A DNA stretch of 64,000 bases from Eledone cirrhosa. Lineage: Eukaryota. The notes under the pieces are model-generated. The model saw nothing but the letters and a program-made list of their open reading frames with translations, made no database searches and was not told the DNA's origin. The position numbers and the translations under genes were made by a program. The DNA is taken from the NCBI GenBank assembly GCA_964016885.1, contig OZ024740.1, positions 420,050,001 to 420,114,000 on the forward strand. The letters are read 5' to 3'. Shown here in pieces: positions 1 to 64,000 of the stretch; within the stretch, counting starts at the first letter, position 1; the number at the start of each line of letters is the position of its first letter.

Positions 1-3000
1 GTACATCTAGTCCTTATATCTGGATATGTAGATCTAGTCCTTATATCTGGATATGTAGAAGATCTAGTCCTTATATCTAGATATGTAGAAGATCTAGTCC
101 TTATATCTAGATATGTAGAAGATCTAGTCCTTATATCTAGATATGTAGATCTAGTCCTTATATCTAGATATGTAGATCTAGTCCTTATATCTGGATATGT
201 AGATCTAGTCCTTATATCTAGATATGTAGATCTAGTCCTTATATCTGGATATGTAGAAGGTCTAGTCCTTATATCTGGATATGTAGAACATCTAGTCCTT
301 ATATCTGGATATGTAGAACATCTAGTCCTTATATCTGGATATGTAGAAGATCTAGTCCTTATATCTAGATATGTAGATCTAGTCCTTATATCTAGATATG
401 TAGATCTAGTCCTTATATCTGGATATGTAGAAGATCTAGTCCTTATATCTAGATATGTAGATCTAGTCCTTATATCTAGATATGTAGATCTAGTCCTTAT
501 ATCTGGATATGTAGAAGATCTAGTCCTTATATCTGGATATGTAGAAGATCTAGTCCTTACATCTGGATATGTAGAAGATCTAGTCCTTATATCTAGATAT
601 GTAGATCTAGTCCTTATATCTAGATATGTAGATCTAGTCCTTATATCTGGATATGTAGAAGATCTAGTCCTTATATCTAGATATGTAGATCTAGTCCTTA
701 TATCTGGATATGTAGAAGATCTAGTCCTTATATCATGATATGTAGATCTAGTTCTTATATCTAGATATGTAGATCTAGTCCTTATATCTGGATATGTAGA
801 AGATCTAGTCCTTATATCTAGATATGTAGATCTAGTTCTTATATCTAGATATGCAGATCTAGTCCTTATATCTAGATATGTAGATCTAGTCCTTATATCT
901 AGATATGTAGATCTAGTCCTTATATCTAGATATGTAGATCTAGTCCTTATATCTAGATATGTAGATCTAGTTCTTATATCTAGATATGCAGATCTAGTCC
1001 TTATATCTAGATATGTAGATCTTGTCCTTATATCTAGATATGTAGATCTAGTCCTTATATCTGGATATGTAGAATATCTAGTCCTTATATCTGGATATGT
1101 AGAAGATCCAGTCCTTATATCTGGATATGTAGAAGATCTAGTCCTTATATCTGGATATGTAGAACATCTAGTCCTTATATCTGGATATGTAGAAGATCTA
1201 GTCCTTATATCTAGATATGTAGATCTAGTCCTTATATCTGGATATGTAGAGCATCTAGTCCTTATATCTGGATATGTAGAAGATCTAGTCCTTATATCTA
1301 GATATGTAGATCTAGTCCTTATATCTGGATATGTAGAAGATCTAGTCCTTATATCTAGATATTTAGATCTAGTCCTTATATCTTGATATGTAGAAGATCT
1401 AGTCCTTATATCTAGATATGTAGATCTAGTCCTTATATCTGGATATGTAGATCTAGTCCTTATATCTGGATATGTAGATCTAGTCCTTATACCTGGATAT
1501 GTAGATCTAGTCTTTATATCTAGATATGTAGATCTAGTCCTTATATCTGGATATGTAGAAGATCTAGTCCTTATATCTAGATATGTAGATCTAGTCCTTA
1601 TATCTGGATATGTAGAAGATCTAGTCCTTATATCTGGATATGTAGATCTAGTCCTTATATCTGGATATTTAGATCTAGTCCTTATATCTGGATATGTAGA
1701 AGATCTAGTCCTTATATCTGGATATGTAGAAGATCTAGTCCTTATATCTAGATATGTAGAAGATCTAGTCCTTATATCTAGATATGTAGATCTAGTCCTT
1801 ATATCTAGATATGTAGATCTAGTCCTTATATCTAGATATGTAGATCTAGTCCTTATATCTAGATATGTACATCTAGTCCTTATATCTGGATATGTAGATC
1901 TAGTCCTTATATCTGGATATGTAGAAGATCTAGTCCTTATATCTAGATATGTAGAAGATCTAGTCCTTATATCTAGATATGTAGAAGATCTAGTCCTTAT
2001 ATCTAGATATGTAGATCTAGTCCTTATATCTAGATATGTAGATCTAGTCCTTATATCTGGATATGTAGATCTAGTCCTTATATCTAGATATGTAGATCTA
2101 GTCCTTATATCTGGATATGTAGAAGGTCTAGTCCTTATATCTGGATATGTAGAACATCTAGTCCTTATATCTGGATATGTAGAACATCTAGTCCTTATAT
2201 CTGGATATGTAGAAGATCTAGTCCTTATATCTAGATATGTAGATCTAGTCCTTATATCTAGATATGTAGATCTAGTCCTTATATCTGGATATGTAGAAGA
2301 TCTAGTCCTTATATCTAGATATGTAGATCTAGTCCTTATATCTAGATATGTAGATCTAGTCCTTATATCTGGATATGTAGAAGATCTAGTCCTTATATCT
2401 GGATATGTAGAAGATCTAGTCCTTACATCTGGATATGTAGAAGATCTAGTCCTTATATCTAGATATGTAGATCTAGTCCTTATATCTAGATATGTAGATC
2501 TAGTCCTTATATCTGGATATGTAGAAGATCTAGTCCTTATATCTAGATATGTAGATCTAGTCCTTATATCTGGATATGTAGAAGATCTAGTCCTTATATC
2601 ATGATATGTAGATCTAGTTCTTATATCTAGATATGTAGATCTAGTCCTTATATCTGGATATGTAGAAGATCTAGTCCTTATATCTAGATATGTAGATCTA
2701 GTTCTTATATCTAGATATGCAGATCTAGTCCTTATATCTAGATATGTAGATCTAGTCCTTATATCTAGATATGTAGATCTAGTCCTTATATCTAGATATG
2801 TAGATCTAGTCCTTATATCTAGATATGTAGATCTAGTCCTTATATCTAGATATGTAGATCTAGTCCTTATATCTAGATATGTAGATCTAGTCCTTATATC
2901 TAGATATATAGATCTAGTCCTTATATCTAGATATGTAGACCTAGTCCTTATACCTGGATATGTAGAAGATCTAGTCCTTATATCATGATATGTAGATCTA

Positions 3001-6000
3001 GTTCTTATATCTAGATATGTAGATCTAGTCCTTATATCTGGATATGTAGAAGATCTAGTCCTTATATCTAGATATGTAGATCTAGTTCTTATATCTAGAT
3101 ATGCAGATCTAGTCCTTATATCTAGATATGTAGATCTAGTCCTTATATCTAGATATGTAGATCTAGTCCTTATATCTAGATATGTAGATCTAGTCCTTAT
3201 ATCTAGATATGTAGATCTAGTCCTTATATCTGGATATGTAGAAGATCTAGTCCTTATATCTGGATATGTAGAAGATCCAGTCCTTATATCTGGATATGTA
3301 GAAGATCTAGTCCTTATATCTGGATATGTAGAAGATCTAGTCCTTATATCTGGATATGTAGAAGATCTAGTCCTTATATCTAGATATGTAGATCTAGTCC
3401 TTATATCTAGATATGTAGATCTAGTCCTTATATCTAGATATGTAGATCTAGTCCTTATATCTGGATATGTAGAAGATCTAGTCCTTATATCTAGATATTT
3501 AGATCTAGTCCTTATATCTGGATATGTAGAAGATCTAGTCCTTATATCTAGATATGTAGATCTAGTCCTTATATCTGGATATGTAGATCTAGTCCTTATA
3601 TCTGGATATTTAGATCTAGTCCTTATATCTGGATATGTAGAAGATCTAGTCCTTATATCTGGATATGTAGAAGATCTAGTCCTTATATCTAGATATGTAG
3701 AAGATCTAGTCCTTATATCTGGATATGTAGATCTAGTCCTTATATCTGGATATGTAGATCTAGTCCTTATACCTGGATATGTAGATCTAGTCTTTATATC
3801 TAGATATGTAGATCTAGTCCTTATATCTAGATATGTAGAAGATCTAGTCCTTATATCTAGATATGTAGATCTAGTCCTTATATCTGGATATGTAGATCTA
3901 GTCCTTATATCTAGATATGTAGATCTAGTCCTTATATCTGGATATGTAGAAGATCTAGTCCTTATATCTGGATATGTAGAAGATCTAGTCCTTATATCTG
4001 GATATGTAGATCTACTCCTTATATCTAGATATGTAGATCTAGTCCTTATATCTAGATATGTAGATCTAGTCCTTATATCTGGATATGTAGATCTAGTCCT
4101 TATATCTAGATATGTAGATCTAGTCCTTATATCTGGATATGTAGAAGATCTAGTCCTTATATCTAGATATGTAGATCTAGTCCTTATATCTGGATATGTA
4201 GAAGATCTAGTCCTTATATCTGGATATGTAGAAGATCTAGTCCTTATATCTGGATATGTAGAACATCTAGTCCTTATATCTGGATATGTAGAACATCTAG
4301 TCCTTATATCTGGATATGTAGAAGATCTAGTCCTTATATCTAGATATGTAGATCTAGTCCTTATATCTAGATATGTAGATCTAGTCCTTATATCTAGATA
4401 TGTAGATCTAGTCCTTATATCTAGATATGTAGATCTAGTCCTTATATCTGGATATGTAGAAGATCTAGTCCTTATATCTAGATATGTAGATCTAGTCCTT
4501 ATATCTGGATATGTAGAAGATCTAGTCCTTATATCTGGATATGTAGAAGATCTAGTCCTTATATCTGGATATGTAGAACATCTAGTCCTTATATCTGGAT
4601 ATGTAGAACATCTAGTCCTTATATCTGGATATGTAGAAGATCTAGTCCTTATATCTAGATATGTAGATCTAGTCCTTATACCTGGATATGTAGAAGATCT
4701 AGTCCTTATATCTGGATATGTAGATCTAGTCCTTATATCTGGATATGTAGAAGATCTAGTCCTTATATCTAGATATGTAGAAGATCTAGTCCTTATATCT
4801 AGATATTTAGTTCTAGTCCTTATATCTGGATATGTAGATCTAGTCCTTATATCTGGATATGTAGAAGATCTAGTCCTTATATCTGGATATGTAGATCTAG
4901 TCCTTATATCTGGATATGTAGAAGATCTAGTCCTTATATCTGGATATGTAGATCTAGTCCTCATATCTGGATATGTAGATCTAGTCCTTATATCTAGATA
5001 TGTAGATATAGTCCTTATATCTGGATATGTAGAAGATCTAGTCCTTATATCTAGATATGTAGATCTAGTCCTTATATCTGGATATGTAGAAGATCTAGTC
5101 CTTATATCTGGATATGTAGATCTAGTCCTTATATCTGGATATGTAGATCTAGTCCTTATATCTAGATATGTAGATCTAGTCCTTATATCTGGATATGTAG
5201 ATCTAGTCCTTATATCTGGATATGTAGAAGATCTAGTCCTTATATCTGGATATGTAGATCTAGTCCTTATATCTGGATATGTAGAAGATCTCGTCCTTAT
5301 ATCTGGATATGTAGAAAATCTTGTCCTTATATCTGGATATGTAGATCTAGTCCTTATATCTAGATATGTAGATCTAGTCCTTATATCTAGATATGTAGAT
5401 CTAGTCCTTATATCTGGATATGTAGAAGATCTAGTCCTTATATCTGGATATGTAGAAGATCTAGTCCTTATATCTGGATATGTAGATCTAGTCCTTATAT
5501 CTAGATATGTAGATCTAGTCCTTATATCTGGATATGTAGAAGATCTAGTCCTTATATCTGGATATGTAGAAGATCTAGTCCTTATATCTGGATATGTAAA
5601 AGATCTAGTCCTTATATCTAGATATGTAGAAGATCTAGTCCTTATATCTAGATATGTAGATCTAGTCCTTATATCTAGATATGTACATCTAGTCCTTATA
5701 TCTAGATATGTAGAAGATCTAGTCCTTATATCTAGATATGTAGAAGATCTAGTCCTTATATCTAGATATGTAGAAGATCTAGTCCTTATATCTAGATATG
5801 TAGAAGATCTAGTCCTTATATCTAGATATGTAGATCTAGTCCTTATATCTAGATATGTAGATCTAGTCCTTATATCTAGATATGTAGAAGATCTAGTCCT
5901 TATATCTAGACATGTAGAAGATCTAGTCCTTATATCTAGATATGTAGAAGATCTAGTCTTTATATCTAGATATGTAGATCTAGTCCTTATATCTAGATAT

Positions 6001-6337
6001 GTAACAGATCTAGTCCTTATATCTAGATATGTAGATCTAGTCCTTATACCTGGATATGTAGATCTAGTCCTTATATCTGGATATGTAGATCTAGTCCTTA
6101 TACCTGGATATGTAGAAGATCTAGTCCTTATATCTGGATATGTAGATCCAGTCCTTATACCTGGATATGTAGAAGATCTAGTCCTTATACCTGGATATGT
6201 AGATCTAGTCCTTATATCTAGATATGTAGATCTAGTCCTTATACCTGGATATGTAGATCTAGTCCTTATATCTAGATATGTAGATCTAGTCCTTATACCT
6301 GAATATGTAGATCTAGTCCTTATACTTGGATATGTAG
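1..6337. repeat. Tandem satellite of mixed 27/30-bp units GATCTAGTCCTTATATCTRGATATGTA(GAA), >200 copies, continuing beyond the window start
   Basis: Directly visible periodicity; the last unit runs in frame into RTE reverse-transcriptase sequence. Confidence 0.98.
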
Positions 6338-7105
6338 CAGAGTTAGAACGGAAATTCCAGATATGGAAGCAAAACCTAGAATTGAAAGGCCTAAAAGTAA
6401 ACATAGTAAAGATAGTTTTAATAAATAGGAAAGAAGAGAAGACTCTGATACCATCAAGGAAATAACCTTGCTTGATATGCCAAAAAGGAGTAGGCAGAAA
6501 TGTCATAAGATGCACACAGTGCAATCTATAGAAGCATGATATATTGGTTAACAGAGAAGGTAGGGTTTGTATACAACAGATGTACAAGAGAAATAAACAT
6601 TAAGAATATATGTGAAATAGATTGCCTCAGTTTCCAAGTAGACTCCCTAGAAGTGATCTAATACACTTAGTAATGTGGTTGGTGTTAAGAAGGGCGTCAA
6701 GCCATAGAAACCATGCTAAAAGGGTTGAGAGGACCGTTTAGTCATGTCACAAACATGGCAATCTCTCTAATGCTGGTGACACAAAAAATACACCAAGTAC
6801 ACTCTGTAGGAAGGGCATCTAGTCATAGAAAATTTGCCAAAGAAAGAGTTGAGTGGGCTCTACAGTAGTGTCAAGGACATGACAATCACCTTGGTGCCAG
6901 TGCCATAAATAAAATGTACCCAGTACACTCTGTAATGTGGTTGGTAAGGGCATCCAGCTGTAGAAACCCATACCTAAACTGGAACATATGTAAGCGAGAT
7001 GTGGCCCCCAGCCTATTTAGGAGGATAGTAACTCCAATTAAATACTGACATGGTCTATGACAACCCATCCAACCATGGAAAAACAAACATTAAATGATGA
7101 TAATG
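6310..7105 (+). mobile_element. Degenerate RTE-clade LINE fragment (RT region after YADD, PHD remnant, 3' tail)
   Basis: Translates DLVLILGYVAELERKFQIWKQNLELKGLKVNIVK...*PCLICQKGVGRNVIRCTQC. Decayed AGGAAGGGCATCCAGCTGTAGAAAC motif and (GAT)n-like tail near 7095. Confidence 0.75.
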
Positions 7106-7286
7106 GTAATATATGTAATATGTGTATGTAATTGTTTTAATATTTTTTCTTCTTAATAAGTGGAAAACAAAACTTTTAACAACAAAATCATCAAAAACCT
7201 TGGTTGTAAAATCATATTCTTACATGATCAGTTTTTCTTTCATTTTCCCTCCTTAATCTGTCTTGTTTATTTATTAAATCAGTTTA

Positions 7287-7438
7287 AACGTCCGTATAGA
7301 GCTAGTAAGCCATAGCAGACTAGGGGAAGTATCTAGTACTTCTTATAGTTGAGAAACTAATCAATTTAACGTCCGTATAGAGCTAGTAAGCCATAGCAGA
7401 CTAGGGGAAGTATCTAGTACTTCTTATAGTTGAGAAAC
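7287..7438. repeat. Perfect 71-bp direct duplication (7287-7357 and 7368-7438)
   Basis: Identical copies offset by 81 bp. Confidence 0.9.
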
Positions 7439-7548
7439 AAAAAAACAAGCTATACAGAGATAAGTGAAATAAAAATAAAATAAAATATTCAAATAGTGAA
7501 GGCCAACGGGAGGCTAAATAAGCATAAAAAAAAAGATAAAGTAAAAAT

Positions 7549-7803
7549 TTGTGTGTGTGACAGCTCACACCTATGCAGGTTTAGCTGGCCTCCTCCAAGG
7601 TATATCTCGTTGGAGGTGTCTTGGGTGATTTTAATGATAGGGGCCCCAGTCTTATCATCTCATTTCTACAGCTGAGTAAACTGGAGCAACGTGAAATAAA
7701 GTGTCTTGCTCAAGGAAACAACACATCACCCAGTCCGAGAATTGAACTCACAACCTTTTGATTGCAAGCCCAATGCTCTAACCACTAGGCCATGTGCCTT
7801 CAC
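7549..7803 (-). mobile_element. tRNA-derived SINE with (CA)n tail
   Basis: Pol III A/B boxes on the minus strand; 11-bp TSD AAAGTAAAAAT (7538-7548 and 7804-7814); near-identical + strand copy at 50406-50683. Confidence 0.9.
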
Positions 7804-7898
7804 AAAGTAAAAATGGAAAGCAAGGGAAGCTGAAAAGTAGCTAGAAGGTTCTGTTGTTGACTCTCTTCATAACCTCCATGGTCTCCCGTTCTATAGTA

Positions 7899-8186
7899 CA
7901 GTAGAAGACCTTTGAAGACCGTTTGTCACCTCAGATGTTCATAAACCAAAACTATTTTTCCCATACAAAATGTTGAGAGAGAAATACAGTGAGAGAGAAG
8001 GAGAGAGACTGTTTGAAAGACATAAATATCACCCAAGTGACACTTTCCCTGCCATTACTCCCAGCTTGTCGGCAACTGTTGTGTCAGCTTGTGTGTTCGT
8101 TACTCGAGACACTGTCAAGGAAGTCGTTTGATGTTCAGAACCAATTTGCTGATGATGAGAGGTGTTCATGAACCGAGGTTCCACTG
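7899..8186. mobile_element. Tc1/mariner (pogo/Tigger-like) MITE
   Basis: TA|CAGTAGAA...TTCCACTG|TA ends; the empty site is visible in the adjacent local duplicate near 8395. Confidence 0.7.
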
Positions 8187-9472
8187 TATTTCTGTTAGAA
8201 TAAACTGCATTAATCTAGAATTAACAACTATCTTATTGGACATTACATCTAAAATAGAATATAGAGAATGCCAACTGGAGGCTAAATAAGCATTTTAAAA
8301 AAGATATAGAAGAAATGGGAAGCCATGGAAGCTGTAAAGCAGCTAAAGGTTCTGTTGTTAAATCTTTTCATAACCTCCATGTTCTCCATAGTTCTATAGT
8401 ACTTCTGTTAGAATAAATTGCATTCATTAAGAATTAACAACTGTCTGATTGGACAAGCTTAACATAGCATCTAAAATCTGATATTCTGATCATCAAATTC
8501 AATATTTGTATATTGCTATGGTGATTCAGCAGATTCAGCATGGATATTTCTGAAGGAAAAGAAAATCAATAATTTACATAACTTTTGATATTGGCTTTTA
8601 AAAAAAAAAAAGAAAAAAAAACTGATCATCTATTAGCATATGTTATGATAGACTATTTTATCATAGATCTATAGGTCTTTCTGTTTGTAGTTAAAGATCA
8701 ATATCTATCATATGCATTAATTTATAATGAATGTTTCTTAAATTTCTCATTATTTCTAATACTCAGTAATATTACATACTCTTGTGTCCCAAATAATAGG
8801 TGGAGGTGTGAGGGAGGGGGGGGTTTAAAAATTGGTAATTTTTATAGGTTGTTTCTTTTGATTTTTTTTAACCCTTTAACATTTAAACCGGCCATATCTG
8901 GCCAGAATTCTCCCACCTTTTCCTGTTCAAACCCACCATAATCGGCTGCTCATACTTATGCGAATATTCGTGACCCGAGTATAATATTTGACTGTTCCAT
9001 GTCTTTCATTTTCATTTATCATCTGTTGACAAAGAAACCAATCTTTCATGTGCTTCAGATTTGCTTATATCAGAATTACATGTATAGTCCTGTAACTCCT
9101 AGGGCAGTCATAGAGGCACTGTATTGACACACAGCATTTCTAGGGCATCTTTTTAAAGCCCGGTGGAGCCCATCTCCTCTCCAGGTCTCAATACAGCAGA
9201 TTTCTTCCAGAGAAGGATAGAGAGAGTGAGAGAGAATGAAAGTGGGAAAGAGATATAGAGGACAAATCAACCCCAATACTTGACTGGTATTTTTCATCGA
9301 CCTGGAATGGAGGAAAGGCAAAGTTGACTTCAATAGGATTTGAACTCAGAGAGCTGAAATGAATACCACAAAGCCTTCTGTCTGACGTTCTACAACTCCA
9401 CCAATTCACTGCCTTAATATCAGGATTGCTTTACAACAAATGTATACTCAGTCTTCGTGAGATTTATATCAA

Positions 9473-9835
9473 ATAATTGTTTCTACTTTTGGCACAAGGC
9501 CAGCAATTACCCAGTGTATTACTGGTACTTTATTTTATCAATCCCGTAAGGATGAAAGGCAAAGTTAACCTTGACGGGATCTGAATTCAGATTGTAAAGG
9601 GACATAACTATGCTGGAAAGCATGACGTCCGACCCTCCACCGATACTGCCAATTGATTCATTTGCAAGCAAACAACCTCATTAGCCTCATTACATGAGGC
9701 TGTTTGTTCGCAAACAAATCAACAAATCCCGCCGAGGTTAACGTTGCTTTTCATCCTTATGGAGTCGATAAAATAAAGTACCAGTAATACACTGGGATAA
9801 TTGCTGGCCTTGTGCCAAAAGTAGAAACAATTATT
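9473..9835. mobile_element. Inverted pair of SINEs (GCCTTTCATCCTTACGGGGTCGATAAAATAAAGTACCAG family, Meta-domain-like)
   Basis: Minus copy 9473-9655 and plus copy 9726-9835. The family recurs many times (e.g. 23095-23600, 33275-34090, 38367-38560, 51452-51635, 61428-61610). Confidence 0.85.
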
Positions 9836-10006
9836 ATTCAATATAAAACTCCTGAATGTATATACGTATCTGCTGTTAGAGAGAAAAACAAAATCTTCCT
9901 TTTTTTTTCAGTCTATTTAGAGGATTTTTTTTGTTTTTGTTGTTTTTTTTTTATTTTCAAAAGAAGTGTATGCCATGTTTTATCAGATTTGTTTGTTTAT
10001 TTGTAG

Positions 10007-10118
10007 CTACTATGAATTGGATGACACAGATTACAGTTCTATCAACAAATATTTGTCTGGATTAGTGGAGAAATGTGTCTATGATTTGAGCCAATCATAC
10101 TGCATTGGAATGGATGAG
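10007..10118 (+). CDS. ASCC3: ASCC3 internal exon A: (S)YYELDDTDYSSINKYLSGLVEKCVYDLSQSYCIGMDE
   Basis: tttatttgtAG acceptor, GTAAAT donor; phase 2 to 0; resembles the recalled vertebrate ASCC3 segment SYYNLGDVSHDSVNKFLSHLIEKSLIELELSYCIEIGE. Confidence 0.9.
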
Positions 10119-10442
10119 GTAAATATTTTTGAATAGCAGCAACATTGCAACCTATCTAGTAATTGATACTAAGTAAATCCTCCCTTGTAATGTCTGTACT
10201 AATCCTTATTTCTAAAGAACAAGCTATTATAAATATTCTTTGAAGTTTTACATATGATATGGACCATTGGTTTACATCGTTTGAAAATATAATCACAGAA
10301 GTCAACCAGAAAGATTGCAAAATATTGTTCCACAATATTTTCAGATTTGTCTGTCTTTGACAAATATTATTTCTAGGAAAATAAAGCTATTCAAAACATT
10401 TCTAAATGATGAAGATATCAATATTATATTAATGGTGGTAGT

Positions 10443-10618
10443 AAGAAACTCTCAGGAGAGCTGGACAGCAGAAAGTCTTCAAAGAAGAAACCCTCAGGAG
10501 AGCTGGACAGCAGAAGATCTTCAGAGAAGAAACTCTCAGGAGAGCTGGACAACAGAAGGTCTTCAAAGAAGAAACTCTGAGGAGAGCTGGACAGCGGAGG
10601 GTCTTTAGAGAAGAAACA
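10443..10618. repeat. 42-bp minisatellite, about 4 copies
   Basis: AGAAACTCTCAGGAGAGCTGGACAGCAGAAGATCTTCAGAGA repeats (14-aa period in the ORF track). Confidence 0.9.
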
Positions 10619-10695
10619 CCCTCAAGCAAGTGTTTCGGCTCTTAATAAATAATAAAAATAATATTTGCATATTATTATAACTCATCTCATGGAAA

Positions 10696-13606
10696 AGAAT
10701 TCTTGTATTCTCCAGTTCTTCCTTGGGTAAAGAATTCTTCTATTCTCCAGTTCTTCCTTGGGTAAAGAATTCTTCTATTCTCCAGTTCTTCCTTGGGTAA
10801 AGAATTCTTCTATTCTCCAATTCTTCCTTGGGTAAAGAATTCTTCTATTCTCCAATTCTTCCTTGGGTAAGGAATTCTTCTATTCTCCAATTCTTCCTTG
10901 GGTAAGGAATTCTTCTATTCTCCAATTCTTCCTTGGGTAAAGAATTCTTCAATTCTCCAGTTGTTCCTTGGGTAAAGAATTCTTCTATTCTCCAGTTCTT
11001 CCTTGGGTAAAGAATTCTTCTATTCTCCAGTTCTTCCTTGGGTAAAGAATTCTTCTATTCTCCAATTCTTCCTTGGGTAAAGAATTCTTCTATTCTCCAA
11101 TTCTTCCTTGGGTAAAGAATTCTTCTATTCTCCAGTTCTTCCTTGGGTAAAGAATTCTTCTATTCTCCAATTCTTCCTTGGGTAAGGAATTCTTCTATTC
11201 TCCAATTCTTCCTTGGGTAAAGAATTCTTCAATTCTCCAGTTCTTCCTTGGGTAAAGAATTCTTGTTTTCTCCAGTTCTTCCTTGGGTAAAGAATTCTTC
11301 TATTCTCCAATTCTTCCTTGGGTAAAGAATTCTTCTATTCTCCAATTCTTCCTTGGGTAAAGAATTCTTCTATTCTCCAGTTCTTCCTTGGGTAAAGAAT
11401 TCTTCTATTCTTCAATTCTTCCTTGGGTAAAGAATTCTTCTATTCTCCAATTCTTCCTTGGGTAAAGAATTCTTCTATTCTCCAGTTCTTCCTTGGGTAA
11501 AGAATTCTTCTATTCTCCAGTTCTTCCTTGGGTAAGGAATTCTTCTATTCTCCAATTCTTCCTTGGGTAAAGAATTCTTCTATTCTCCAGTTCTTCCTTG
11601 GGTAAAGAATTCTGCTATTCTCCAACTCTTCCTTGGGTAAAGAATTCTTCTATTCTCCAATTCTTCCTTGGGTAAGGAATTCTTCTATTCTCCAATTCTT
11701 CCTTGGGTAAAGAATTCTTCTATTCTCCAATTCTTCCTTGGGTAAGGAATTCTTCTATTCTCCAATTCTTCCTTGGGTAAAGAATTCTTCTATTCTCCAA
11801 TTCTTCCTTGGGTAAAGAATTCTTCTATTCTCCAGTTCTTCCTTGGGTAAAGAATTCTTCTATTCTCCAGTTCTTCCTTGGGTAAAGAATTCTTCTATTC
11901 TCCAGTTCTTCCTTGGGTAAAGAATTCTTCTATTCTCCAATTCTTCCTTGGGTAAAGAATTCTTCAATTCTCCAGTTCTTCCTTGGGTAAGGAATTCTTC
12001 TATTCTCCAATTCTTCCTTGGGTAAAGAATTCTTCAATTCTCCAGTTCTTCCTTGGGTAAAGAATTCTTGTATTCTCCAGTTCTTCCTTGGGTAAAGAAT
12101 TCTTCAATTCTCCAGTTCTTCCTTGGGTAAAGAATTCTTGTATTCTCCAGTTCTTCCTTGGGTAAAGAATTCTTCTATTCTCCAATTCTTCCTTGGGTAA
12201 AGAATTCTTCTATTCTCCAGTTCTTCCTTGGGTAAAGAATTCTTCTATTCTCCAGTTCTTCCTTGGGTAAAGAATTCTTCTATTCTCCAGTTCTTCCTTG
12301 GGTAAAGAATTCTTGTATTCTCCAGTTCTTCCTTGGGTAAAGAATTCTTCTATTCTCCAGTTCTTCCTTGGGTAAAGAATTCTTCTATTCTCCAATTCTT
12401 CCTTGGGTAAAGAATTCTTCTATTCTCCAATTCTTCCTTGGGTAAAGAATTCTTCTATTCTCCAGTTCTTCCTTGGGTAAAGAATTCTTCTATTCTCCAG
12501 TTCTTCCTTGGGTAAAGAATTCTTCTATTCTCCAGTTCTTCCTTGGGTAAATAATTCTTCTATTCTCCAATTCTTCCTTGGGTAAAGAATTCTTCTATTC
12601 TCCAATTCTTCCTTGGGTAAGGAATTCTTCTATTCTCCAATTCTTCCTTGGGTAAAGAATTCTTCTATTCTTCAATTCTTCCTTGGGTAAGGAATCCTTC
12701 TATTCTCCAATTCTTCCTTGGGTAAAGAATTTTTCTATTCTCCAATTCTTCCTTGGGTAAGGAATTCTTCTATTCTCCAATTCTTCCTTGGGTAAGGAAT
12801 TCTTCTATTCTCCAATTCTTCCTTGGGTAAAGAATTCTTCTATTCTCCAATTCTTCCTTGGGTAAAGAATTCTTCTATTCTCCAATTCTTCCTTGGGTAA
12901 AGAATTCTTCAATTCTCCAATTCTTCCTTGGGTAAGGAATTCTTTTATTCTCCAATTCTTCCTTGGGTAAAGAATTCTTCTATTCTCCAGTTCTTCCTTG
13001 GGTAAAGAATTCTTCTATTCTCCAATTCTTCCTTGGGTAAAGAATTCTTCTATTCTCCAGTTCTTCCTTGGGTAAAGAATTCTTCTATTCTCCAGTTCTT
13101 CCTTGGGTAAAGAATTCTTCTATTCTCCAATTCTTCCTTGGGTAAAGAATTCTTCTATTCTCCAATTCTTCCTTGGGTAAGGAATTCTTCTATTCTCCAA
13201 TTCTTCCTTGGGTAAAGAATTCTTCTATTCTCCAATTCTTCCTTGGGTAAGGAATTCTTCTATTCTTCAATTCTTCCTTGGGTAAAGAATTCTTCTATTC
13301 TCCAATTCTTCCTTGGGTAAGGAATTCTTCTATTCTCCAATTCTTCCTTGGGTAAGGAATTCTTCTATTCTCCAATTCTTCCTTGGGTAAGGAATTCTTT
13401 TATTCTCCAATTCTTCCTTGGGTAAAGAATTCTTCAATTCTCCAGTTCTTCCTTGGGTAAGGAATTCTTCTATTCTCCAATTCTTCCTTGGGTAAAGAAT
13501 TCTTCAATTCTCCAGTTCTTCCTTGGGTAAAGAATTCTTCTATTCTCCAATTCTTCCTTGGGTAAAGAATTCTTCTATTCTCCAGTTCTTCCTTGGGTAA
13601 GGAATC
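10696..13606. repeat. 35-bp satellite AAGAATTCTTCTATTCTCCARTTCTTCCTTGGGTA, about 83 copies
   Basis: Strict 35-bp period with an EcoRI site in nearly every unit. Confidence 0.98.
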
Positions 13607-14337
13607 CTCCCTAGTCTATGTTTTTTAATCCATTCTCTGCTATTATTTCTCTTTGAAACTTGATAGTCTTTACAATAACTACTAAAATGTACTTTATCAT
13701 CCTGATCAGTTACTGACATCTTTACCAGGCTTAAGCATGTCCCACATACTTGTGATTATGCATTTTGTAAATCACTTGTATTTTATGAGGAAGAGAAGCT
13801 GTTTATGTCAATAGAAAACTCATTTGGCTATCAATAGGCTTTTCTTTTTTTTTAAATATATTTGCTTCATCTATAACAGCATCTATTCCTTCAAACTTGC
13901 TGTGTTTACCCCCCATCTCCTGTTCAATATTACATGCTCTAGCAACTTTACCTAATATTGTTGTTCACGCTAATTCTCGACCATGTAATATAGTAATTTC
14001 CACCTTTTTTTTAAATGATAATCAATAAGCTGTTTGGAAAAGAATTAGAACACACTCTAATTGCTAAAATATATTTACATACAACGAAGTAATGTATGAC
14101 AAAGTTCTGTATAATCTCAAGTGAAACTAAACATGATATATCCATTGTGCTACCTCTGTGAAATATTTGCTCAGTTACTGCTTTGCTGGAGGTTGAACAC
14201 AGATACTACAACTAATTAACAAGAACAGCTTCAGCCATATCTAACTGCTTTCTCCTAGTAATGTTAACAGCATATAATGTACCCTATTTTTTTAATCCTA
14301 TTAAAGGGGTTAGCTCTATTAGAACTATCCTTAGAAC

Positions 14338-15226
14338 ATCATCATTGTTTAATCATCATCGTTTAATGTCCATTTTCCATGCTAGCATGAGTAGGACTGG
14401 CTGTCCTGTTGTGAGAGATCCAGGTTAGATGACTGTCTTGTTCACACAGAACTGATTTCAGCTTTGTTTTCTATGGCTAGATGCCCTTCTTAACGCCAAC
14501 CACATTTACAGTGTGTGCTGGGTGATTTTTGTCGTGACACCTACACGACCACTTTACAGTATGGACTGGGTGATTTTTGTCGTGACACTTACATGACCAC
14601 TTTACAGTGTGTGCTGGGTGATTTTTGTTGTGACACCTACTCGACCACTTTACAGTGTGTGCTGGGTGATTTTTGTTGTGACACCTACATGACCACTTTA
14701 CAGTGTGGCCTGGGTGATTTTTATTGTGACACCTACTCGACCACTTTACAGTGTGGACTGGGTGATTTTTGTTGTGACATCTACATGACCACTTTACAGT
14801 GTGGACTGGGTGATTTTTGTTGTGACACCAACATGACCACTTTACAGTATGAACTGGGTGCTTTTTATTGTGACACCTACATGACCACTTTACAGTGTGG
14901 ACTGGGTGCTTTTTGTTGTGACACCTACATGACCACTTTACAGTGTGGACTGGGTGATTTTTGTTGTGACACCTACATGACCACTTTACAGTGTGGACTG
15001 GGTGCTTTTTGTTGTGTCTTTTACACAACCACTTTACAGTGTGAGCAGGCACTTTTTGTTGTGTCACCCACACTATCACTTTACAGTGTGGAAAGCATGC
15101 TTTTACAGTGTGGAAAGGATGCTTTTACAGTGTGAACTGGGTGCTTTTTGTCGTGACACCTACATGACCACTTTACAGTGTGGACAGGATACTTTTTTGT
15201 TGTGATACCAACATAACTTAACAGTG
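14338..15226 (-). mobile_element. RTE 3' UTR/tail fragment with expanded 48-bp internal repeat (about 14 copies)
   Basis: (CAT)n tail, CCATGCTAGCATG, GATGCCCTTC motif, then ACCACTTTACAGTGTGGACTGGGTG... units. Confidence 0.85.
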
Positions 15227-16166
15227 TAAGGGTGGTGAGGACAGAAGTGGGTGGCTGGGTGTTGGGACGTGGGAGGTTATGGCAGGGGGTATAGTAATTA
15301 AGAGATGCCTACTAGATGTGTTTGAGTCCTAGCACATGCAGTCAATACAAAAGGAAAATTCTGTGAGCTTTTTTTCTTTTAACATCCATTTTTCCATACT
15401 TAGATTCATAGAATGATTTTTCATTGAAGACTCTCTCTATCTATCTCTATCACTCTCCCCCTCTCTTTCTCTCCCTTCCCATCTCTCCCTTCCCATCTCT
15501 CCCTTCCCCTCTCTCTCTTCTCCCGAGACATACATATTTATGTTTTTATATACTTCAAGCAATGTTTGTATTGTATGTCCATGTCTGCCCAGATTGATTA
15601 AATCTAAATCTATCTAAAAACATCTGTCCCCATATCAGTTCTAGAAAGCTGTGTATGTAATGTATGTACCAGAATATTTCTAACTAGAATAATGTTTAAA
15701 CTGGAGATATTTCCTCATGCACAAAGGAAATAAATTAACATAAATCATTTCCTTCATTTTAATTCAACCTCTCAAAGATTATTGGTCAGGCAACTTCATA
15801 AGAAATGTCTAACCTAACTAAAAAAAGAAAGAAATATTGAATTTATTAATTAATAATGAATTTTCATAATCTATATCTTTTAACCCTTTCATTACCATGT
15901 TTCTAATGAATGACTCTGGCTAGGATTTCCAAACAATGTTAAAAATAATCAAACTGGTATTAGAAGCAGAGAGTTAGTGGTCGTTGCAGCATCAGACAAA
16001 TCTATAGCAGCATTAGTTCAAGTCCCACCGAGGTCAACTTTGTCTTTCATCTTTCTGGGGCTTGATGAAATAAAGTACCAGTTAAATTGATTTTCCCTTT
16101 CCCTCAAATTACCTCTCTGCCAATATTAGAAAAAATTATTAAGCTGGTCTTTGGAACATAACTTAA

Positions 16167-16396
16167 CCCCTTCGTAACCACATTTCTAATGAAATACACT
16201 CTATTTTAATTAATTAATGACAAATTTTGAGATTTACTTAAATTATTAGTTATTTCATTACTAAGATAGTAACTTAATGTAAAGTTCTTATATAAAATTA
16301 TGTTGGAAGATTTTAATTTAAATTGGAAACCTTTAAAATGGGTGGCTTTATTTCATAGAACCAGAGCTGGTTTGGGTCAGGTTGGTAACTAAAGGG
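16167..16396. mobile_element. piggyBac-like MITE
   Basis: TTAA|CCCCTT...AAAGGG|TTAA ends; a closely similar copy lies at 49543-49772. Confidence 0.75.
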
Positions 16397-17177
16397 TTAA
16401 GGAAAGTTCTTACATAAAATTATATTGGAAGGGTTTTAGATAAATATATATATATATATATACTTTAAAATAAACAGCTTCGTGTTGTAGAACTAGAGGT
16501 GATATCAAGACATTTTAAAAGTCTTTGATATTGTGTGAGTGTTGTTAATAGAATAAAATTGTAAAGACAGAGTTGGGTAATCTCTCACAGAGTTGAATCA
16601 ACAAAACATATTTTGATTCCTAGTTCTAGTTGTTCCACTTCATTTATATTACTGATATCTTTCACAACAGCATGAATGTTACGCTATCCCACGTCCACTT
16701 TTGCCTTATTAAGAAATAAATATTTAATCCTTACATGTAAGTATGAAACCTGAGACATTTAGTCATTGAAAAATGGGGAGATTGAGAAGTTCACAACTTT
16801 CTAAAATGTGTTAGAATTCAGTCTCTTTCTGGGAATGAGGTAGACTTAATCCAATTTTAATACTACCACTTGGCTGTTGAGTGCTATTGGCAGAGCCTAG
16901 ATTGTTGCAAGGATCCAGGCCAGATCTCAGATTTAAATATAACGCCTATCAGTCTTGGAGGCCTAAAAAAGGGATCATAATTGGTGACATTCCTCATCTG
17001 AAAAAAGAAAAGCATCAATTACAGATTTGTTTGCTGTTTGCCTATTCCTAAATCTACAATGTTTTGTGAAAAATGTTTAAGAATATTGTCTGCAAAATCT
17101 AAATACTTTAGTATTGTTAATACAAAACATTGTGAGATATGTAATAAATGACTGATAAGTTTCAGAAACCCAGTACA

Positions 17178-17572
17178 TCATCATCATCATCACCGTTTTA
17201 CGTCCGTTCTTCCATGCTAGCATGGGTTAGATGGGTTGTCCTGTTGCGGGCAGTGTCCAGTCGGCTGACCTTGTCTTGCTCATATGGGAACTGATTCTGG
17301 CTTGATTTCTACAGCTGGATGCCTTTCCTAACACCAACCTCATTTACAGTGTGGGCTGGGTGCTTTTTTGCCGTGGCACCTCCACGACCACTTTGCAGTG
17401 GAATGATAGGGACCCCAGTCCTATCATCTCATTTCTACAGCTCTGTAAACTGAAGCAATGTGAAATAAAGTGTCTTGCTCAATGAAACAACACATCACCC
17501 GGTCTGAGAATCGAACTCACAACCTTTTGATTGCAAGCCCAATGCTCTAACCACTAAGCCATGTGCCTTCAC
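17178..17572 (-). mobile_element. Chimeric SINE: tRNA/core head fused to an RTE 3' tail
   Basis: Head matches the SINE at 7549-7803 up to GGGGTCCCTATCATT, then switches to the RTE 3' UTR seen at 35110-35374; GTACA flanks both sides. Confidence 0.75.
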
Positions 17573-18069
17573 TGTACAATGTGGTAGAAATATATAAACG
17601 ACAAATGATGACAAATAAAACAAATCAAAGTAATGTTTTACATAGTATATTTCAACATGATATTTCAGAGCTTTTACCCTTTTCTCAAATGTGAAATGAA
17701 AATGGTTCTAGACAAAACGAACAATGTGTTCTTCTCTAACTGGTTTACATGTCTAAAATATGTGTGTAGCCATTATAGTAGCCAATAGTGGCCATGCATT
17801 TCATTTTTTTTAAACTCTTAATATTACATACCACATGAGCAGAACAATGTTGAAATGTACAAAACAGCACTATGATTGCAGCTCATTAAAAATTGGGGTC
17901 ATTACTTTAATACTACAAATTTTCACATTGGTCTGTACTTTAGTAAAGAAAAATACTATAAACATTTGAATTAACAAACTTGTTTTTAAGTCTTTTCTAC
18001 CAAATCATGACAGGATGTTAAAAGTTAAACCAGTTCTTTGGAGTTGGTTTTATCTATATTCCACTAATC

Positions 18070-18125
<56 letters not shown>

Positions 18126-18192
18126 AAGGTTTAGCAAATAATGAAAAAGTTTCAAAATAAATTTTAAAAAATTGACTTTACCTACTATAGTT

Positions 18193-18276
18193 ACCTTTAC
18201 TGATCGGTTTCGAATCCCAAAAATAAAACGGAGACCATACGGCCTTCGTTGCAAAGAAAGATTCTCGTCAGAAGGT
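18193..18276 (-). ncRNA. Type I hammerhead ribozyme, copy 1 (one stem III mismatch)
   Basis: Reverse complement reads ACCTT-CTGACGA-GAATC...GATTC-GAAA-CCGATCAG-TA-AAGGT. Confidence 0.75.
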
Positions 18277-18674
18277 TCTTTTCATTCAAAGAATATAAAA
18301 TTCCTGAATTTAAATCACAGACTAGCGCTATCAAAACTGTTCCCGGGATGAGAGTGGATGATGTAGAAACAGGTTTATCAAGGGCCGAAGCAAAGATAGA
18401 GGCAAAAGGAGGTAGGTCAAACCAGCCACGGCTATCGCTAGCAGCAGTCAGAACGACCAAATTTGTTCTCAACATTAGTGGAGGTAGTAGTAATAGGATA
18501 TGTGTTCCATCACGCACAAGGCGCTAGGTACGCATGTATTGTCCAACCAAATGCCAATGTGGTTCAATGGCGGGTTAATAAATTAACGAGCCAGAACAAA
18601 TATAAAAAAGGTTTAGCAAATAATGAAAAAGTTTCAAAATAAATTTTAAAAAATTGACTTTACCTACTATAGTT

Positions 18675-18758
18675 ACCTTTACCGATCGGTTTCGAATCCC
18701 AAAAATAAAACGGAGACCATACGGCCTTCGTTGCAAAGAAAGATTCTCGTCAGAAGGT
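18675..18758 (-). ncRNA. Type I hammerhead ribozyme, copy 2
   Basis: Exact reverse complement of 19154-19237; 482 bp from copy 1. Confidence 0.85.
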
Positions 18759-19153
18759 TCTTTTCATTCAAAGAATATAAAATTCCTGAATTTAAATCAC
18801 AGACTAGCGCTATCAAAACTGTTCCCGGGATGAGAGTGGCTCGTTAATTTATTAACCCGCCATTGAACCACACTGGCATTTAGTTGGACAATACATGCGT
18901 ACCTAGCACCTTGTGCGTGAAGGAACACATATCCTATTACTACTACCTCCACTAATGTTGAGAACAAATTTGGTCGTTCTGACTGCTGCTAGCGATAGCC
19001 GTGGCTGGTTTGACCTACCTCCTTTTGCCTCTATCTTTGCTTCGGCCCTTGATAAACCTGTTTCTACATCATCCACTCTCATCCCGGGAACAGTTTTGAT
19101 AGCGCTAGTCTGTGATTTAAATTCAGGAATTTTATATTCTTTGAATGAAAAGA

Positions 19154-19237
19154 ACCTTCTGACGAGAATCTTTCTTTGCAACGAAGGCCGTATGGTCTCC
19201 GTTTTATTTTTGGGATTCGAAACCGATCGGTAAAGGT
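19154..19237 (+). ncRNA. Type I hammerhead ribozyme, copy 3 (predicted cleavage after 19232)
   Basis: Stem I ACCTT/AAGGT; core CTGACGA 19159-19165; stem II GAATCTT/GGGATTC with a long apical hairpin; GAAA 19219-19222; palindromic stem III CCGATCGG; GUA cleavage triplet. Confidence 0.85.
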
Positions 19238-19422
19238 AACTATAGTAGGTAAAGTCAATTTTTTAAAATTTATTTTGAAACTTTTTCATTATTTGCTAAA
19301 CCTTGTTTATATTTGTTCTGGCTCGTTAATTTATTAACCCGCCATTGAACCACACTGGCATTTGGTTGGACAATACATGCGTACCTAGCGCCTTGTGCGT
19401 GAAGGAACACATATCCTATTAC

Positions 19423-19453
<31 letters not shown>

Positions 19454-20428
19454 TATATCGTTCTCAATTTATTGTGCAAAACTTCTGAAATGTTTAATGT
19501 AAATAATGTCAGGCATAAAAAGCAGTTTAAAACAGAAAACAAACAAAAAGTTCTTTTAAATGTAATCAGTCACCTGGCAGGTGATAAGTTCCTGATTCCA
19601 ATCTTGCCAGTAAGCCTGTAGCTGTTTGTTGTTTCCAACTGATGTTTACAGTATCAAATTTCATTTAAAGGTAAAATTTGACATTAAAATTTAATCAATT
19701 TAAGATGTTCCTCTCAGTGAATCACCTGACTTATTCTATAGATTTTGTTCTATTATATTCCTAAATTTTTGTTGTGTCCCATGGACAAAATGGCGAAAGC
19801 ACTGCTGTGGAGAACAAACAGCCAGCATTGCTCACTGTCTAAGCCACTCCACCTCATAGAGCTCCTTCCTCAGTCACGATATATCCCTCCTAATTTCTCA
19901 GAGGAAAATGACAGTTTGGAGACTGACAACACCAGCAGTCTTGACCACAACCAGTAAGAAAAGGAAGTGGTCAGTCAAGTCCCAGTATTTGGATATCTGA
20001 CTGTTTCTATGGCAATTCTTTCACCATTTTCTCCACGGGGTGCAGCTGAGATATCCTGCCTAGACTGGGGTGTAGAGTTTGTTGCTGCCCTCCTTCCCAT
20101 TCTTCTTACTTTTATTATTTTATTTAATAGATTGGCGGAATCAGTAGAGCATCAGACAATATGCTTTGCACCATAGAGTTATGGCCCTTTACGTTCTGAG
20201 TTCAAATCCTGCCAAGGTTAGCTTTAGATAGATAAACTAAAGTACCGGTAATGCACTGGGGTCAATTTAATCGACTTTCTCCTCCTCCAAAATTGCTGGC
20301 CTTGTGCCTAAATCAGAAACCATTATTTAATTTTTCTATTTCAAAAAAATATTTTTTGTTGCAAACTTTATACAATTTAATTGAAATTTGTTAAATAGAG
20401 ATTTTCACTTGTATTTTTGTTGTAACAG

Positions 20429-20563
20429 GAGAATAGCAGAATCCAACCAACCACTCTCGGTAGAATAGCTTCTTATTATTACCTGAGTCATAAAACTCTC
20501 AAAATGTTTCATGAAGAACTCACGGAAGTTTGTGGAATACCAGAACTAATCAAAATCTTGTCT
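20429..20563 (+). CDS. ASCC3: ASCC3 exon B: ENSRIQPTTLGRIASYYYLSHKTLKMFHEELTEVCGIPELIKILS (start of Sec63 domain)
   Basis: tgtaacAG acceptor, GTAAGT donor; phase 0 to 0; GRIASYYYL signature of Brr2/ASCC3 Sec63 units. Confidence 0.95.
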
Positions 20564-21529
20564 GTAAGTTTCTTTTTATATATTCTTATTTATATCATCA
20601 TCATCATCATCATCATTTTACATTGATTTTCTATGCTAGCATGGATTAGATGGGTTGTCCTGTTTGAGGTAAGTCGGGTTAGGTGACTTGCTCATACAGG
20701 TCTGTTTCTGAGTTGGTTTCTACAGCTGGATGCCATTTCTAACATCAAACACACTTACTGTGTAAACTGGGTGCTTTTTGTCATGACACCAATATGACCA
20801 CTTTACAGAGTGGGTTGGGTGCTTTTTGTTGTAACATACACCTACATGACCACATTACAGTGTAGACTGGGTTATGTATTTATATTAATTTATTTCATGT
20901 TGCTCCAGTTCACTCAGGTGTAGAAATGTGTTACAACATCACTGGTGCCAAGTTGTATCAGCCATTGCCTTTCCCTTGGACAACATTGGTGGCATGGAGA
21001 GAGAAGAGCGGCATCATGGCGACTGCTGGTTTTCCACAAACAACCTTTCCCGGGTTTGTGCTTCAGAGGGGAGCTTTCTAGGTGTAAAACCCAGGTCATT
21101 CATGACTGAAGGAGGTCTTTACCCTTTACTCATGTGAATTTACACAATATACATCATGGAGTTTGCTTGGACTTGTGTCTTAGAGGGGAAATTTCTAGGT
21201 TCACAACCCGTGGTGATTCATGACCAAAGGAGGTCTTTACCCTTTTTATATGTATTAAATAAGAAACTCTTAATCCAAAGATTTGAAGCTCACAAATAAG
21301 ATATTTGAAGGGTGGGTACCGTTTGGTTTGACAGGAATCAGGAGTACAGGTTGGCATTAGTTAAATCAAATGTTTATAGTAGCTTTACTACTGGACATAT
21401 TGTGTTAAAATGTTGGATTATTAGAGTAAATACTTTGTCTGATATCTGATTAATGTTTCAGCAAATATAGAAAGTTTGGTTTAGGGTGTTTGTTGAGTTT
21501 TTGTGGTTTGATTGGAGCAAGTCTTATTT

Positions 21530-22605
21530 ACTTAAGAACATAGATTTTACATGTGGGCGGTGCTCTGGTGCAATAAGTAGCAGCAAGTGCCCACAAAATA
21601 CTAGCTCTTACAACTGCGCAGAGGCCTCTATAGAAATAGTGGACAGCTTCCGTTACCTGGGTGACAAAATCAGCAGTGGGGGAGGGTCCTCTGAAAGTAC
21701 AGTAGCTAGAGTCAGAACTGGATGGAAAAAGTTCAGAGAGCTTATACCACTATTAGCCGCTAAAGGGTTCTCCCTAAAATTGAAAGGCAGGTTGTATGAT
21801 GCCTGCATACGAACAGCAATGTTGCATGGCAGTGAGACCTGGGCATTGTGTGCAGAGGATATACGCAGACTAGAGAGGAACGAAGCTTGCATGCTCCGCT
21901 GGATGTGTAATAGTAATATACGTGAACGGCAAAGCATAAACGAACTAAGGAAAAAATTAGAAATAAGAGGGATCAGATGTTGTTTACTCGAGAGAAGGCT
22001 ACGTTGGTATGGACACGTGATGCGCATGAAAGTCGATAGCTGTATAACAAAGTGCAGGGCAATAAAGATAGACGGTAGCCACGGAATAGGCAGACCTAGA
22101 AAAACCTGGGACGAGCTGATAAACTCCGACCTCACACACTTACACCTCTCCAAGACAATGTCACTGGACCGAGACCTTTGGCGGTACTCAGTAATAGAGA
22201 AGACCCGCCTTACCTAAATACATAGTAAAACCTACTACAGCCAGTAGGCATCTCTAACAAAATACACCCCCGTCCCACCACCCCCACCCCATCCACACCA
22301 CCCCCTCCTATGTAAAGTTATGTTGGTGCCGCGCCATCCAGGCCGAAACAAATGAGATCGTGTAGGTGTCACGACAAAAAAACACACAGTCCACGCTGTA
22401 ATGTGGCCGTGTAGGTAACACGGTAAAAACCTCCCAGACCCACACTGTAAATGTGGTTGGTGTTAGGAAGGGCATCCAACTGTAGAAAACCTGCCAGACA
22501 GTCCTATGCGAGCAAGACAATCACTCTTGCCTCAAGTTGGAATACCCCCGTCCAAACCCATGCAAGCGTGGAACACGGACGTTAAACGTTGATGATGATG
22601 ATGAT
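21530..22605 (+). mobile_element. 5'-truncated RTE LINE (open ORF2 C-terminus, 3' UTR, (GAT)n tail)
   Basis: ORF 21486-22217 contains FRYLGD, MLHGSETW, RRLRWYGHVMR and GRPRKTW motifs; tail GGACGTTAAACG(TGA)n. Confidence 0.92.
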
Positions 22606-23094
22606 AGATATTTTCTCATCTCCAGTTGGAACTTTACTGTAAGGGAAATCCTAAAGGAATTATTCTACAGAGCAGAGAACTAGAAAAACAATGACATTAA
22701 AAAACAACTGAATATATTATCTTAGCTAATTGATTAATTGATTAATTAGTGATGCAAGCCAGTAACTAAGGAGAACTATGGTGATGGATACCATAGGAGG
22801 TGTTATTTATTGATGGAAATATATTGATATTGGAATCTCATACTATTGTGAATATTAAGGTATTTGTGTCATTAAAATTATATATTTTAAAAAAATGTCA
22901 GGTGGGAGATTGGTAGTATTGGGAGAGTGTCAGACAACATGATTTGTGGCATAGAGTTATGTCCCTTTACATTCTGAGTTCAAATCCTGTCGATAATACA
23001 ATGATGACATAAATATATGTCAGTATTTATTGTGTCTTAGTTACCAATGACTCAGGAATTTCCATGGGGTCAACTAGTTATTATTATTATCATC

Positions 23095-23602
23095 GCATAG
23101 AGTTACGGCCCTTGCCATTCTGAGTTCAAATCCCGCCGAGGTTAACTTTGCCGTTCATCCTTACGGGGTCGATGAAATAAAGTACCAGTAATGCACTGGG
23201 TAATTGCTGGCCTTGTGCCAAAAGTAGAAACAATTATTATCATCATTAACAGTGTCGGTAGAGCGTCAGACAACATGCTTTATAGCATAGATTTACGGTC
23301 CTTTACGTTCTGAGTTCAAATCCTGCTGAGGTTAGCTTTGCCTTTCATCCTTATGGTGTCGATAAAATAAAGTACCAGTAATGAACCAGGGTTGATTTAA
23401 TTGACTTTCCCCTCTCCCAAAAATTGTTGGTCTTGTGCCTAAATTAGAAAACATGGCAGTATCGGTAGAGCTACGTCCCTTTACGCTCTGAGTTCAAATT
23501 CCGCGAAGGTTAACTTTACTTTTCATCCTTACGGAGTCGATAGAATAAAGTACCAGTAATGTACTGGGATAATTACTGGCCTTGTGGCAAAAGTAGAAAC
23601 AA
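23095..23602 (+). mobile_element. Cluster of three Meta-domain-like SINE copies
   Basis: Repeated CTGAGTTCAAATCC B-box plus GCCTTTCATCCTTACGG...AAGTACCAGTAATG body. Confidence 0.85.
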
Positions 23603-24724
23603 TATATTAAAAAACAAACAAACAGATATTTGCACCATTTTGTAAGAGATTAACGCAAGGAAATATATCCAAGACACGCTCCGGTAATTTAGACAGAAGT
23701 ATTTTTATTTTCACAGCCGTCTTCTGTCAGGGAATCCAATGGAAATACCATTACAAAGGTTTTTAATCAGTGAAGAAAATAATTTGAAAACCAACAAAGA
23801 AATCAAACACAAATTAGTTTGTGAAATATTTAAGAGATTTTCATGTGGTAAATTGGAATAAAGTAAATTTGATCCATGCAAAGAATAATCAAATAATTAT
23901 ATTGATTTATTTTTCTAATTTGACTGAGATGAAAATTATTTTTATTTAAGGGGAAAAATGCAAAGAAAGATAAAAAATCTTAATTTAAGATTTGTTTAGT
24001 CTGAGGACAGTTTTCCATCAAAACTCATAAATAAGTAGCAGTGTTTTACTAAAGAAATTATCTGCATAAAACCACATGCAACTTATCTTACACCATGCTT
24101 TAAGTTTAAAATTCACAGTACTCCCTAACACACACACATACACAGATTAAGTCTGTCTCGAGACCTGGGGCTCATCAGGCTGGTGCTTATCCTAGTTTCC
24201 ATGGCAATAAGTGACTGAGAGTACAAGACTCCCCCTGGACAGAGTACCAGTCCATCACAGGGTTAAACCCCCAGCTATTGCTGGTACACATTTTCAGCTG
24301 AGTATACTGGGGCAACATGAAATGAACTGTTTTGCTCAAGAACACAACACACAACCCAGTCTAGGAATCAAAACCACAGCATTATGATCATAAGTCCAAC
24401 ACCTTACCACTAGGCCACGTACCACCACACACACACACACACACTCTGTCGCAGGCGCACACACACTCAGGTAAATGTTTGAGTATTTACAGCCGGCTGG
24501 TCATGACTATCAGTGCTGTAAACAAATACAGTGATGACATTTCATGCTAAAACAAAATCAGCTTCCATGAGTGTAAAACATAGAAGCATAATTCTTTTAT
24601 TGGCCAGCTGTAATCTTAATTCCTATTAGATGCTACATACATACAGTTAATTAGGAATGGTAATTTAAAAGCACCGATTAATCTGCTCACTCCGTACAGA
24701 ATAAATAGATAAATAATATAAATA

Positions 24725-24933
24725 AAAAGATGTTGCTAAGATATATATATATGGTGTCGGGGTCTTTGCTAGAGTGTATTGGCAATGATCTATAATATTA
24801 AAAAGATGTTGCTAAGATATGGTGTTGGGTCTTTGCTAGAGTGTATTGGCAATGATCTATAATATTAAAAAGATGTTGTAAAGATATGGTGTTGGGTCTT
24901 TGCTAGAGTGTATTGGCAATGATCTATAATATT
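24725..24933. repeat. 67-bp tandem repeat, 3 copies
   Basis: AAAAGATGTTGCTAAGATATGGTGTTGGGTCTTTGCTAGAGTGTATTGGCAATGATCTATAATATTA. Confidence 0.9.
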
Positions 24934-25519
24934 AATACTCTGCTTGTGTACCAAAGAATGTATGTTATACTGTTAAATGTTGTGCTGGAGAGAGAGGACG
25001 TATAGTGAGTGAAATGGCAAGTAAAAAGAGAGAAAGACATGAGTGTTTATCAGAGGGGAGGGGGGTAACAGTCAAAGGTAGGGAGAAGGGAATGCTACAT
25101 ACACACATACACACACAGATGATATACTCAGAATTGCAGTGGCTGTTAAAGTGGTAAGGGGTTACAGGTAGGGATGTTGGTTAATATAAGTGGTAGTGAT
25201 GGTGGTTGTGGTAAGGAATAAGGTAATGGTGAAGAATGTATATATTTTTTATTACACTAAAATATATATTTTTTTAGCAGATGTAGATATCTTCTTATGA
25301 GACCCCTAGAGAGAAGAAAATTGATTAAAGATATTCATCATTTTGTTTTTCCTAAGTGCAGGCTTGGCTGTGTAGTTAAGGAGCTCACTTGACAACCACA
25401 TGGTTCTGGGTTAAGTCCTGCTGTGTGGCACATTGGGCAAGAATCAACTGCTATAGCTTTGTCAACAGGGCCGGCTTTATGGAGGTGGAGGGCTAATGCC
25501 CTACCATCACTGAACAGGG

Positions 25520-25577
<58 letters not shown>

Positions 25578-25971
25578 GTGTGTGTATATATATATCATCA
25601 TTATCACTGTTTAATGTCCATTTTCCATGCTGGCATGGGTTAGACGAGTTGTGCTATTGTGAGACAAGCCAAAGCAGATGACCATGTCTTGCTCACACTG
25701 GACCGATTTTGGCTTGGTTTCTACGGCTGGATGCCCTTCCTAATGCCAACCACATTGACTGTGTGTACTGTGTGTTTTTTGTACTGTTGTATTTGTTGAG
25801 GCAATGTTTTACAGGTAAATGCCCTTCCTGACACCAACCCCTTTAGTTACTTCATGACACATGTGGTGTCCCTATTCTAAACTGGATACACAGGGATGTG
25901 GTGTCCCTATTCTAAGCGGGATACACATGGCTAACTATATGGAGTATATATCAAGGTGTTATAGAACATAA

Positions 25972-26197
25972 CAGTGAAGGCGTGTGGCTGATTGGTTAGA
26001 GAATTGGATTCGTAATCGTGAAATTGTGAGTTCGATTCCTGGACCAGGTGATGTGTTATGTCCTTGAGCAAGACACTTTATTTCACGTTGCTCCTTCTAC
26101 CTGGAGTTGCGACCGATAAATAGTATTAGCAGTTGGAAAGACCAACGGAAACATTGTTTCCTCGGTCCGATTTGAGAAAAAGTCAATCGTTCCTTTA
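25972..26197 (+). mobile_element. tRNA-derived SINE, alternative tail subfamily
   Basis: A/B boxes, CCTTGAGCAAGACACTTTATTTCACG core, 13-bp TSD TTATAGAACATAA. Confidence 0.88.
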
Positions 26198-26312
26198 TTA
26201 TAGAACATAAAGATAGAAGTGAATTTCTTAAAGCTATTTCCACAGCAAATATGTTAACAGAATGTTAATATTTTATAAAACAGTACATGTTACAGAATTG
26301 GATATGTCTAAG

Positions 26313-26524
26313 TCATCACCATCATCACCACCACCGTCACCACCACTATCACCACCATCACCACCATCACCATCACCACCATCATCATCATCATCATCAC
26401 CACCACCATCATTACCATCATCACCACCACCATCGTCATCACCACCACCATCATCATCATCACCACCATCATCATCATCATCACCATCATCATCACCATC
26501 ATCACCACCATCATCATCATTGCC

Positions 26525-26556
<32 letters not shown>

Positions 26557-26646
26557 CGCCATCATTATCATCACCACCATCATCACCACCACCATCATCA
26601 TCACCATCATCACCATCACCATCATCACCACCACCATCATCATCAG

Positions 26647-26691
<45 letters not shown>
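26313..26691. repeat. (CAT/CAC)n microsatellite
   Basis: Direct reading; source of the poly-His, Ser/Pro and Asp ORFs. Confidence 0.97.
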
Positions 26692-27604
26692 TGTCATTTT
26701 TATATCCATTTTTCCACACTTGCATGGTTTGCTGAATCCTGCCGAGGTCAACTTTGCCTTTCATCCTTACGGGGTCAATAAAATAAAGTACCAGTAATGT
26801 ACTGGGGTCAATTTAATTGACTTTTCCCTCCGCCAAAATTGTTGGCCTTGTGCCTAAAATCTGAAACTGTTATTTAGCTCCAAATCAATTCTAAATGAGG
26901 AGACTGACAATCAAAAGGTATTCCAGTTGTGACCATCCCATCTTTTATTAAAACATAGTATATGTAAGACTACATTATCTTATGTGTCGTTCCGTTTTTC
27001 AAGATGGTAGAGTGTGATATCAAGGATATGTGTTTGCCATTTCAAGCAAATTCTATGAAATAAAATCTTCCAAAATAATTTCATATAAGAACCTTACATT
27101 AAGGTTCTATCTTGCCACCCTGGCCAAAACTGACCCTGGTTCTATGAAATAAAGCCATCTATTGTAAAGATTTCCAATTTAATTGAAATAGAGTGTATTT
27201 CATTAGAAATATGGTCATAAAAGGGTTTAAAATGTATGGACACATTGGATATTAGAGTCTTTGGGATATGGTCTAAAAGTAAGAAGTAATGGGATGGCCA
27301 TGATTAGAATTCTCTGATCATAGTTTTGTTGGTTCAGAGCTGACCTGAATCTCGTACTAAACAACAACAACAACCATTTAATATGATCCAACATTGTACA
27401 ATTCATCGTTGTGCAGTTAAAGATCAATTGATATGTCTATTAGTTGCATTAATTTATAATGAATTCTTCTTAAATTTCTGATTACTTGTAATGTTTTGTA
27501 ACCTTATATATAATGTTCTTCTAAATGACATGTTCGTTTTCTTTGGTTTTAGCATCCATTCACTAAGAAATCAATTTTTCATGTATTTATTTATTTATTT
27601 CATA

Positions 27605-29134
27605 CTAGCAGTAAAGCACGGCGTTGCTCGAGGTCGCTCAGTAGCTGTGTTAAAGTTACAATGTTAAGTTTCTTTTTTGGCTTAAAGTCTGTCTGCACGA
27701 CTGTCTGTCTGCACGCCTAACGAAATTTACTGATACATATATTTTAAATAAACTTATATAATTTTTGCTTTTTTTTACGAAATATTTGCTTGTTTTACGT
27801 AGTCTTTAAATAGACTTGTTTTCAAGTAAAAATATTGTTTTAAAAGGATTTTAAATGGAAATGAAGCAAAACGGAAGCTTAGTGTTCGAACTGATGAATT
27901 TTGCAGGTCAAAATTTTGCTGGCTCGACAACTGTTCGTGTATTGTGTTAATGTCATTTTAAACGCTGAGAAAGCCAGCGTAATTTTTTTAATTTTTGCAC
28001 GCAGAAAATGTAAACAGAACAAAGGGAAATAACTCGTCACTTACGCTCAAAAATCGATACATTAGATTCGATTTCGTCACATAGGGTGGGTCAATTTGAA
28101 ATATTTTTTTTCCGATGTCTTCGCTAGGGCTCAATGTACAAGTATAGCAATTTCGGTGCAATTCCGTCAGAGATTCTAAGAGGAGATGTGTGCCAAAAAT
28201 CGATAGACAGACAGACAACCACAGCTTTATATATATAGACTAGCAGTAAAGCCCGGCGTTGCTCGGGGTCGCTCAGTAGCTGTGTTAAAGTTACAATGTT
28301 AAGTTTCTTTCTTGGCTTAAAAACTGTAGTGTCTACTGTGCAGACTTGCATGTGGTGTTTTTGATTAATATTCCCTCAACCAACAATATGCCTTATGAAG
28401 TTAAGAAAACATAACGATAACCCGAATGTTATAACAAAAGAGGATGCTGGGGATAGAAACTGCACTGGTTATTTATTAACAAAGATCGAAAATGTAAACA
28501 CTGCAACGCAGAGAAAAACATTAGCGTAACCAAATTATCAGTTATGTCTGTCTGCACGCCTATATCACCTCTCTGCACGACTGTCTGTCTGCACGCCTAT
28601 ATCACCTCTCTGCACGACTGTCTGTCTGCACGCGTATATCACCTCTCTGCACGACTGTCTGTCTGCACGCCTAACGACGAAATATTTGCTTGTTTTACGT
28701 AGTCTTTAAATAGACTTGTTTTCAAGTAAAAATATTGTTTTAAAAGGATTTTAAATGGAAATGAAGCAAAACGGAAGCTTAGTGTTCGAACTGATGAATT
28801 TTGCAGGTCAATATTTTGCTGGCTCGACAACTGTTCGTGTATTGTGTTAATGTCATTTTAAACGCTGAGAAAGCCAGCGTAATTTTTTACGTAAGACGCT
28901 CAATGTAAACAGAACAAAGGGAAATAACTGATAACTTACGCTCAAAAATCGATACATTATATTCGATTTCGTCACATAGGGTGGGTCAATTTGAAATTTT
29001 TTTTTTCCGATGTCTTCGCTAGGGCTCAATGTACAAGTATAGCAATTTCGGTGCAATTCCGTCAGAGATTCTAAGAGGAGATGTGTGCCAAAAATCGATA
29101 GACAGACAGACAACCACAGTTTTATATATATAGA
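27605..29134 (-). mobile_element. Head-to-tail dimer of a non-autonomous Helitron (27605-28239 and 28240-29134)
   Basis: Minus-strand 5' TC, 3' hairpin CCCGAGCAACGCCGGG followed by CTAG, host A|T target, no TSD. Confidence 0.9.
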
Positions 29135-29522
29135 TTGCAATTTGTGAACAAAACCAATCATTGGTTTCCAAGTCACTGGTTCACTTTATTTCTGATAGCA
29201 ACAATGACAAGAGAATATCTGTAACTCAGTCATCATCGTCATCGTCATCACCATCACCATCACCGTCATCATCATCATCATCATAAACACCACCACCACC
29301 ATCATCATCATCATCATTGTTTTACTTTTATTGAGAGATGCAGAAGACCCAGCTTCCCTGATGCATGGCTTGAAGCATACATCTAGTATGCACCACTTTC
29401 CTCTACCCCCCTTTCATACACTTCCCACCTCTTGACAATCCATCCTTACACCCAGCCCCACCCTAGACCTACCTTTCCAATCCCCACACTACAAACATGC
29501 TTCTCCACCACCCCAGCTTCCA

Positions 29523-31255
29523 ATCCACACTGTAAAGTGGTCAGTTTGGTGCCACAACAAAAAGCACCCAGTGCACACTGTAAAGTGGTCGGTTTGGTGC
29601 CACAACAAAAAGCACCCAGCCCACACTGTAAAGTGGTCGGTTTGGTGCTACAACAAAAAGTACCCAGTCTACACTGTAAAGTGGACGTGTTGGTGTCATG
29701 ACAAAAAGTACCCAGTCTACACTGTAAAGTGGCCGTGTTGGTGTCATGACAAAAAGTACCCAGTCTACGCTGTAAAGTGGACGTGTTGGTGTCATGACAA
29801 AAAGTACCCAGTCTACACTGTAAAGTGGCCGTGTTGGTGTCATGACAAAAAGTACCTAGTCTACAATATAAAGTGGACGTGTTGGTGTCATGACAAAAAG
29901 TACCCAGTCTACACTGTAAAGTGGCCGTGTTGGTGTCATGACAAAAAGTACCCAGTCTACGCTGTAAAGTGGACGTGTTGGTGTCTTGACAAAAAGTACC
30001 CAGTCTACACTGTAAAGTGGCCGTGTTGGTATCATGACAAAAAGTACCTAGTCTACAATATAAAGTGGACGTGTTGGTGTCATGACAAAAAGTACCTTGT
30101 CTACACTGTAAAGTGGACGTGTTGGTGTCATGACAAAAAGTACCCAGTCAACAATGTAAAGTGGTCATGTTGGTGTCATGACAAAAAGTACCCAGTCTAC
30201 ACTGTAAAGTGGACGTGTTGGTGTCATGACAAAAAGTACCCAGTCAACAATGTAAAGTGGTCATGTTGGTGTCATGACAAAAAGTACCCAGTCTACACTG
30301 TAAAGTGGACGTGTTGGTGTCATGACAAAAAGTACCCAGTCAACAATGTAAAGTGGTCATGTTGGTGTCATGACAAAAAGTACCCAGTCTACACTGTAAA
30401 GTGGACGTGTTGGTGTCATGACAAAAAGTACCTTGTCTACACTGTAAAGTGGACGTGTTGGTGTCATGACAAAAAGTACCTAGTCTACACTGTAAAGTGG
30501 ACGTGTTGGTGTCATGACAAAAAGTACCCAGTCAACAATGTAAAGTGGTCATGTTGGTGTCATGACAAAAAGTACCCAGTCTACACTGTAAAGTGGCCGT
30601 GTTGGTGTCATGACAAAAAGTACCCAGTCTACACTGTAAAGTGGCCGTGTTGGTGTCATGACAAAAAGTACCTAGTCTACAATGTAAAGTGGACGTGTTG
30701 GTGTCATGACAAAAAGTACCTTGTCTACACTGTAAAGTGGACGTGTTGGTGTCATGACAAAAAATACCTAGTCTACAATGTAAAGTGGACGTGTTGGTGT
30801 CATGACAAAAAGTACCCAGTCAACAATGTAAAGTGGTCATGTTGGTGTCATGACAAAAAACGGCCACTCCACACTGTAAAGTGGACATGTTGGTGTCATG
30901 ACAAAGAGCACCCATTCCCCACTGTAAAGTGGTCATGTTGGTTCTATTATAAAAAGCACCCATCCCCCACTGTAAAGTGGTCATTTTAGTACCATGACAA
31001 AAAGGATCCAGTCCACACATGCTGGTCCCATGATAAAAAGCACCCAATCCACATTGTAAATGGGGTTGGCATTAGGAAGGGCATCCAGCTGTAGAAACCA
31101 AGCCCAAAACAGTTCTTTATGAGTAAGACATGGTCATCTGATCTGACTTGTCTTACAATAGGACAACTCATCTAACCTATGCTAGCATAGAAAAATGGAC
31201 GATAAATGGTGATGATGATGATGATGATGATGATTGTGGTGATGATGATGATGAT
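29523..31255 (+). repeat. 48-bp minisatellite (about 30 copies) expanded inside an RTE 3' UTR, followed by the RTE tail
   Basis: ACACTGTAAAGTGGACGTGTTGGTGTCATGACAAAAAGTACCCAGTCT units, then AGGAAGGGCATCCAGCTGTAGAAAC and (GAT)n. Confidence 0.95.
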
Positions 31256-34200
31256 GCAGAATAATTTTCTAACTCCAATAGAGAAAATTTAAATTAACTT
31301 TGAAAACTAGAAAGCAGAGAAACCATTTGTCTATTCATTCCACATATCAGTGTTTCATAGAAATATAACTGGAAGGTTTTTAAAAGAGGAATTCTTGAAA
31401 ACAAAAGTCAGATTGACATTTTAGTTCCCAGTAAATCAGGAGCCAATCTAATTTTGAAATAATAACATATTGTTATATTGGAGTTGTGAATGGGGAAAGA
31501 TAAAAAAACAATTTAAAACTTGTTTTATTTGGCACAGAACCAATTCCTGTAACCCTTTTGGAACCATAATGAAAAATATGTTGGGAACTTGTAAAATAAC
31601 CAACTTTTAGTGAAGTTGGTGTTTGGAACATAATTTAAAGGTTTTTACATAATATAGTAGAAGGTTTTAATGTAAATATGAACATTTTAAATCTGACTGT
31701 TTGTACCATGAAATCGGGGACAGTAACAGACAGCATCAGGTTGTTGGTACCATAAAATAGGGGACAGTAGCAGACTGTTGTGTATTTAGATCTAGATATA
31801 TTATAACAACAACCAGTAATTTCAATATTATAACACAACTGCTCTGTATTTACATCTAGTTATTAAATGATAAGTATTACTTAATCTATAATAATATAAA
31901 AGAACAAGACTCTATCAAAACTAAACAATGATGTAATTGTATTCTTTATCTCCAAAATGAGTTATATTAAAGAATTTTTTTTTAAAACTCTTTAAAATAT
32001 CAAAATTTTGGGTGGTGGGTGGAAGTTAGTGTGTGTGAGGGTGGAAGGGTGCATTATTTTCATGACTTACAAGTGAAAACATGTCTAAGTATTCTTTGAG
32101 TGGGTGGGAGTCTCTTTGTTTCTGCAGTTACACTAGAGGATGTAACAACACTCATAGTCAAATAATAGCAAGTAGTGTCCCTGCATTGTTCTTTCAGGGA
32201 GTGGGGTAGGGTTATATCTCAGTTCTATAGGGCCTTCTATTGTGTGGTGAAGTGTGAGAGCATGGAATAAAATCAGTCCTGTGTGAACGAAACACAAACC
32301 TCCAGCCTGATCTCTCAGAAAGGGACAGCCTGCCCTACCCATGCTAGCATGAAAAATGGACGTTAAATGATGATAATGATGGTAATGTCATAGTTATTCT
32401 GGCCCAGTATATTCTGGGTTCAAATTCCACCGTGACCTACTACGGTTGGAGACTTAATTAGTCACTTGGTTCACCATGTTGTTCCTCTGTCAGAGTACTC
32501 GTTAGCATGCAGGAATGTCTGTAAGTGAGATACAAACTCCTAGCCTTGTCAGAGGGAACATATGTGAGATAATGATGGGGAGAAGGGGACAGCCTGTCTG
32601 AGAGGTTGGTAGCTTCACTTGAGTACTGGCTTTGTCTGTGATGACCTGTTCAACCTTTGCTAATAAGGAAAACAAACATTAAATGTTGATGATGGTGATG
32701 GTGATGATGTAGTGTGTACTGCTGTAAAGTTATTCCAGACAATGACATGATGAGTCATGTCAAGACAAAACTTTCTTTAAATAACCAGTTAAAGCTATTT
32801 CACTTCACATGTTTCTCTCTCTTCCTTCTTACATCCATTGTCTCTTAAACATATAGAGACAGATGAAGAGAAATTATCATCATCTATTTACCACGCTAGC
32901 ATGGGTTAGACAAATTGTCCCGTTGTGAAACAAGTCAGGTCAGGTGATCCTGATTTGCTCATACAGAACTAATTTTGGCTTTGTCTCTACAGCTGGATGC
33001 CCTTCATAATACCAACCACTTTACAGTGTGGACTAGTTGCTTTTTGTTGTGGCACCAAAATACCACTTTACAGTGTGGACTGGGTACTTTTTGTGAAAAA
33101 ATGCACGACAGAAAGCAGAGGGGGGAGGGGGTGTAAGAGAAAGGTGAAGAGAGTTTAACCCTTTTGATACCAAACTGCTTGAAACCACCCCTCGTTTTAC
33201 CATATATATGCACCTTTGTTAAGTTGAAGTGCACCTGAGTACAGGATACAATACTTTGCATTATTATTTTTATCGGACGCCATGCTTTCCAGCATAGTTA
33301 CGTCCCTTTACGATCTGAGTTCAAATCCTGCCGAGGTTGACTTTGCCTTTCATCCTTACGGGGTCGATAAAATAAAGTACCAGTAATGCAATGGATAATT
33401 GCTGGCCTTGTGCCTAAAGTAGAAACAATTATTTTTATTTATTCAAAACTGTTTATTTGGACGTGTTTATATCTATCTAAAAAATCTCCTGTCATAAGTT
33501 ATGTAAAAACGTTTCTTAAGCTATGGTTGAAACACCTAGTTAATAAGGGTTTCTGGTTTAAGCACCAGGCCAACAATTTTCGGGGAGAGTAAATCAATTA
33601 AATTGACCCCAGTATGTGACTGGTACTTTATTTTATCAACCCTGTAAGGATGAAAGGCAAAGCTAACCTTGGCAGGATATAAATTCCCAGTGTAAAGGGG
33701 CGTAACTATATGCCACAAAGCATGTTGTCCAAAACTCTATTACTGCCAATCCACTGCCCTATACCTATTTGATAATAAGAAAATTACTTATATTACTAAA
33801 TCCTTCCAAATTCTTGATTATTTTCAAAATTATTTAGAAATCAAAGGCTGTCTCAGCTTTCATTAGAAACATGGTAATGAAAATTCATTATTTATTAAGG
33901 CAGTGGATTGGCAGTATCGGTAGAGGGTCGGATGCCATGCTTTCCAGCATAGTTACGTCCCTTAACGATCTGAGTTCAAATCCCGCTGAGGTTGACTTTG
34001 CCTTTCATCCTTACGGGGTCGATAAAATAAAGTACCAGTAATGCACTGGGTAATCGCTGGCCTTGTGCCAAAAATTAGAAACAATTATTTATTAATGAAT
34101 TCAATATGTGATTCAGTGGTGGTGGTGGTGATGGCAGTGGTGGTGGTGGTGGTGGCGGTAGTGGTGGCACTGGTGGTGGTGGCATAGGCGGCAGTGGTGG

Positions 34201-34329
34201 CAGTGATAGCACTGGTGGTGGTGGCATGGCTTAGGTATTTTAACCCTAGCAGCACCAGTCCCTCTGCAGATCTGACAACAACTAAAATTATATATATATA
34301 CACACACACATAAATATATATATATATAC

Positions 34330-35374
34330 AGGAAAGGTGTAGGTAGGAACTCCATTCTTTGCCCCAAATGCAAACAATGGGTACACAAGAGATGTAGCGG
34401 GATCTCAGGAAGCTTAATTAAGAATGTAGGCTTCACATGCAGCAGCTGTACTGGGACAGCAAGCAACAAACAGCCACAGGAAACAAGTACCACCAATCTC
34501 TGGGAGGGCTCTGTAGAGACAGTAGACAGCTTCTGCTACCTAGGTGACCGAATTAGCAGCGGAGGTGGGTGTTCAGAAAGTACAATAACTAGGGTAAGAA
34601 CGGGATGGAAGAAGTTCAGGGAACTACTGCCACTGCTAGCTGCAAAAGGCTTCTCCCTCAAAATGAAAGGCAGACTGTATGATGCATGTATCCGAACAGC
34701 AATGTTACATGGTAGTGAGACCTGGGCGCTGAAGGTGGAAGACTTACGTAGATTAGAGAGAAACGAAGCCTGCATGCTCCGATTGATGTGTAATAGTAAT
34801 ATACGCGAATGACAAAGCATAAATGAATTGAGAGAGAGACTGAGCATAAGAGGAATCAAATGCTGTGTGCAGGAGAGGCGGTTGCGTTGGACATGTGATG
34901 CGTATGAAGGATGACAGCTGCATAAAAAGGTGCAGAGCACTAGAAGTCGATGGAAACCGCAGAGTGGGGAGACCCAAGATGACCTGGGATGAGGTGATAA
35001 AAGCCGACCTTACCCAATTACACCTCTCAAAGGTTATGACACACGACCGTGACCTCTGGCGTCATGCAGTAATACAAGCTGAAGCATATAGACAATATGC
35101 CCCCACACCCTTCCACTGCAAGGTGGTCGTGGAGGTGCCACGGCAAAAAAGCACCCAGCCCACACTGTAAAGTGGACGTGTAGGCACCACGAAAAAGCAC
35201 CCAGCACTCACTGTAAATGGGGTTGGTGTTAGGAAGGGCATCCAGCTGTAGAAATCAAGCCAAATCAGTTCTGTATGAGCAAGGCATGGTCAGCTGACCA
35301 GACACTGCCCACAACAGGACAACCCGTCTAACCCATGCTAGCATGGAAGAACGGACGTAAAACGGTGATGATGA
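34330..35374 (+). mobile_element. 5'-truncated RTE LINE with PHD-finger segment, disrupted
   Basis: CPKCKQWVHKRC...CSSC, FCYLGD, MLHGSETW; internal stop and small deletions; (GAT)n tail. Confidence 0.92.
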
Positions 35375-35376
35375 TA

Positions 35377-36673
35377 CAGGGTGCGGACGATATTTGTTCG
35401 CAAGATTACTGTCTAGGAAAATATAGCACAGTAGTTTTATTTTTTAAGATATATTTATCAAACTTGGGTCAGTTTGTCTTCATGACTTGTTCTTTCGATC
35501 TCACTCGATAAACTCACCATTGGCTTTGATGACGGCCTCAAGGCGGCCTCGGAACCGGCTACAGGCCTTCGTCACTGTCCCCTGACTTAGGCCCCTAAAG
35601 GCACTTGTGATCCTGGCCTTCAGATCGTCTTTCGTATTGCAGCTAGATCTGTTGGTGTCTCGTTCCACTGCGCCCCACACAAAGAAGTTGAGGGGGTTGC
35701 AGTCAGGCGAGCTGGGAGGCCAGATGTCAGGTGAAGTGTGGTCGATGAAGTTCTCTGACAGCCAGGCTTGGGTCTTTCGGCTGGTATGGCAGGGCGCTGA
35801 GTCTTGCTGCCACACGTACAGCCTACCTGCAGCTACCTGGTCGATCCAGGGCTTTACTACCTCACTCAGAACGCGGATGTAGCCATCGGTGTTCAGCTTG
35901 AGGCCCTCAGGGAAGAAGTGAGGTGGCATGACGTCACCTTAACTACTGACGACACCTAAGACCAATGTTGTCACTGGAAACTTTGTCTGCATGACTATGG
36001 GCACATCTTTGGATGAGACAGCGAGCCACCTGTTGTTCTGGGAGTTGATCTTCTGGTCTTGGCAGAAGTTTTTCTCGTCGGAGAAGAAGCACAGCATGTC
36101 TGGCTCCAGAGGGTGTTTCAACTTGTTGATCAGCTTCTTTGCGTGCTTCAGTTGCTTTTCTTGCATCGCCTTTGACAGAAATTGTCCTTTCCTCATCTTG
36201 TATGAAACGTAGCAAATGTCTTCATGTACCACCAGCCTAATGAGCTTTTCATCCACGCCTTTCTCCCTTGCAATGGCACGCATCGACTTGCTAGGTTCAT
36301 TGTTGATGATATCCTGAACTTCAGCGACGAACTCGGGCGTTCTGAAGGCGTCAGTTCGTCGATCATGTGTTTTCCTCTCTGATGTTGCTTCGTAGTCGAA
36401 TCCTGAATCTTCCAATTCCTTTCTGATCTTTTCCACCATTCTCCTGCTGACGCTGAGAAAGTCTGAAATTTCCTTATTTGTCCTCCCGGTGCGGATTCCA
36501 AGAAGAACTCCACAAATTTGAAGGTTCAAAATTATTCATAATCAATTATTCTGAAAATAAATAATGGAAATATAGTCACTGTTTTTATGAAGACAAGAGT
36601 GACAACAGAAGTAAAAAAAAATTTGCATAAAATTACCAGTTGAAAATTGCGAACAAATATCGTCCACACCCTG
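35377..36673 (-). mobile_element. Full-length Tc1/mariner transposon, DD37D (maT) type, 1297 bp
   Basis: 27-bp TIRs CAGGGTGYGGACGATATTTGTTCGCAA with TA TSD on both sides. Confidence 0.95.
35501..36529 (-). pseudogene. maT transposase with one in-frame stop and a D-to-N change at the third catalytic residue
   Basis: FSDEKNF, WQQDSAPCH and SPDCNPLN (37-residue spacing); the two ORFs join in frame across TAA at 35939-35941. Confidence 0.9.
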
Positions 36674-36746
36674 TACATATATACACACACACACACACAT
36701 ATATATATCATCATCATCATCATCAAGCGGACGTAAAATGATGATG

Positions 36747-36777
<31 letters not shown>

Positions 36778-37309
36778 AAGATGAGGATGATGATGGCTGC
36801 AACTCGATTTTTAGTAATACTATCGCCTGACATCAAAGCTTGAGCTGCACGGATGTGGCTTTTTAGTCCTGCTAGAGACTTGCACAATCTTGCATAGATG
36901 CTGCACATACATGCACATGTAAGAACTCTACCAACTTACCACTTCATTGCAACATTAAAGTCAGAATTACAAAAGCCGTCATGTAAAACATGTTTGTGTA
37001 GGATTCAAAATGATTTCTTAGTTATTAATGTAGATATAAGAGTGTTAAGATAACAAGGAGATATTGTTAGAAGTTTTACTACATAACAGTAATTGTAGTG
37101 AGATATAAACATACGATGGTTGTTTGATTTTCATCAGATTCTTATATTTTTGGCTTCCTTTCATGTTTTGTTTTGAATAGATTAACAAACATCTAGTTTT
37201 AAATATCCCAAACATATTATATTCTTAAATAAACTTTCAGAATCAAATTATATCATAATTTGAAACTATATGATAGAGATTTAAATCAGTGAAACAAAAA
37301 GAATATGTA

Positions 37310-38162
37310 CAAGGGTAAGTAAAAATTATCCCCACTTTTGTCATAATATATCTTTAGGTCACCTGCCTTCTGCTCATGTGTGCTTATAGTTGGTACTATT
37401 GTGGTTTTCTTGCTGCTGTTACAGTGTAAACATGGCTATTCCACTAGCAGTGAGCACCCAGATGTTTCTACTCCATACTCTGTCTTTTAGATTCTGGCTC
37501 ATAGTGATGGACTCACGTTTCGTTTTCTGTGACTATTCTTCACCTTTATTGTTGTAGTAATAAAATAAACATTGGCAGACCTCAACACATTTGTACTTGT
37601 GTTCTGTGGTAAGCTCTCTTGGTACCCATCTTGCACTGACTTTATGGAAGCTAGGCTCATCATGGATGATTTGATAGACAGAACCATGGCTAATCTGCAA
37701 AGAACATGCTACCTTATCGATGATAACTCGCCGATTCACCATTACCATTTCTCGAGTTTGCTGAATCTTCTCAGTGGTGGAGGTTGACAGACATCCTGCT
37801 CCTTCTACATGTGTCACGCTTATCCAGCCACTTTTAAACTTCTCGTTCCATGCATAAACACTTCTACATGGAAGCGCACTGTCACGGTATTGTGTTAAAA
37901 GCTTCCGATGAATTTCAGCCCCTGACAAACCTTCTGACCAGAGAAATCTGATCACTTCTCTCTGTTCCTCCTTGATGGACACTACTAGCGAATCAGCCAT
38001 GTTTACGCTATAACAGCTGCAAGAAAACTGGTGCAATCAAGTTCAAATTTTGATCACATGACCACAATAGTACCACCTATATGCACATATGAGCAGATGG
38101 CAGTGTGACAAACCTAAAGATATATTATAGTGAAAGTGCAAATAATTTATGACTTACCCTCA
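37310..38162 (-). mobile_element. Internally deleted mariner with extended inverted ends
   Basis: TA-flanked TIRs (AGGGTAAGT.A.AAATTAT); ORF 37533-38036 has mariner HTH features and WVPREL; most of the catalytic domain is missing. Confidence 0.88.
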
Positions 38163-39131
38163 TATTTATGTGTTCTGCAAACGTCAGCGTGAGTTTCTAA
38201 ATTGCTATCAGATATTTATCAAATGTTGTTTGTAGCATGTTTAAACTAGAACTGTAATAGTGTTCAGCTAATTTATTATTCACAGCTTCCATTACAGTTT
38301 TGGGATGGAGTGGGTGGGGGGTGGGGGCTTATGTATATATACTGTACATGTGTATTATTATTATTAAGGCGGTGGATTGGCAGTATCAGTAGAGCATTGG
38401 ACAACATGCTTTACAGTATAGAGTTATGGCCCTTTACATTCTGAGTTCAAATCCCGCCGAGGTTAGCTTTGCCTTTCATCCTTACGGGGGTCAATAAAAT
38501 AAAGTACCAGTAATACACTGGGATAATTGCTGGCCTTGTGCCAAAAGTAGAAACAATTATTATCAACTCGCGCTCTTTTATCACTAATATGAGACTAAGA
38601 AAGAAATTAAAAACATGATCATACTAACATATTTAGAGTCAATAGTGTAGTAAAAACTAAAGATTATTGAACAAGTTTCCACATTATTTGAAGGGCTTGA
38701 GCCCCAAAAGCCCTTTAGTGCTGCAGAGCTTATTATGTATATTTTGTTCTATAGCAGTTCAGTCCTTCCAATTTTATGTTAATGAATTAATATCAATCAG
38801 GCTAGAGAAAATAAAAGGTAGTCCAAGTAAAGTATAATTCCATTTACAGGAAACCAATTTTAGACTCATTCTCTCCTATATACATATACAGGTTTGAACA
38901 CAAAAGGACCAAACTGCCACTGCCTCCATCTCTCCTGCTCTACCTATCCCTCACTATTGTGAGCAGTTCAGTCAACCCTTTAGCATTCAACCCGACCGTA
39001 TCTGGCCAGAAATGTCTCACTTCTTTCTGTTCAAACCAGCTGAAACTGGCCACTTATACTGATGTTAACGTAGTGTTCTCAAAATAAATAATATCAAAAT
39101 CTCATAGATTCGATATTATGTGAGATAAATA

Positions 39132-39542
39132 TCTCTATATATAAAAGCAAGTCGGTCTGTGTGTCTGTCTGTCTGTGTACAAATACTAGGCTCCTTTTAA
39201 CTTTTGAAGTACTAGGCCGATTTCAACCAAATTTGGCACACATGTTGCTTATATGCCAGAGCAGGTTTTGGACAAAAACAAATTTTAAAAAATATTGGGG
39301 CCGATATTGAGGCCGAAAATTCGATTTTGTGTGTGTATCTGTCAGTGTACAAATACTAGGCTCCTTTTAACTTTGAAGTACTAGGCCGATTTGGCACGTG
39401 CTATTGGGGCGACCTCTCATTGGCTAGCCAATTAGCTGACATAAGCTGACATGTTCTCAGAAATTGCTAGCTAAGCCATAAACGACCTTGAACAATTCAG
39501 GCTGTCATTCATTTCCCGAGCAATGCCGGGTACATCTGCTAG
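39132..39542 (+). mobile_element. Non-autonomous Helitron nested in a TTAA-MITE (about 38975-39610)
   Basis: A|TC start, (GTCT)n near the 5' end, CCCGAGCAATGCCGGG hairpin, CTAG|T end. Confidence 0.88.
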
Positions 39543-39862
39543 TGTAAGATAAAGTGTTTACTACAAAAATACAATAGAATATATAGAGTAATGTGAATGT
39601 TAACGGGTTAAATCTTCAGGACTTTTACAAATAACTAAAATGAGGTTGCAAGAATTGCTACTAATATTTCTCAGTGATATAAACCTATTTTAAAGTCCTT
39701 CTTTCTACAGTTTTATTCACATAAACACTTTGTCAGTTCATTTAAGGGGCTGTTTCAAGTGATTTTATTTTCTCTGTCAATTCAACTCCTAATTCAACAG
39801 TACATTATATAACAGCTAATATTATGGTTGTTGTTGTTGTTGTTGTTGCTCTTCTTCTCCCC

Positions 39863-40441
39863 CACCACCATCCACCTCCACCACTGCTACCCCCACCACC
39901 ACCACTACCACCACCTCCACCACCACCATCCACCATTGCTACCACTGCTACCACCACTAGCACCACCACCACTGCTACCACCACCTCCACCACCACCATC
40001 CACCACCACTATCACCACCTCCCCTACCAACACCACCACTACCATCACCACCACTGCTACCACCACCTCCACCACCACCACAACAGCTACCACCACCTCC
40101 ACCACCACTGCTACCACCACTACCAGCACCACCACCACCACCACCAACATCACCACCACTGCTACCACCACCACCATCTGCTGCCTCCACTACCACCACT
40201 ACTACTACCACCACTTCCACCACCATCACTACTACCACCACTTCCACCACCATCACTGCTGCCACCACTACCACCACCACTTCTGCCACCACTACCACCA
40301 CCTCCAACACCACCACAACCCACCACCACTACCACCACCTCCACCACTACCACTGCTAAGACCACCTCCACCACCACCACTGCTACCACCACCTCCACCA
40401 CCACCACCACTGCTACCACCACCACCACCTCCACCACCACA
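39863..40441. repeat. Degenerate (CCA)n microsatellite
   Basis: Direct reading. Confidence 0.97.
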
Positions 40442-40783
40442 CAACACTGTCAGTTAAACATGGAATTCTGTTGAGCTGTAGGTTCAAGAAGTAGAAATAG
40501 AAGATGTTTCTTGGTTTCTACTTTGAACTTACTGAGAAAAATAAGTTAGCAACAAGGTAATTACTATGTTAGGATTGAGAATAAAAGTACATTCTTCAAA
40601 GAAGAGAAATCAGCTGAAGATTATATGGAAGAAATCTATGTTTACATAAAGCTTCTGAAGTTATATCGTTAGTTTAATGAAGTATTTTGAGTTGATAATG
40701 TTATTGTAACTAGCATTGATTGAACAATAAAGACATTTTATACTGCTGGCTCAGGAAATAAGTTTCTAGCAATGTGTTTAGGA

Positions 40784-40868
40784 AACTAACTTAATACATT
40801 CCTCCATATATATATATATGTATATATATAGTTGTGTATAATGGTAGCTATGGTGCTTCCATAGGCGG

Positions 40869-40906
<38 letters not shown>

Positions 40907-41046
40907 TAAATAGATATATATATACATACATACACAACCCTTGCTAGCAGGGAAAGCGGACATTAAATGATGATATATATACATATATATAAGCATTTAT
41001 ATAATATATATATATATAGTTATGTATGTATCTCTCTCTCACTCTT

Positions 41047-41094
<48 letters not shown>

Positions 41095-41179
41095 CCGCCT
41101 ATGGAAGCACCATAGCTACCATTATACACAACTATATATATACATATATATATATATGGGGGAATGTATTAAGTTAGTT
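40784..41179. repeat. Local inverted repeat (arms about 125-145 bp) within TA/GA microsatellite
   Basis: AACTAACTTAATACATTCC...GGTGCTTCCATAGGCGG is mirrored by CCGCCTATGGAAGCACC...GGAATGTATTAAGTTAGTT. Confidence 0.9.
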
Positions 41180-42398
41180 ATGCAAACAGGAAAAAGCGGA
41201 CGTAAAATGATGATGATGATATATATATATATATAGAGAGAGAGAGGGGTACATATGTATATATGCATATGGGTGTGTATGCATGTATATATTATATATA
41301 TATACACACACCCATATGCATAGATACATATGTATCTATCTCTTTCTCTCTATATATATATTACAAATTAGCTAATATATATGCTGTCACTAATGTAATC
41401 CTCTACTTTTCTGATCGTTATCTAAAATCCCCCCTTCTAAAGTTTGAAGCTTACATCAATTCCTGCAGCTCCCTTACATCTATTATCAATTCTGCTATAA
41501 CTCAGATTCTAAAGACCTCCAGCTAAGAATTTCATATATTTCTGAAATTCAATATTGTTATCACATTATTCAGGCTATGATTTCATTGTATTCATAAACA
41601 CACATTCAGCTTCTGTATTAGTTTGTAAATATACTTCACAAACATACCTACACAATATCTCCCTTGAAGAAAGAACAAAACAATTAAATTACGAAGACAA
41701 CACCAGTCCTGCTTAAAAGAAACTGGATTTCATCTTTGCTTTTAGCTAAATTTCATTTTAACAATCATTTTACCCAGTTTTTCTATCATAGTGATGCCAC
41801 GAATTTCCTGGTTTTTTAATCATCATCATCATCATCACTGTTTAATGTCCATTTTTCCATGTTAGCATGGGGTAGACGAGTTGTCCCATTTCAGAAAAGT
41901 CAGATCAGGTGACCATGTCTTGCTCATACAGAACTGTTTCTGGCTTGGTTTCTATGGCTGGATGCCCGTCCTAATGCCAACCACATTTGCAGTGTGGATT
42001 GGGTGTTTTTTATTGTGGCACCAAAATGGCCAACTGACAGGTTTGAGTGGATGATTTTTATCATGGCACCAAAACGACCACTTTACAGTGTGAACAGGGA
42101 GCTTTTGGTCATGGCACCAAAACCACTTTACAGTGTACGCAGGGTGCTTTTTATCATGCCACCAAAACCACTTTACAGTGTTGGCTGGGTCAGGGGGGAA
42201 GGAAACTAAAAAGATTGGCATCAGGAAAGGTATCTGGTTGTAAAGAAATGTTTCAAAACATCCTTTCCAACCCATGCCAACATGGATGTGGACATAGAAA
42301 CAACAATGATGACGATATATGGTGTGCTATAAACAAAGATTGATAAAATAAGTAGAGGAGTTAATATGATTGACTATAAACCGCTGAAAGTATTTGAA

Positions 42399-42875
42399 TG
42401 TAGCATGGCCACAGTCAAATGATTGTAGCATGGCCACAGTCGAATGACTGTAGCATGGCCACAGTAAAATGACTGTAGCATGGCCACAGTCGAATGACTT
42501 TAGCATGGCCACAGTAAAATGACTGTAGCATGGCCACAATCTAAAGACTGTAACATGGCCACAGTCAAATGACTGTAGCTTGGCCACAGTCGAATGACTG
42601 TAGCCTGGCCATAGTCGAATGACTGTAGCCTGGCCATAGTCGAATGACTGTAGCCTGGCCATAGTCGAATGACTGTAGCCTGGCCATAGTCGAATGACTG
42701 TCGCCTGGCCACAGTTGAATGACTGTAGCCTGGCCACAGTTGAATGACTGTAGCCTGGCCACAGTCGAATGAATGTAACATGGCCACAGTCTAATGACTG
42801 TAGCATGGCCACAGTCTAAAGACTCTAGCATGGCCACAGTCTAAAGACTCTAGCATGGCCACAGTCTAAAGACTG
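42399..42875. repeat. 25-bp minisatellite GACTGTAGCATGGCCACAGTCGAAT, about 19 copies
   Basis: Direct reading; each unit is an imperfect hairpin. Confidence 0.95.
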
Positions 42876-43856
42876 AAATATAAAAAATTAAAGGAGTAAA
42901 CACTTTCAACTTGGGACCTTTTTCCTCTCATCATCATCATCATCATTATCATTTAATGTCTGCTTTCCCTGCTAGCAAGGGTTGGATAGGTCTACATAGA
43001 CTAAGTCAGTACTGAAGTGGAGCTACTGACCTGACAGATAGGGCAAGGGGTCTGCATCTTGCTTATGTACTGTCATACATTCTATCAAGTGCTCAGGAAG
43101 AGTTGTGTCCCTTGACACAACTGAAGAGTCCTCCCAACCCCTTGCTTTCTACAGCTGGATGCCCTTCCTAACACCAACCACCTTACAGCGTATACTGTGT
43201 GCTTTTATTGCGTAGATCACCAGCACTAGGGAGGTTGTCCTGTCCTTGAGACAACTGAAGGGTCCTACCAACCCTTTCCTACCATCACATGCATAAAACA
43301 AAACACTTAACCATACTTCTTTTAATTCATCATCACCATCATGCCATCATCATCATGTCATCATCATCATCGTTTAACGTCCATCTTCCACGCTAGCATG
43401 GGTTAGACGGGAGTTGTCCCACTTTAGGCAAGGTTGGTCGGGTGACCGTGTCTCGCTCGTATAGGACTATCTGGCAGGTTTTCTACGGCTGGATGCCCTT
43501 CCTAACACCAACCACATTTACAGTGTGGAACTGGGAACTTTTTACCATGTTACCTACACGACCACATTACAGCATGGACTGTGTGTTTTTTGTCGTGACA
43601 CCTACATGACCACATTACAGGGTGGACTGTGTTTTTTGTCGTGACACCTACATGACCACATTACAGAGTGGACTGTGTGCTTTTTTGTCGTTGACACCTA
43701 CAGGACCACATTACAGCGTAGACTGTATGTTTTTTTGTTGTGACACCTACACAATCTCATTAGTTTGGACTGTATGTTGTGGTACATGTATCTATATAAA
43801 CTTATTGTGCTACTCATTTAATTCATTTAATGAAAATAATATTTCTTTCCTCCTAG

Positions 43857-43912
43857 AATTCCCAAGAATATGCTGAGTTACCAGTTCGTCACAATGAAGA
43901 TCAACAAAATAG
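43857..43912 (+). CDS. ASCC3: ASCC3 exon C: NSQEYAELPVRHNEDQQN(S)
   Basis: ttcctcctAG acceptor, GTTAGT donor; phase 0 to 2; LPVRHNED motif. Confidence 0.95.
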
Positions 43913-44131
43913 GTTAGTTACAAACCATATATATATATGTTATGTGAAATTTTGGGGGAGTTTTTAAAAATATTTTTTTGTTAAAACAATATTGGGTTTG
44001 ATCGAGTCAAAGCGAGAGTGTATTTGAATATATATAAAAATAAGAAAACTCATTGCTAGAACAGCCTTTAACACAGCTAAATACTGTCAAAGACAGTGAT
44101 GGGAAAAGATGCCTCAGAGGACCAGTGCCAG

Positions 44132-47010
44132 ATTTAGGACAAATGAGGCCCTGTCTAGCCTCATAACAACCCATCTAATTTAGGACAAATGAGGCCCTAT
44201 CTAGCCTCATAACAACCCATCTAATTTAGGACAAATGAGGCCCTATCTAGCCTCATAACAACCCATCTAATTTAGGACAAATGATGCCCTATCTAGCCTC
44301 ATAACAACCCATCTAATTTAGGACAAATGATGCCCTATCTAGCCTCATAACAACCCATCTAATTTAGGACAAATGAGGCCCTGTCTAGCCTCATAACAAC
44401 CCATCTAATTTAGGACAAATGAGGCCCTATCTAGCCTCATAACAACCCATCTAATTTAGGACAAATGAGGCCCTATCTAGCCTCATAACAACCCATCTAA
44501 TTTAGGACAAATGATGCCTTATCTAGCCTCATGACAACCCATCTAATTTAGGACAAATGAGGCCCTATCTAGCCTCATAACAACCCATCTAATTTAGGAC
44601 AAATGAGGCCCTATCTAGCCTCATAACAACCCATCTAATTTAGGACAAATGATGCCCTATCTAGCCTCATAACAACCCATCTAATTTAGGACAAATGATG
44701 CCCTATCTAGCCTCATAACAACCCATCTAATTTAGGACAAATGAGGCCCTGTCTAGCCTCATAACAACCCATCTAATTTAGGACAAATGAGGCCCTATCT
44801 AGCCTCATAACAACCCATCTAATTTAGGACAAATGAGGCCCTATCTAGCCTCATAACAACCCATCTAATTTAGGACAAATGATGCCCTATCTAGCCTCAT
44901 AACAACCCATCTAATTTAGGACAAATGAGGCCCTATCTAGCCTCATAACAACCCATCTAATTTAGGACAAATGAGGCCCTATCTAGCCTCATAACAACCC
45001 ATCTAATTTAGGACAAATGAGGCCCTGTCTAGCCTCATAACAACCCATCTAATTTAGGACAAATGATGCCCTATCTAGCCTCATAACCCATCTAATTTAG
45101 GACAAATGAGGCTCTGTCTAGCCTCATAACACCCCATCTAATTTAGGACAAATGAGGCCCTGTCTAGCCTCATAACAACCCATCTAATTTAGGACAAATG
45201 AGGCCCTATCTAGCCTCATAACAACCCATCTAATTTAGGACAAATGATGCCCTATCTAGCCTCATAACAACCCATCTAATTTAGGACAAATGAGGCTCTG
45301 TCTAGCCTCATAACAACCCATCTAATTTAGGACAAATGAGGCCCTATCTAGCCTCATAACAACCCATCTAATTTAGGACAAATGAGGCCCTATCTAGCCT
45401 CATAACAACCCATCTAATTTAGGACAAATGAGGCCCTATCTAGCCTCATAACAACCCATCTAATTTAGGACAAATGAGGCCCTGTCTAGCCTCATAACAA
45501 CCCATCTAATTTAGGACAAATTATGCCCTATCTAGCCTCATAACAACCCATCTAATTTAGGACAAATGAGGCTCTGTCTAGCCTCATAACAACCCATCTA
45601 ATTTAGGACAAATGAGGCCCTGTCTAGCCTCATAACAACCCATCTAATTTAGGACAAATGAGGCCCTATCTAGCCTCATAACAACCCATCTAATTTAGGA
45701 CAAATGATGCCCTATCTAGCCTCATAACAACCCATCTAATTTAGGACAAATGATGCCCTATCTAGCCTCATAACAACCCATCTAATTTAGGACAAATGAG
45801 GCCCTGTCTAGCCTCATAACAACCCATCTAATTTAGGACAAATGAGGCCCTATGTAGCCTCATAACAACCCATCTAATTTAGGACAAATGAGGCCCTATC
45901 TAGCCTCATGACAACCCATCTAATTTAGGACAAATGAGGCCCTATCTAGCCTCATAACAACCCATCTAATTTAGGACAAATGAGGCCCTATCTAGCCTCA
46001 TAACAACCCATCTAATTTAGGACAAATGATGCCCTGTCTAGCCTCATGACAACCGATCTAATTTAGGACAAATGAGGCCCTGTCTAGTCTTATGACATAA
46101 CAACCCATCTAATTTAGGACAAATGAGGCTCTGTCTAGCCTCATAACAACCCATCTGATTTAGGACAAATGAGGCCCTGTCTAGCCTCATAACAACCCAT
46201 CTAATTTAGGACAAATGAGGCCCTATCTAGCCTCATAACAACCCATCTAATTTAGGACAAATGATGCCCTGTCTAGCCTCATGACAACCCATCTAATTTA
46301 GGACAAATGAGGCCCTATCTAGCCTCATAACAACCCATCTAATTTAGGACAAATGATGCCCTGTCTAGCCTCATGACAACCCATCTAATTTAGGACAAAT
46401 GAGGCCCTGTCTAGTCTTATGACATAACAACCCATCTGATTTAGGACAAATGAGGCCCTGTCTAGTCTTATGACATCACAACCCATCTAATTTAGGACAA
46501 ATGAGGCTCTGTCTAGCCTCATAACAACCCATCTAATTTAGGACAAATGATGCCCTATCTAGCCTCATAACAACCCATCTAATTTAGGACAAATGAGGCC
46601 CTATCTAGCCTCATAACAACCCATCTAATTTAGGACAAATGATGCCCTGTCTAGCCTCATGACAACCCATCTAATTTAGGACAAATGAGGCCCTATCTAG
46701 CCTCATAACAACCCATCTAATTTAGGACAAATGATGCCCTGTCTAGCCTCATGACAACCCATCTAATTTAGGACAAATGAGGCCCTGTCTAGTCTTATGA
46801 CATAACAACCCATCTGATTTAGGACAAATGAGGCCCTGTCTAGTCTTATGACATCACAACCCATCTAATTTAGGACAAATGAGGCCCTGTCTAGCCTCAT
46901 AACAACCCATCTGATTTAGGACAAATGAGGCCCTGTCTAGCCTCATAACAACCCATCTAATTTAGGACAAATGAGGCCCTGTCTAGCCTCATAACAACCC
47001 ATCTGATTTA
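44132..47010. repeat. 46-bp satellite ATTTAGGACAAATGAGGCCCTATCTAGCCTCATAACAACCCATCTA, about 62 copies
   Basis: Direct reading; the array ends in an RTE-type tail. Confidence 0.98.
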
Positions 47011-48885
47011 TGCAAGGGTGGAAAATAGATGTTAAATGATGATAATGATGATGATGATGATCTTCTACAATAGATATTAATGTCTTATACAGAAAATTAA
47101 GATTGTATGATAGTTGTACTTTTCTAACAGGTGTTAGGGTTTAGGGTTAGAGTGAAATGGTTACAAGAATCAGAATTGTCAGACATATTCTTACATCACA
47201 AGACTATTTGTACCAATAAAGTAATATTAACCTTTTCTTAATTTAGTATTACAAGTAGCTCTATGTAGTATAGTTCTTATCTTTTAAACTAATATAATCT
47301 GTTATAGTTTGTAGCATTAATATTCTTTGGAGAAGCACAAATCATCATAATTCATCATCATCATCATCATCACTGTTTATTGTCCATTTTTTTTCATGCT
47401 AGCATGGGTTAGAAGAGTTGTCCTGTTGTGAGGCAAGTCAGATTAGATAACCGTGTTTTGTACATGCAAAACTGTTTCTGGCTTGGTTTCTACAGCTGGA
47501 TGCCTTTCCTAACACCAGTGTGGGCTGGGTACTTTACAGGTTGACTGGGCATTTATTGTCGTGTCACCAACTTCACAGTGGGAACTGGGCACTTTTTATC
47601 GTGGCATCAAAATGACCAACTGACGGGTTTGGCTGGGTGCCTTTTGTCATGACACCAACGTGACCACTTTACAGTGTGGACTGGGTGCTTTCTGTCATAG
47701 CACCAACATGACTATGTTACAGTGTGGACTTTGCGCCTTTTGTCATTTTTAAAAAACAACAAACTTTATGTTTAGGAAACCATTATTATTCTATTAGATA
47801 AAGAAGCTGTGTTTGCACAAACAATAGAAAAATGCTTTCTAATATTTTGTTCAATCCTTTTCTAGTCTGAGTTTAGTCTCTGCCAAAATCAACATTACCT
47901 TTCATCTCCCTGGCAATGAATAAATTAAGTAGTTTCTCATCAAAGAAGTTATCTTTATGCCAAATTAGATGAAATTATTATTACTGTACATAAAAAGGAT
48001 GGTGAGGATTGTGTGTAGACAGGGTCATTAGAGGATCAGACAAATTCTTAAGCAGTATTTGTTCCAGCTCTTTATGGTGTGTTTACAATGTTTCTGAGGC
48101 ACCTTAACCTTATCATCATCATCATCATATGTCTACTTTTCCACACTAGCATGGGTTAGGCAGGTTGTCATTTTATGAGACAAGTCAGGTTCGGAAACCA
48201 TGTCTTGCTCATACTGATCTGTATTTTGGCTTGGTTTCTATAGCAAGATGCCCTTCCTAACATCAACCACATTACAGTGTGGACTGGACACTTTTTATCA
48301 TGGCACTGAAATGACCACCTTACAGGGTTAACTAAGTGCTTTTTGTTGTGTCATCAAAACGACCACCTTACAGGGTGGACTGGGTGCTTTTTGTTGTCAT
48401 CAACACAACCACCTTACAGAGTGTACTGGGTGCTTTTTCTCATGTCAACAACACTACCACCTTACAGTGTGGACTGAGTGCTTTTGTTGTTGTGGCACCG
48501 GATCAGCATACAGGATGTGCTTTTTGTCATAGCAACAGCATTGTGGGAGATCAGATGTCAAGCATGTCCAGCTTTCATGGGCTGGGCAGGTGAGTTGTCT
48601 CAAGGCTGGAGAGGTGGAAGGGGGCAGGAAACCAAGTTCAATAAAGTGCACAGGATATTTAGCAGATGAGAGCAAGGTATTAAGACGAGGGAGAGTGGGT
48701 GGGGTGGTGTGGAGAGGGGATTGGTGCAGACTAGAGTGTCTTCTACGTGTTTGTTTCATTTCATTTTGTGCAAATGGGAAGGTGGGTCTTCTGCAATACA
48801 GCTTGACACCAGAGATCTTCACTTGAGAGAATCATAAATGGCACACAGTCTTATTTCCCTTCTTTATACATACATCTGAGGCCTT

Positions 48886-49076
48886 CATCATCATCATTTT
48901 ACGTCCGCTTTTCCCTGCTTGCAAGGGTGGGACGAGTCCTATTCAGCACAGCATCTCTCCACTTGTCACGGTCCTTCGTCATCTCCACCGTGAGCTTCAG
49001 CGATCTGAGGGCTGCTCTCACCACCTCCGCCCATGTTTTTCGTGGTCCTCCTCTACTATGTCTTCCTTCTACTGGC
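48886..49076 (-). mobile_element. 3' end of a further RTE subfamily with a short tail
   Basis: Minus strand translates EGRHSRGGPRKTWAEVVRAALRSLKLTVEMTKDRDKWRDAV, then GCGGACGTAAAA(TGA)n. Confidence 0.85.
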
Positions 49077-49125
49077 ATTTATTGTGTATATATTTTACCC
49101 ATTACTTTAAATTTCTTCTTCCCAG

Positions 49126-49294
49126 TGAACTTGCTCAACAGTTACCATTGGAAGTAAGTGCTCACACAATGGACTCCTCCCATACTAAGACCAACCTCCT
49201 CCTTCAGGCACATTTCTCTTCTCTTGTTCTACCTTCCTCAGATTACTACACTGATACTAAATCAGTTCTTGACCAAGCAATTCGAATTATTCAG
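49126..49294 (+). CDS. ASCC3: ASCC3 exon D: (S)ELAQQLPLEVSAHTMDSSHTKTNLLLQAHFSSLVLPSSDYYTDTKSVLDQAIRIIQ
   Basis: ttcttcccAG acceptor, GTAAGT donor; phase 2 to 0; HTK.NLLLQAH and DY.TDTK.VLDQA motifs of ASCC3. Confidence 0.96.
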
Positions 49295-49327
49295 GTAAGT
49301 TATTCTTCTCTTTTATTTATTTCTTAA

Positions 49328-49772
49328 CCCTTTAGCATTTACATTACTCTATATTTATTATTGTAAATTCACAGTAAAAGCTTTGTCTTACATAATTATC
49401 TCACATAGTATCGAATCTATGAGATTTTGATATTATTTATTTTGTGAACAATACCTTAACATCAGTATGAGGGGACAATTACGACCGGTTTGAACAGAAA
49501 AAGGTGAGAAGATTATGGCCGGTTTTAATGTTAAAAGGTTAACCCTTTCATGACTGCATTTATAATGAAATACCCTCTATTTTAATTAATTAATGAAGAA
49601 TTTTGAGGGATTTACTAAAATTATTTATTATTTCATTACTGATAGTAACTCAATGTAAGGTTCTTATATAAAATTATGTTGGAAGATTTTAATTTAAATT
49701 GGAAAACTTTAAAATGAGTGGTTTTATTTCATAGAATCAGAGCTGGTTTTGGCCAGGTTGGTAACTAAAGGG
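49328..49772. mobile_element. Two adjacent piggyBac-like MITEs sharing a TTAA (49328-49538 and 49543-49772)
   Basis: TTAA-CCCTTT starts and AAAGG(G)-TTAA ends. Confidence 0.7.
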
Positions 49773-49904
49773 TTAATATTGTTCTTCCTTAAAGGAAAAA
49801 GAAAATTACAAATAAAGAAATTTCTGTTTCTAAATTTAATGTTTAATTATTTAAGTTGTCTTGTACTGTTGCATACTTTCTTAGAAATGACAATATACTG
49901 TCAT

Positions 49905-50400
49905 TGTCCTATTAAGACTGGAGTGAAGGACATAATGAAGATTGTCAAGAAGGGCAAACATAGATGTGATGACCACATCTCTTGTATCAGAGACAACAGG
50001 TGGACTATTGGAGTAGATACCTGGGCTGGCTGTATCTCTGTCAGAGACAACAGGTGGACTATTGGAGTAAATACCTGGGCTGGCTGTATCTCTGTCAGAG
50101 ACAACAGGTGGACTATTGGAGTAGATACCTGGGCTGGCTGTATCTCTGTCAGAGACAACAGGTGGACTATTGGAGTAGATACCTGGGCTGGCTGTATCTC
50201 TGTCAGAGACAACAGGTGGACTATTGGAGTAGATACCTGGGCTGGCTGTATCTCTGTCAGAGACAACAGGTGAACTATTGGAGTGACAGAGTAGACACCT
50301 GGGCTGGCCATGTCTCTCATGTCAGAGACAATAGGTGGACTATTGGAGTGACATAGTAGATACCTGGGCTGTGGAGAAGAACCAGAGGGTGGCCAAAGGC
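49905..50400 (+). mobile_element. Old RTE ORF2 C-terminal fragment with a 54-bp tandem expansion (about 7 copies)
   Basis: KTGVKDI...(WAGCISVRDNRWTIGVDT)n...WAGHVSHVRDNRWT, matching the RTE WAGH..R..DNRWT motif. Confidence 0.8.
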
Positions 50401-50405
50401 AAGAT

Positions 50406-50647
50406 GTGAAGGCTCATAGCTTAGTGGTTAGAGCATTGGGCTTGCAATCGACAGGTTGTGAGTTCAATTCTCGGACCGGGTGATGTGTTCTTTCGTTGAG
50501 CAAGACACTTTATTTTACGTTGCTCCAGTTTACTCAACTGTAGAAATGAGATGATAGGACTGGGGTCCCTATCATTAAATCACCCAAGAGACCTCCAACG
50601 AGATATACCTTGGAGGAGGCCAGCTAAACCTGCATAGGTGTGAGCTG

Positions 50648-50683
<36 letters not shown>
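50406..50683 (+). mobile_element. tRNA-derived SINE with (CA)n tail
   Basis: TAGCTTAGTGG A box, GTTCAATTC B box, CAAGATG flanking both sides. Confidence 0.9.
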
Positions 50684-50685
<2 letters not shown>

Positions 50686-52296
50686 GATGGCACCCTAATC
50701 TGACCTGATGCCTTGACCCCACATGGTCAGGGATTAGAAGCAGCGATGGTAACCAGAGAGGGGTTCCACTAACAGAAGTGAGAAGGTCTTGGATTTTGGA
50801 TTGGGGACAGACACACACACAATATCCTCAAAAAATGATGTCTAGAAAATTATCTGAATATTTATATCTGATCTCTTAAACATTTAATCTTATCTGTGAG
50901 TTCCATCTTATCTGCCCTAATGAATCCATGGATGAAAAAGTCTCTACTTGGTCGCTTGACCTGCTAGAAATAGCAGTCAAATCATCCTCAATTCACCCTA
51001 TCATGTTAGGGAAAAACAACATTGTATAATCTACTGAGAAATACATTATGTGTATAAAATAGATTGGATGATTATACTGGAATGCCTTTGATTATAGGTT
51101 ATTGATCATAGATAAACAACAATAACCTATATCTATTGCTATTTACCTTTGTCATCATCACCACAACCACCACCATCATCATCATCGTTTTACATCCCCC
51201 ACTATGCTAGCATGGGTTGCCATAGATTGTCATGGTCTGAGTCAGTTCTTATTTGAAGTTACTGCCCTCTTAAATCAGAACATCACTTCGCACTTGTTCA
51301 TTCCAAGTTTGACATGGTTTCAATGGCTGGATGTCTTTCCAAATACCAACCACTTTACAGAGTCCACTGGGTGTATTTTATCATGTCACCAACACTAGAA
51401 AGGTTGTCAAGTCCTCAACACAACTAAAGAGTCATTACCCTACATTATGTACTGGATTGGCAGTATCAGTAGAGGGTCGGACGCCATGCTTTCCAGCATA
51501 GTTACGTCCCTTTACGGTCTGAGTTCAAATCCCGCCGAGGTTAACTTTGCCTTTCATCCTTACGTGGTCGATAAAATAAAGTACCAGTAATGTACTGGGT
51601 AATTGATGGCCTTGTGCCTAAAGTAGAAACAATTATGTATTATAACTGAAAATTTCATCTTGTGGTGTTTGTCCCACTCCTGCATTTAAATGAAGGGCTG
51701 GAGAAAATAAAAGTCCAGATGGTCACAGCTGGAATGCCTTTAGTCTGAGTTTGCTCGATAAAAGCTTGCCTGGGGTAAACAAAAGCAAGTACTTCAGTCT
51801 GATCACAATATTAGAAGTTTGTTTAGCAATAAATTTCATTTCTCTTTCCTTTTCTTCTTTTTTTTTTTCTACAACCATTACTATGATAATGTACACTACT
51901 GTGATGATGATGTGGAATGTAAAGGTTTCAATTCAAAATAAGGTTTAATTCATGATATATTTACTGTTGGCATACATTGCTGTTGCTGATAGAACCATCT
52001 GATAGAACCAGCTGATAGAATTCAACTGGTTCCACTCGATATAAATGTTTAATAAACCCTTTTGATACCAGCCCAGCCAAAACCAGCTCTGGCTCTATGA
52101 AACAAAGCCTTCTGTTTGTTTTTTTGTTAGCAGGTTTATTTTCCATTGCTAGCTAGGAATGTCAGGACTAATGCCACCAATGTTGTCCAAAGGAAAGGCA
52201 AAGGCTGATATGACAGCATATACACAGCATATATACAACATATATACAGCATATATACAACATATATACAGCATATATACAGCATATATACAACAT

Positions 52297-53136
52297 ATCA
52301 TCATCATCATCATCATCACCGTTTTACGTCCGTTCTTCCACGCTAGCATGGGTTAGACGGGTTGTCCTGTTGTGGGCAGTGTCTGGTCGGCTGACCATGC
52401 CTTGCTCATACAGGAACTGATCCGGCTTGATTTCTACAGCTGGATGCCCTTCCTAACACCAACCTCATTTACAGTGAGTGCTGGGTGCTTTTTCGTGGCG
52501 CCTACACGTCCACTTTACAGTGTGGGCTGGGTGCTTTTTTGCCGTGGCACCTCCACGACCACCTTGCGGTGGGGGGGGGGGGGGCATATTGTTTATATGC
52601 TTCAGCATGTACCCATGGGAGGTCGGGTACCCTGTATTACTGCGTGACGCCAGAAGTCACGGTCGTGTGTCATTGACTTTGAGAGGTGTAGTTGGGTAAG
52701 GTCGGCTTTTATCACCTCATCCCAAGTCATCTTGGGTCTCCCCACTCCGCGGTTTCCATCAACTTCTAGTGCTCTGCACCTTTTTATGCAGCTGTCATCC
52801 TTCATACGCATCACATGTCCATACCAGCGTAACCGCCTCTCCTGCACGCAGCATTTGATTCCTCTTATGCTCAGTCTCTCTCTCAATTCCTTTATGCTTT
52901 GTCGTTCACGTATATTACTGTTACACATCCATCGGAGCATGCAGGCTTCGTTTCTCTCTAATCTACGTAAGTCTTCCACCTTCAGCGCCCAGGTCTCACT
53001 ACCATGCAACATCGCTGTTCGGATACACGCATCATACAGTCTGCCTTTCATTCTGAGGGAGAAGCCTTTTGCAGCTAGCAGTGGTAGTAGTTCCCTAAAC
53101 TTCTTCCATCCCGTTCTTACCCTAGTTATTGTACTT
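52297..53136 (-). mobile_element. 5'-truncated RTE LINE with open ORF2 C-terminus, inserted in the 11-bp array
   Basis: RVRTGWKKFRELLPLL...MLHGSETW...RRLRWYGHVMR...GRPKMTW; highly similar to 34580-35374. Confidence 0.93.
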
Positions 53137-56100
53137 ATACAACATATACACAGCATATATACAACATATATACAGCATATATACAGCATATATACAACAT
53201 ATATACAACATATATACAACATATATACAGCATATATACAGCATATATACAACATATATACAGCATATATACAGCATATATACAACATATATACAGCATA
53301 TATACAGCATATATACAACATATATACAACATATATACAACATATATACAGCATATATACAGCATATATACAGCATATATACAACATATATACAGCATAT
53401 ACACAGCATATATACAACATATACACAGCATATACACAGCATATATACAACATATACACAGCATATATACAGCATATACACAGCATATATACAACATATA
53501 TACAGCATATACACAGCATATATACAACATATATACAACATATATACAGCATATATACAACATATATACAGCATATATACAGCATATATACAACATATAT
53601 ACAACATATATACAACATATACACAACATATACACAGCATATATACAACATATACACAGCATATATACAACATATATACAACATATATACAACATATACA
53701 CAACATATATACAACATATACACAGCATATATACAACATATATACAACATATATACAACATATATACAGCATATATACAGCATATATACAACATATATAC
53801 AGCATATATACAGCATATATACAACATATACACAGCATATATACAACATATACACAGCATATATACAGCATATATACAGCATATATACAACATATATACA
53901 ACATATATACAACATATATACAGCATATATACAGCATATATACAGCATATATACAACATATATACAGCATATATACAACATATATACAGCATATATACAA
54001 CATATATACAGCATATATACAGCATATATACAACATATATACAACATATATACAACATATATACAGCATATACACAGCATATATACAACATATATACAAC
54101 ATATATACAACATATATACAACATATATACAACATATATACAGCATATACACAGCATATATACAACATATACACAGCATATACACAGCATATATACAACA
54201 TATATACAACATATATACAGCATATACACAGCATATATACAGCATATACACAGCATATATACAACATATATACAGCATATACACAGCATATATACAACAT
54301 ATATACAACATATATACAGCATATATACAACATATATACAGCATATATACAGCATATATACAACATATACACAGCATATATACAACATATATACAGCATA
54401 TACACAGCATATATACAACATATATACAGCATATATACAGCATATATACAACATATATACAACATATATACAACATATACACAGCATATATACAGCATAT
54501 ACACAGCATATATACAACATATACACAGCATATATACAACATATACACAGCATATATACAACATATACACAGCATATATACAACATATACACAGCATATA
54601 TACAACATATATACAACATATATACAACATATACACAACATATATACAACATATACACAGCATATATACAACATATATACAACATATATACAACATATAC
54701 ACAGCATATATACAGCATATACACAGCATATATACAACATATATACAACATATATACAGCATATATACAACATATATACAACATATATACAACATATACA
54801 CAGCATATATACAACATATATACAACATATATACAACATATACACAGCATATATACAACATATATACAGCATATATACAACATATATACAACATATATAC
54901 AGCATATATACAGCATATATACAGCATATATACAACATATATACAACATATACACAGCATATATACAACATATATACAGCATATATACAACATATATACA
55001 GCATATATACAGCATATATACAACATATATACAACATATACACAGCATATATACAACATATATACAGCATATATACAACATATATACAACATATATACAG
55101 CATATATACAACATATATACAACATATATACAACATATACACAGCATATATACAACATATATACAGCATATATACAACATATATACAACATATATACAGC
55201 ATATATACAGCATATATACAGCATATATACAGCATATAGACAGCATATACACAGCATATATACAACATATATACAGCATATATACAACATATATACAACA
55301 TATATACAACATATATACAGCATATATACAACATATATACAACATATATACAACATATACACAGCATATATACAACATATATACAGCATATATACAACAT
55401 ATATACAACATATATACAACATATATACAACATATATACAGCATATATACAACATATATACAACATATATACAACATATATACAACATATACACAGCATA
55501 TATACAACATATATACAACATATATACAACATATACACAGCATATATACAACATATATACAGCATATATACAACATATATACAACATATATACAGCATAT
55601 ATACAGCATATATACAACATATACACAGCATATATACAACATATATACAGCATATACACAGCATATATACAACATATATACAGCATATATACAGCATATA
55701 TACAACATATATACAACATATATACAACATATACACAGCATATATACAGCATATACACAGCATATATACAACATATACACAGCATATATACAACATATAC
55801 ACAGCATATATACAACATATACACAGCATATATACAACATATACACAGCATATATACAACATATATACAACATATATACAACATATACACAACATATATA
55901 CAACATATACACAGCATATATACAACATATATACAACATATATACAACATATACACAGCATATATACAGCATATACACAGCATATATACAACATATATAC
56001 AACATATATACAGCATATATACAACATATATACAACATATATACAACATATACACAGCATATATACAACATATATACAACATATATACAACATATACACA

Positions 56101-57017
56101 GCATATATACAACATATATACAGCATATATACAACATATATACAACATATATACAGCATATATACAGCATATATACAGCATATATACAACATATATACAA
56201 CATATACACAGCATATATACAACATATATACAGCATATATACAACATATATACAGCATATATACAGCATATATACAACATATATACAACATATACACAGC
56301 ATATATACAACATATATACAGCATATATACAACATATATACAACATATATACAGCATATATACAACATATATACAACATATATACAACATATACACAGCA
56401 TATATACAACATATATACAGCATATATACAACATATATACAACATATATACAGCATATATACAGCATATATACAGCATATATACAGCATATAGACAGCAT
56501 ATACACAGCATATATACAACATATATACAGCATATATACAACATATATACAACATATATACAACATATATACAGCATATATACAACATATATACAACATA
56601 TATACAACATATACACAGCATATATACAACATATATACAGCATATATACAACATATATACAACATATATACAGCATATATACAGCATATATACAGCATAT
56701 ATACAACATATATACAACATTTATACAGCATATAGACATCATATATACAGCATATATACAGCATATATACAACATATATACAACATATATACAACATATA
56801 TACAACATATATACAGCATATATACAGCATATATACAGCATATATACAACATATATACAACATATATACAACATATAGACAGCATATATACAGCATATAT
56901 ACAGCATATATACAGCATATATACAGCATATATACAGCATATATACAGCATATATACAGCATATATACAGCATATATACAACATATATACAACATATATA
57001 CAGCATATATACAACAT
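53137..57017. repeat. 11-bp tandem array CATATAYACAR, about 350 copies (plus 52214-52297)
   Basis: Direct reading; explains the >800-aa ORFs. Confidence 0.98.
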
Positions 57018-57368
57018 AAAGGATCGATCGACTTTTGTCAAATCGGTCACAACTCCAGGTAGAAGGAGCAACGTGAAATAAAGTGTCTTGCTCAAGGACA
57101 TAACGCATCGCCTGGTCCAAGAATCGAACTCACAACCTCAAGATTGTGAATCCAATTCTCTAACCACTCAGCCACACGCCTTCACAGTGATATACAGCAT
57201 ATATACAATGGAATTCCGTTATAACAAAATTCACGGAGAATGAAAAAAAATTTGTTGTAACAAAAAATTCTTTATAACGAGATCGACCTAACACACGTGT
57301 GGTCGGGGATTGAAAAAATGTTATACTGAAAAAAATGTTATAATGGTATTCGTTATAACAAAATGTTA

Positions 57369-57406
<38 letters not shown>

Positions 57407-59359
57407 CATTATATATACATTATATACAACACTAGGTTAACTTTGCCTTTCATCCTTAAGGGCTCGATACAATAAAGATCAGTAACGTACTGGGGTCGAT
57501 TTAATCGACTCCCTCCCCCCAAAAAAAAATTACTGGCCTTGTGCCTATATTAGAGATCATTATATACAACACTATATATGATGTTATCCAAGGGAAAGGC
57601 AATGGCTGATATAGCTTGGCACCAGTGACGTCATAACTCATTACTGCAGTTGAGTGAATTGCAGCAATGTGAAATAAAATGTCTTACTCAAGGACACAAT
57701 GCATCACCTGGTCTGGGAATCGAACTTACAACCTCCTCATTGTGAATCCAATTCTCTAACCCCTAAGCCACATTTAATTTAGGTGTCATGACAAAAAGCA
57801 CCCAGTATTCACTGTAAATGTGATTGACATTAGGAAGGGGATCCAGCCAGAGAAACCAAGTGAAAATCGGTTCTGTATGAGCAAGACATGGTCCCCTGAC
57901 CTGGCATTTCTTACAACAGGACAATTCATCTAACCCATGCTAGTGTGGAAAAGTGGATGTTAAACGGTGATGATGATGATGATGATAATGATGATTTCCA
58001 ACATAATTTTGTACAAGAACCATATGTTAAGTTACTATCTTAGTAATGAAATAATTAATAATTTTTTAGTAAATCCCTTTTCATTAATTAACAAAAATAG
58101 AGAGCATTTCATTAGGAATATGGTCATGATAGGGTTAAATGTTATAACCATATTGTAAAAATCACCATAGCAAGTTTTTAAAAATATTTTATCTAAAGGT
58201 GATATCTTAGATTTCCATGAAAATCATATCTTGTATTTGAAAACAGCCTTGATCGTATACTGATATATCTATTCCCATGTTTATCTTATATCTTATCCAT
58301 TGCCCTGAGGTGAGACAGTAAGCATAACATCACGCCAGCAGTCTCTGTTTCTCATCAAGGTTTGTAGGTCTTCCTTGTCAATTCCAGTGTCTCTTGCTAT
58401 GGTTTCCTGGTATTTCCGGTAAAGGAGATCTCTCACAAGAGGTCTGAAACCATCTCATCTTTTACATGGAAGCAGTGACTAGCAAACCTTGATGTTTAAT
58501 ATATTGTTACATAGGCTGGTGGAATTCAGAAAATATATTTTTTCATAACAGTTTTGGGTCATATTAATATTCATGAAATAGAAACTGATATAGGGTGGAA
58601 AGTTCAGTAAGACAACCTCTCTAGAGCTGGTGGCACAAATTATACACCCAGTCAATGCTGTAAAGTGGTTTGTGATTTGAAGGGCATCCAGCCAGAAAAA
58701 AAAAACCCTGCCAAAATTAAGGAAAGCCCAACATACAAGATATGAAATAAATAAAATTTCTACAAAACAACTGGAACTAATGCAGTCATAGAGTTATTCT
58801 GTCTCCTGCCTTCCAGAGGTGTTCTGCTAGAGAGCGGGTTGCAGGCAATGTTGAATTTAGACCTTTGGGGGGCCTCTCATACACAAAAAATTAGAATACA
58901 CAGCAAACCCCCCAATTTTACATATCAAAATTAACTTGGCACAAGTAATTGGAATTGAAAAGTTATACATACAGGTATTAAATTAAAAAATTCTAACAAT
59001 GCCCAGCTGAGGGCACAAATACTTTACTGCAGGGGGCTCGGTGCAATTCCTCCCCATTAAATCCGGCCATGGTCGCAGGTGGCAGATAGTCATATGGCCA
59101 CCAGATATGATGTTTAGTTGCAATATAAGTGGGCACCTGTTGGACGAATAAACAACCCTGGACCAACAGCAGTAAACTACTAGAGGAGATGTACGAATGG
59201 GTGACACCTGTAGCTCCCTAGAAAACTCCCGCAATCCAGTGATGTAGTTCTAACGAGGTAATTAAAGGCCACCTTTTAAAAAGCGGGTCTGAGAAAATAC
59301 CAGATTGGTGACTGGCATGAATAAGACTCCAATATAGTGAGAGGTAGCAAAAAGCTCTT

Positions 59360-59735
59360 AGCCTTAGGTCCTCCGATGCCCTGGAGCATATTGAAGAATG
59401 AGTTTTCTCCAATTGACATGATATATTGCGGCATCCTGCATAGTTTCCAAGTCCAGTCCAATCCTCTGGAGATCTCCTTTGAAAGTTGAGCGTCAGGTTT
59501 TTTTGGGGTCTTCCTTTTTTCTGCTTGTCATCAACTGGGATCCATCTCATTGCCAGAGAGGGGTTTCAGTACTCAGACATGCACAGAATGTGTCAGGCAT
59601 CTTTCAGCAATGATGTCAGTCAGTAGCCTCTGTTTACTTCCCTTCAGCACCTCTACATTAGTAATCTCGTCTCGGTAAGTGACTTTCAGGAGTTTTCTTA
59701 GGTATCTTTGTTGGAAAACTTTGAGCTTCTTTAGA
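59360..59735 (-). mobile_element. Degenerate RTE-like LINE 3' fragment
   Basis: LKVFQQRYLRKLLKVTYRDEITNVEVL and RWIP...KGRPQK remnants with frameshifts. Confidence 0.7.
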
Positions 59736-60618
59736 ATTTTTGAATAATAAAAAAAGCAAGAAGTTATCCTAGTGTTATTCTGGGACATTTCTTATTGGTT
59801 TCTAAATGTCCAAGATCCAGATTTTTCTAAATAGTGAAAGAATTTATGAATATTAATTTATTCTAATTGATATTCACTCTTCTTTTTTAATTAAAAAAAA
59901 TATTCTAAATAATTCATTAGAAACTATATTGGTTTTATAAATGGTTGGTCTTAAGAAGGGTGCAGTGGTGGTGTGGGGGGTTGAATGTGGGGTAGCAGCA
60001 GTGTATGTCAAGGTGGCAGGGTGAGGATGGTGGTGGTGGTAGTGATGGTGGTGGTAGCAGCAGTGTATGTCGAGGTGGCAGCAGAGGGGTGGTGGTGGTA
60101 GTGATCATGATGAACTATTTTAAATTATGGAATTAAGGTTATTGTAAATTAACCTTATAAATGGATGTTTTTTTGTAAAACGATAAATATGATAATGAGG
60201 TTAGTGGTGGTGGTGGTGGTGTGTGGAGGGTGGTGGTGTGTGGATGGTGGTGGTAGTAGTGGTGGTGGTGGTAGTAGTGATGGTAGTAGTGGTAGTAGTA
60301 GTGGTGGCAGTGGCAGTAGAAGTAACAGTGTTTATGATAAACATTTTAAAATATTGTAATTAAAGTTATTGATGTTTTTATAAAATGGTGAAAATGGTTT
60401 TGAGGATGGTGTTGTTGTTGTTGTGGTGGTGGGGGTGGGGTGATGGATGTGGTGGTGATAATGGTGGAGGTGGTGGTGGTGGAGGTGATGATGGTGGTGG
60501 TGGTGGAGGCAGTAACAACAGCAGCTATGATAATTATTTTTTTTTATTTTGTAATTAATGTTATTTTAACTTCACCTTATAAATAGATTTTTGTTTTGTT
60601 TTATTAATTTATTTCTAG

Positions 60619-60770
60619 GCCCTTCTAGATACAAGTGCTGATCAAGGTTGGCTTGTGACCAGTCTTTGCATCATCAACCTACTTCAGATGGTTTTACAAG
60701 GACATTGGTGTCATCAGTCAACCCTATTTTGTTTACCACATGTTATGACTTATCATTTGGAATGTTTCAA
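60619..60770 (+). CDS. ASCC3: ASCC3 exon E: ALLDTSADQGWLVTSLCIINLLQMVLQGHWCHQSTLFCLPHVMTYHLECF(K)
   Basis: atttctAG acceptor, GTAAGT donor; phase 0 to 2; QGWLVT and QMV.QG.W Sec63 motifs. Confidence 0.95.
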
Positions 60771-62192
60771 GTAAGTAACAAAACTAATTTATTCAAAAAA
60801 CACATCGACAAAAGTTATAAACTATTAAATCAATCCTACAGGGGTCGATGAAATAAAGTACCAAGTACTGGGATTGATTTAATGGTAGTGGTGGTGGTAG
60901 TAGTGATGTTGGTGGTGCTGGTGATGGTGGTGGTGGTGTTGGTGGTCAATCCACTGTTATCAGCTATATTATATTGATTTCTAATTTAGGTACAAGCCTA
61001 GCAAATTAGATGGGAAGGGCAAAGTTAATTAAATCAATCCCAGTACTTGGTACTTTATTTCATCGACCCCTGTAGGATGAAAGGTAAAGTAAACCTCAGC
61101 AGGATTTGAACTCAGAATATAACGAGCCAGAACACAAATACCACAATGGCATTTTATCTGATGCTCTACCTATTTTACCCTTTCCCCACCCTCAGCTATG
61201 ATATATTATCAAATGATTGATGACAACACTTCAGTAATATCCTAATTATAAAGATATTTCCATGACCAAGCTGTCTAACCTATTGAACAGAAATTTACCA
61301 GAAATATCTTCATATTTTAGTATTTTTATTGATTAAAACAGACAAAGAGTGGATATAAAAATAACAGAATAAATTAGTGTGTCTAGAGTTTATTATAGAC
61401 TTTTTCTGCTGAAAGACTGCAGCAAATATTGTTTCTACTTCTGGCACAAGGCCAGCTTTTACTCAGTGTATTACTGGTACTTTATTTTATTGACCCCCGT
61501 AAGGATGAAAGGCAAAGTTAACCTCGGTGGGATTTGAACTCAGACCGTAAAAGGACGTAACTATGCTAGAAAACATGGCGTCCGACCTTCTACCGATACT
61601 GCCAATTCACTGTATACTGCAGCAAATAATGAAGTCAGTTCAGTAAAGAATTTAGGGCTAAAAATGTCAACAGAGACATGGTAAGGTGAAGTTCCCTTAA
61701 CTGTTAATAGAGTTGTAGGGTCTCCATCCTAACAAACAGTATGTCTTGGGCATTTTGAAACCTGGCAGAGCTCAACTCTCTCCAGGTTGAAACACAGCCT
61801 TGTTTCTTCCAGAGAAAGAGAGAATTGAACCCAGTACTGGACTGGTGCTGTGTTGATCTTGAGATGATAAAGGGTAAAGTTGATCTTGGTGTGAGAGCAG
61901 TAAACCAGAATGAATCCCAAGACATTTTTAATTACACACCCTAATGACTCTGTCAATTCACCACCATACAATGAAGAAGATTTTAATAATGTGAATCAAT
62001 GAGATGGATTTAATGTGGTGACAATAAAAATGAATGCTTTTAGATTATGTTTTGATAGCTTAAAATCTGTTCTTGTGTGAAGTTGGTAAATAATTTAAAT
62101 ACCAAAAATAGTTAGTCATTTTCATTTGGTTGTCGTATAAAAATTGATTTTGTTGGAGCTGATTTCATTGTTTTATAAATATATTTAGTTAA

Positions 62193-62388
62193 TATAAAGG
62201 ATGATGTGCTCAAGGGAAGAGATGCTATGAAATAGCTTATAAAATAGGGGGAAGATACTTAAAAGATAGAAAAAGAAGTTCCCAGCAGCCACTATGAAAA
62301 ATTGAACCCCATATCTCCCAGACACCAGCTAGACACTTTAAACCTTTAAACTATAGCATCTCCTCACATTAGCACATCATCCTTTACA
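62193..62388. mobile_element. Small MITE with about 35-bp TIRs between TTAA sites
   Basis: TAAAGGATGATGTGCT...GAGATGCTAT mirrored by ATAGCATCTC...AGCACATCATCCTTTA. Confidence 0.65.
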
Positions 62389-62819
62389 TTAACACTATAT
62401 TCTCCGTGCTTAAATGTCTGAAAGATTGGCTACATATATTCTTTATATAATGAATAAACAATGTTGTCTCTGATCGAGACGAAGCGAGAGTGTATTTAAA
62501 TTCATATAAAAATGAGAAAATTCATCACTATAAACAGCCGTTAAAACAGCTAAATGCTGTCAAAGATAGTGATGGACAAAAATGCCTCAGAGGACAGTGA
62601 CCAGCAGCCAGTGGTCAACAGAGAGACAATCCACACGGTGGGTGACAGGTAGATGAAATATAGAAAATATTGAAAGAGGAGGGGGACAAGGAGAAGTACA
62701 CTGGTGCACAGAAGTGACTAGAAGAAGGAAATAAAGAAAGGTGATGTACAAGACAAGTTTACACACTTTATTTTGATATCTTATATATTTTTATTTATTT
62801 TTCCTTTTACTAACAACAG

Positions 62820-62940
62820 AAAACCAAATGGAAATGATTTAATTGAGTGTTTACCTGAATTGATGGCATATTGTGATGGCAAATTTGAACTGTTGTTTTC
62901 AATGTTAAAAGATGACATGAGTCGAAGTCATATTGAACAG
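62820..62940 (+). CDS. ASCC3: ASCC3 exon F: (K)KPNGNDLIECLPELMAYCDGKFELLFSMLKDDMSRSHIEQ
   Basis: caacAG acceptor, GTAAGA donor; phase 2 to 0; resembles the recalled ASCC3 segment IESLPELIHACGGK..VFSSM. Confidence 0.9.
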
Positions 62941-64000
62941 GTAAGAAATAGATTTTTAATACACTTACATTTTGTTGAACTTATTATTTATTATATTTTA
63001 CAGTCTGTATATCAAAATACTGTGGCCACTTTACATGGTGGACTGGGTGCTTTTTGTCATGATAGTAACACGATCACTTTACTGGGCGGACTAGGTGCTT
63101 TTTGTCATGTTACCATCATGACCACTTTACAGTGTAGACTGATCAAAATCATCAAATCTTTGTATGAAGTTGATTAGAAAATCATGATTGATAATATATC
63201 TATTGAAGAACCTATAATTTAAGCCTGTGTTCATTGAGACAGTCTTTTTATTTCTCTTTCTCTTATGGCAATAAAGTATAGGATAGAGTTCCTTTGAAAG
63301 TCAGAAGACTTGAATTTCATTACAGAGTTCAATCAAAGACAACATTATTTCTAGATTTTAAATGTATCCTCTTATCAAGTGAGGTGGAGCTTGTCAAATT
63401 GGATCAAGGAAACAATGTTTCTATTGGTCTTTCCATTGCTGATACTATCTACTGGTCGCAACTCCTGGTTGAAGGAGTAACATGAAATAAAGTGTTTTGC
63501 TCAAGGACATAACACATTGCCTGGCCTGGGATTCAAACTCAAAACCTCATGATTGTAAATCCAATTCTCTAACCACTAAGCTATGCTAGAGGATACATTT
63601 AAAATCTAGAAATAATGTTGTCTTTGTCTAATAACAGCTCAATATCTTTGATCAAATATTAAGTTGAAATCTTCCTGAGCCTGGAGGCTCATTAGGCTGG
63701 TGCTTATCCCGGTTTCCTCAGCATTGAGTGACAAAGGGTATAAGACTTCCTCCTGGACAGAATGCCAGTCCATTGCAGAGTTAACTCCCAGTTACTGCTA
63801 GTACTCATTTTCAGCTCAGTGTACTGGAGCAACATGAACTCAAATCCACAACATCATGATTGTAAGTCTAACACCCTAAGCACTAGGCTATGTACCTTCA
63901 TTCAAGGTAAGATACTGATAGTCAGGTCTTGCCAAAGAAACAATGTTTTCATTAGTCTTTCTATTGCTGATACTATCTGTGGGTAACAACTCCTGGCAGA

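Follow-up and report, generated by a model that had tools for sequence, protein, structure and literature searches.

We report a 482-nt hammerhead repeat family in the cephalopod Eledone cirrhosa, found from one insertion in a 64,000-nt stretch of contig OZ024740.1 (hereafter the window, meaning the whole stretch of DNA analysed). The insertion, young, non-coding and one of many dispersed copies, is likely a non-LTR retrozyme that was copied in trans by a Penelope-like element (PLE), probably from a unit-length RNA circle.

Self-comparison of the window confirmed the 482-bp period of the tandem unit given in the preliminary description (18118-18357 recurs at 18600-18839, 99%; 18837-18942 recurs at 19319-19424, 98%). 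The single head-to-tail array described there proved to be two arms, one on each strand and joined head-to-head, so that the halves are mutually inverted copies (476 nt, 99%). Numbered on a reference unit at 18837-19318, the minus arm comprises unit 237-482 followed by 1-476, and the plus arm unit 1-482 followed by 1-106. The insertion is flanked on both sides by (TA)n, which the 3′ end of each arm meets at one of two sites, S1 and S2. The features are as follows.

18089..18122, no strand: left (TA)17 target microsatellite.
18118..18839, minus strand: minus arm, 722 nt, 1.5 units; 5′ end at unit 237, 3′ end at S1 (unit 476).
18193..18276, minus strand: hammerhead copy 1, mismatched in stem III at 18201 and predicted to cut after 18198.
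18198..18679, minus strand: predicted 482-nt monomer between both minus-strand cut sites (computed length, putative release).
18675..18758, minus strand: intact hammerhead copy 2, predicted to cut after 18680.
18837..18839: arm junction, 5′-to-5′ (head-to-head), 3-nt microhomology.
18837..19424, plus strand: plus arm, 588 nt, 1.2 units; 3′ end at S2 (unit 103-106).
19154..19237, plus strand: hammerhead copy 3, intact type I; predicted cut after 19232.
19272..19354, plus strand: block on both sides of S1 (19312), the best conserved stretch of the unit, with a small hairpin.
19313..19424, plus strand: "tail" from S1 to S2, about 110 nt.
19423..19458, no strand: right (TA)18 target microsatellite.

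Eight positions in the arms depart from the reference unit, in keeping with the few differences between monomers and the young insertion described earlier; by the same count the insertion is young yet older than two long arrays elsewhere in the genome, L147 and L225. The minus arm holds two consecutive hammerhead units, the minimum expected of an animal non-LTR retrozyme, one of them mismatched. An exact 482-nt monomer had been predicted between the minus-strand cuts; the length is exact, and the mutated copy 1 would be needed for its release. With copy 1 mutated and a two-arm transcript predicted to bury two ribozymes, the locus would be a poor source of circles, contrary to the role first proposed for it, and the window copy is probably a passive product rather than a source. 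A plus-strand transcript through both arms is predicted to fold as one long hairpin over copies 2 and 3, and a minus-strand transcript of both arms should have the same geometry. Elsewhere, the window holds a tRNA-like match at 17504-17561 (minus strand; Rfam RF00005, 31.7 bits), probably a SINE head, with related 46-48-nt repeats spread across the window, and long minisatellites at 1-6337, 10694-13605, 44132-47010 and 53136-57018 (periods 27, 35, 46 and 11/22 nt).

A motif descriptor returned three hammerheads in the whole window and none in 60 shuffled windows, all three at the positions and strands first assigned to them. They are of type I, with core CUGANGA, GAAA, an NUH triplet, three helices and stem I open. 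Copy 3 has a 53-nt stem II region, a palindromic stem III and a GUA triplet, and its predicted cut agrees with the position proposed before. The stem III palindrome, claimed for the motif in general, is intact in copies 2 and 3; in copy 1 the change at 18201 breaks both a pair and the palindrome. The long apical hairpin is likewise present, with an A-C mismatch between its two helices. Constrained to the active structure, the motif folds at −19.8 kcal/mol, 2.1 above the minimum of −21.9 kcal/mol. Rfam models, suggested as a check in the preliminary description, matched no hammerhead in the window, whether the gathering cutoff or a limit of E 10 was applied, presumably because of the long stem II region. 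The same region, with no loop-loop contact identified, means that the predicted ribozyme may cleave slowly; eight of nine retrozyme dimers from Xenopus failed to cleave in vitro (10.64898/2026.07.22.740005).

The 3.0-Gb genome was searched for the 482-nt hammerhead repeat of the window (family A). Of 2,316 candidates, the 40 that were scored gave 124 matches, spread over many contigs, and full-unit matches were 96-100% identical to the window unit. An exact 25-mer gave 737 genome matches and the hammerhead pattern 2,677 (reversed controls, 0). The family A unit is non-coding, with a GC content of 39% (below 50%) and no LTR seen. Sister family B has a 486-nt unit, about 77% identical to that of A, with the same layout, and family D (457-519 nt) shares its layout with A and 65% identity over the ribozyme-to-tail part (E 4.5e-11). 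Genomic copies of the subfamilies fall into a graded series. Family sequence is also present in contigs of four sequencing runs of unknown type, which says nothing on expression. Family D (L092:6600-7450; L181-L210) is non-coding, has a different but fully paired stem I and follows the same two-end rule described below; its tail pattern, which excludes most A and B copies, has 587 matches. A further (TA)n-flanked head-to-head hammerhead repeat (L101:1054-2506; relatives in L212 and L214) has a period near 690 nt, a long stem II and GUA.

Families A and B agree at 30 of 31 positions of the core and of stems I and III, and at 123 of 177 in the spacer (P 7e-4, for regions delimited after the alignment had been viewed). 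Stem II shows one two-sided change between A and B. In family D, three of the five stem I pairs are altered on both sides and pairing is 100%; only stem I was counted for D, because its alignment is one column off register in stems II and III. Motifs were intact in 48 of 52 family A copies and 33 of 45 family B copies, counts that are biased upward since they come from the best-scoring copies; loss of the core in other copies, which had been named as evidence against a retrozyme, was not what the survey found. By these comparisons the hammerhead is under constraint, and its stems co-vary across sister families. The block that brackets S1 is identical between A and B at 79 of 83 positions, against the same 123 of 177 in the spacer, and its small hairpin motif near S1 recurs in family D; from this conservation, the block (19272..19354) is likely the binding site of the mobilising protein.

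The main anatomy, on which the preliminary description was silent, is a pair of fixed PLE-type 3′ ends. Ends were read at the 59 loci behind the first 100 of the 737 25-mer matches (contig C1, chromosome order). Repeated loci of one place (L004, L008, L009, L014 and others) and arms below 85% identity were dropped before counting, and L003, L026 and L156 were dropped as segmental or near duplicates in the counts so marked. The 3′ ends of 86 arms lay at S1 (unit 471-480) in 48 cases, at S2 (unit 96-109) in 30 and elsewhere in 8; two sites about 110 nt apart thus take 78 of the 86. TA-rich DNA follows 80 of these ends (target duplications are unreadable in (TA)n), and the 5′ ends are scattered, with a mean arm length of 475 nt. 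At locus L141 (2082-6091), one arm is seemingly split by a 2.2-kb insertion and was tallied as two arms; its 3′ units differ from its 5′ units at several sites, a possible template switch.

The two sites are used in an almost strict pairing. Among 23 head-to-head pairs, 18 joined an S1 arm to an S2 arm, one was S1+S1 and four had an end outside both sites (P 4e-5 for the 19 pairs that could be assigned; 17 of 18 with one near-duplicate removed). S1+S2 pairs also made up 8 of 10 in a best-score sample, 6 of 8 in family B and 9 of 13 in family D (the last read by eye in a sample biased to tails), and none of these three samples held a same-site pair. Arms overlapped by 1-4 nt of microhomology at 12 of 25 paired insertions. 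Stalling of S2 arms just beyond S1 was considered and rejected (4 of 25 stops, P 0.57). Four 5′ ends fell at the ribozyme cut, against 1.35 expected (P about 0.05; not the top bin, and two of the four came from one odd locus).

PLE insertions are described as biased to (TA)n, with inverted partner arms and a tail at one end only (PMC8557442), and a PLE reverse transcriptase (RT) in vitro uses two internal RNA start sites that bound the tail, extending both target strands (PMC11167929). The present insertions have what a non-autonomous PLE would have: fixed 3′ ends, a tail on one end, 5′ truncation, an inverted arm and a (TA)n target. Mobilisation in trans had been proposed from the start, and a dispersed, young, non-coding family with a conserved, co-varying hammerhead supports it; that a PLE was the agent is very probable.

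What the PLE copied is a separate matter. A linear monomer cut at the ribozyme limits arms to 80 nt from S1 and 189 nt from S2, and 68 of 86 arms cross the cut site (23 at least twice), so templates were uncut or re-joined. At L147 (1528-7347), a ten-unit arm shows 0 differences among its units, and 36 differences from the window unit are common to both arms; at L225 (2745-7185), a nine-unit arm has two private changes. In each, an inverted partner arm ends at the fixed site that the long arm does not use. L226 belongs to the L225 subfamily and has fixed variants of its own. Units lie a median 0.3% apart, whether compared inside an arm (104 pairs) or across opposite arms (54 pairs), and 3.5% apart when they come from different insertions (11,648 pairs). 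Across 47 insertions with double cover, 26 rare alleles were fixed in all copies of 10 insertions; 8 of them span opposite arms, and independent mutation would give about 0.1. This count left out L149 (two separate insertions) and 53 homopolymer or end columns, and 10 of the 26 alleles come from one locus in a thinly sampled subfamily. Rare-allele sharing and unit identity point to passage through a single unit; a circle fits, and so would template jumping or gene conversion. Given PLE mobilisation, we consider a circular template the probable one.

The main competitor, possible but rather unlikely, is a non-autonomous PLE inserted at S1/S2 from linear RNA, either an uncut multimer or a monomer on which the enzyme jumped; circles would then be by-products and the hammerhead would serve for end trimming only. 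In vitro, uncut RNA is the dominant PLE substrate and hammerhead cleavage is dispensable for insertion (PMC11167929), and PLEs without canonical hammerheads still produce tandem and inverted insertions, the partial tandems of hammerhead-less Naiads among them (PMC8557442). Some arms start at the cut beyond another ribozyme (L011, L022, L134, L159), the slight excess of 5′ ends at that position agrees with some of the templates having been linear and cut, and a junction with a repeated 16-nt stem III-cut-stem I piece (L015:1371-1403) suggests template slippage. An old linear multimer source should, however, pass on differences between its units, and such inherited differences are nearly absent: within the 47 insertions, 160 differences are private and 6 are of a common allele, and a single insertion pair has two common-allele sites in common. 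Arms mostly contain at most two cut sites, though nine- and ten-unit arms occur, and the ribozyme is conserved despite most copies spanning its cut; both points tell against linear RNA.

Unit identity would be silent on the RNA template if arrays had been expanded or homogenised as DNA after insertion, by unequal exchange or conversion. Local amplification is the course favoured in 10.64898/2026.07.22.740005; here, the 4.9-kb arm greatly exceeds the mean of 475 nt, and units at L027 show a mosaic of common differences. Set against this, the long arrays at L147 and L225 stop exactly at S1 or S2, the opposite arm at the other site carries the same variants, and dispersal and fixed ends are left unexplained. 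We judge this account improbable.

It is equally improbable that the unit serves only as pLTR to a coding PLE, with the short copies being 5′-truncated insertions, although the order hammerhead, S1, tail, S2 agrees with that in the pLTR of a coding family (F1, below) and the arms examined come from the first 100 of the 737 25-mer matches. Among the copies examined, arms extend 5′ into a further unit copy and never into an ORF. A PLE protein matched none of 122 5′ flanks of sampled arms, and six PLE proteins searched against 130 family A and B loci matched only in separate neighbouring insertions. No joined PLE ORF occurred at 30 loci carrying a variant of the tail motif or at 20 more (14 with divergent hammerheads); an ORF 3.5 kb upstream at L215 was rejected as a separate insertion. 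Nor is the unit itself coding, as the preliminary description had held for RT and GIY-YIG. Its two long open frames (108 and 119 codons) matched 0 Pfam families and are broken in family B, and a coding remnant was rejected on these grounds; tblastn of a PLE protein against the window gave no match; the ORF with RT and GIY-YIG of an autonomous PLE is thus absent from the unit. The possibility first raised against the retrozyme, a coding Penelope element duplicated locally with this unit as its terminal repeat, is not borne out in these copies.

The genome survey proposed at the outset yielded copy number and stem covariation and, in the loci searched, no convincing autonomous PLE partner. Coding PLEs are plentiful in the genome (10,596 GIY-YIG candidates; RT and GIY-YIG domains seen). 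Against 50 GIY-YIG loci, units A and B gave two weak matches only (E 0.013), of which one fell within low-complexity DNA and the other within a different non-coding hammerhead repeat, and a profile of the S1-tail region found family D copies only. Against 30 loci of a further PLE family, the best match of that profile had E 0.079. No convincing terminal-repeat sequence in common with a coding PLE emerged from these 80 PLE loci, drawn from 10,596 and 59,973 candidates. Coding family F1 (RVT_1 and GIY-YIG) has a ribozyme-like motif, S1, tail and S2 in that order, in (TA)n, and its inverted insertions place one arm at each fixed site; its likeness in sequence is the short ribozyme motif only (similar stem I, GUA triplet). 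PLE clade labels (Neptune-like, Hydra-like) were assigned by eye.

Two coding families were seen in passing. A full-length PLE at L091 (2763-8210) consists of a repeat, a 938-codon open frame and a repeat; in its hammerhead-like motif, core positions 3 and 8 are U and A in place of C and G, a pair that can be tolerated in hammerheads. A very abundant young PLE-like family (L215:5061-6884; L231-L260; 59,973 candidates, many with 781-codon frames) has (TA)n insertions, an optional tail and a long-stem hammerhead-like motif; a 607-codon frame of this family had no significant Pfam match.

"Viroid-like" was the word first used for the circle. RNA-level replication with only occasional capture by the genome would agree with its size and ribozyme type, and mussel circles are not exact matches to genomic copies (PMC7229834), but such a replicon is hardly credible here, where the ribozyme occurs in a single polarity, the predicted 482-nt circle has a branched fold in place of a compact rod (61% paired, z −1.7), the subfamilies form a graded genomic series and nothing indicates RNA-to-RNA replication.

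For the preferred reading, PLE copying of a ribozyme-made circle, we outline a tentative course of events. A source array bearing at least two ribozymes would be transcribed, the hammerheads would excise a 482-nt monomer and a host ligase would close it. A PLE protein would bind near the S1 hairpin, and both (TA)n target strands would be nicked. Synthesis of cDNA would be primed at S1 on one strand and at S2 on the other; each cDNA would circle the template for a variable length, and microhomology would join the two. Such rolling-circle target-primed reverse transcription, with a PLE dimer on the circle yielding head-to-head arms of up to ten identical units, is a specific scheme to which we give somewhat less than even weight. 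If it is true, PLE tail, tandem and inversion would be the outcome of a single reaction with a circular template, and the clan of long-stem hammerhead retrozymes missed by Rfam (457-519, possibly 690 nt) would be its minimal proving substrate.

The family bears on two open questions, the enzyme that moves animal retrozymes and the function of the hammerhead in PLEs, which PMC8557442 calls unclear. A PLE origin of animal non-LTR retrozymes has been proposed before (PMC7229834; 10.64898/2026.07.22.740005), in the latter from co-occurrence and sequence relatedness, and metazoan retrozyme repeats are said to lack a conserved motif that would indicate a partner (review PMC7761336). To this is added evidence at the level of insertions: the PLE end signature, the conserved start-site block and the almost strict rule of one site per arm. 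At 482 nt, and with both start sites mapped, the RNA would suit the established in vitro assay of PLE activity as a small substrate, and circle versus linear template is directly decidable there; the L147 and L225 arrays are the best templates for work at the bench.

Among known systems, hammerhead viroids and plant LTR retrozymes share with the family a small hammerhead RNA that could circularise; the ribozyme of the window family is of type I and not III and of one polarity, and the family has no LTR and no rod-like fold. Non-autonomous Chlamys elements such as MRC1 are also non-coding PLE derivatives, multicopy and head-to-tail (PMC8557442). They resemble autonomous families at the 3′ end and most lack canonical hammerheads, whereas the window family has a conserved ribozyme and no partner found in the loci searched. 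Endonuclease-bearing (EN+) PLEs (Poseidon PAc of Anolis, PMC11167929; (TA)n-targeting Neptune/Naiad-type elements, PMC8557442) share with it two fixed 3′ ends, a tail on one end, an inverted 5′-truncated arm, partial tandems, an AT-rich or (TA)n target and a hammerhead upstream of the ends. They differ in that the window family is without an ORF, its tail is about 110 nt rather than 30-40 bp, and its hammerhead is full-stemmed where that of PLEs is minimal.

The non-LTR retrozymes of coral, mussel and axolotl, which accumulate as circles (PMC7229834), are likewise non-coding tandems below 50% GC with one type I hammerhead per unit and no LTR seen; as in animal non-LTR retrozymes generally, motifs number thousands per genome and PLEs coexist. 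The 482-nt unit exceeds the 170-400 nt given in PMC7229834 and lies inside the 51-972 bp range of retrozymes in 10.64898/2026.07.22.740005; the 53-nt stem II region missed by Rfam and the predominance of one or two units also set the window family apart. The accessible portions of those two papers do not mention (TA)n targets, arms joined head-to-head or a double set of fixed 3′ ends, as seen here. For animal retrozymes, circles and cleavage have been demonstrated; in the window family both are predicted. The literature searched gave no account of such a cephalopod family or of a count of S1+S2 pairing; the search lay outside Repbase, Dfam and most subscription papers, so the family may already be catalogued. 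Within that scope, the 482-nt family is new, the class of animal non-LTR retrozymes and non-autonomous PLEs to which it belongs is already described, and the genomic evidence that it offers for PLE mobilisation of a retrozyme is unusually direct.

Follow-up and report, generated by a model that had tools for sequence, protein, structure and literature searches.

The 64-kb window (the whole stretch of DNA that was analysed) contains an insert of about 1.3 kb, which consists entirely of a 482-bp unit and is bounded by the microsatellites (CT)10(TA)17 and (TA)12A(TA)5. The unit is present as two partial tandem arms in opposite orientations. The locus raises the question of how such a structure is made: on which template, from how many primers and by which enzyme. 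An earlier note on this DNA held that the arrangement implies a circular template, with priming from two sides of a (TA)n target.

Structure of the insert and its target

Positions within the unit are numbered U1 to U482, with U1 at window position 18837. The left target is a microsatellite composed of (CT)10 (18070-18089) and (TA)17 (18089-18122), the last five nucleotides of which (18118-18122) are common with the 3' end of the left arm. The left arm (18118-18839, minus strand) is 722 nt or 1.5 units long and comprises U237-482 (pass C) followed by U1-476 (pass D). The right arm (18837-19424, plus strand) is 588 nt or 1.2 units long and comprises U1-482 (pass A) followed by U1-106 (pass B). 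The lengths of 719 and 586 given previously are these values minus the microhomology bases, and each arm is longer than one monomer, as had been claimed. The two arms meet 5' to 5' at the TGG at 18837-18839, and the earlier assignment of these bases to both arms (U237-239 of the left, U1-3 of the right) is correct. Among the 482x482 possible breakpoint pairs, 2.3% share three or more bases. This is the only inversion joint in the insert, and it is not a palindrome, the inverted arms being 243 nt apart.

Both 3' ends run into (TA)n, as the earlier note had stated. At the left end, the microhomology with the tract is TATAT (5 nt), which is tied best among the 482 unit positions. At the right end, it is TA (2 nt, 19423-19424), which is equalled or bettered at 75 of the 482 positions. 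The right target tract (19423-19458) consists of (TA)12 at 19423-19446 and A(TA)5 ending at 19457. The two 3' ends, U476 and U106, are 112 nt apart on the unit.

The unit and its hammerhead

A descriptor search for type I hammerheads gives three matches in the 64-kb window, every one of them inside the insert; the same descriptor matches 1 of 5000 shuffled units. The hammerhead of pass C (18675-18758, minus strand) is intact. That of pass D (18193-18276, minus strand) carries a G to A change at 18201, which weakens helix III. In pass A (19154-19237, plus strand) the GUA cut is predicted after 19232, between U396 and U397, and none of the arm ends lies within 79 nt of this point. The hammerhead is built of a 5-bp helix I, CUGACGA, a 7-bp helix II with a long extension, GAAA, and a short helix III contained in a perfect 10-nt palindrome. 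The palindrome is calculated to self-pair at -16.6 kcal/mol, as would be expected of a dimer-type hammerhead; the change at 18201 reduces this to -4.8 kcal/mol in pass D. The active fold is 2.1 kcal/mol less stable than the minimum-energy fold. Rfam gives no hammerhead match in 17500-20000 (E up to 1) or in the window at gathering scores, so the hammerhead is assigned by the descriptor. The pestivirus and microRNA rows returned by Rfam for 17500-20000 are below threshold, lie on the TA tract or the flank, and were discarded.

The unconstrained fold of 19145-19250 is not better than that of shuffles (z -0.19), and a circular fold of the unit does not exceed shuffles in stability (z -0.6 for the plus and -1.4 for the minus strand). 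A viroid-like rod is unsupported because both folds match the shuffles. A 26-nt hairpin of -6.6 kcal/mol occupies U1-26 (18837-18862, plus strand), and the 5' end of the right arm falls exactly at its base. The pseudo-LTRs of rotifer Penelope elements carry 5' palindromes (PMC3846280), with which this hairpin may be compared.

The unit is non-coding. Its longest stop-free frames are 108 and 119 aa, and the four unit frames scanned match no Pfam family. The insert has no long frame and contains no autonomous Penelope-like ORF with a telomerase-like RT and a GIY-YIG endonuclease. The search of the 64-kb window for further copies of the unit found none, and neither this search nor the Pfam scan of the four frames revealed a partner element. 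The 21-nt hammerhead pattern has no match in viral_contigs; its lone match in metagenome_contigs (L001) has only 22 nt in common with the unit and was rejected as chance.

The repeat family

One unit together with the right flank was compared with four sets of sequencing records, the contigs of runs X1, X4 and X5 and the reads of run X9. These are four of eleven candidate runs, none of them recorded as RNA; X6-X8 contributed small shares and were left out. X1 may be the sample underlying the assembly. Matches are found in 841 of 16.3 million contigs of X1, 33 of 0.76 million of X4 and 3 of 8.3 million of X5, and in 1893 of the 12.5 million reads of X9. The depth is piled on the unit, except for two short repeat patches in the right flank; the summed depth is not a copy number, and contigs of a high-copy repeat prove presence only. 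The unique sequence of the right flank has a depth of 8 in X1 and is present there with 0 differences over 532 nt. Of the 841 X1 contigs, 466 agree with the reference at under 95%.

In organism B, a contig of 513 nt consists of the unit joined end to end with itself (482+31): 73 letters lie outside the alignment, the number expected for closure. One contig of organism B leaves the unit near U58 and enters a short TA run. Each complete unit carries, by the descriptor, a type I hammerhead with the full catalytic core; the tandem period of 482 bp is a few hundred bp and has no LTRs, and the family is multi-copy. Because it is a tandem, non-coding, hammerhead-bearing repeat family common to two species, the unit is by its sequence, and by definition, a non-LTR retrozyme of a new family, circular RNA and self-cleavage aside.

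In X1, the depth falls away 5' of U476, resembling 5' truncation of copies with one fixed end; in X4 and X5 it is roughly flat. Loose ends of X9 reads at 19127, 19128, 19260, 19267 and 19328 are at AATT sites with an agreement of 0.35-0.38 and were set aside as library cut sites. An opposite-strand joint in X9 (18943/19180; 3 reads, 2 starts) is located at the reference edge; it may represent a further inverted copy or a chimera of the library, and was set aside. The inversion joint of the insert is absent from the 8 joints listed for the records placed on the unit and right flank, and none of these records crosses the tract as an empty allele.

A preferred 3' end site

U476 ends a TATAT run and is one of the two best (TA)-like sites of the unit. 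Exits from U476 into (AT)n are present in at least 5 contigs of X1 and at least 105 reads of X9, among the loose ends listed (21 of 205), which lie outside the simple-repeat stretch at the right junction. The 105 reads, in which the median loose part is 104 of 150 nt, appear to begin at one AATT site 45 nt upstream. Owing to this single start they may stem from very few loci, possibly from this insert itself, and the contigs of X1 are therefore the firmer count. The left 3' end is not random, because it is at the best (TA)n-pairing site and recurs in other records. This is contrary to the random circular permutation predicted by the earlier note, which had also named fixed ends of other copies as an observation that would speak against its account. 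Such fixation is found at the left end, where U476 recurs, and thus only in part; neither of the other observations that it named, single-unit length and an assembly artefact, was demonstrated.

Two alleles common in the family lie close to this site: T>A at 19306 (U470) in 164 of 288 X9 reads and T>A at 19313 (U477) in 128 of 184. Either change would make the TA-like stretch at this end longer.

Source and register of the two arms

Only 6 sites distinguish the four passes from one another (0.4-1.9% in pairwise comparison). Between passes D and A there are 5 differences in 476 sites, and the two arms are 99% alike. Two alleles found in C, D and A alike are uncommon in X9, where the other letter is found in 196 of 233 reads at U250 and in 161 of 205 at U274. 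The small number of differing sites and the rare alleles common to C, D and A indicate one source for the passes.

The left arm ends (U476) 6 nt before the right arm starts (U483, which is U1), and together the arms correspond to a continuous template of 1316 nt, about 2.7 units, from which 6 nt are lost. The microhomology blurs the gap to 6-14 nt. The arms are in the twin-priming register of one template about 2.7 units long; this is suggestive, because the register was noticed after the fact and its chance is 3-12%, depending on the interval allowed. The single source is better supported than the 6-nt register. The earlier note had placed the arm ends at different permutation points. The points are indeed different, but they are not independent, as the left 3' end and the right 5' end are 6 nt apart.

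In twin priming of L1, a downstream primer and a second, internal primer are used, and the resulting cDNAs are joined by microhomology (PMC2912911, PMC2837659). The insert has this layout: the arm ends adjoin on the template except for the 6-nt gap, with microhomologies of 5 nt and 3 nt.

The insert probably originated in one retrotransposition event of the hammerhead-bearing 482-nt retrozyme, by twin priming on one template and with a Penelope-like RT/GIY-YIG protein acting in trans. Such a protein is most likely the enzyme; the enzyme, the order of events and the topology of the template are what we infer. Nicks would be made in both strands of the (CT)n(TA)n tract. The 3' end of the bottom strand would prime at U106, and 588 nt would be copied. 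The 3' end of the top strand would pair with the best UAUAU site, at U476, directly ahead of the first RT, which would halt 6 nt short of U476. A second RT would copy 722 nt, and the cDNA ends would then pair via TGG/CCA, followed by repair. Against this explanation are the reliance on one locus and the homology at the right end, which is only 2 nt.

Circular or linear template

The statement that the layout implies a circular template is too strong, because a contiguous template of 1316 nt is available from a linear multimer or from a circle. An uncut linear multimer gives the identical layout equally well, and a circular template is allowed by the layout, not implied. Each arm is longer than one unit, and between them they run across three hammerhead sites left uncut. 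A linear multimer that remained uncut and spanned at least 2.7 units is slightly favoured over a monomer circle, with somewhat less than an even chance of being the template; the three hammerhead sites would have to stay uncut. The purified Poseidon protein, the sole Penelope-like protein tested in vitro, uses mainly unprocessed RNA as its substrate (PMC11167929).

A monomer circle is a tentative and rather unlikely template. Both RTs would roll round it, making 1.2 and 1.5 turns and displacing the earlier cDNA. The 6-nt register would arise here too, since after one turn the sole free RNA is just ahead of the first RT, and both arms would be longer than one unit and extend across three intact cut sites. 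The private changes are even over the passes (1, 3, 2 and 0; chi-square p 0.84), which fits a circle because a circle predicts passes that are identical at insertion; however, a homogeneous tandem source yields the same even pattern. Pass D has T at U37, the major allele of the family (299 of 428 X9 reads), whereas passes A and B carry C. This split hints at a mixed multimer, but weakly: the probability that one of the 6 differing sites coincides with one of the 40 most variable positions (of the listed variants) is 0.41. The other five differing sites are absent among the variants listed (40 of 120).

Published findings bear on the circle in both directions. Circular molecules are reported to be the predominant form of retrozyme RNA and have been proposed as RT templates (PMC7229834), and hammerheads with a short palindromic helix III, which cut as dimers, are believed to stay uncut in a monomer circle (PMC4209133). 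On the other hand, metazoan Penelope-type hammerheads cut poorly in vitro (PMC4209133), and 8 of 9 Xenopus dimers failed to cut (bioRxiv 10.64898/2026.07.22.740005). The circle requires long strand displacement, which is undescribed for these RTs in the accessible parts of the literature compared, and the circular fold is no more stable than that of shuffles (z -0.6). It is doubtful that a Penelope-like enzyme, starting on each of the two strands of a single cut (TA)n site, rolled around a circle of monomeric retrozyme RNA, and equally doubtful that the second primer anneals solely in the displacement gap ahead of the first RT. If true, the rolling-circle reading would connect circular ribozyme RNAs with a specific mode of integration and would be a general account of the Penelope-like tandem-plus-inverted layout.

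Other origins of the inversion

Two RNAs of one source locus could have been primed separately, or a cDNA could have folded back and switched templates. Both would leave the 6-nt register as a coincidence at the 3-12% level, and together they are improbable. Separate priming of two templates has been proposed for L1 (PMC2837659), and a Penelope-like protein for which a dimer has been modelled uses identical start sites when it extends the two strands (PMC11167929). Self-priming has been proposed for the inversions of Penelope (PMC3846280), and the TGG could pair with CCA at 18591-18593; U476 would be a preferred start in any case. A simple fold-back is expected to place the left flank after U476, but the right arm runs U477-U106 instead, and the joint has no palindrome, with 243 nt between the arms.

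Rearrangement of DNA is considerably less probable still. Opposite copies in one (TA)n tract could have been joined by a microhomology-mediated deletion, or an older tandem copy could have undergone an inversion. A (TA)n tract accepts either orientation and inverted repeats are unstable, which is general knowledge and is compatible with such an origin. The arms, however, are 99% alike and have rare alleles in common, and an inversion within a tandem copy is expected to leave a second joint, while only one is present. Microhomology deletions are common in Penelope copies (PMC3846280).

An artefact of assembly or library, such as a chimeric fold-back read, has hardly any probability left: inverted repeats beside microsatellites are hard to assemble and no record bridges the inversion joint among the joints listed, but a fold-back chimera copies the arm exactly, whereas D and A have 5 mismatches in 476 sites, the right arm continues into the unit and not into the left flank with 243 nt between the inverted arms, the unique right flank is matched in X1 without differences over 532 nt, and the layout agrees with described biology (PMC8557442).

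Comparison with known systems

Metazoan retrozymes are reported as non-autonomous Penelope derivatives with lengths of 51-972 bp (bioRxiv 10.64898/2026.07.22.740005). The present unit, which falls within this range, resembles metazoan non-LTR retrozymes (PMC7229834; bioRxiv 10.64898/2026.07.22.740005) in being a non-coding tandem unit with one type I hammerhead each, a short palindromic helix III and membership in a repeat family. It differs from them in that the insert consists of two inverted partial tandems instead of a simple array and in that helix II is long. Insertion junctions and targets of retrozymes are undescribed in the accessible parts of PMC7229834 and bioRxiv 10.64898/2026.07.22.740005. 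No title or abstract opening dealing with such junctions was found in the mainly open-access literature searched, and within the same scope no literature joining retrozymes with twin priming was found.

In Penelope-like elements, a partial tandem lying next to an inverted copy truncated at its 5' end has been described, as have (TA)n targets (PMC8557442; also PMC3846280), and the partial-tandem plus inverted layout claimed by the earlier note matches these descriptions. In vitro, a Penelope-like protein cuts and extends both strands, and its RT starts internally (PMC11167929). In Schistosoma, pairs of hammerheads are found on opposite strands 100-700 bp apart (PMC4209133). The insert resembles EN+ Penelope-like elements (Penelope/Poseidon, Neptune, Naiad) in its partial tandem, inverted 5'-truncated copy and head-to-head joint, its (TA)n or AT-rich target, its internal RT start, and its 7-bp helix II and 5-bp helix I. 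Unlike these elements, it has no RT or GIY-YIG frame, its 3' ends are 112 nt apart compared with a tail of 30-40 bp, its joint has no palindrome or overlap, and there is no extra base before helix II. The insert behaves as a Penelope-type insertion; it is not an autonomous Penelope-like element, because RT and endonuclease are absent.

With L1 twin priming (PMC2912911, PMC2837659) the insert shares a 5'-inverted arm, a small internal deletion of the template, and microhomology both where the internal primer anneals and where the inversion is joined. Unlike L1 inserts, it lacks a poly(A) tail, and any target-site duplication would be hidden in the (TA)n; its template is tandem or circular, and both primers are internal, on TA-containing sites.

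Two-sided priming in (TA)n and the Penelope-like layout, both proposed by the earlier note, are supported by the geometry, the single-source alleles and the published work. The formation of the tandem and inverted structures of Penelope is called undefined in PMC8557442, and the animal retrozyme-Penelope link has so far consisted of co-occurrence and pseudo-LTR similarity (bioRxiv 10.64898/2026.07.22.740005, PMC7229834). The Penelope junction signature is found here on a non-coding ribozyme repeat, a footprint that links retrozymes with the Penelope machinery. The layout fits retrozymes borrowing Penelope enzymes; it does not thereby prove a circular RNA template. The component parts are already known, and what is new is a countable register and a family in which the number and topology of templates can be counted. 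One locus settles neither question. In other copies of the family, the distribution of gaps bears on one versus two templates, and pass alleles that match a source array bear on a circle versus a linear multimer.

Surrounding sequence

A tRNA-derived short repeat at 17402-17572, with copies at 7633-7803 and 50406-50576 that are 92-94% alike, is likely a SINE. It contains an Rfam tRNA match (17504-17561, minus strand, 31.7 bits). Another short element, headed by (CAT)n, is abundant and lies at 17176-17400, at 20590-20990 and in at least 10 other places; its 46-52-bp core expands to tandem arrays, for example at 14499-15214 and 29520-31018. We take the repeats flanking the insert to resemble octopod short elements.

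Minisatellite arrays with periods of 27, 35, 46 and 11/22 bp occupy 1-6337, 10694-13605, 44132-47010 and 53136-57018, and most long stop-free frames of the window fall inside the large arrays. A stop-free frame of 248 aa at 21471-22217 lies outside them and has no Pfam match.

At 40775-41188, two inverted arms of 140 nt (91% alike), which contain (TA)n(GA)n, are separated by 134 nt. This pair is MITE-like or a fold-back and is unrelated to the hammerhead unit. A second inverted pair, of 69 nt, lies beside it at 41223-41361.
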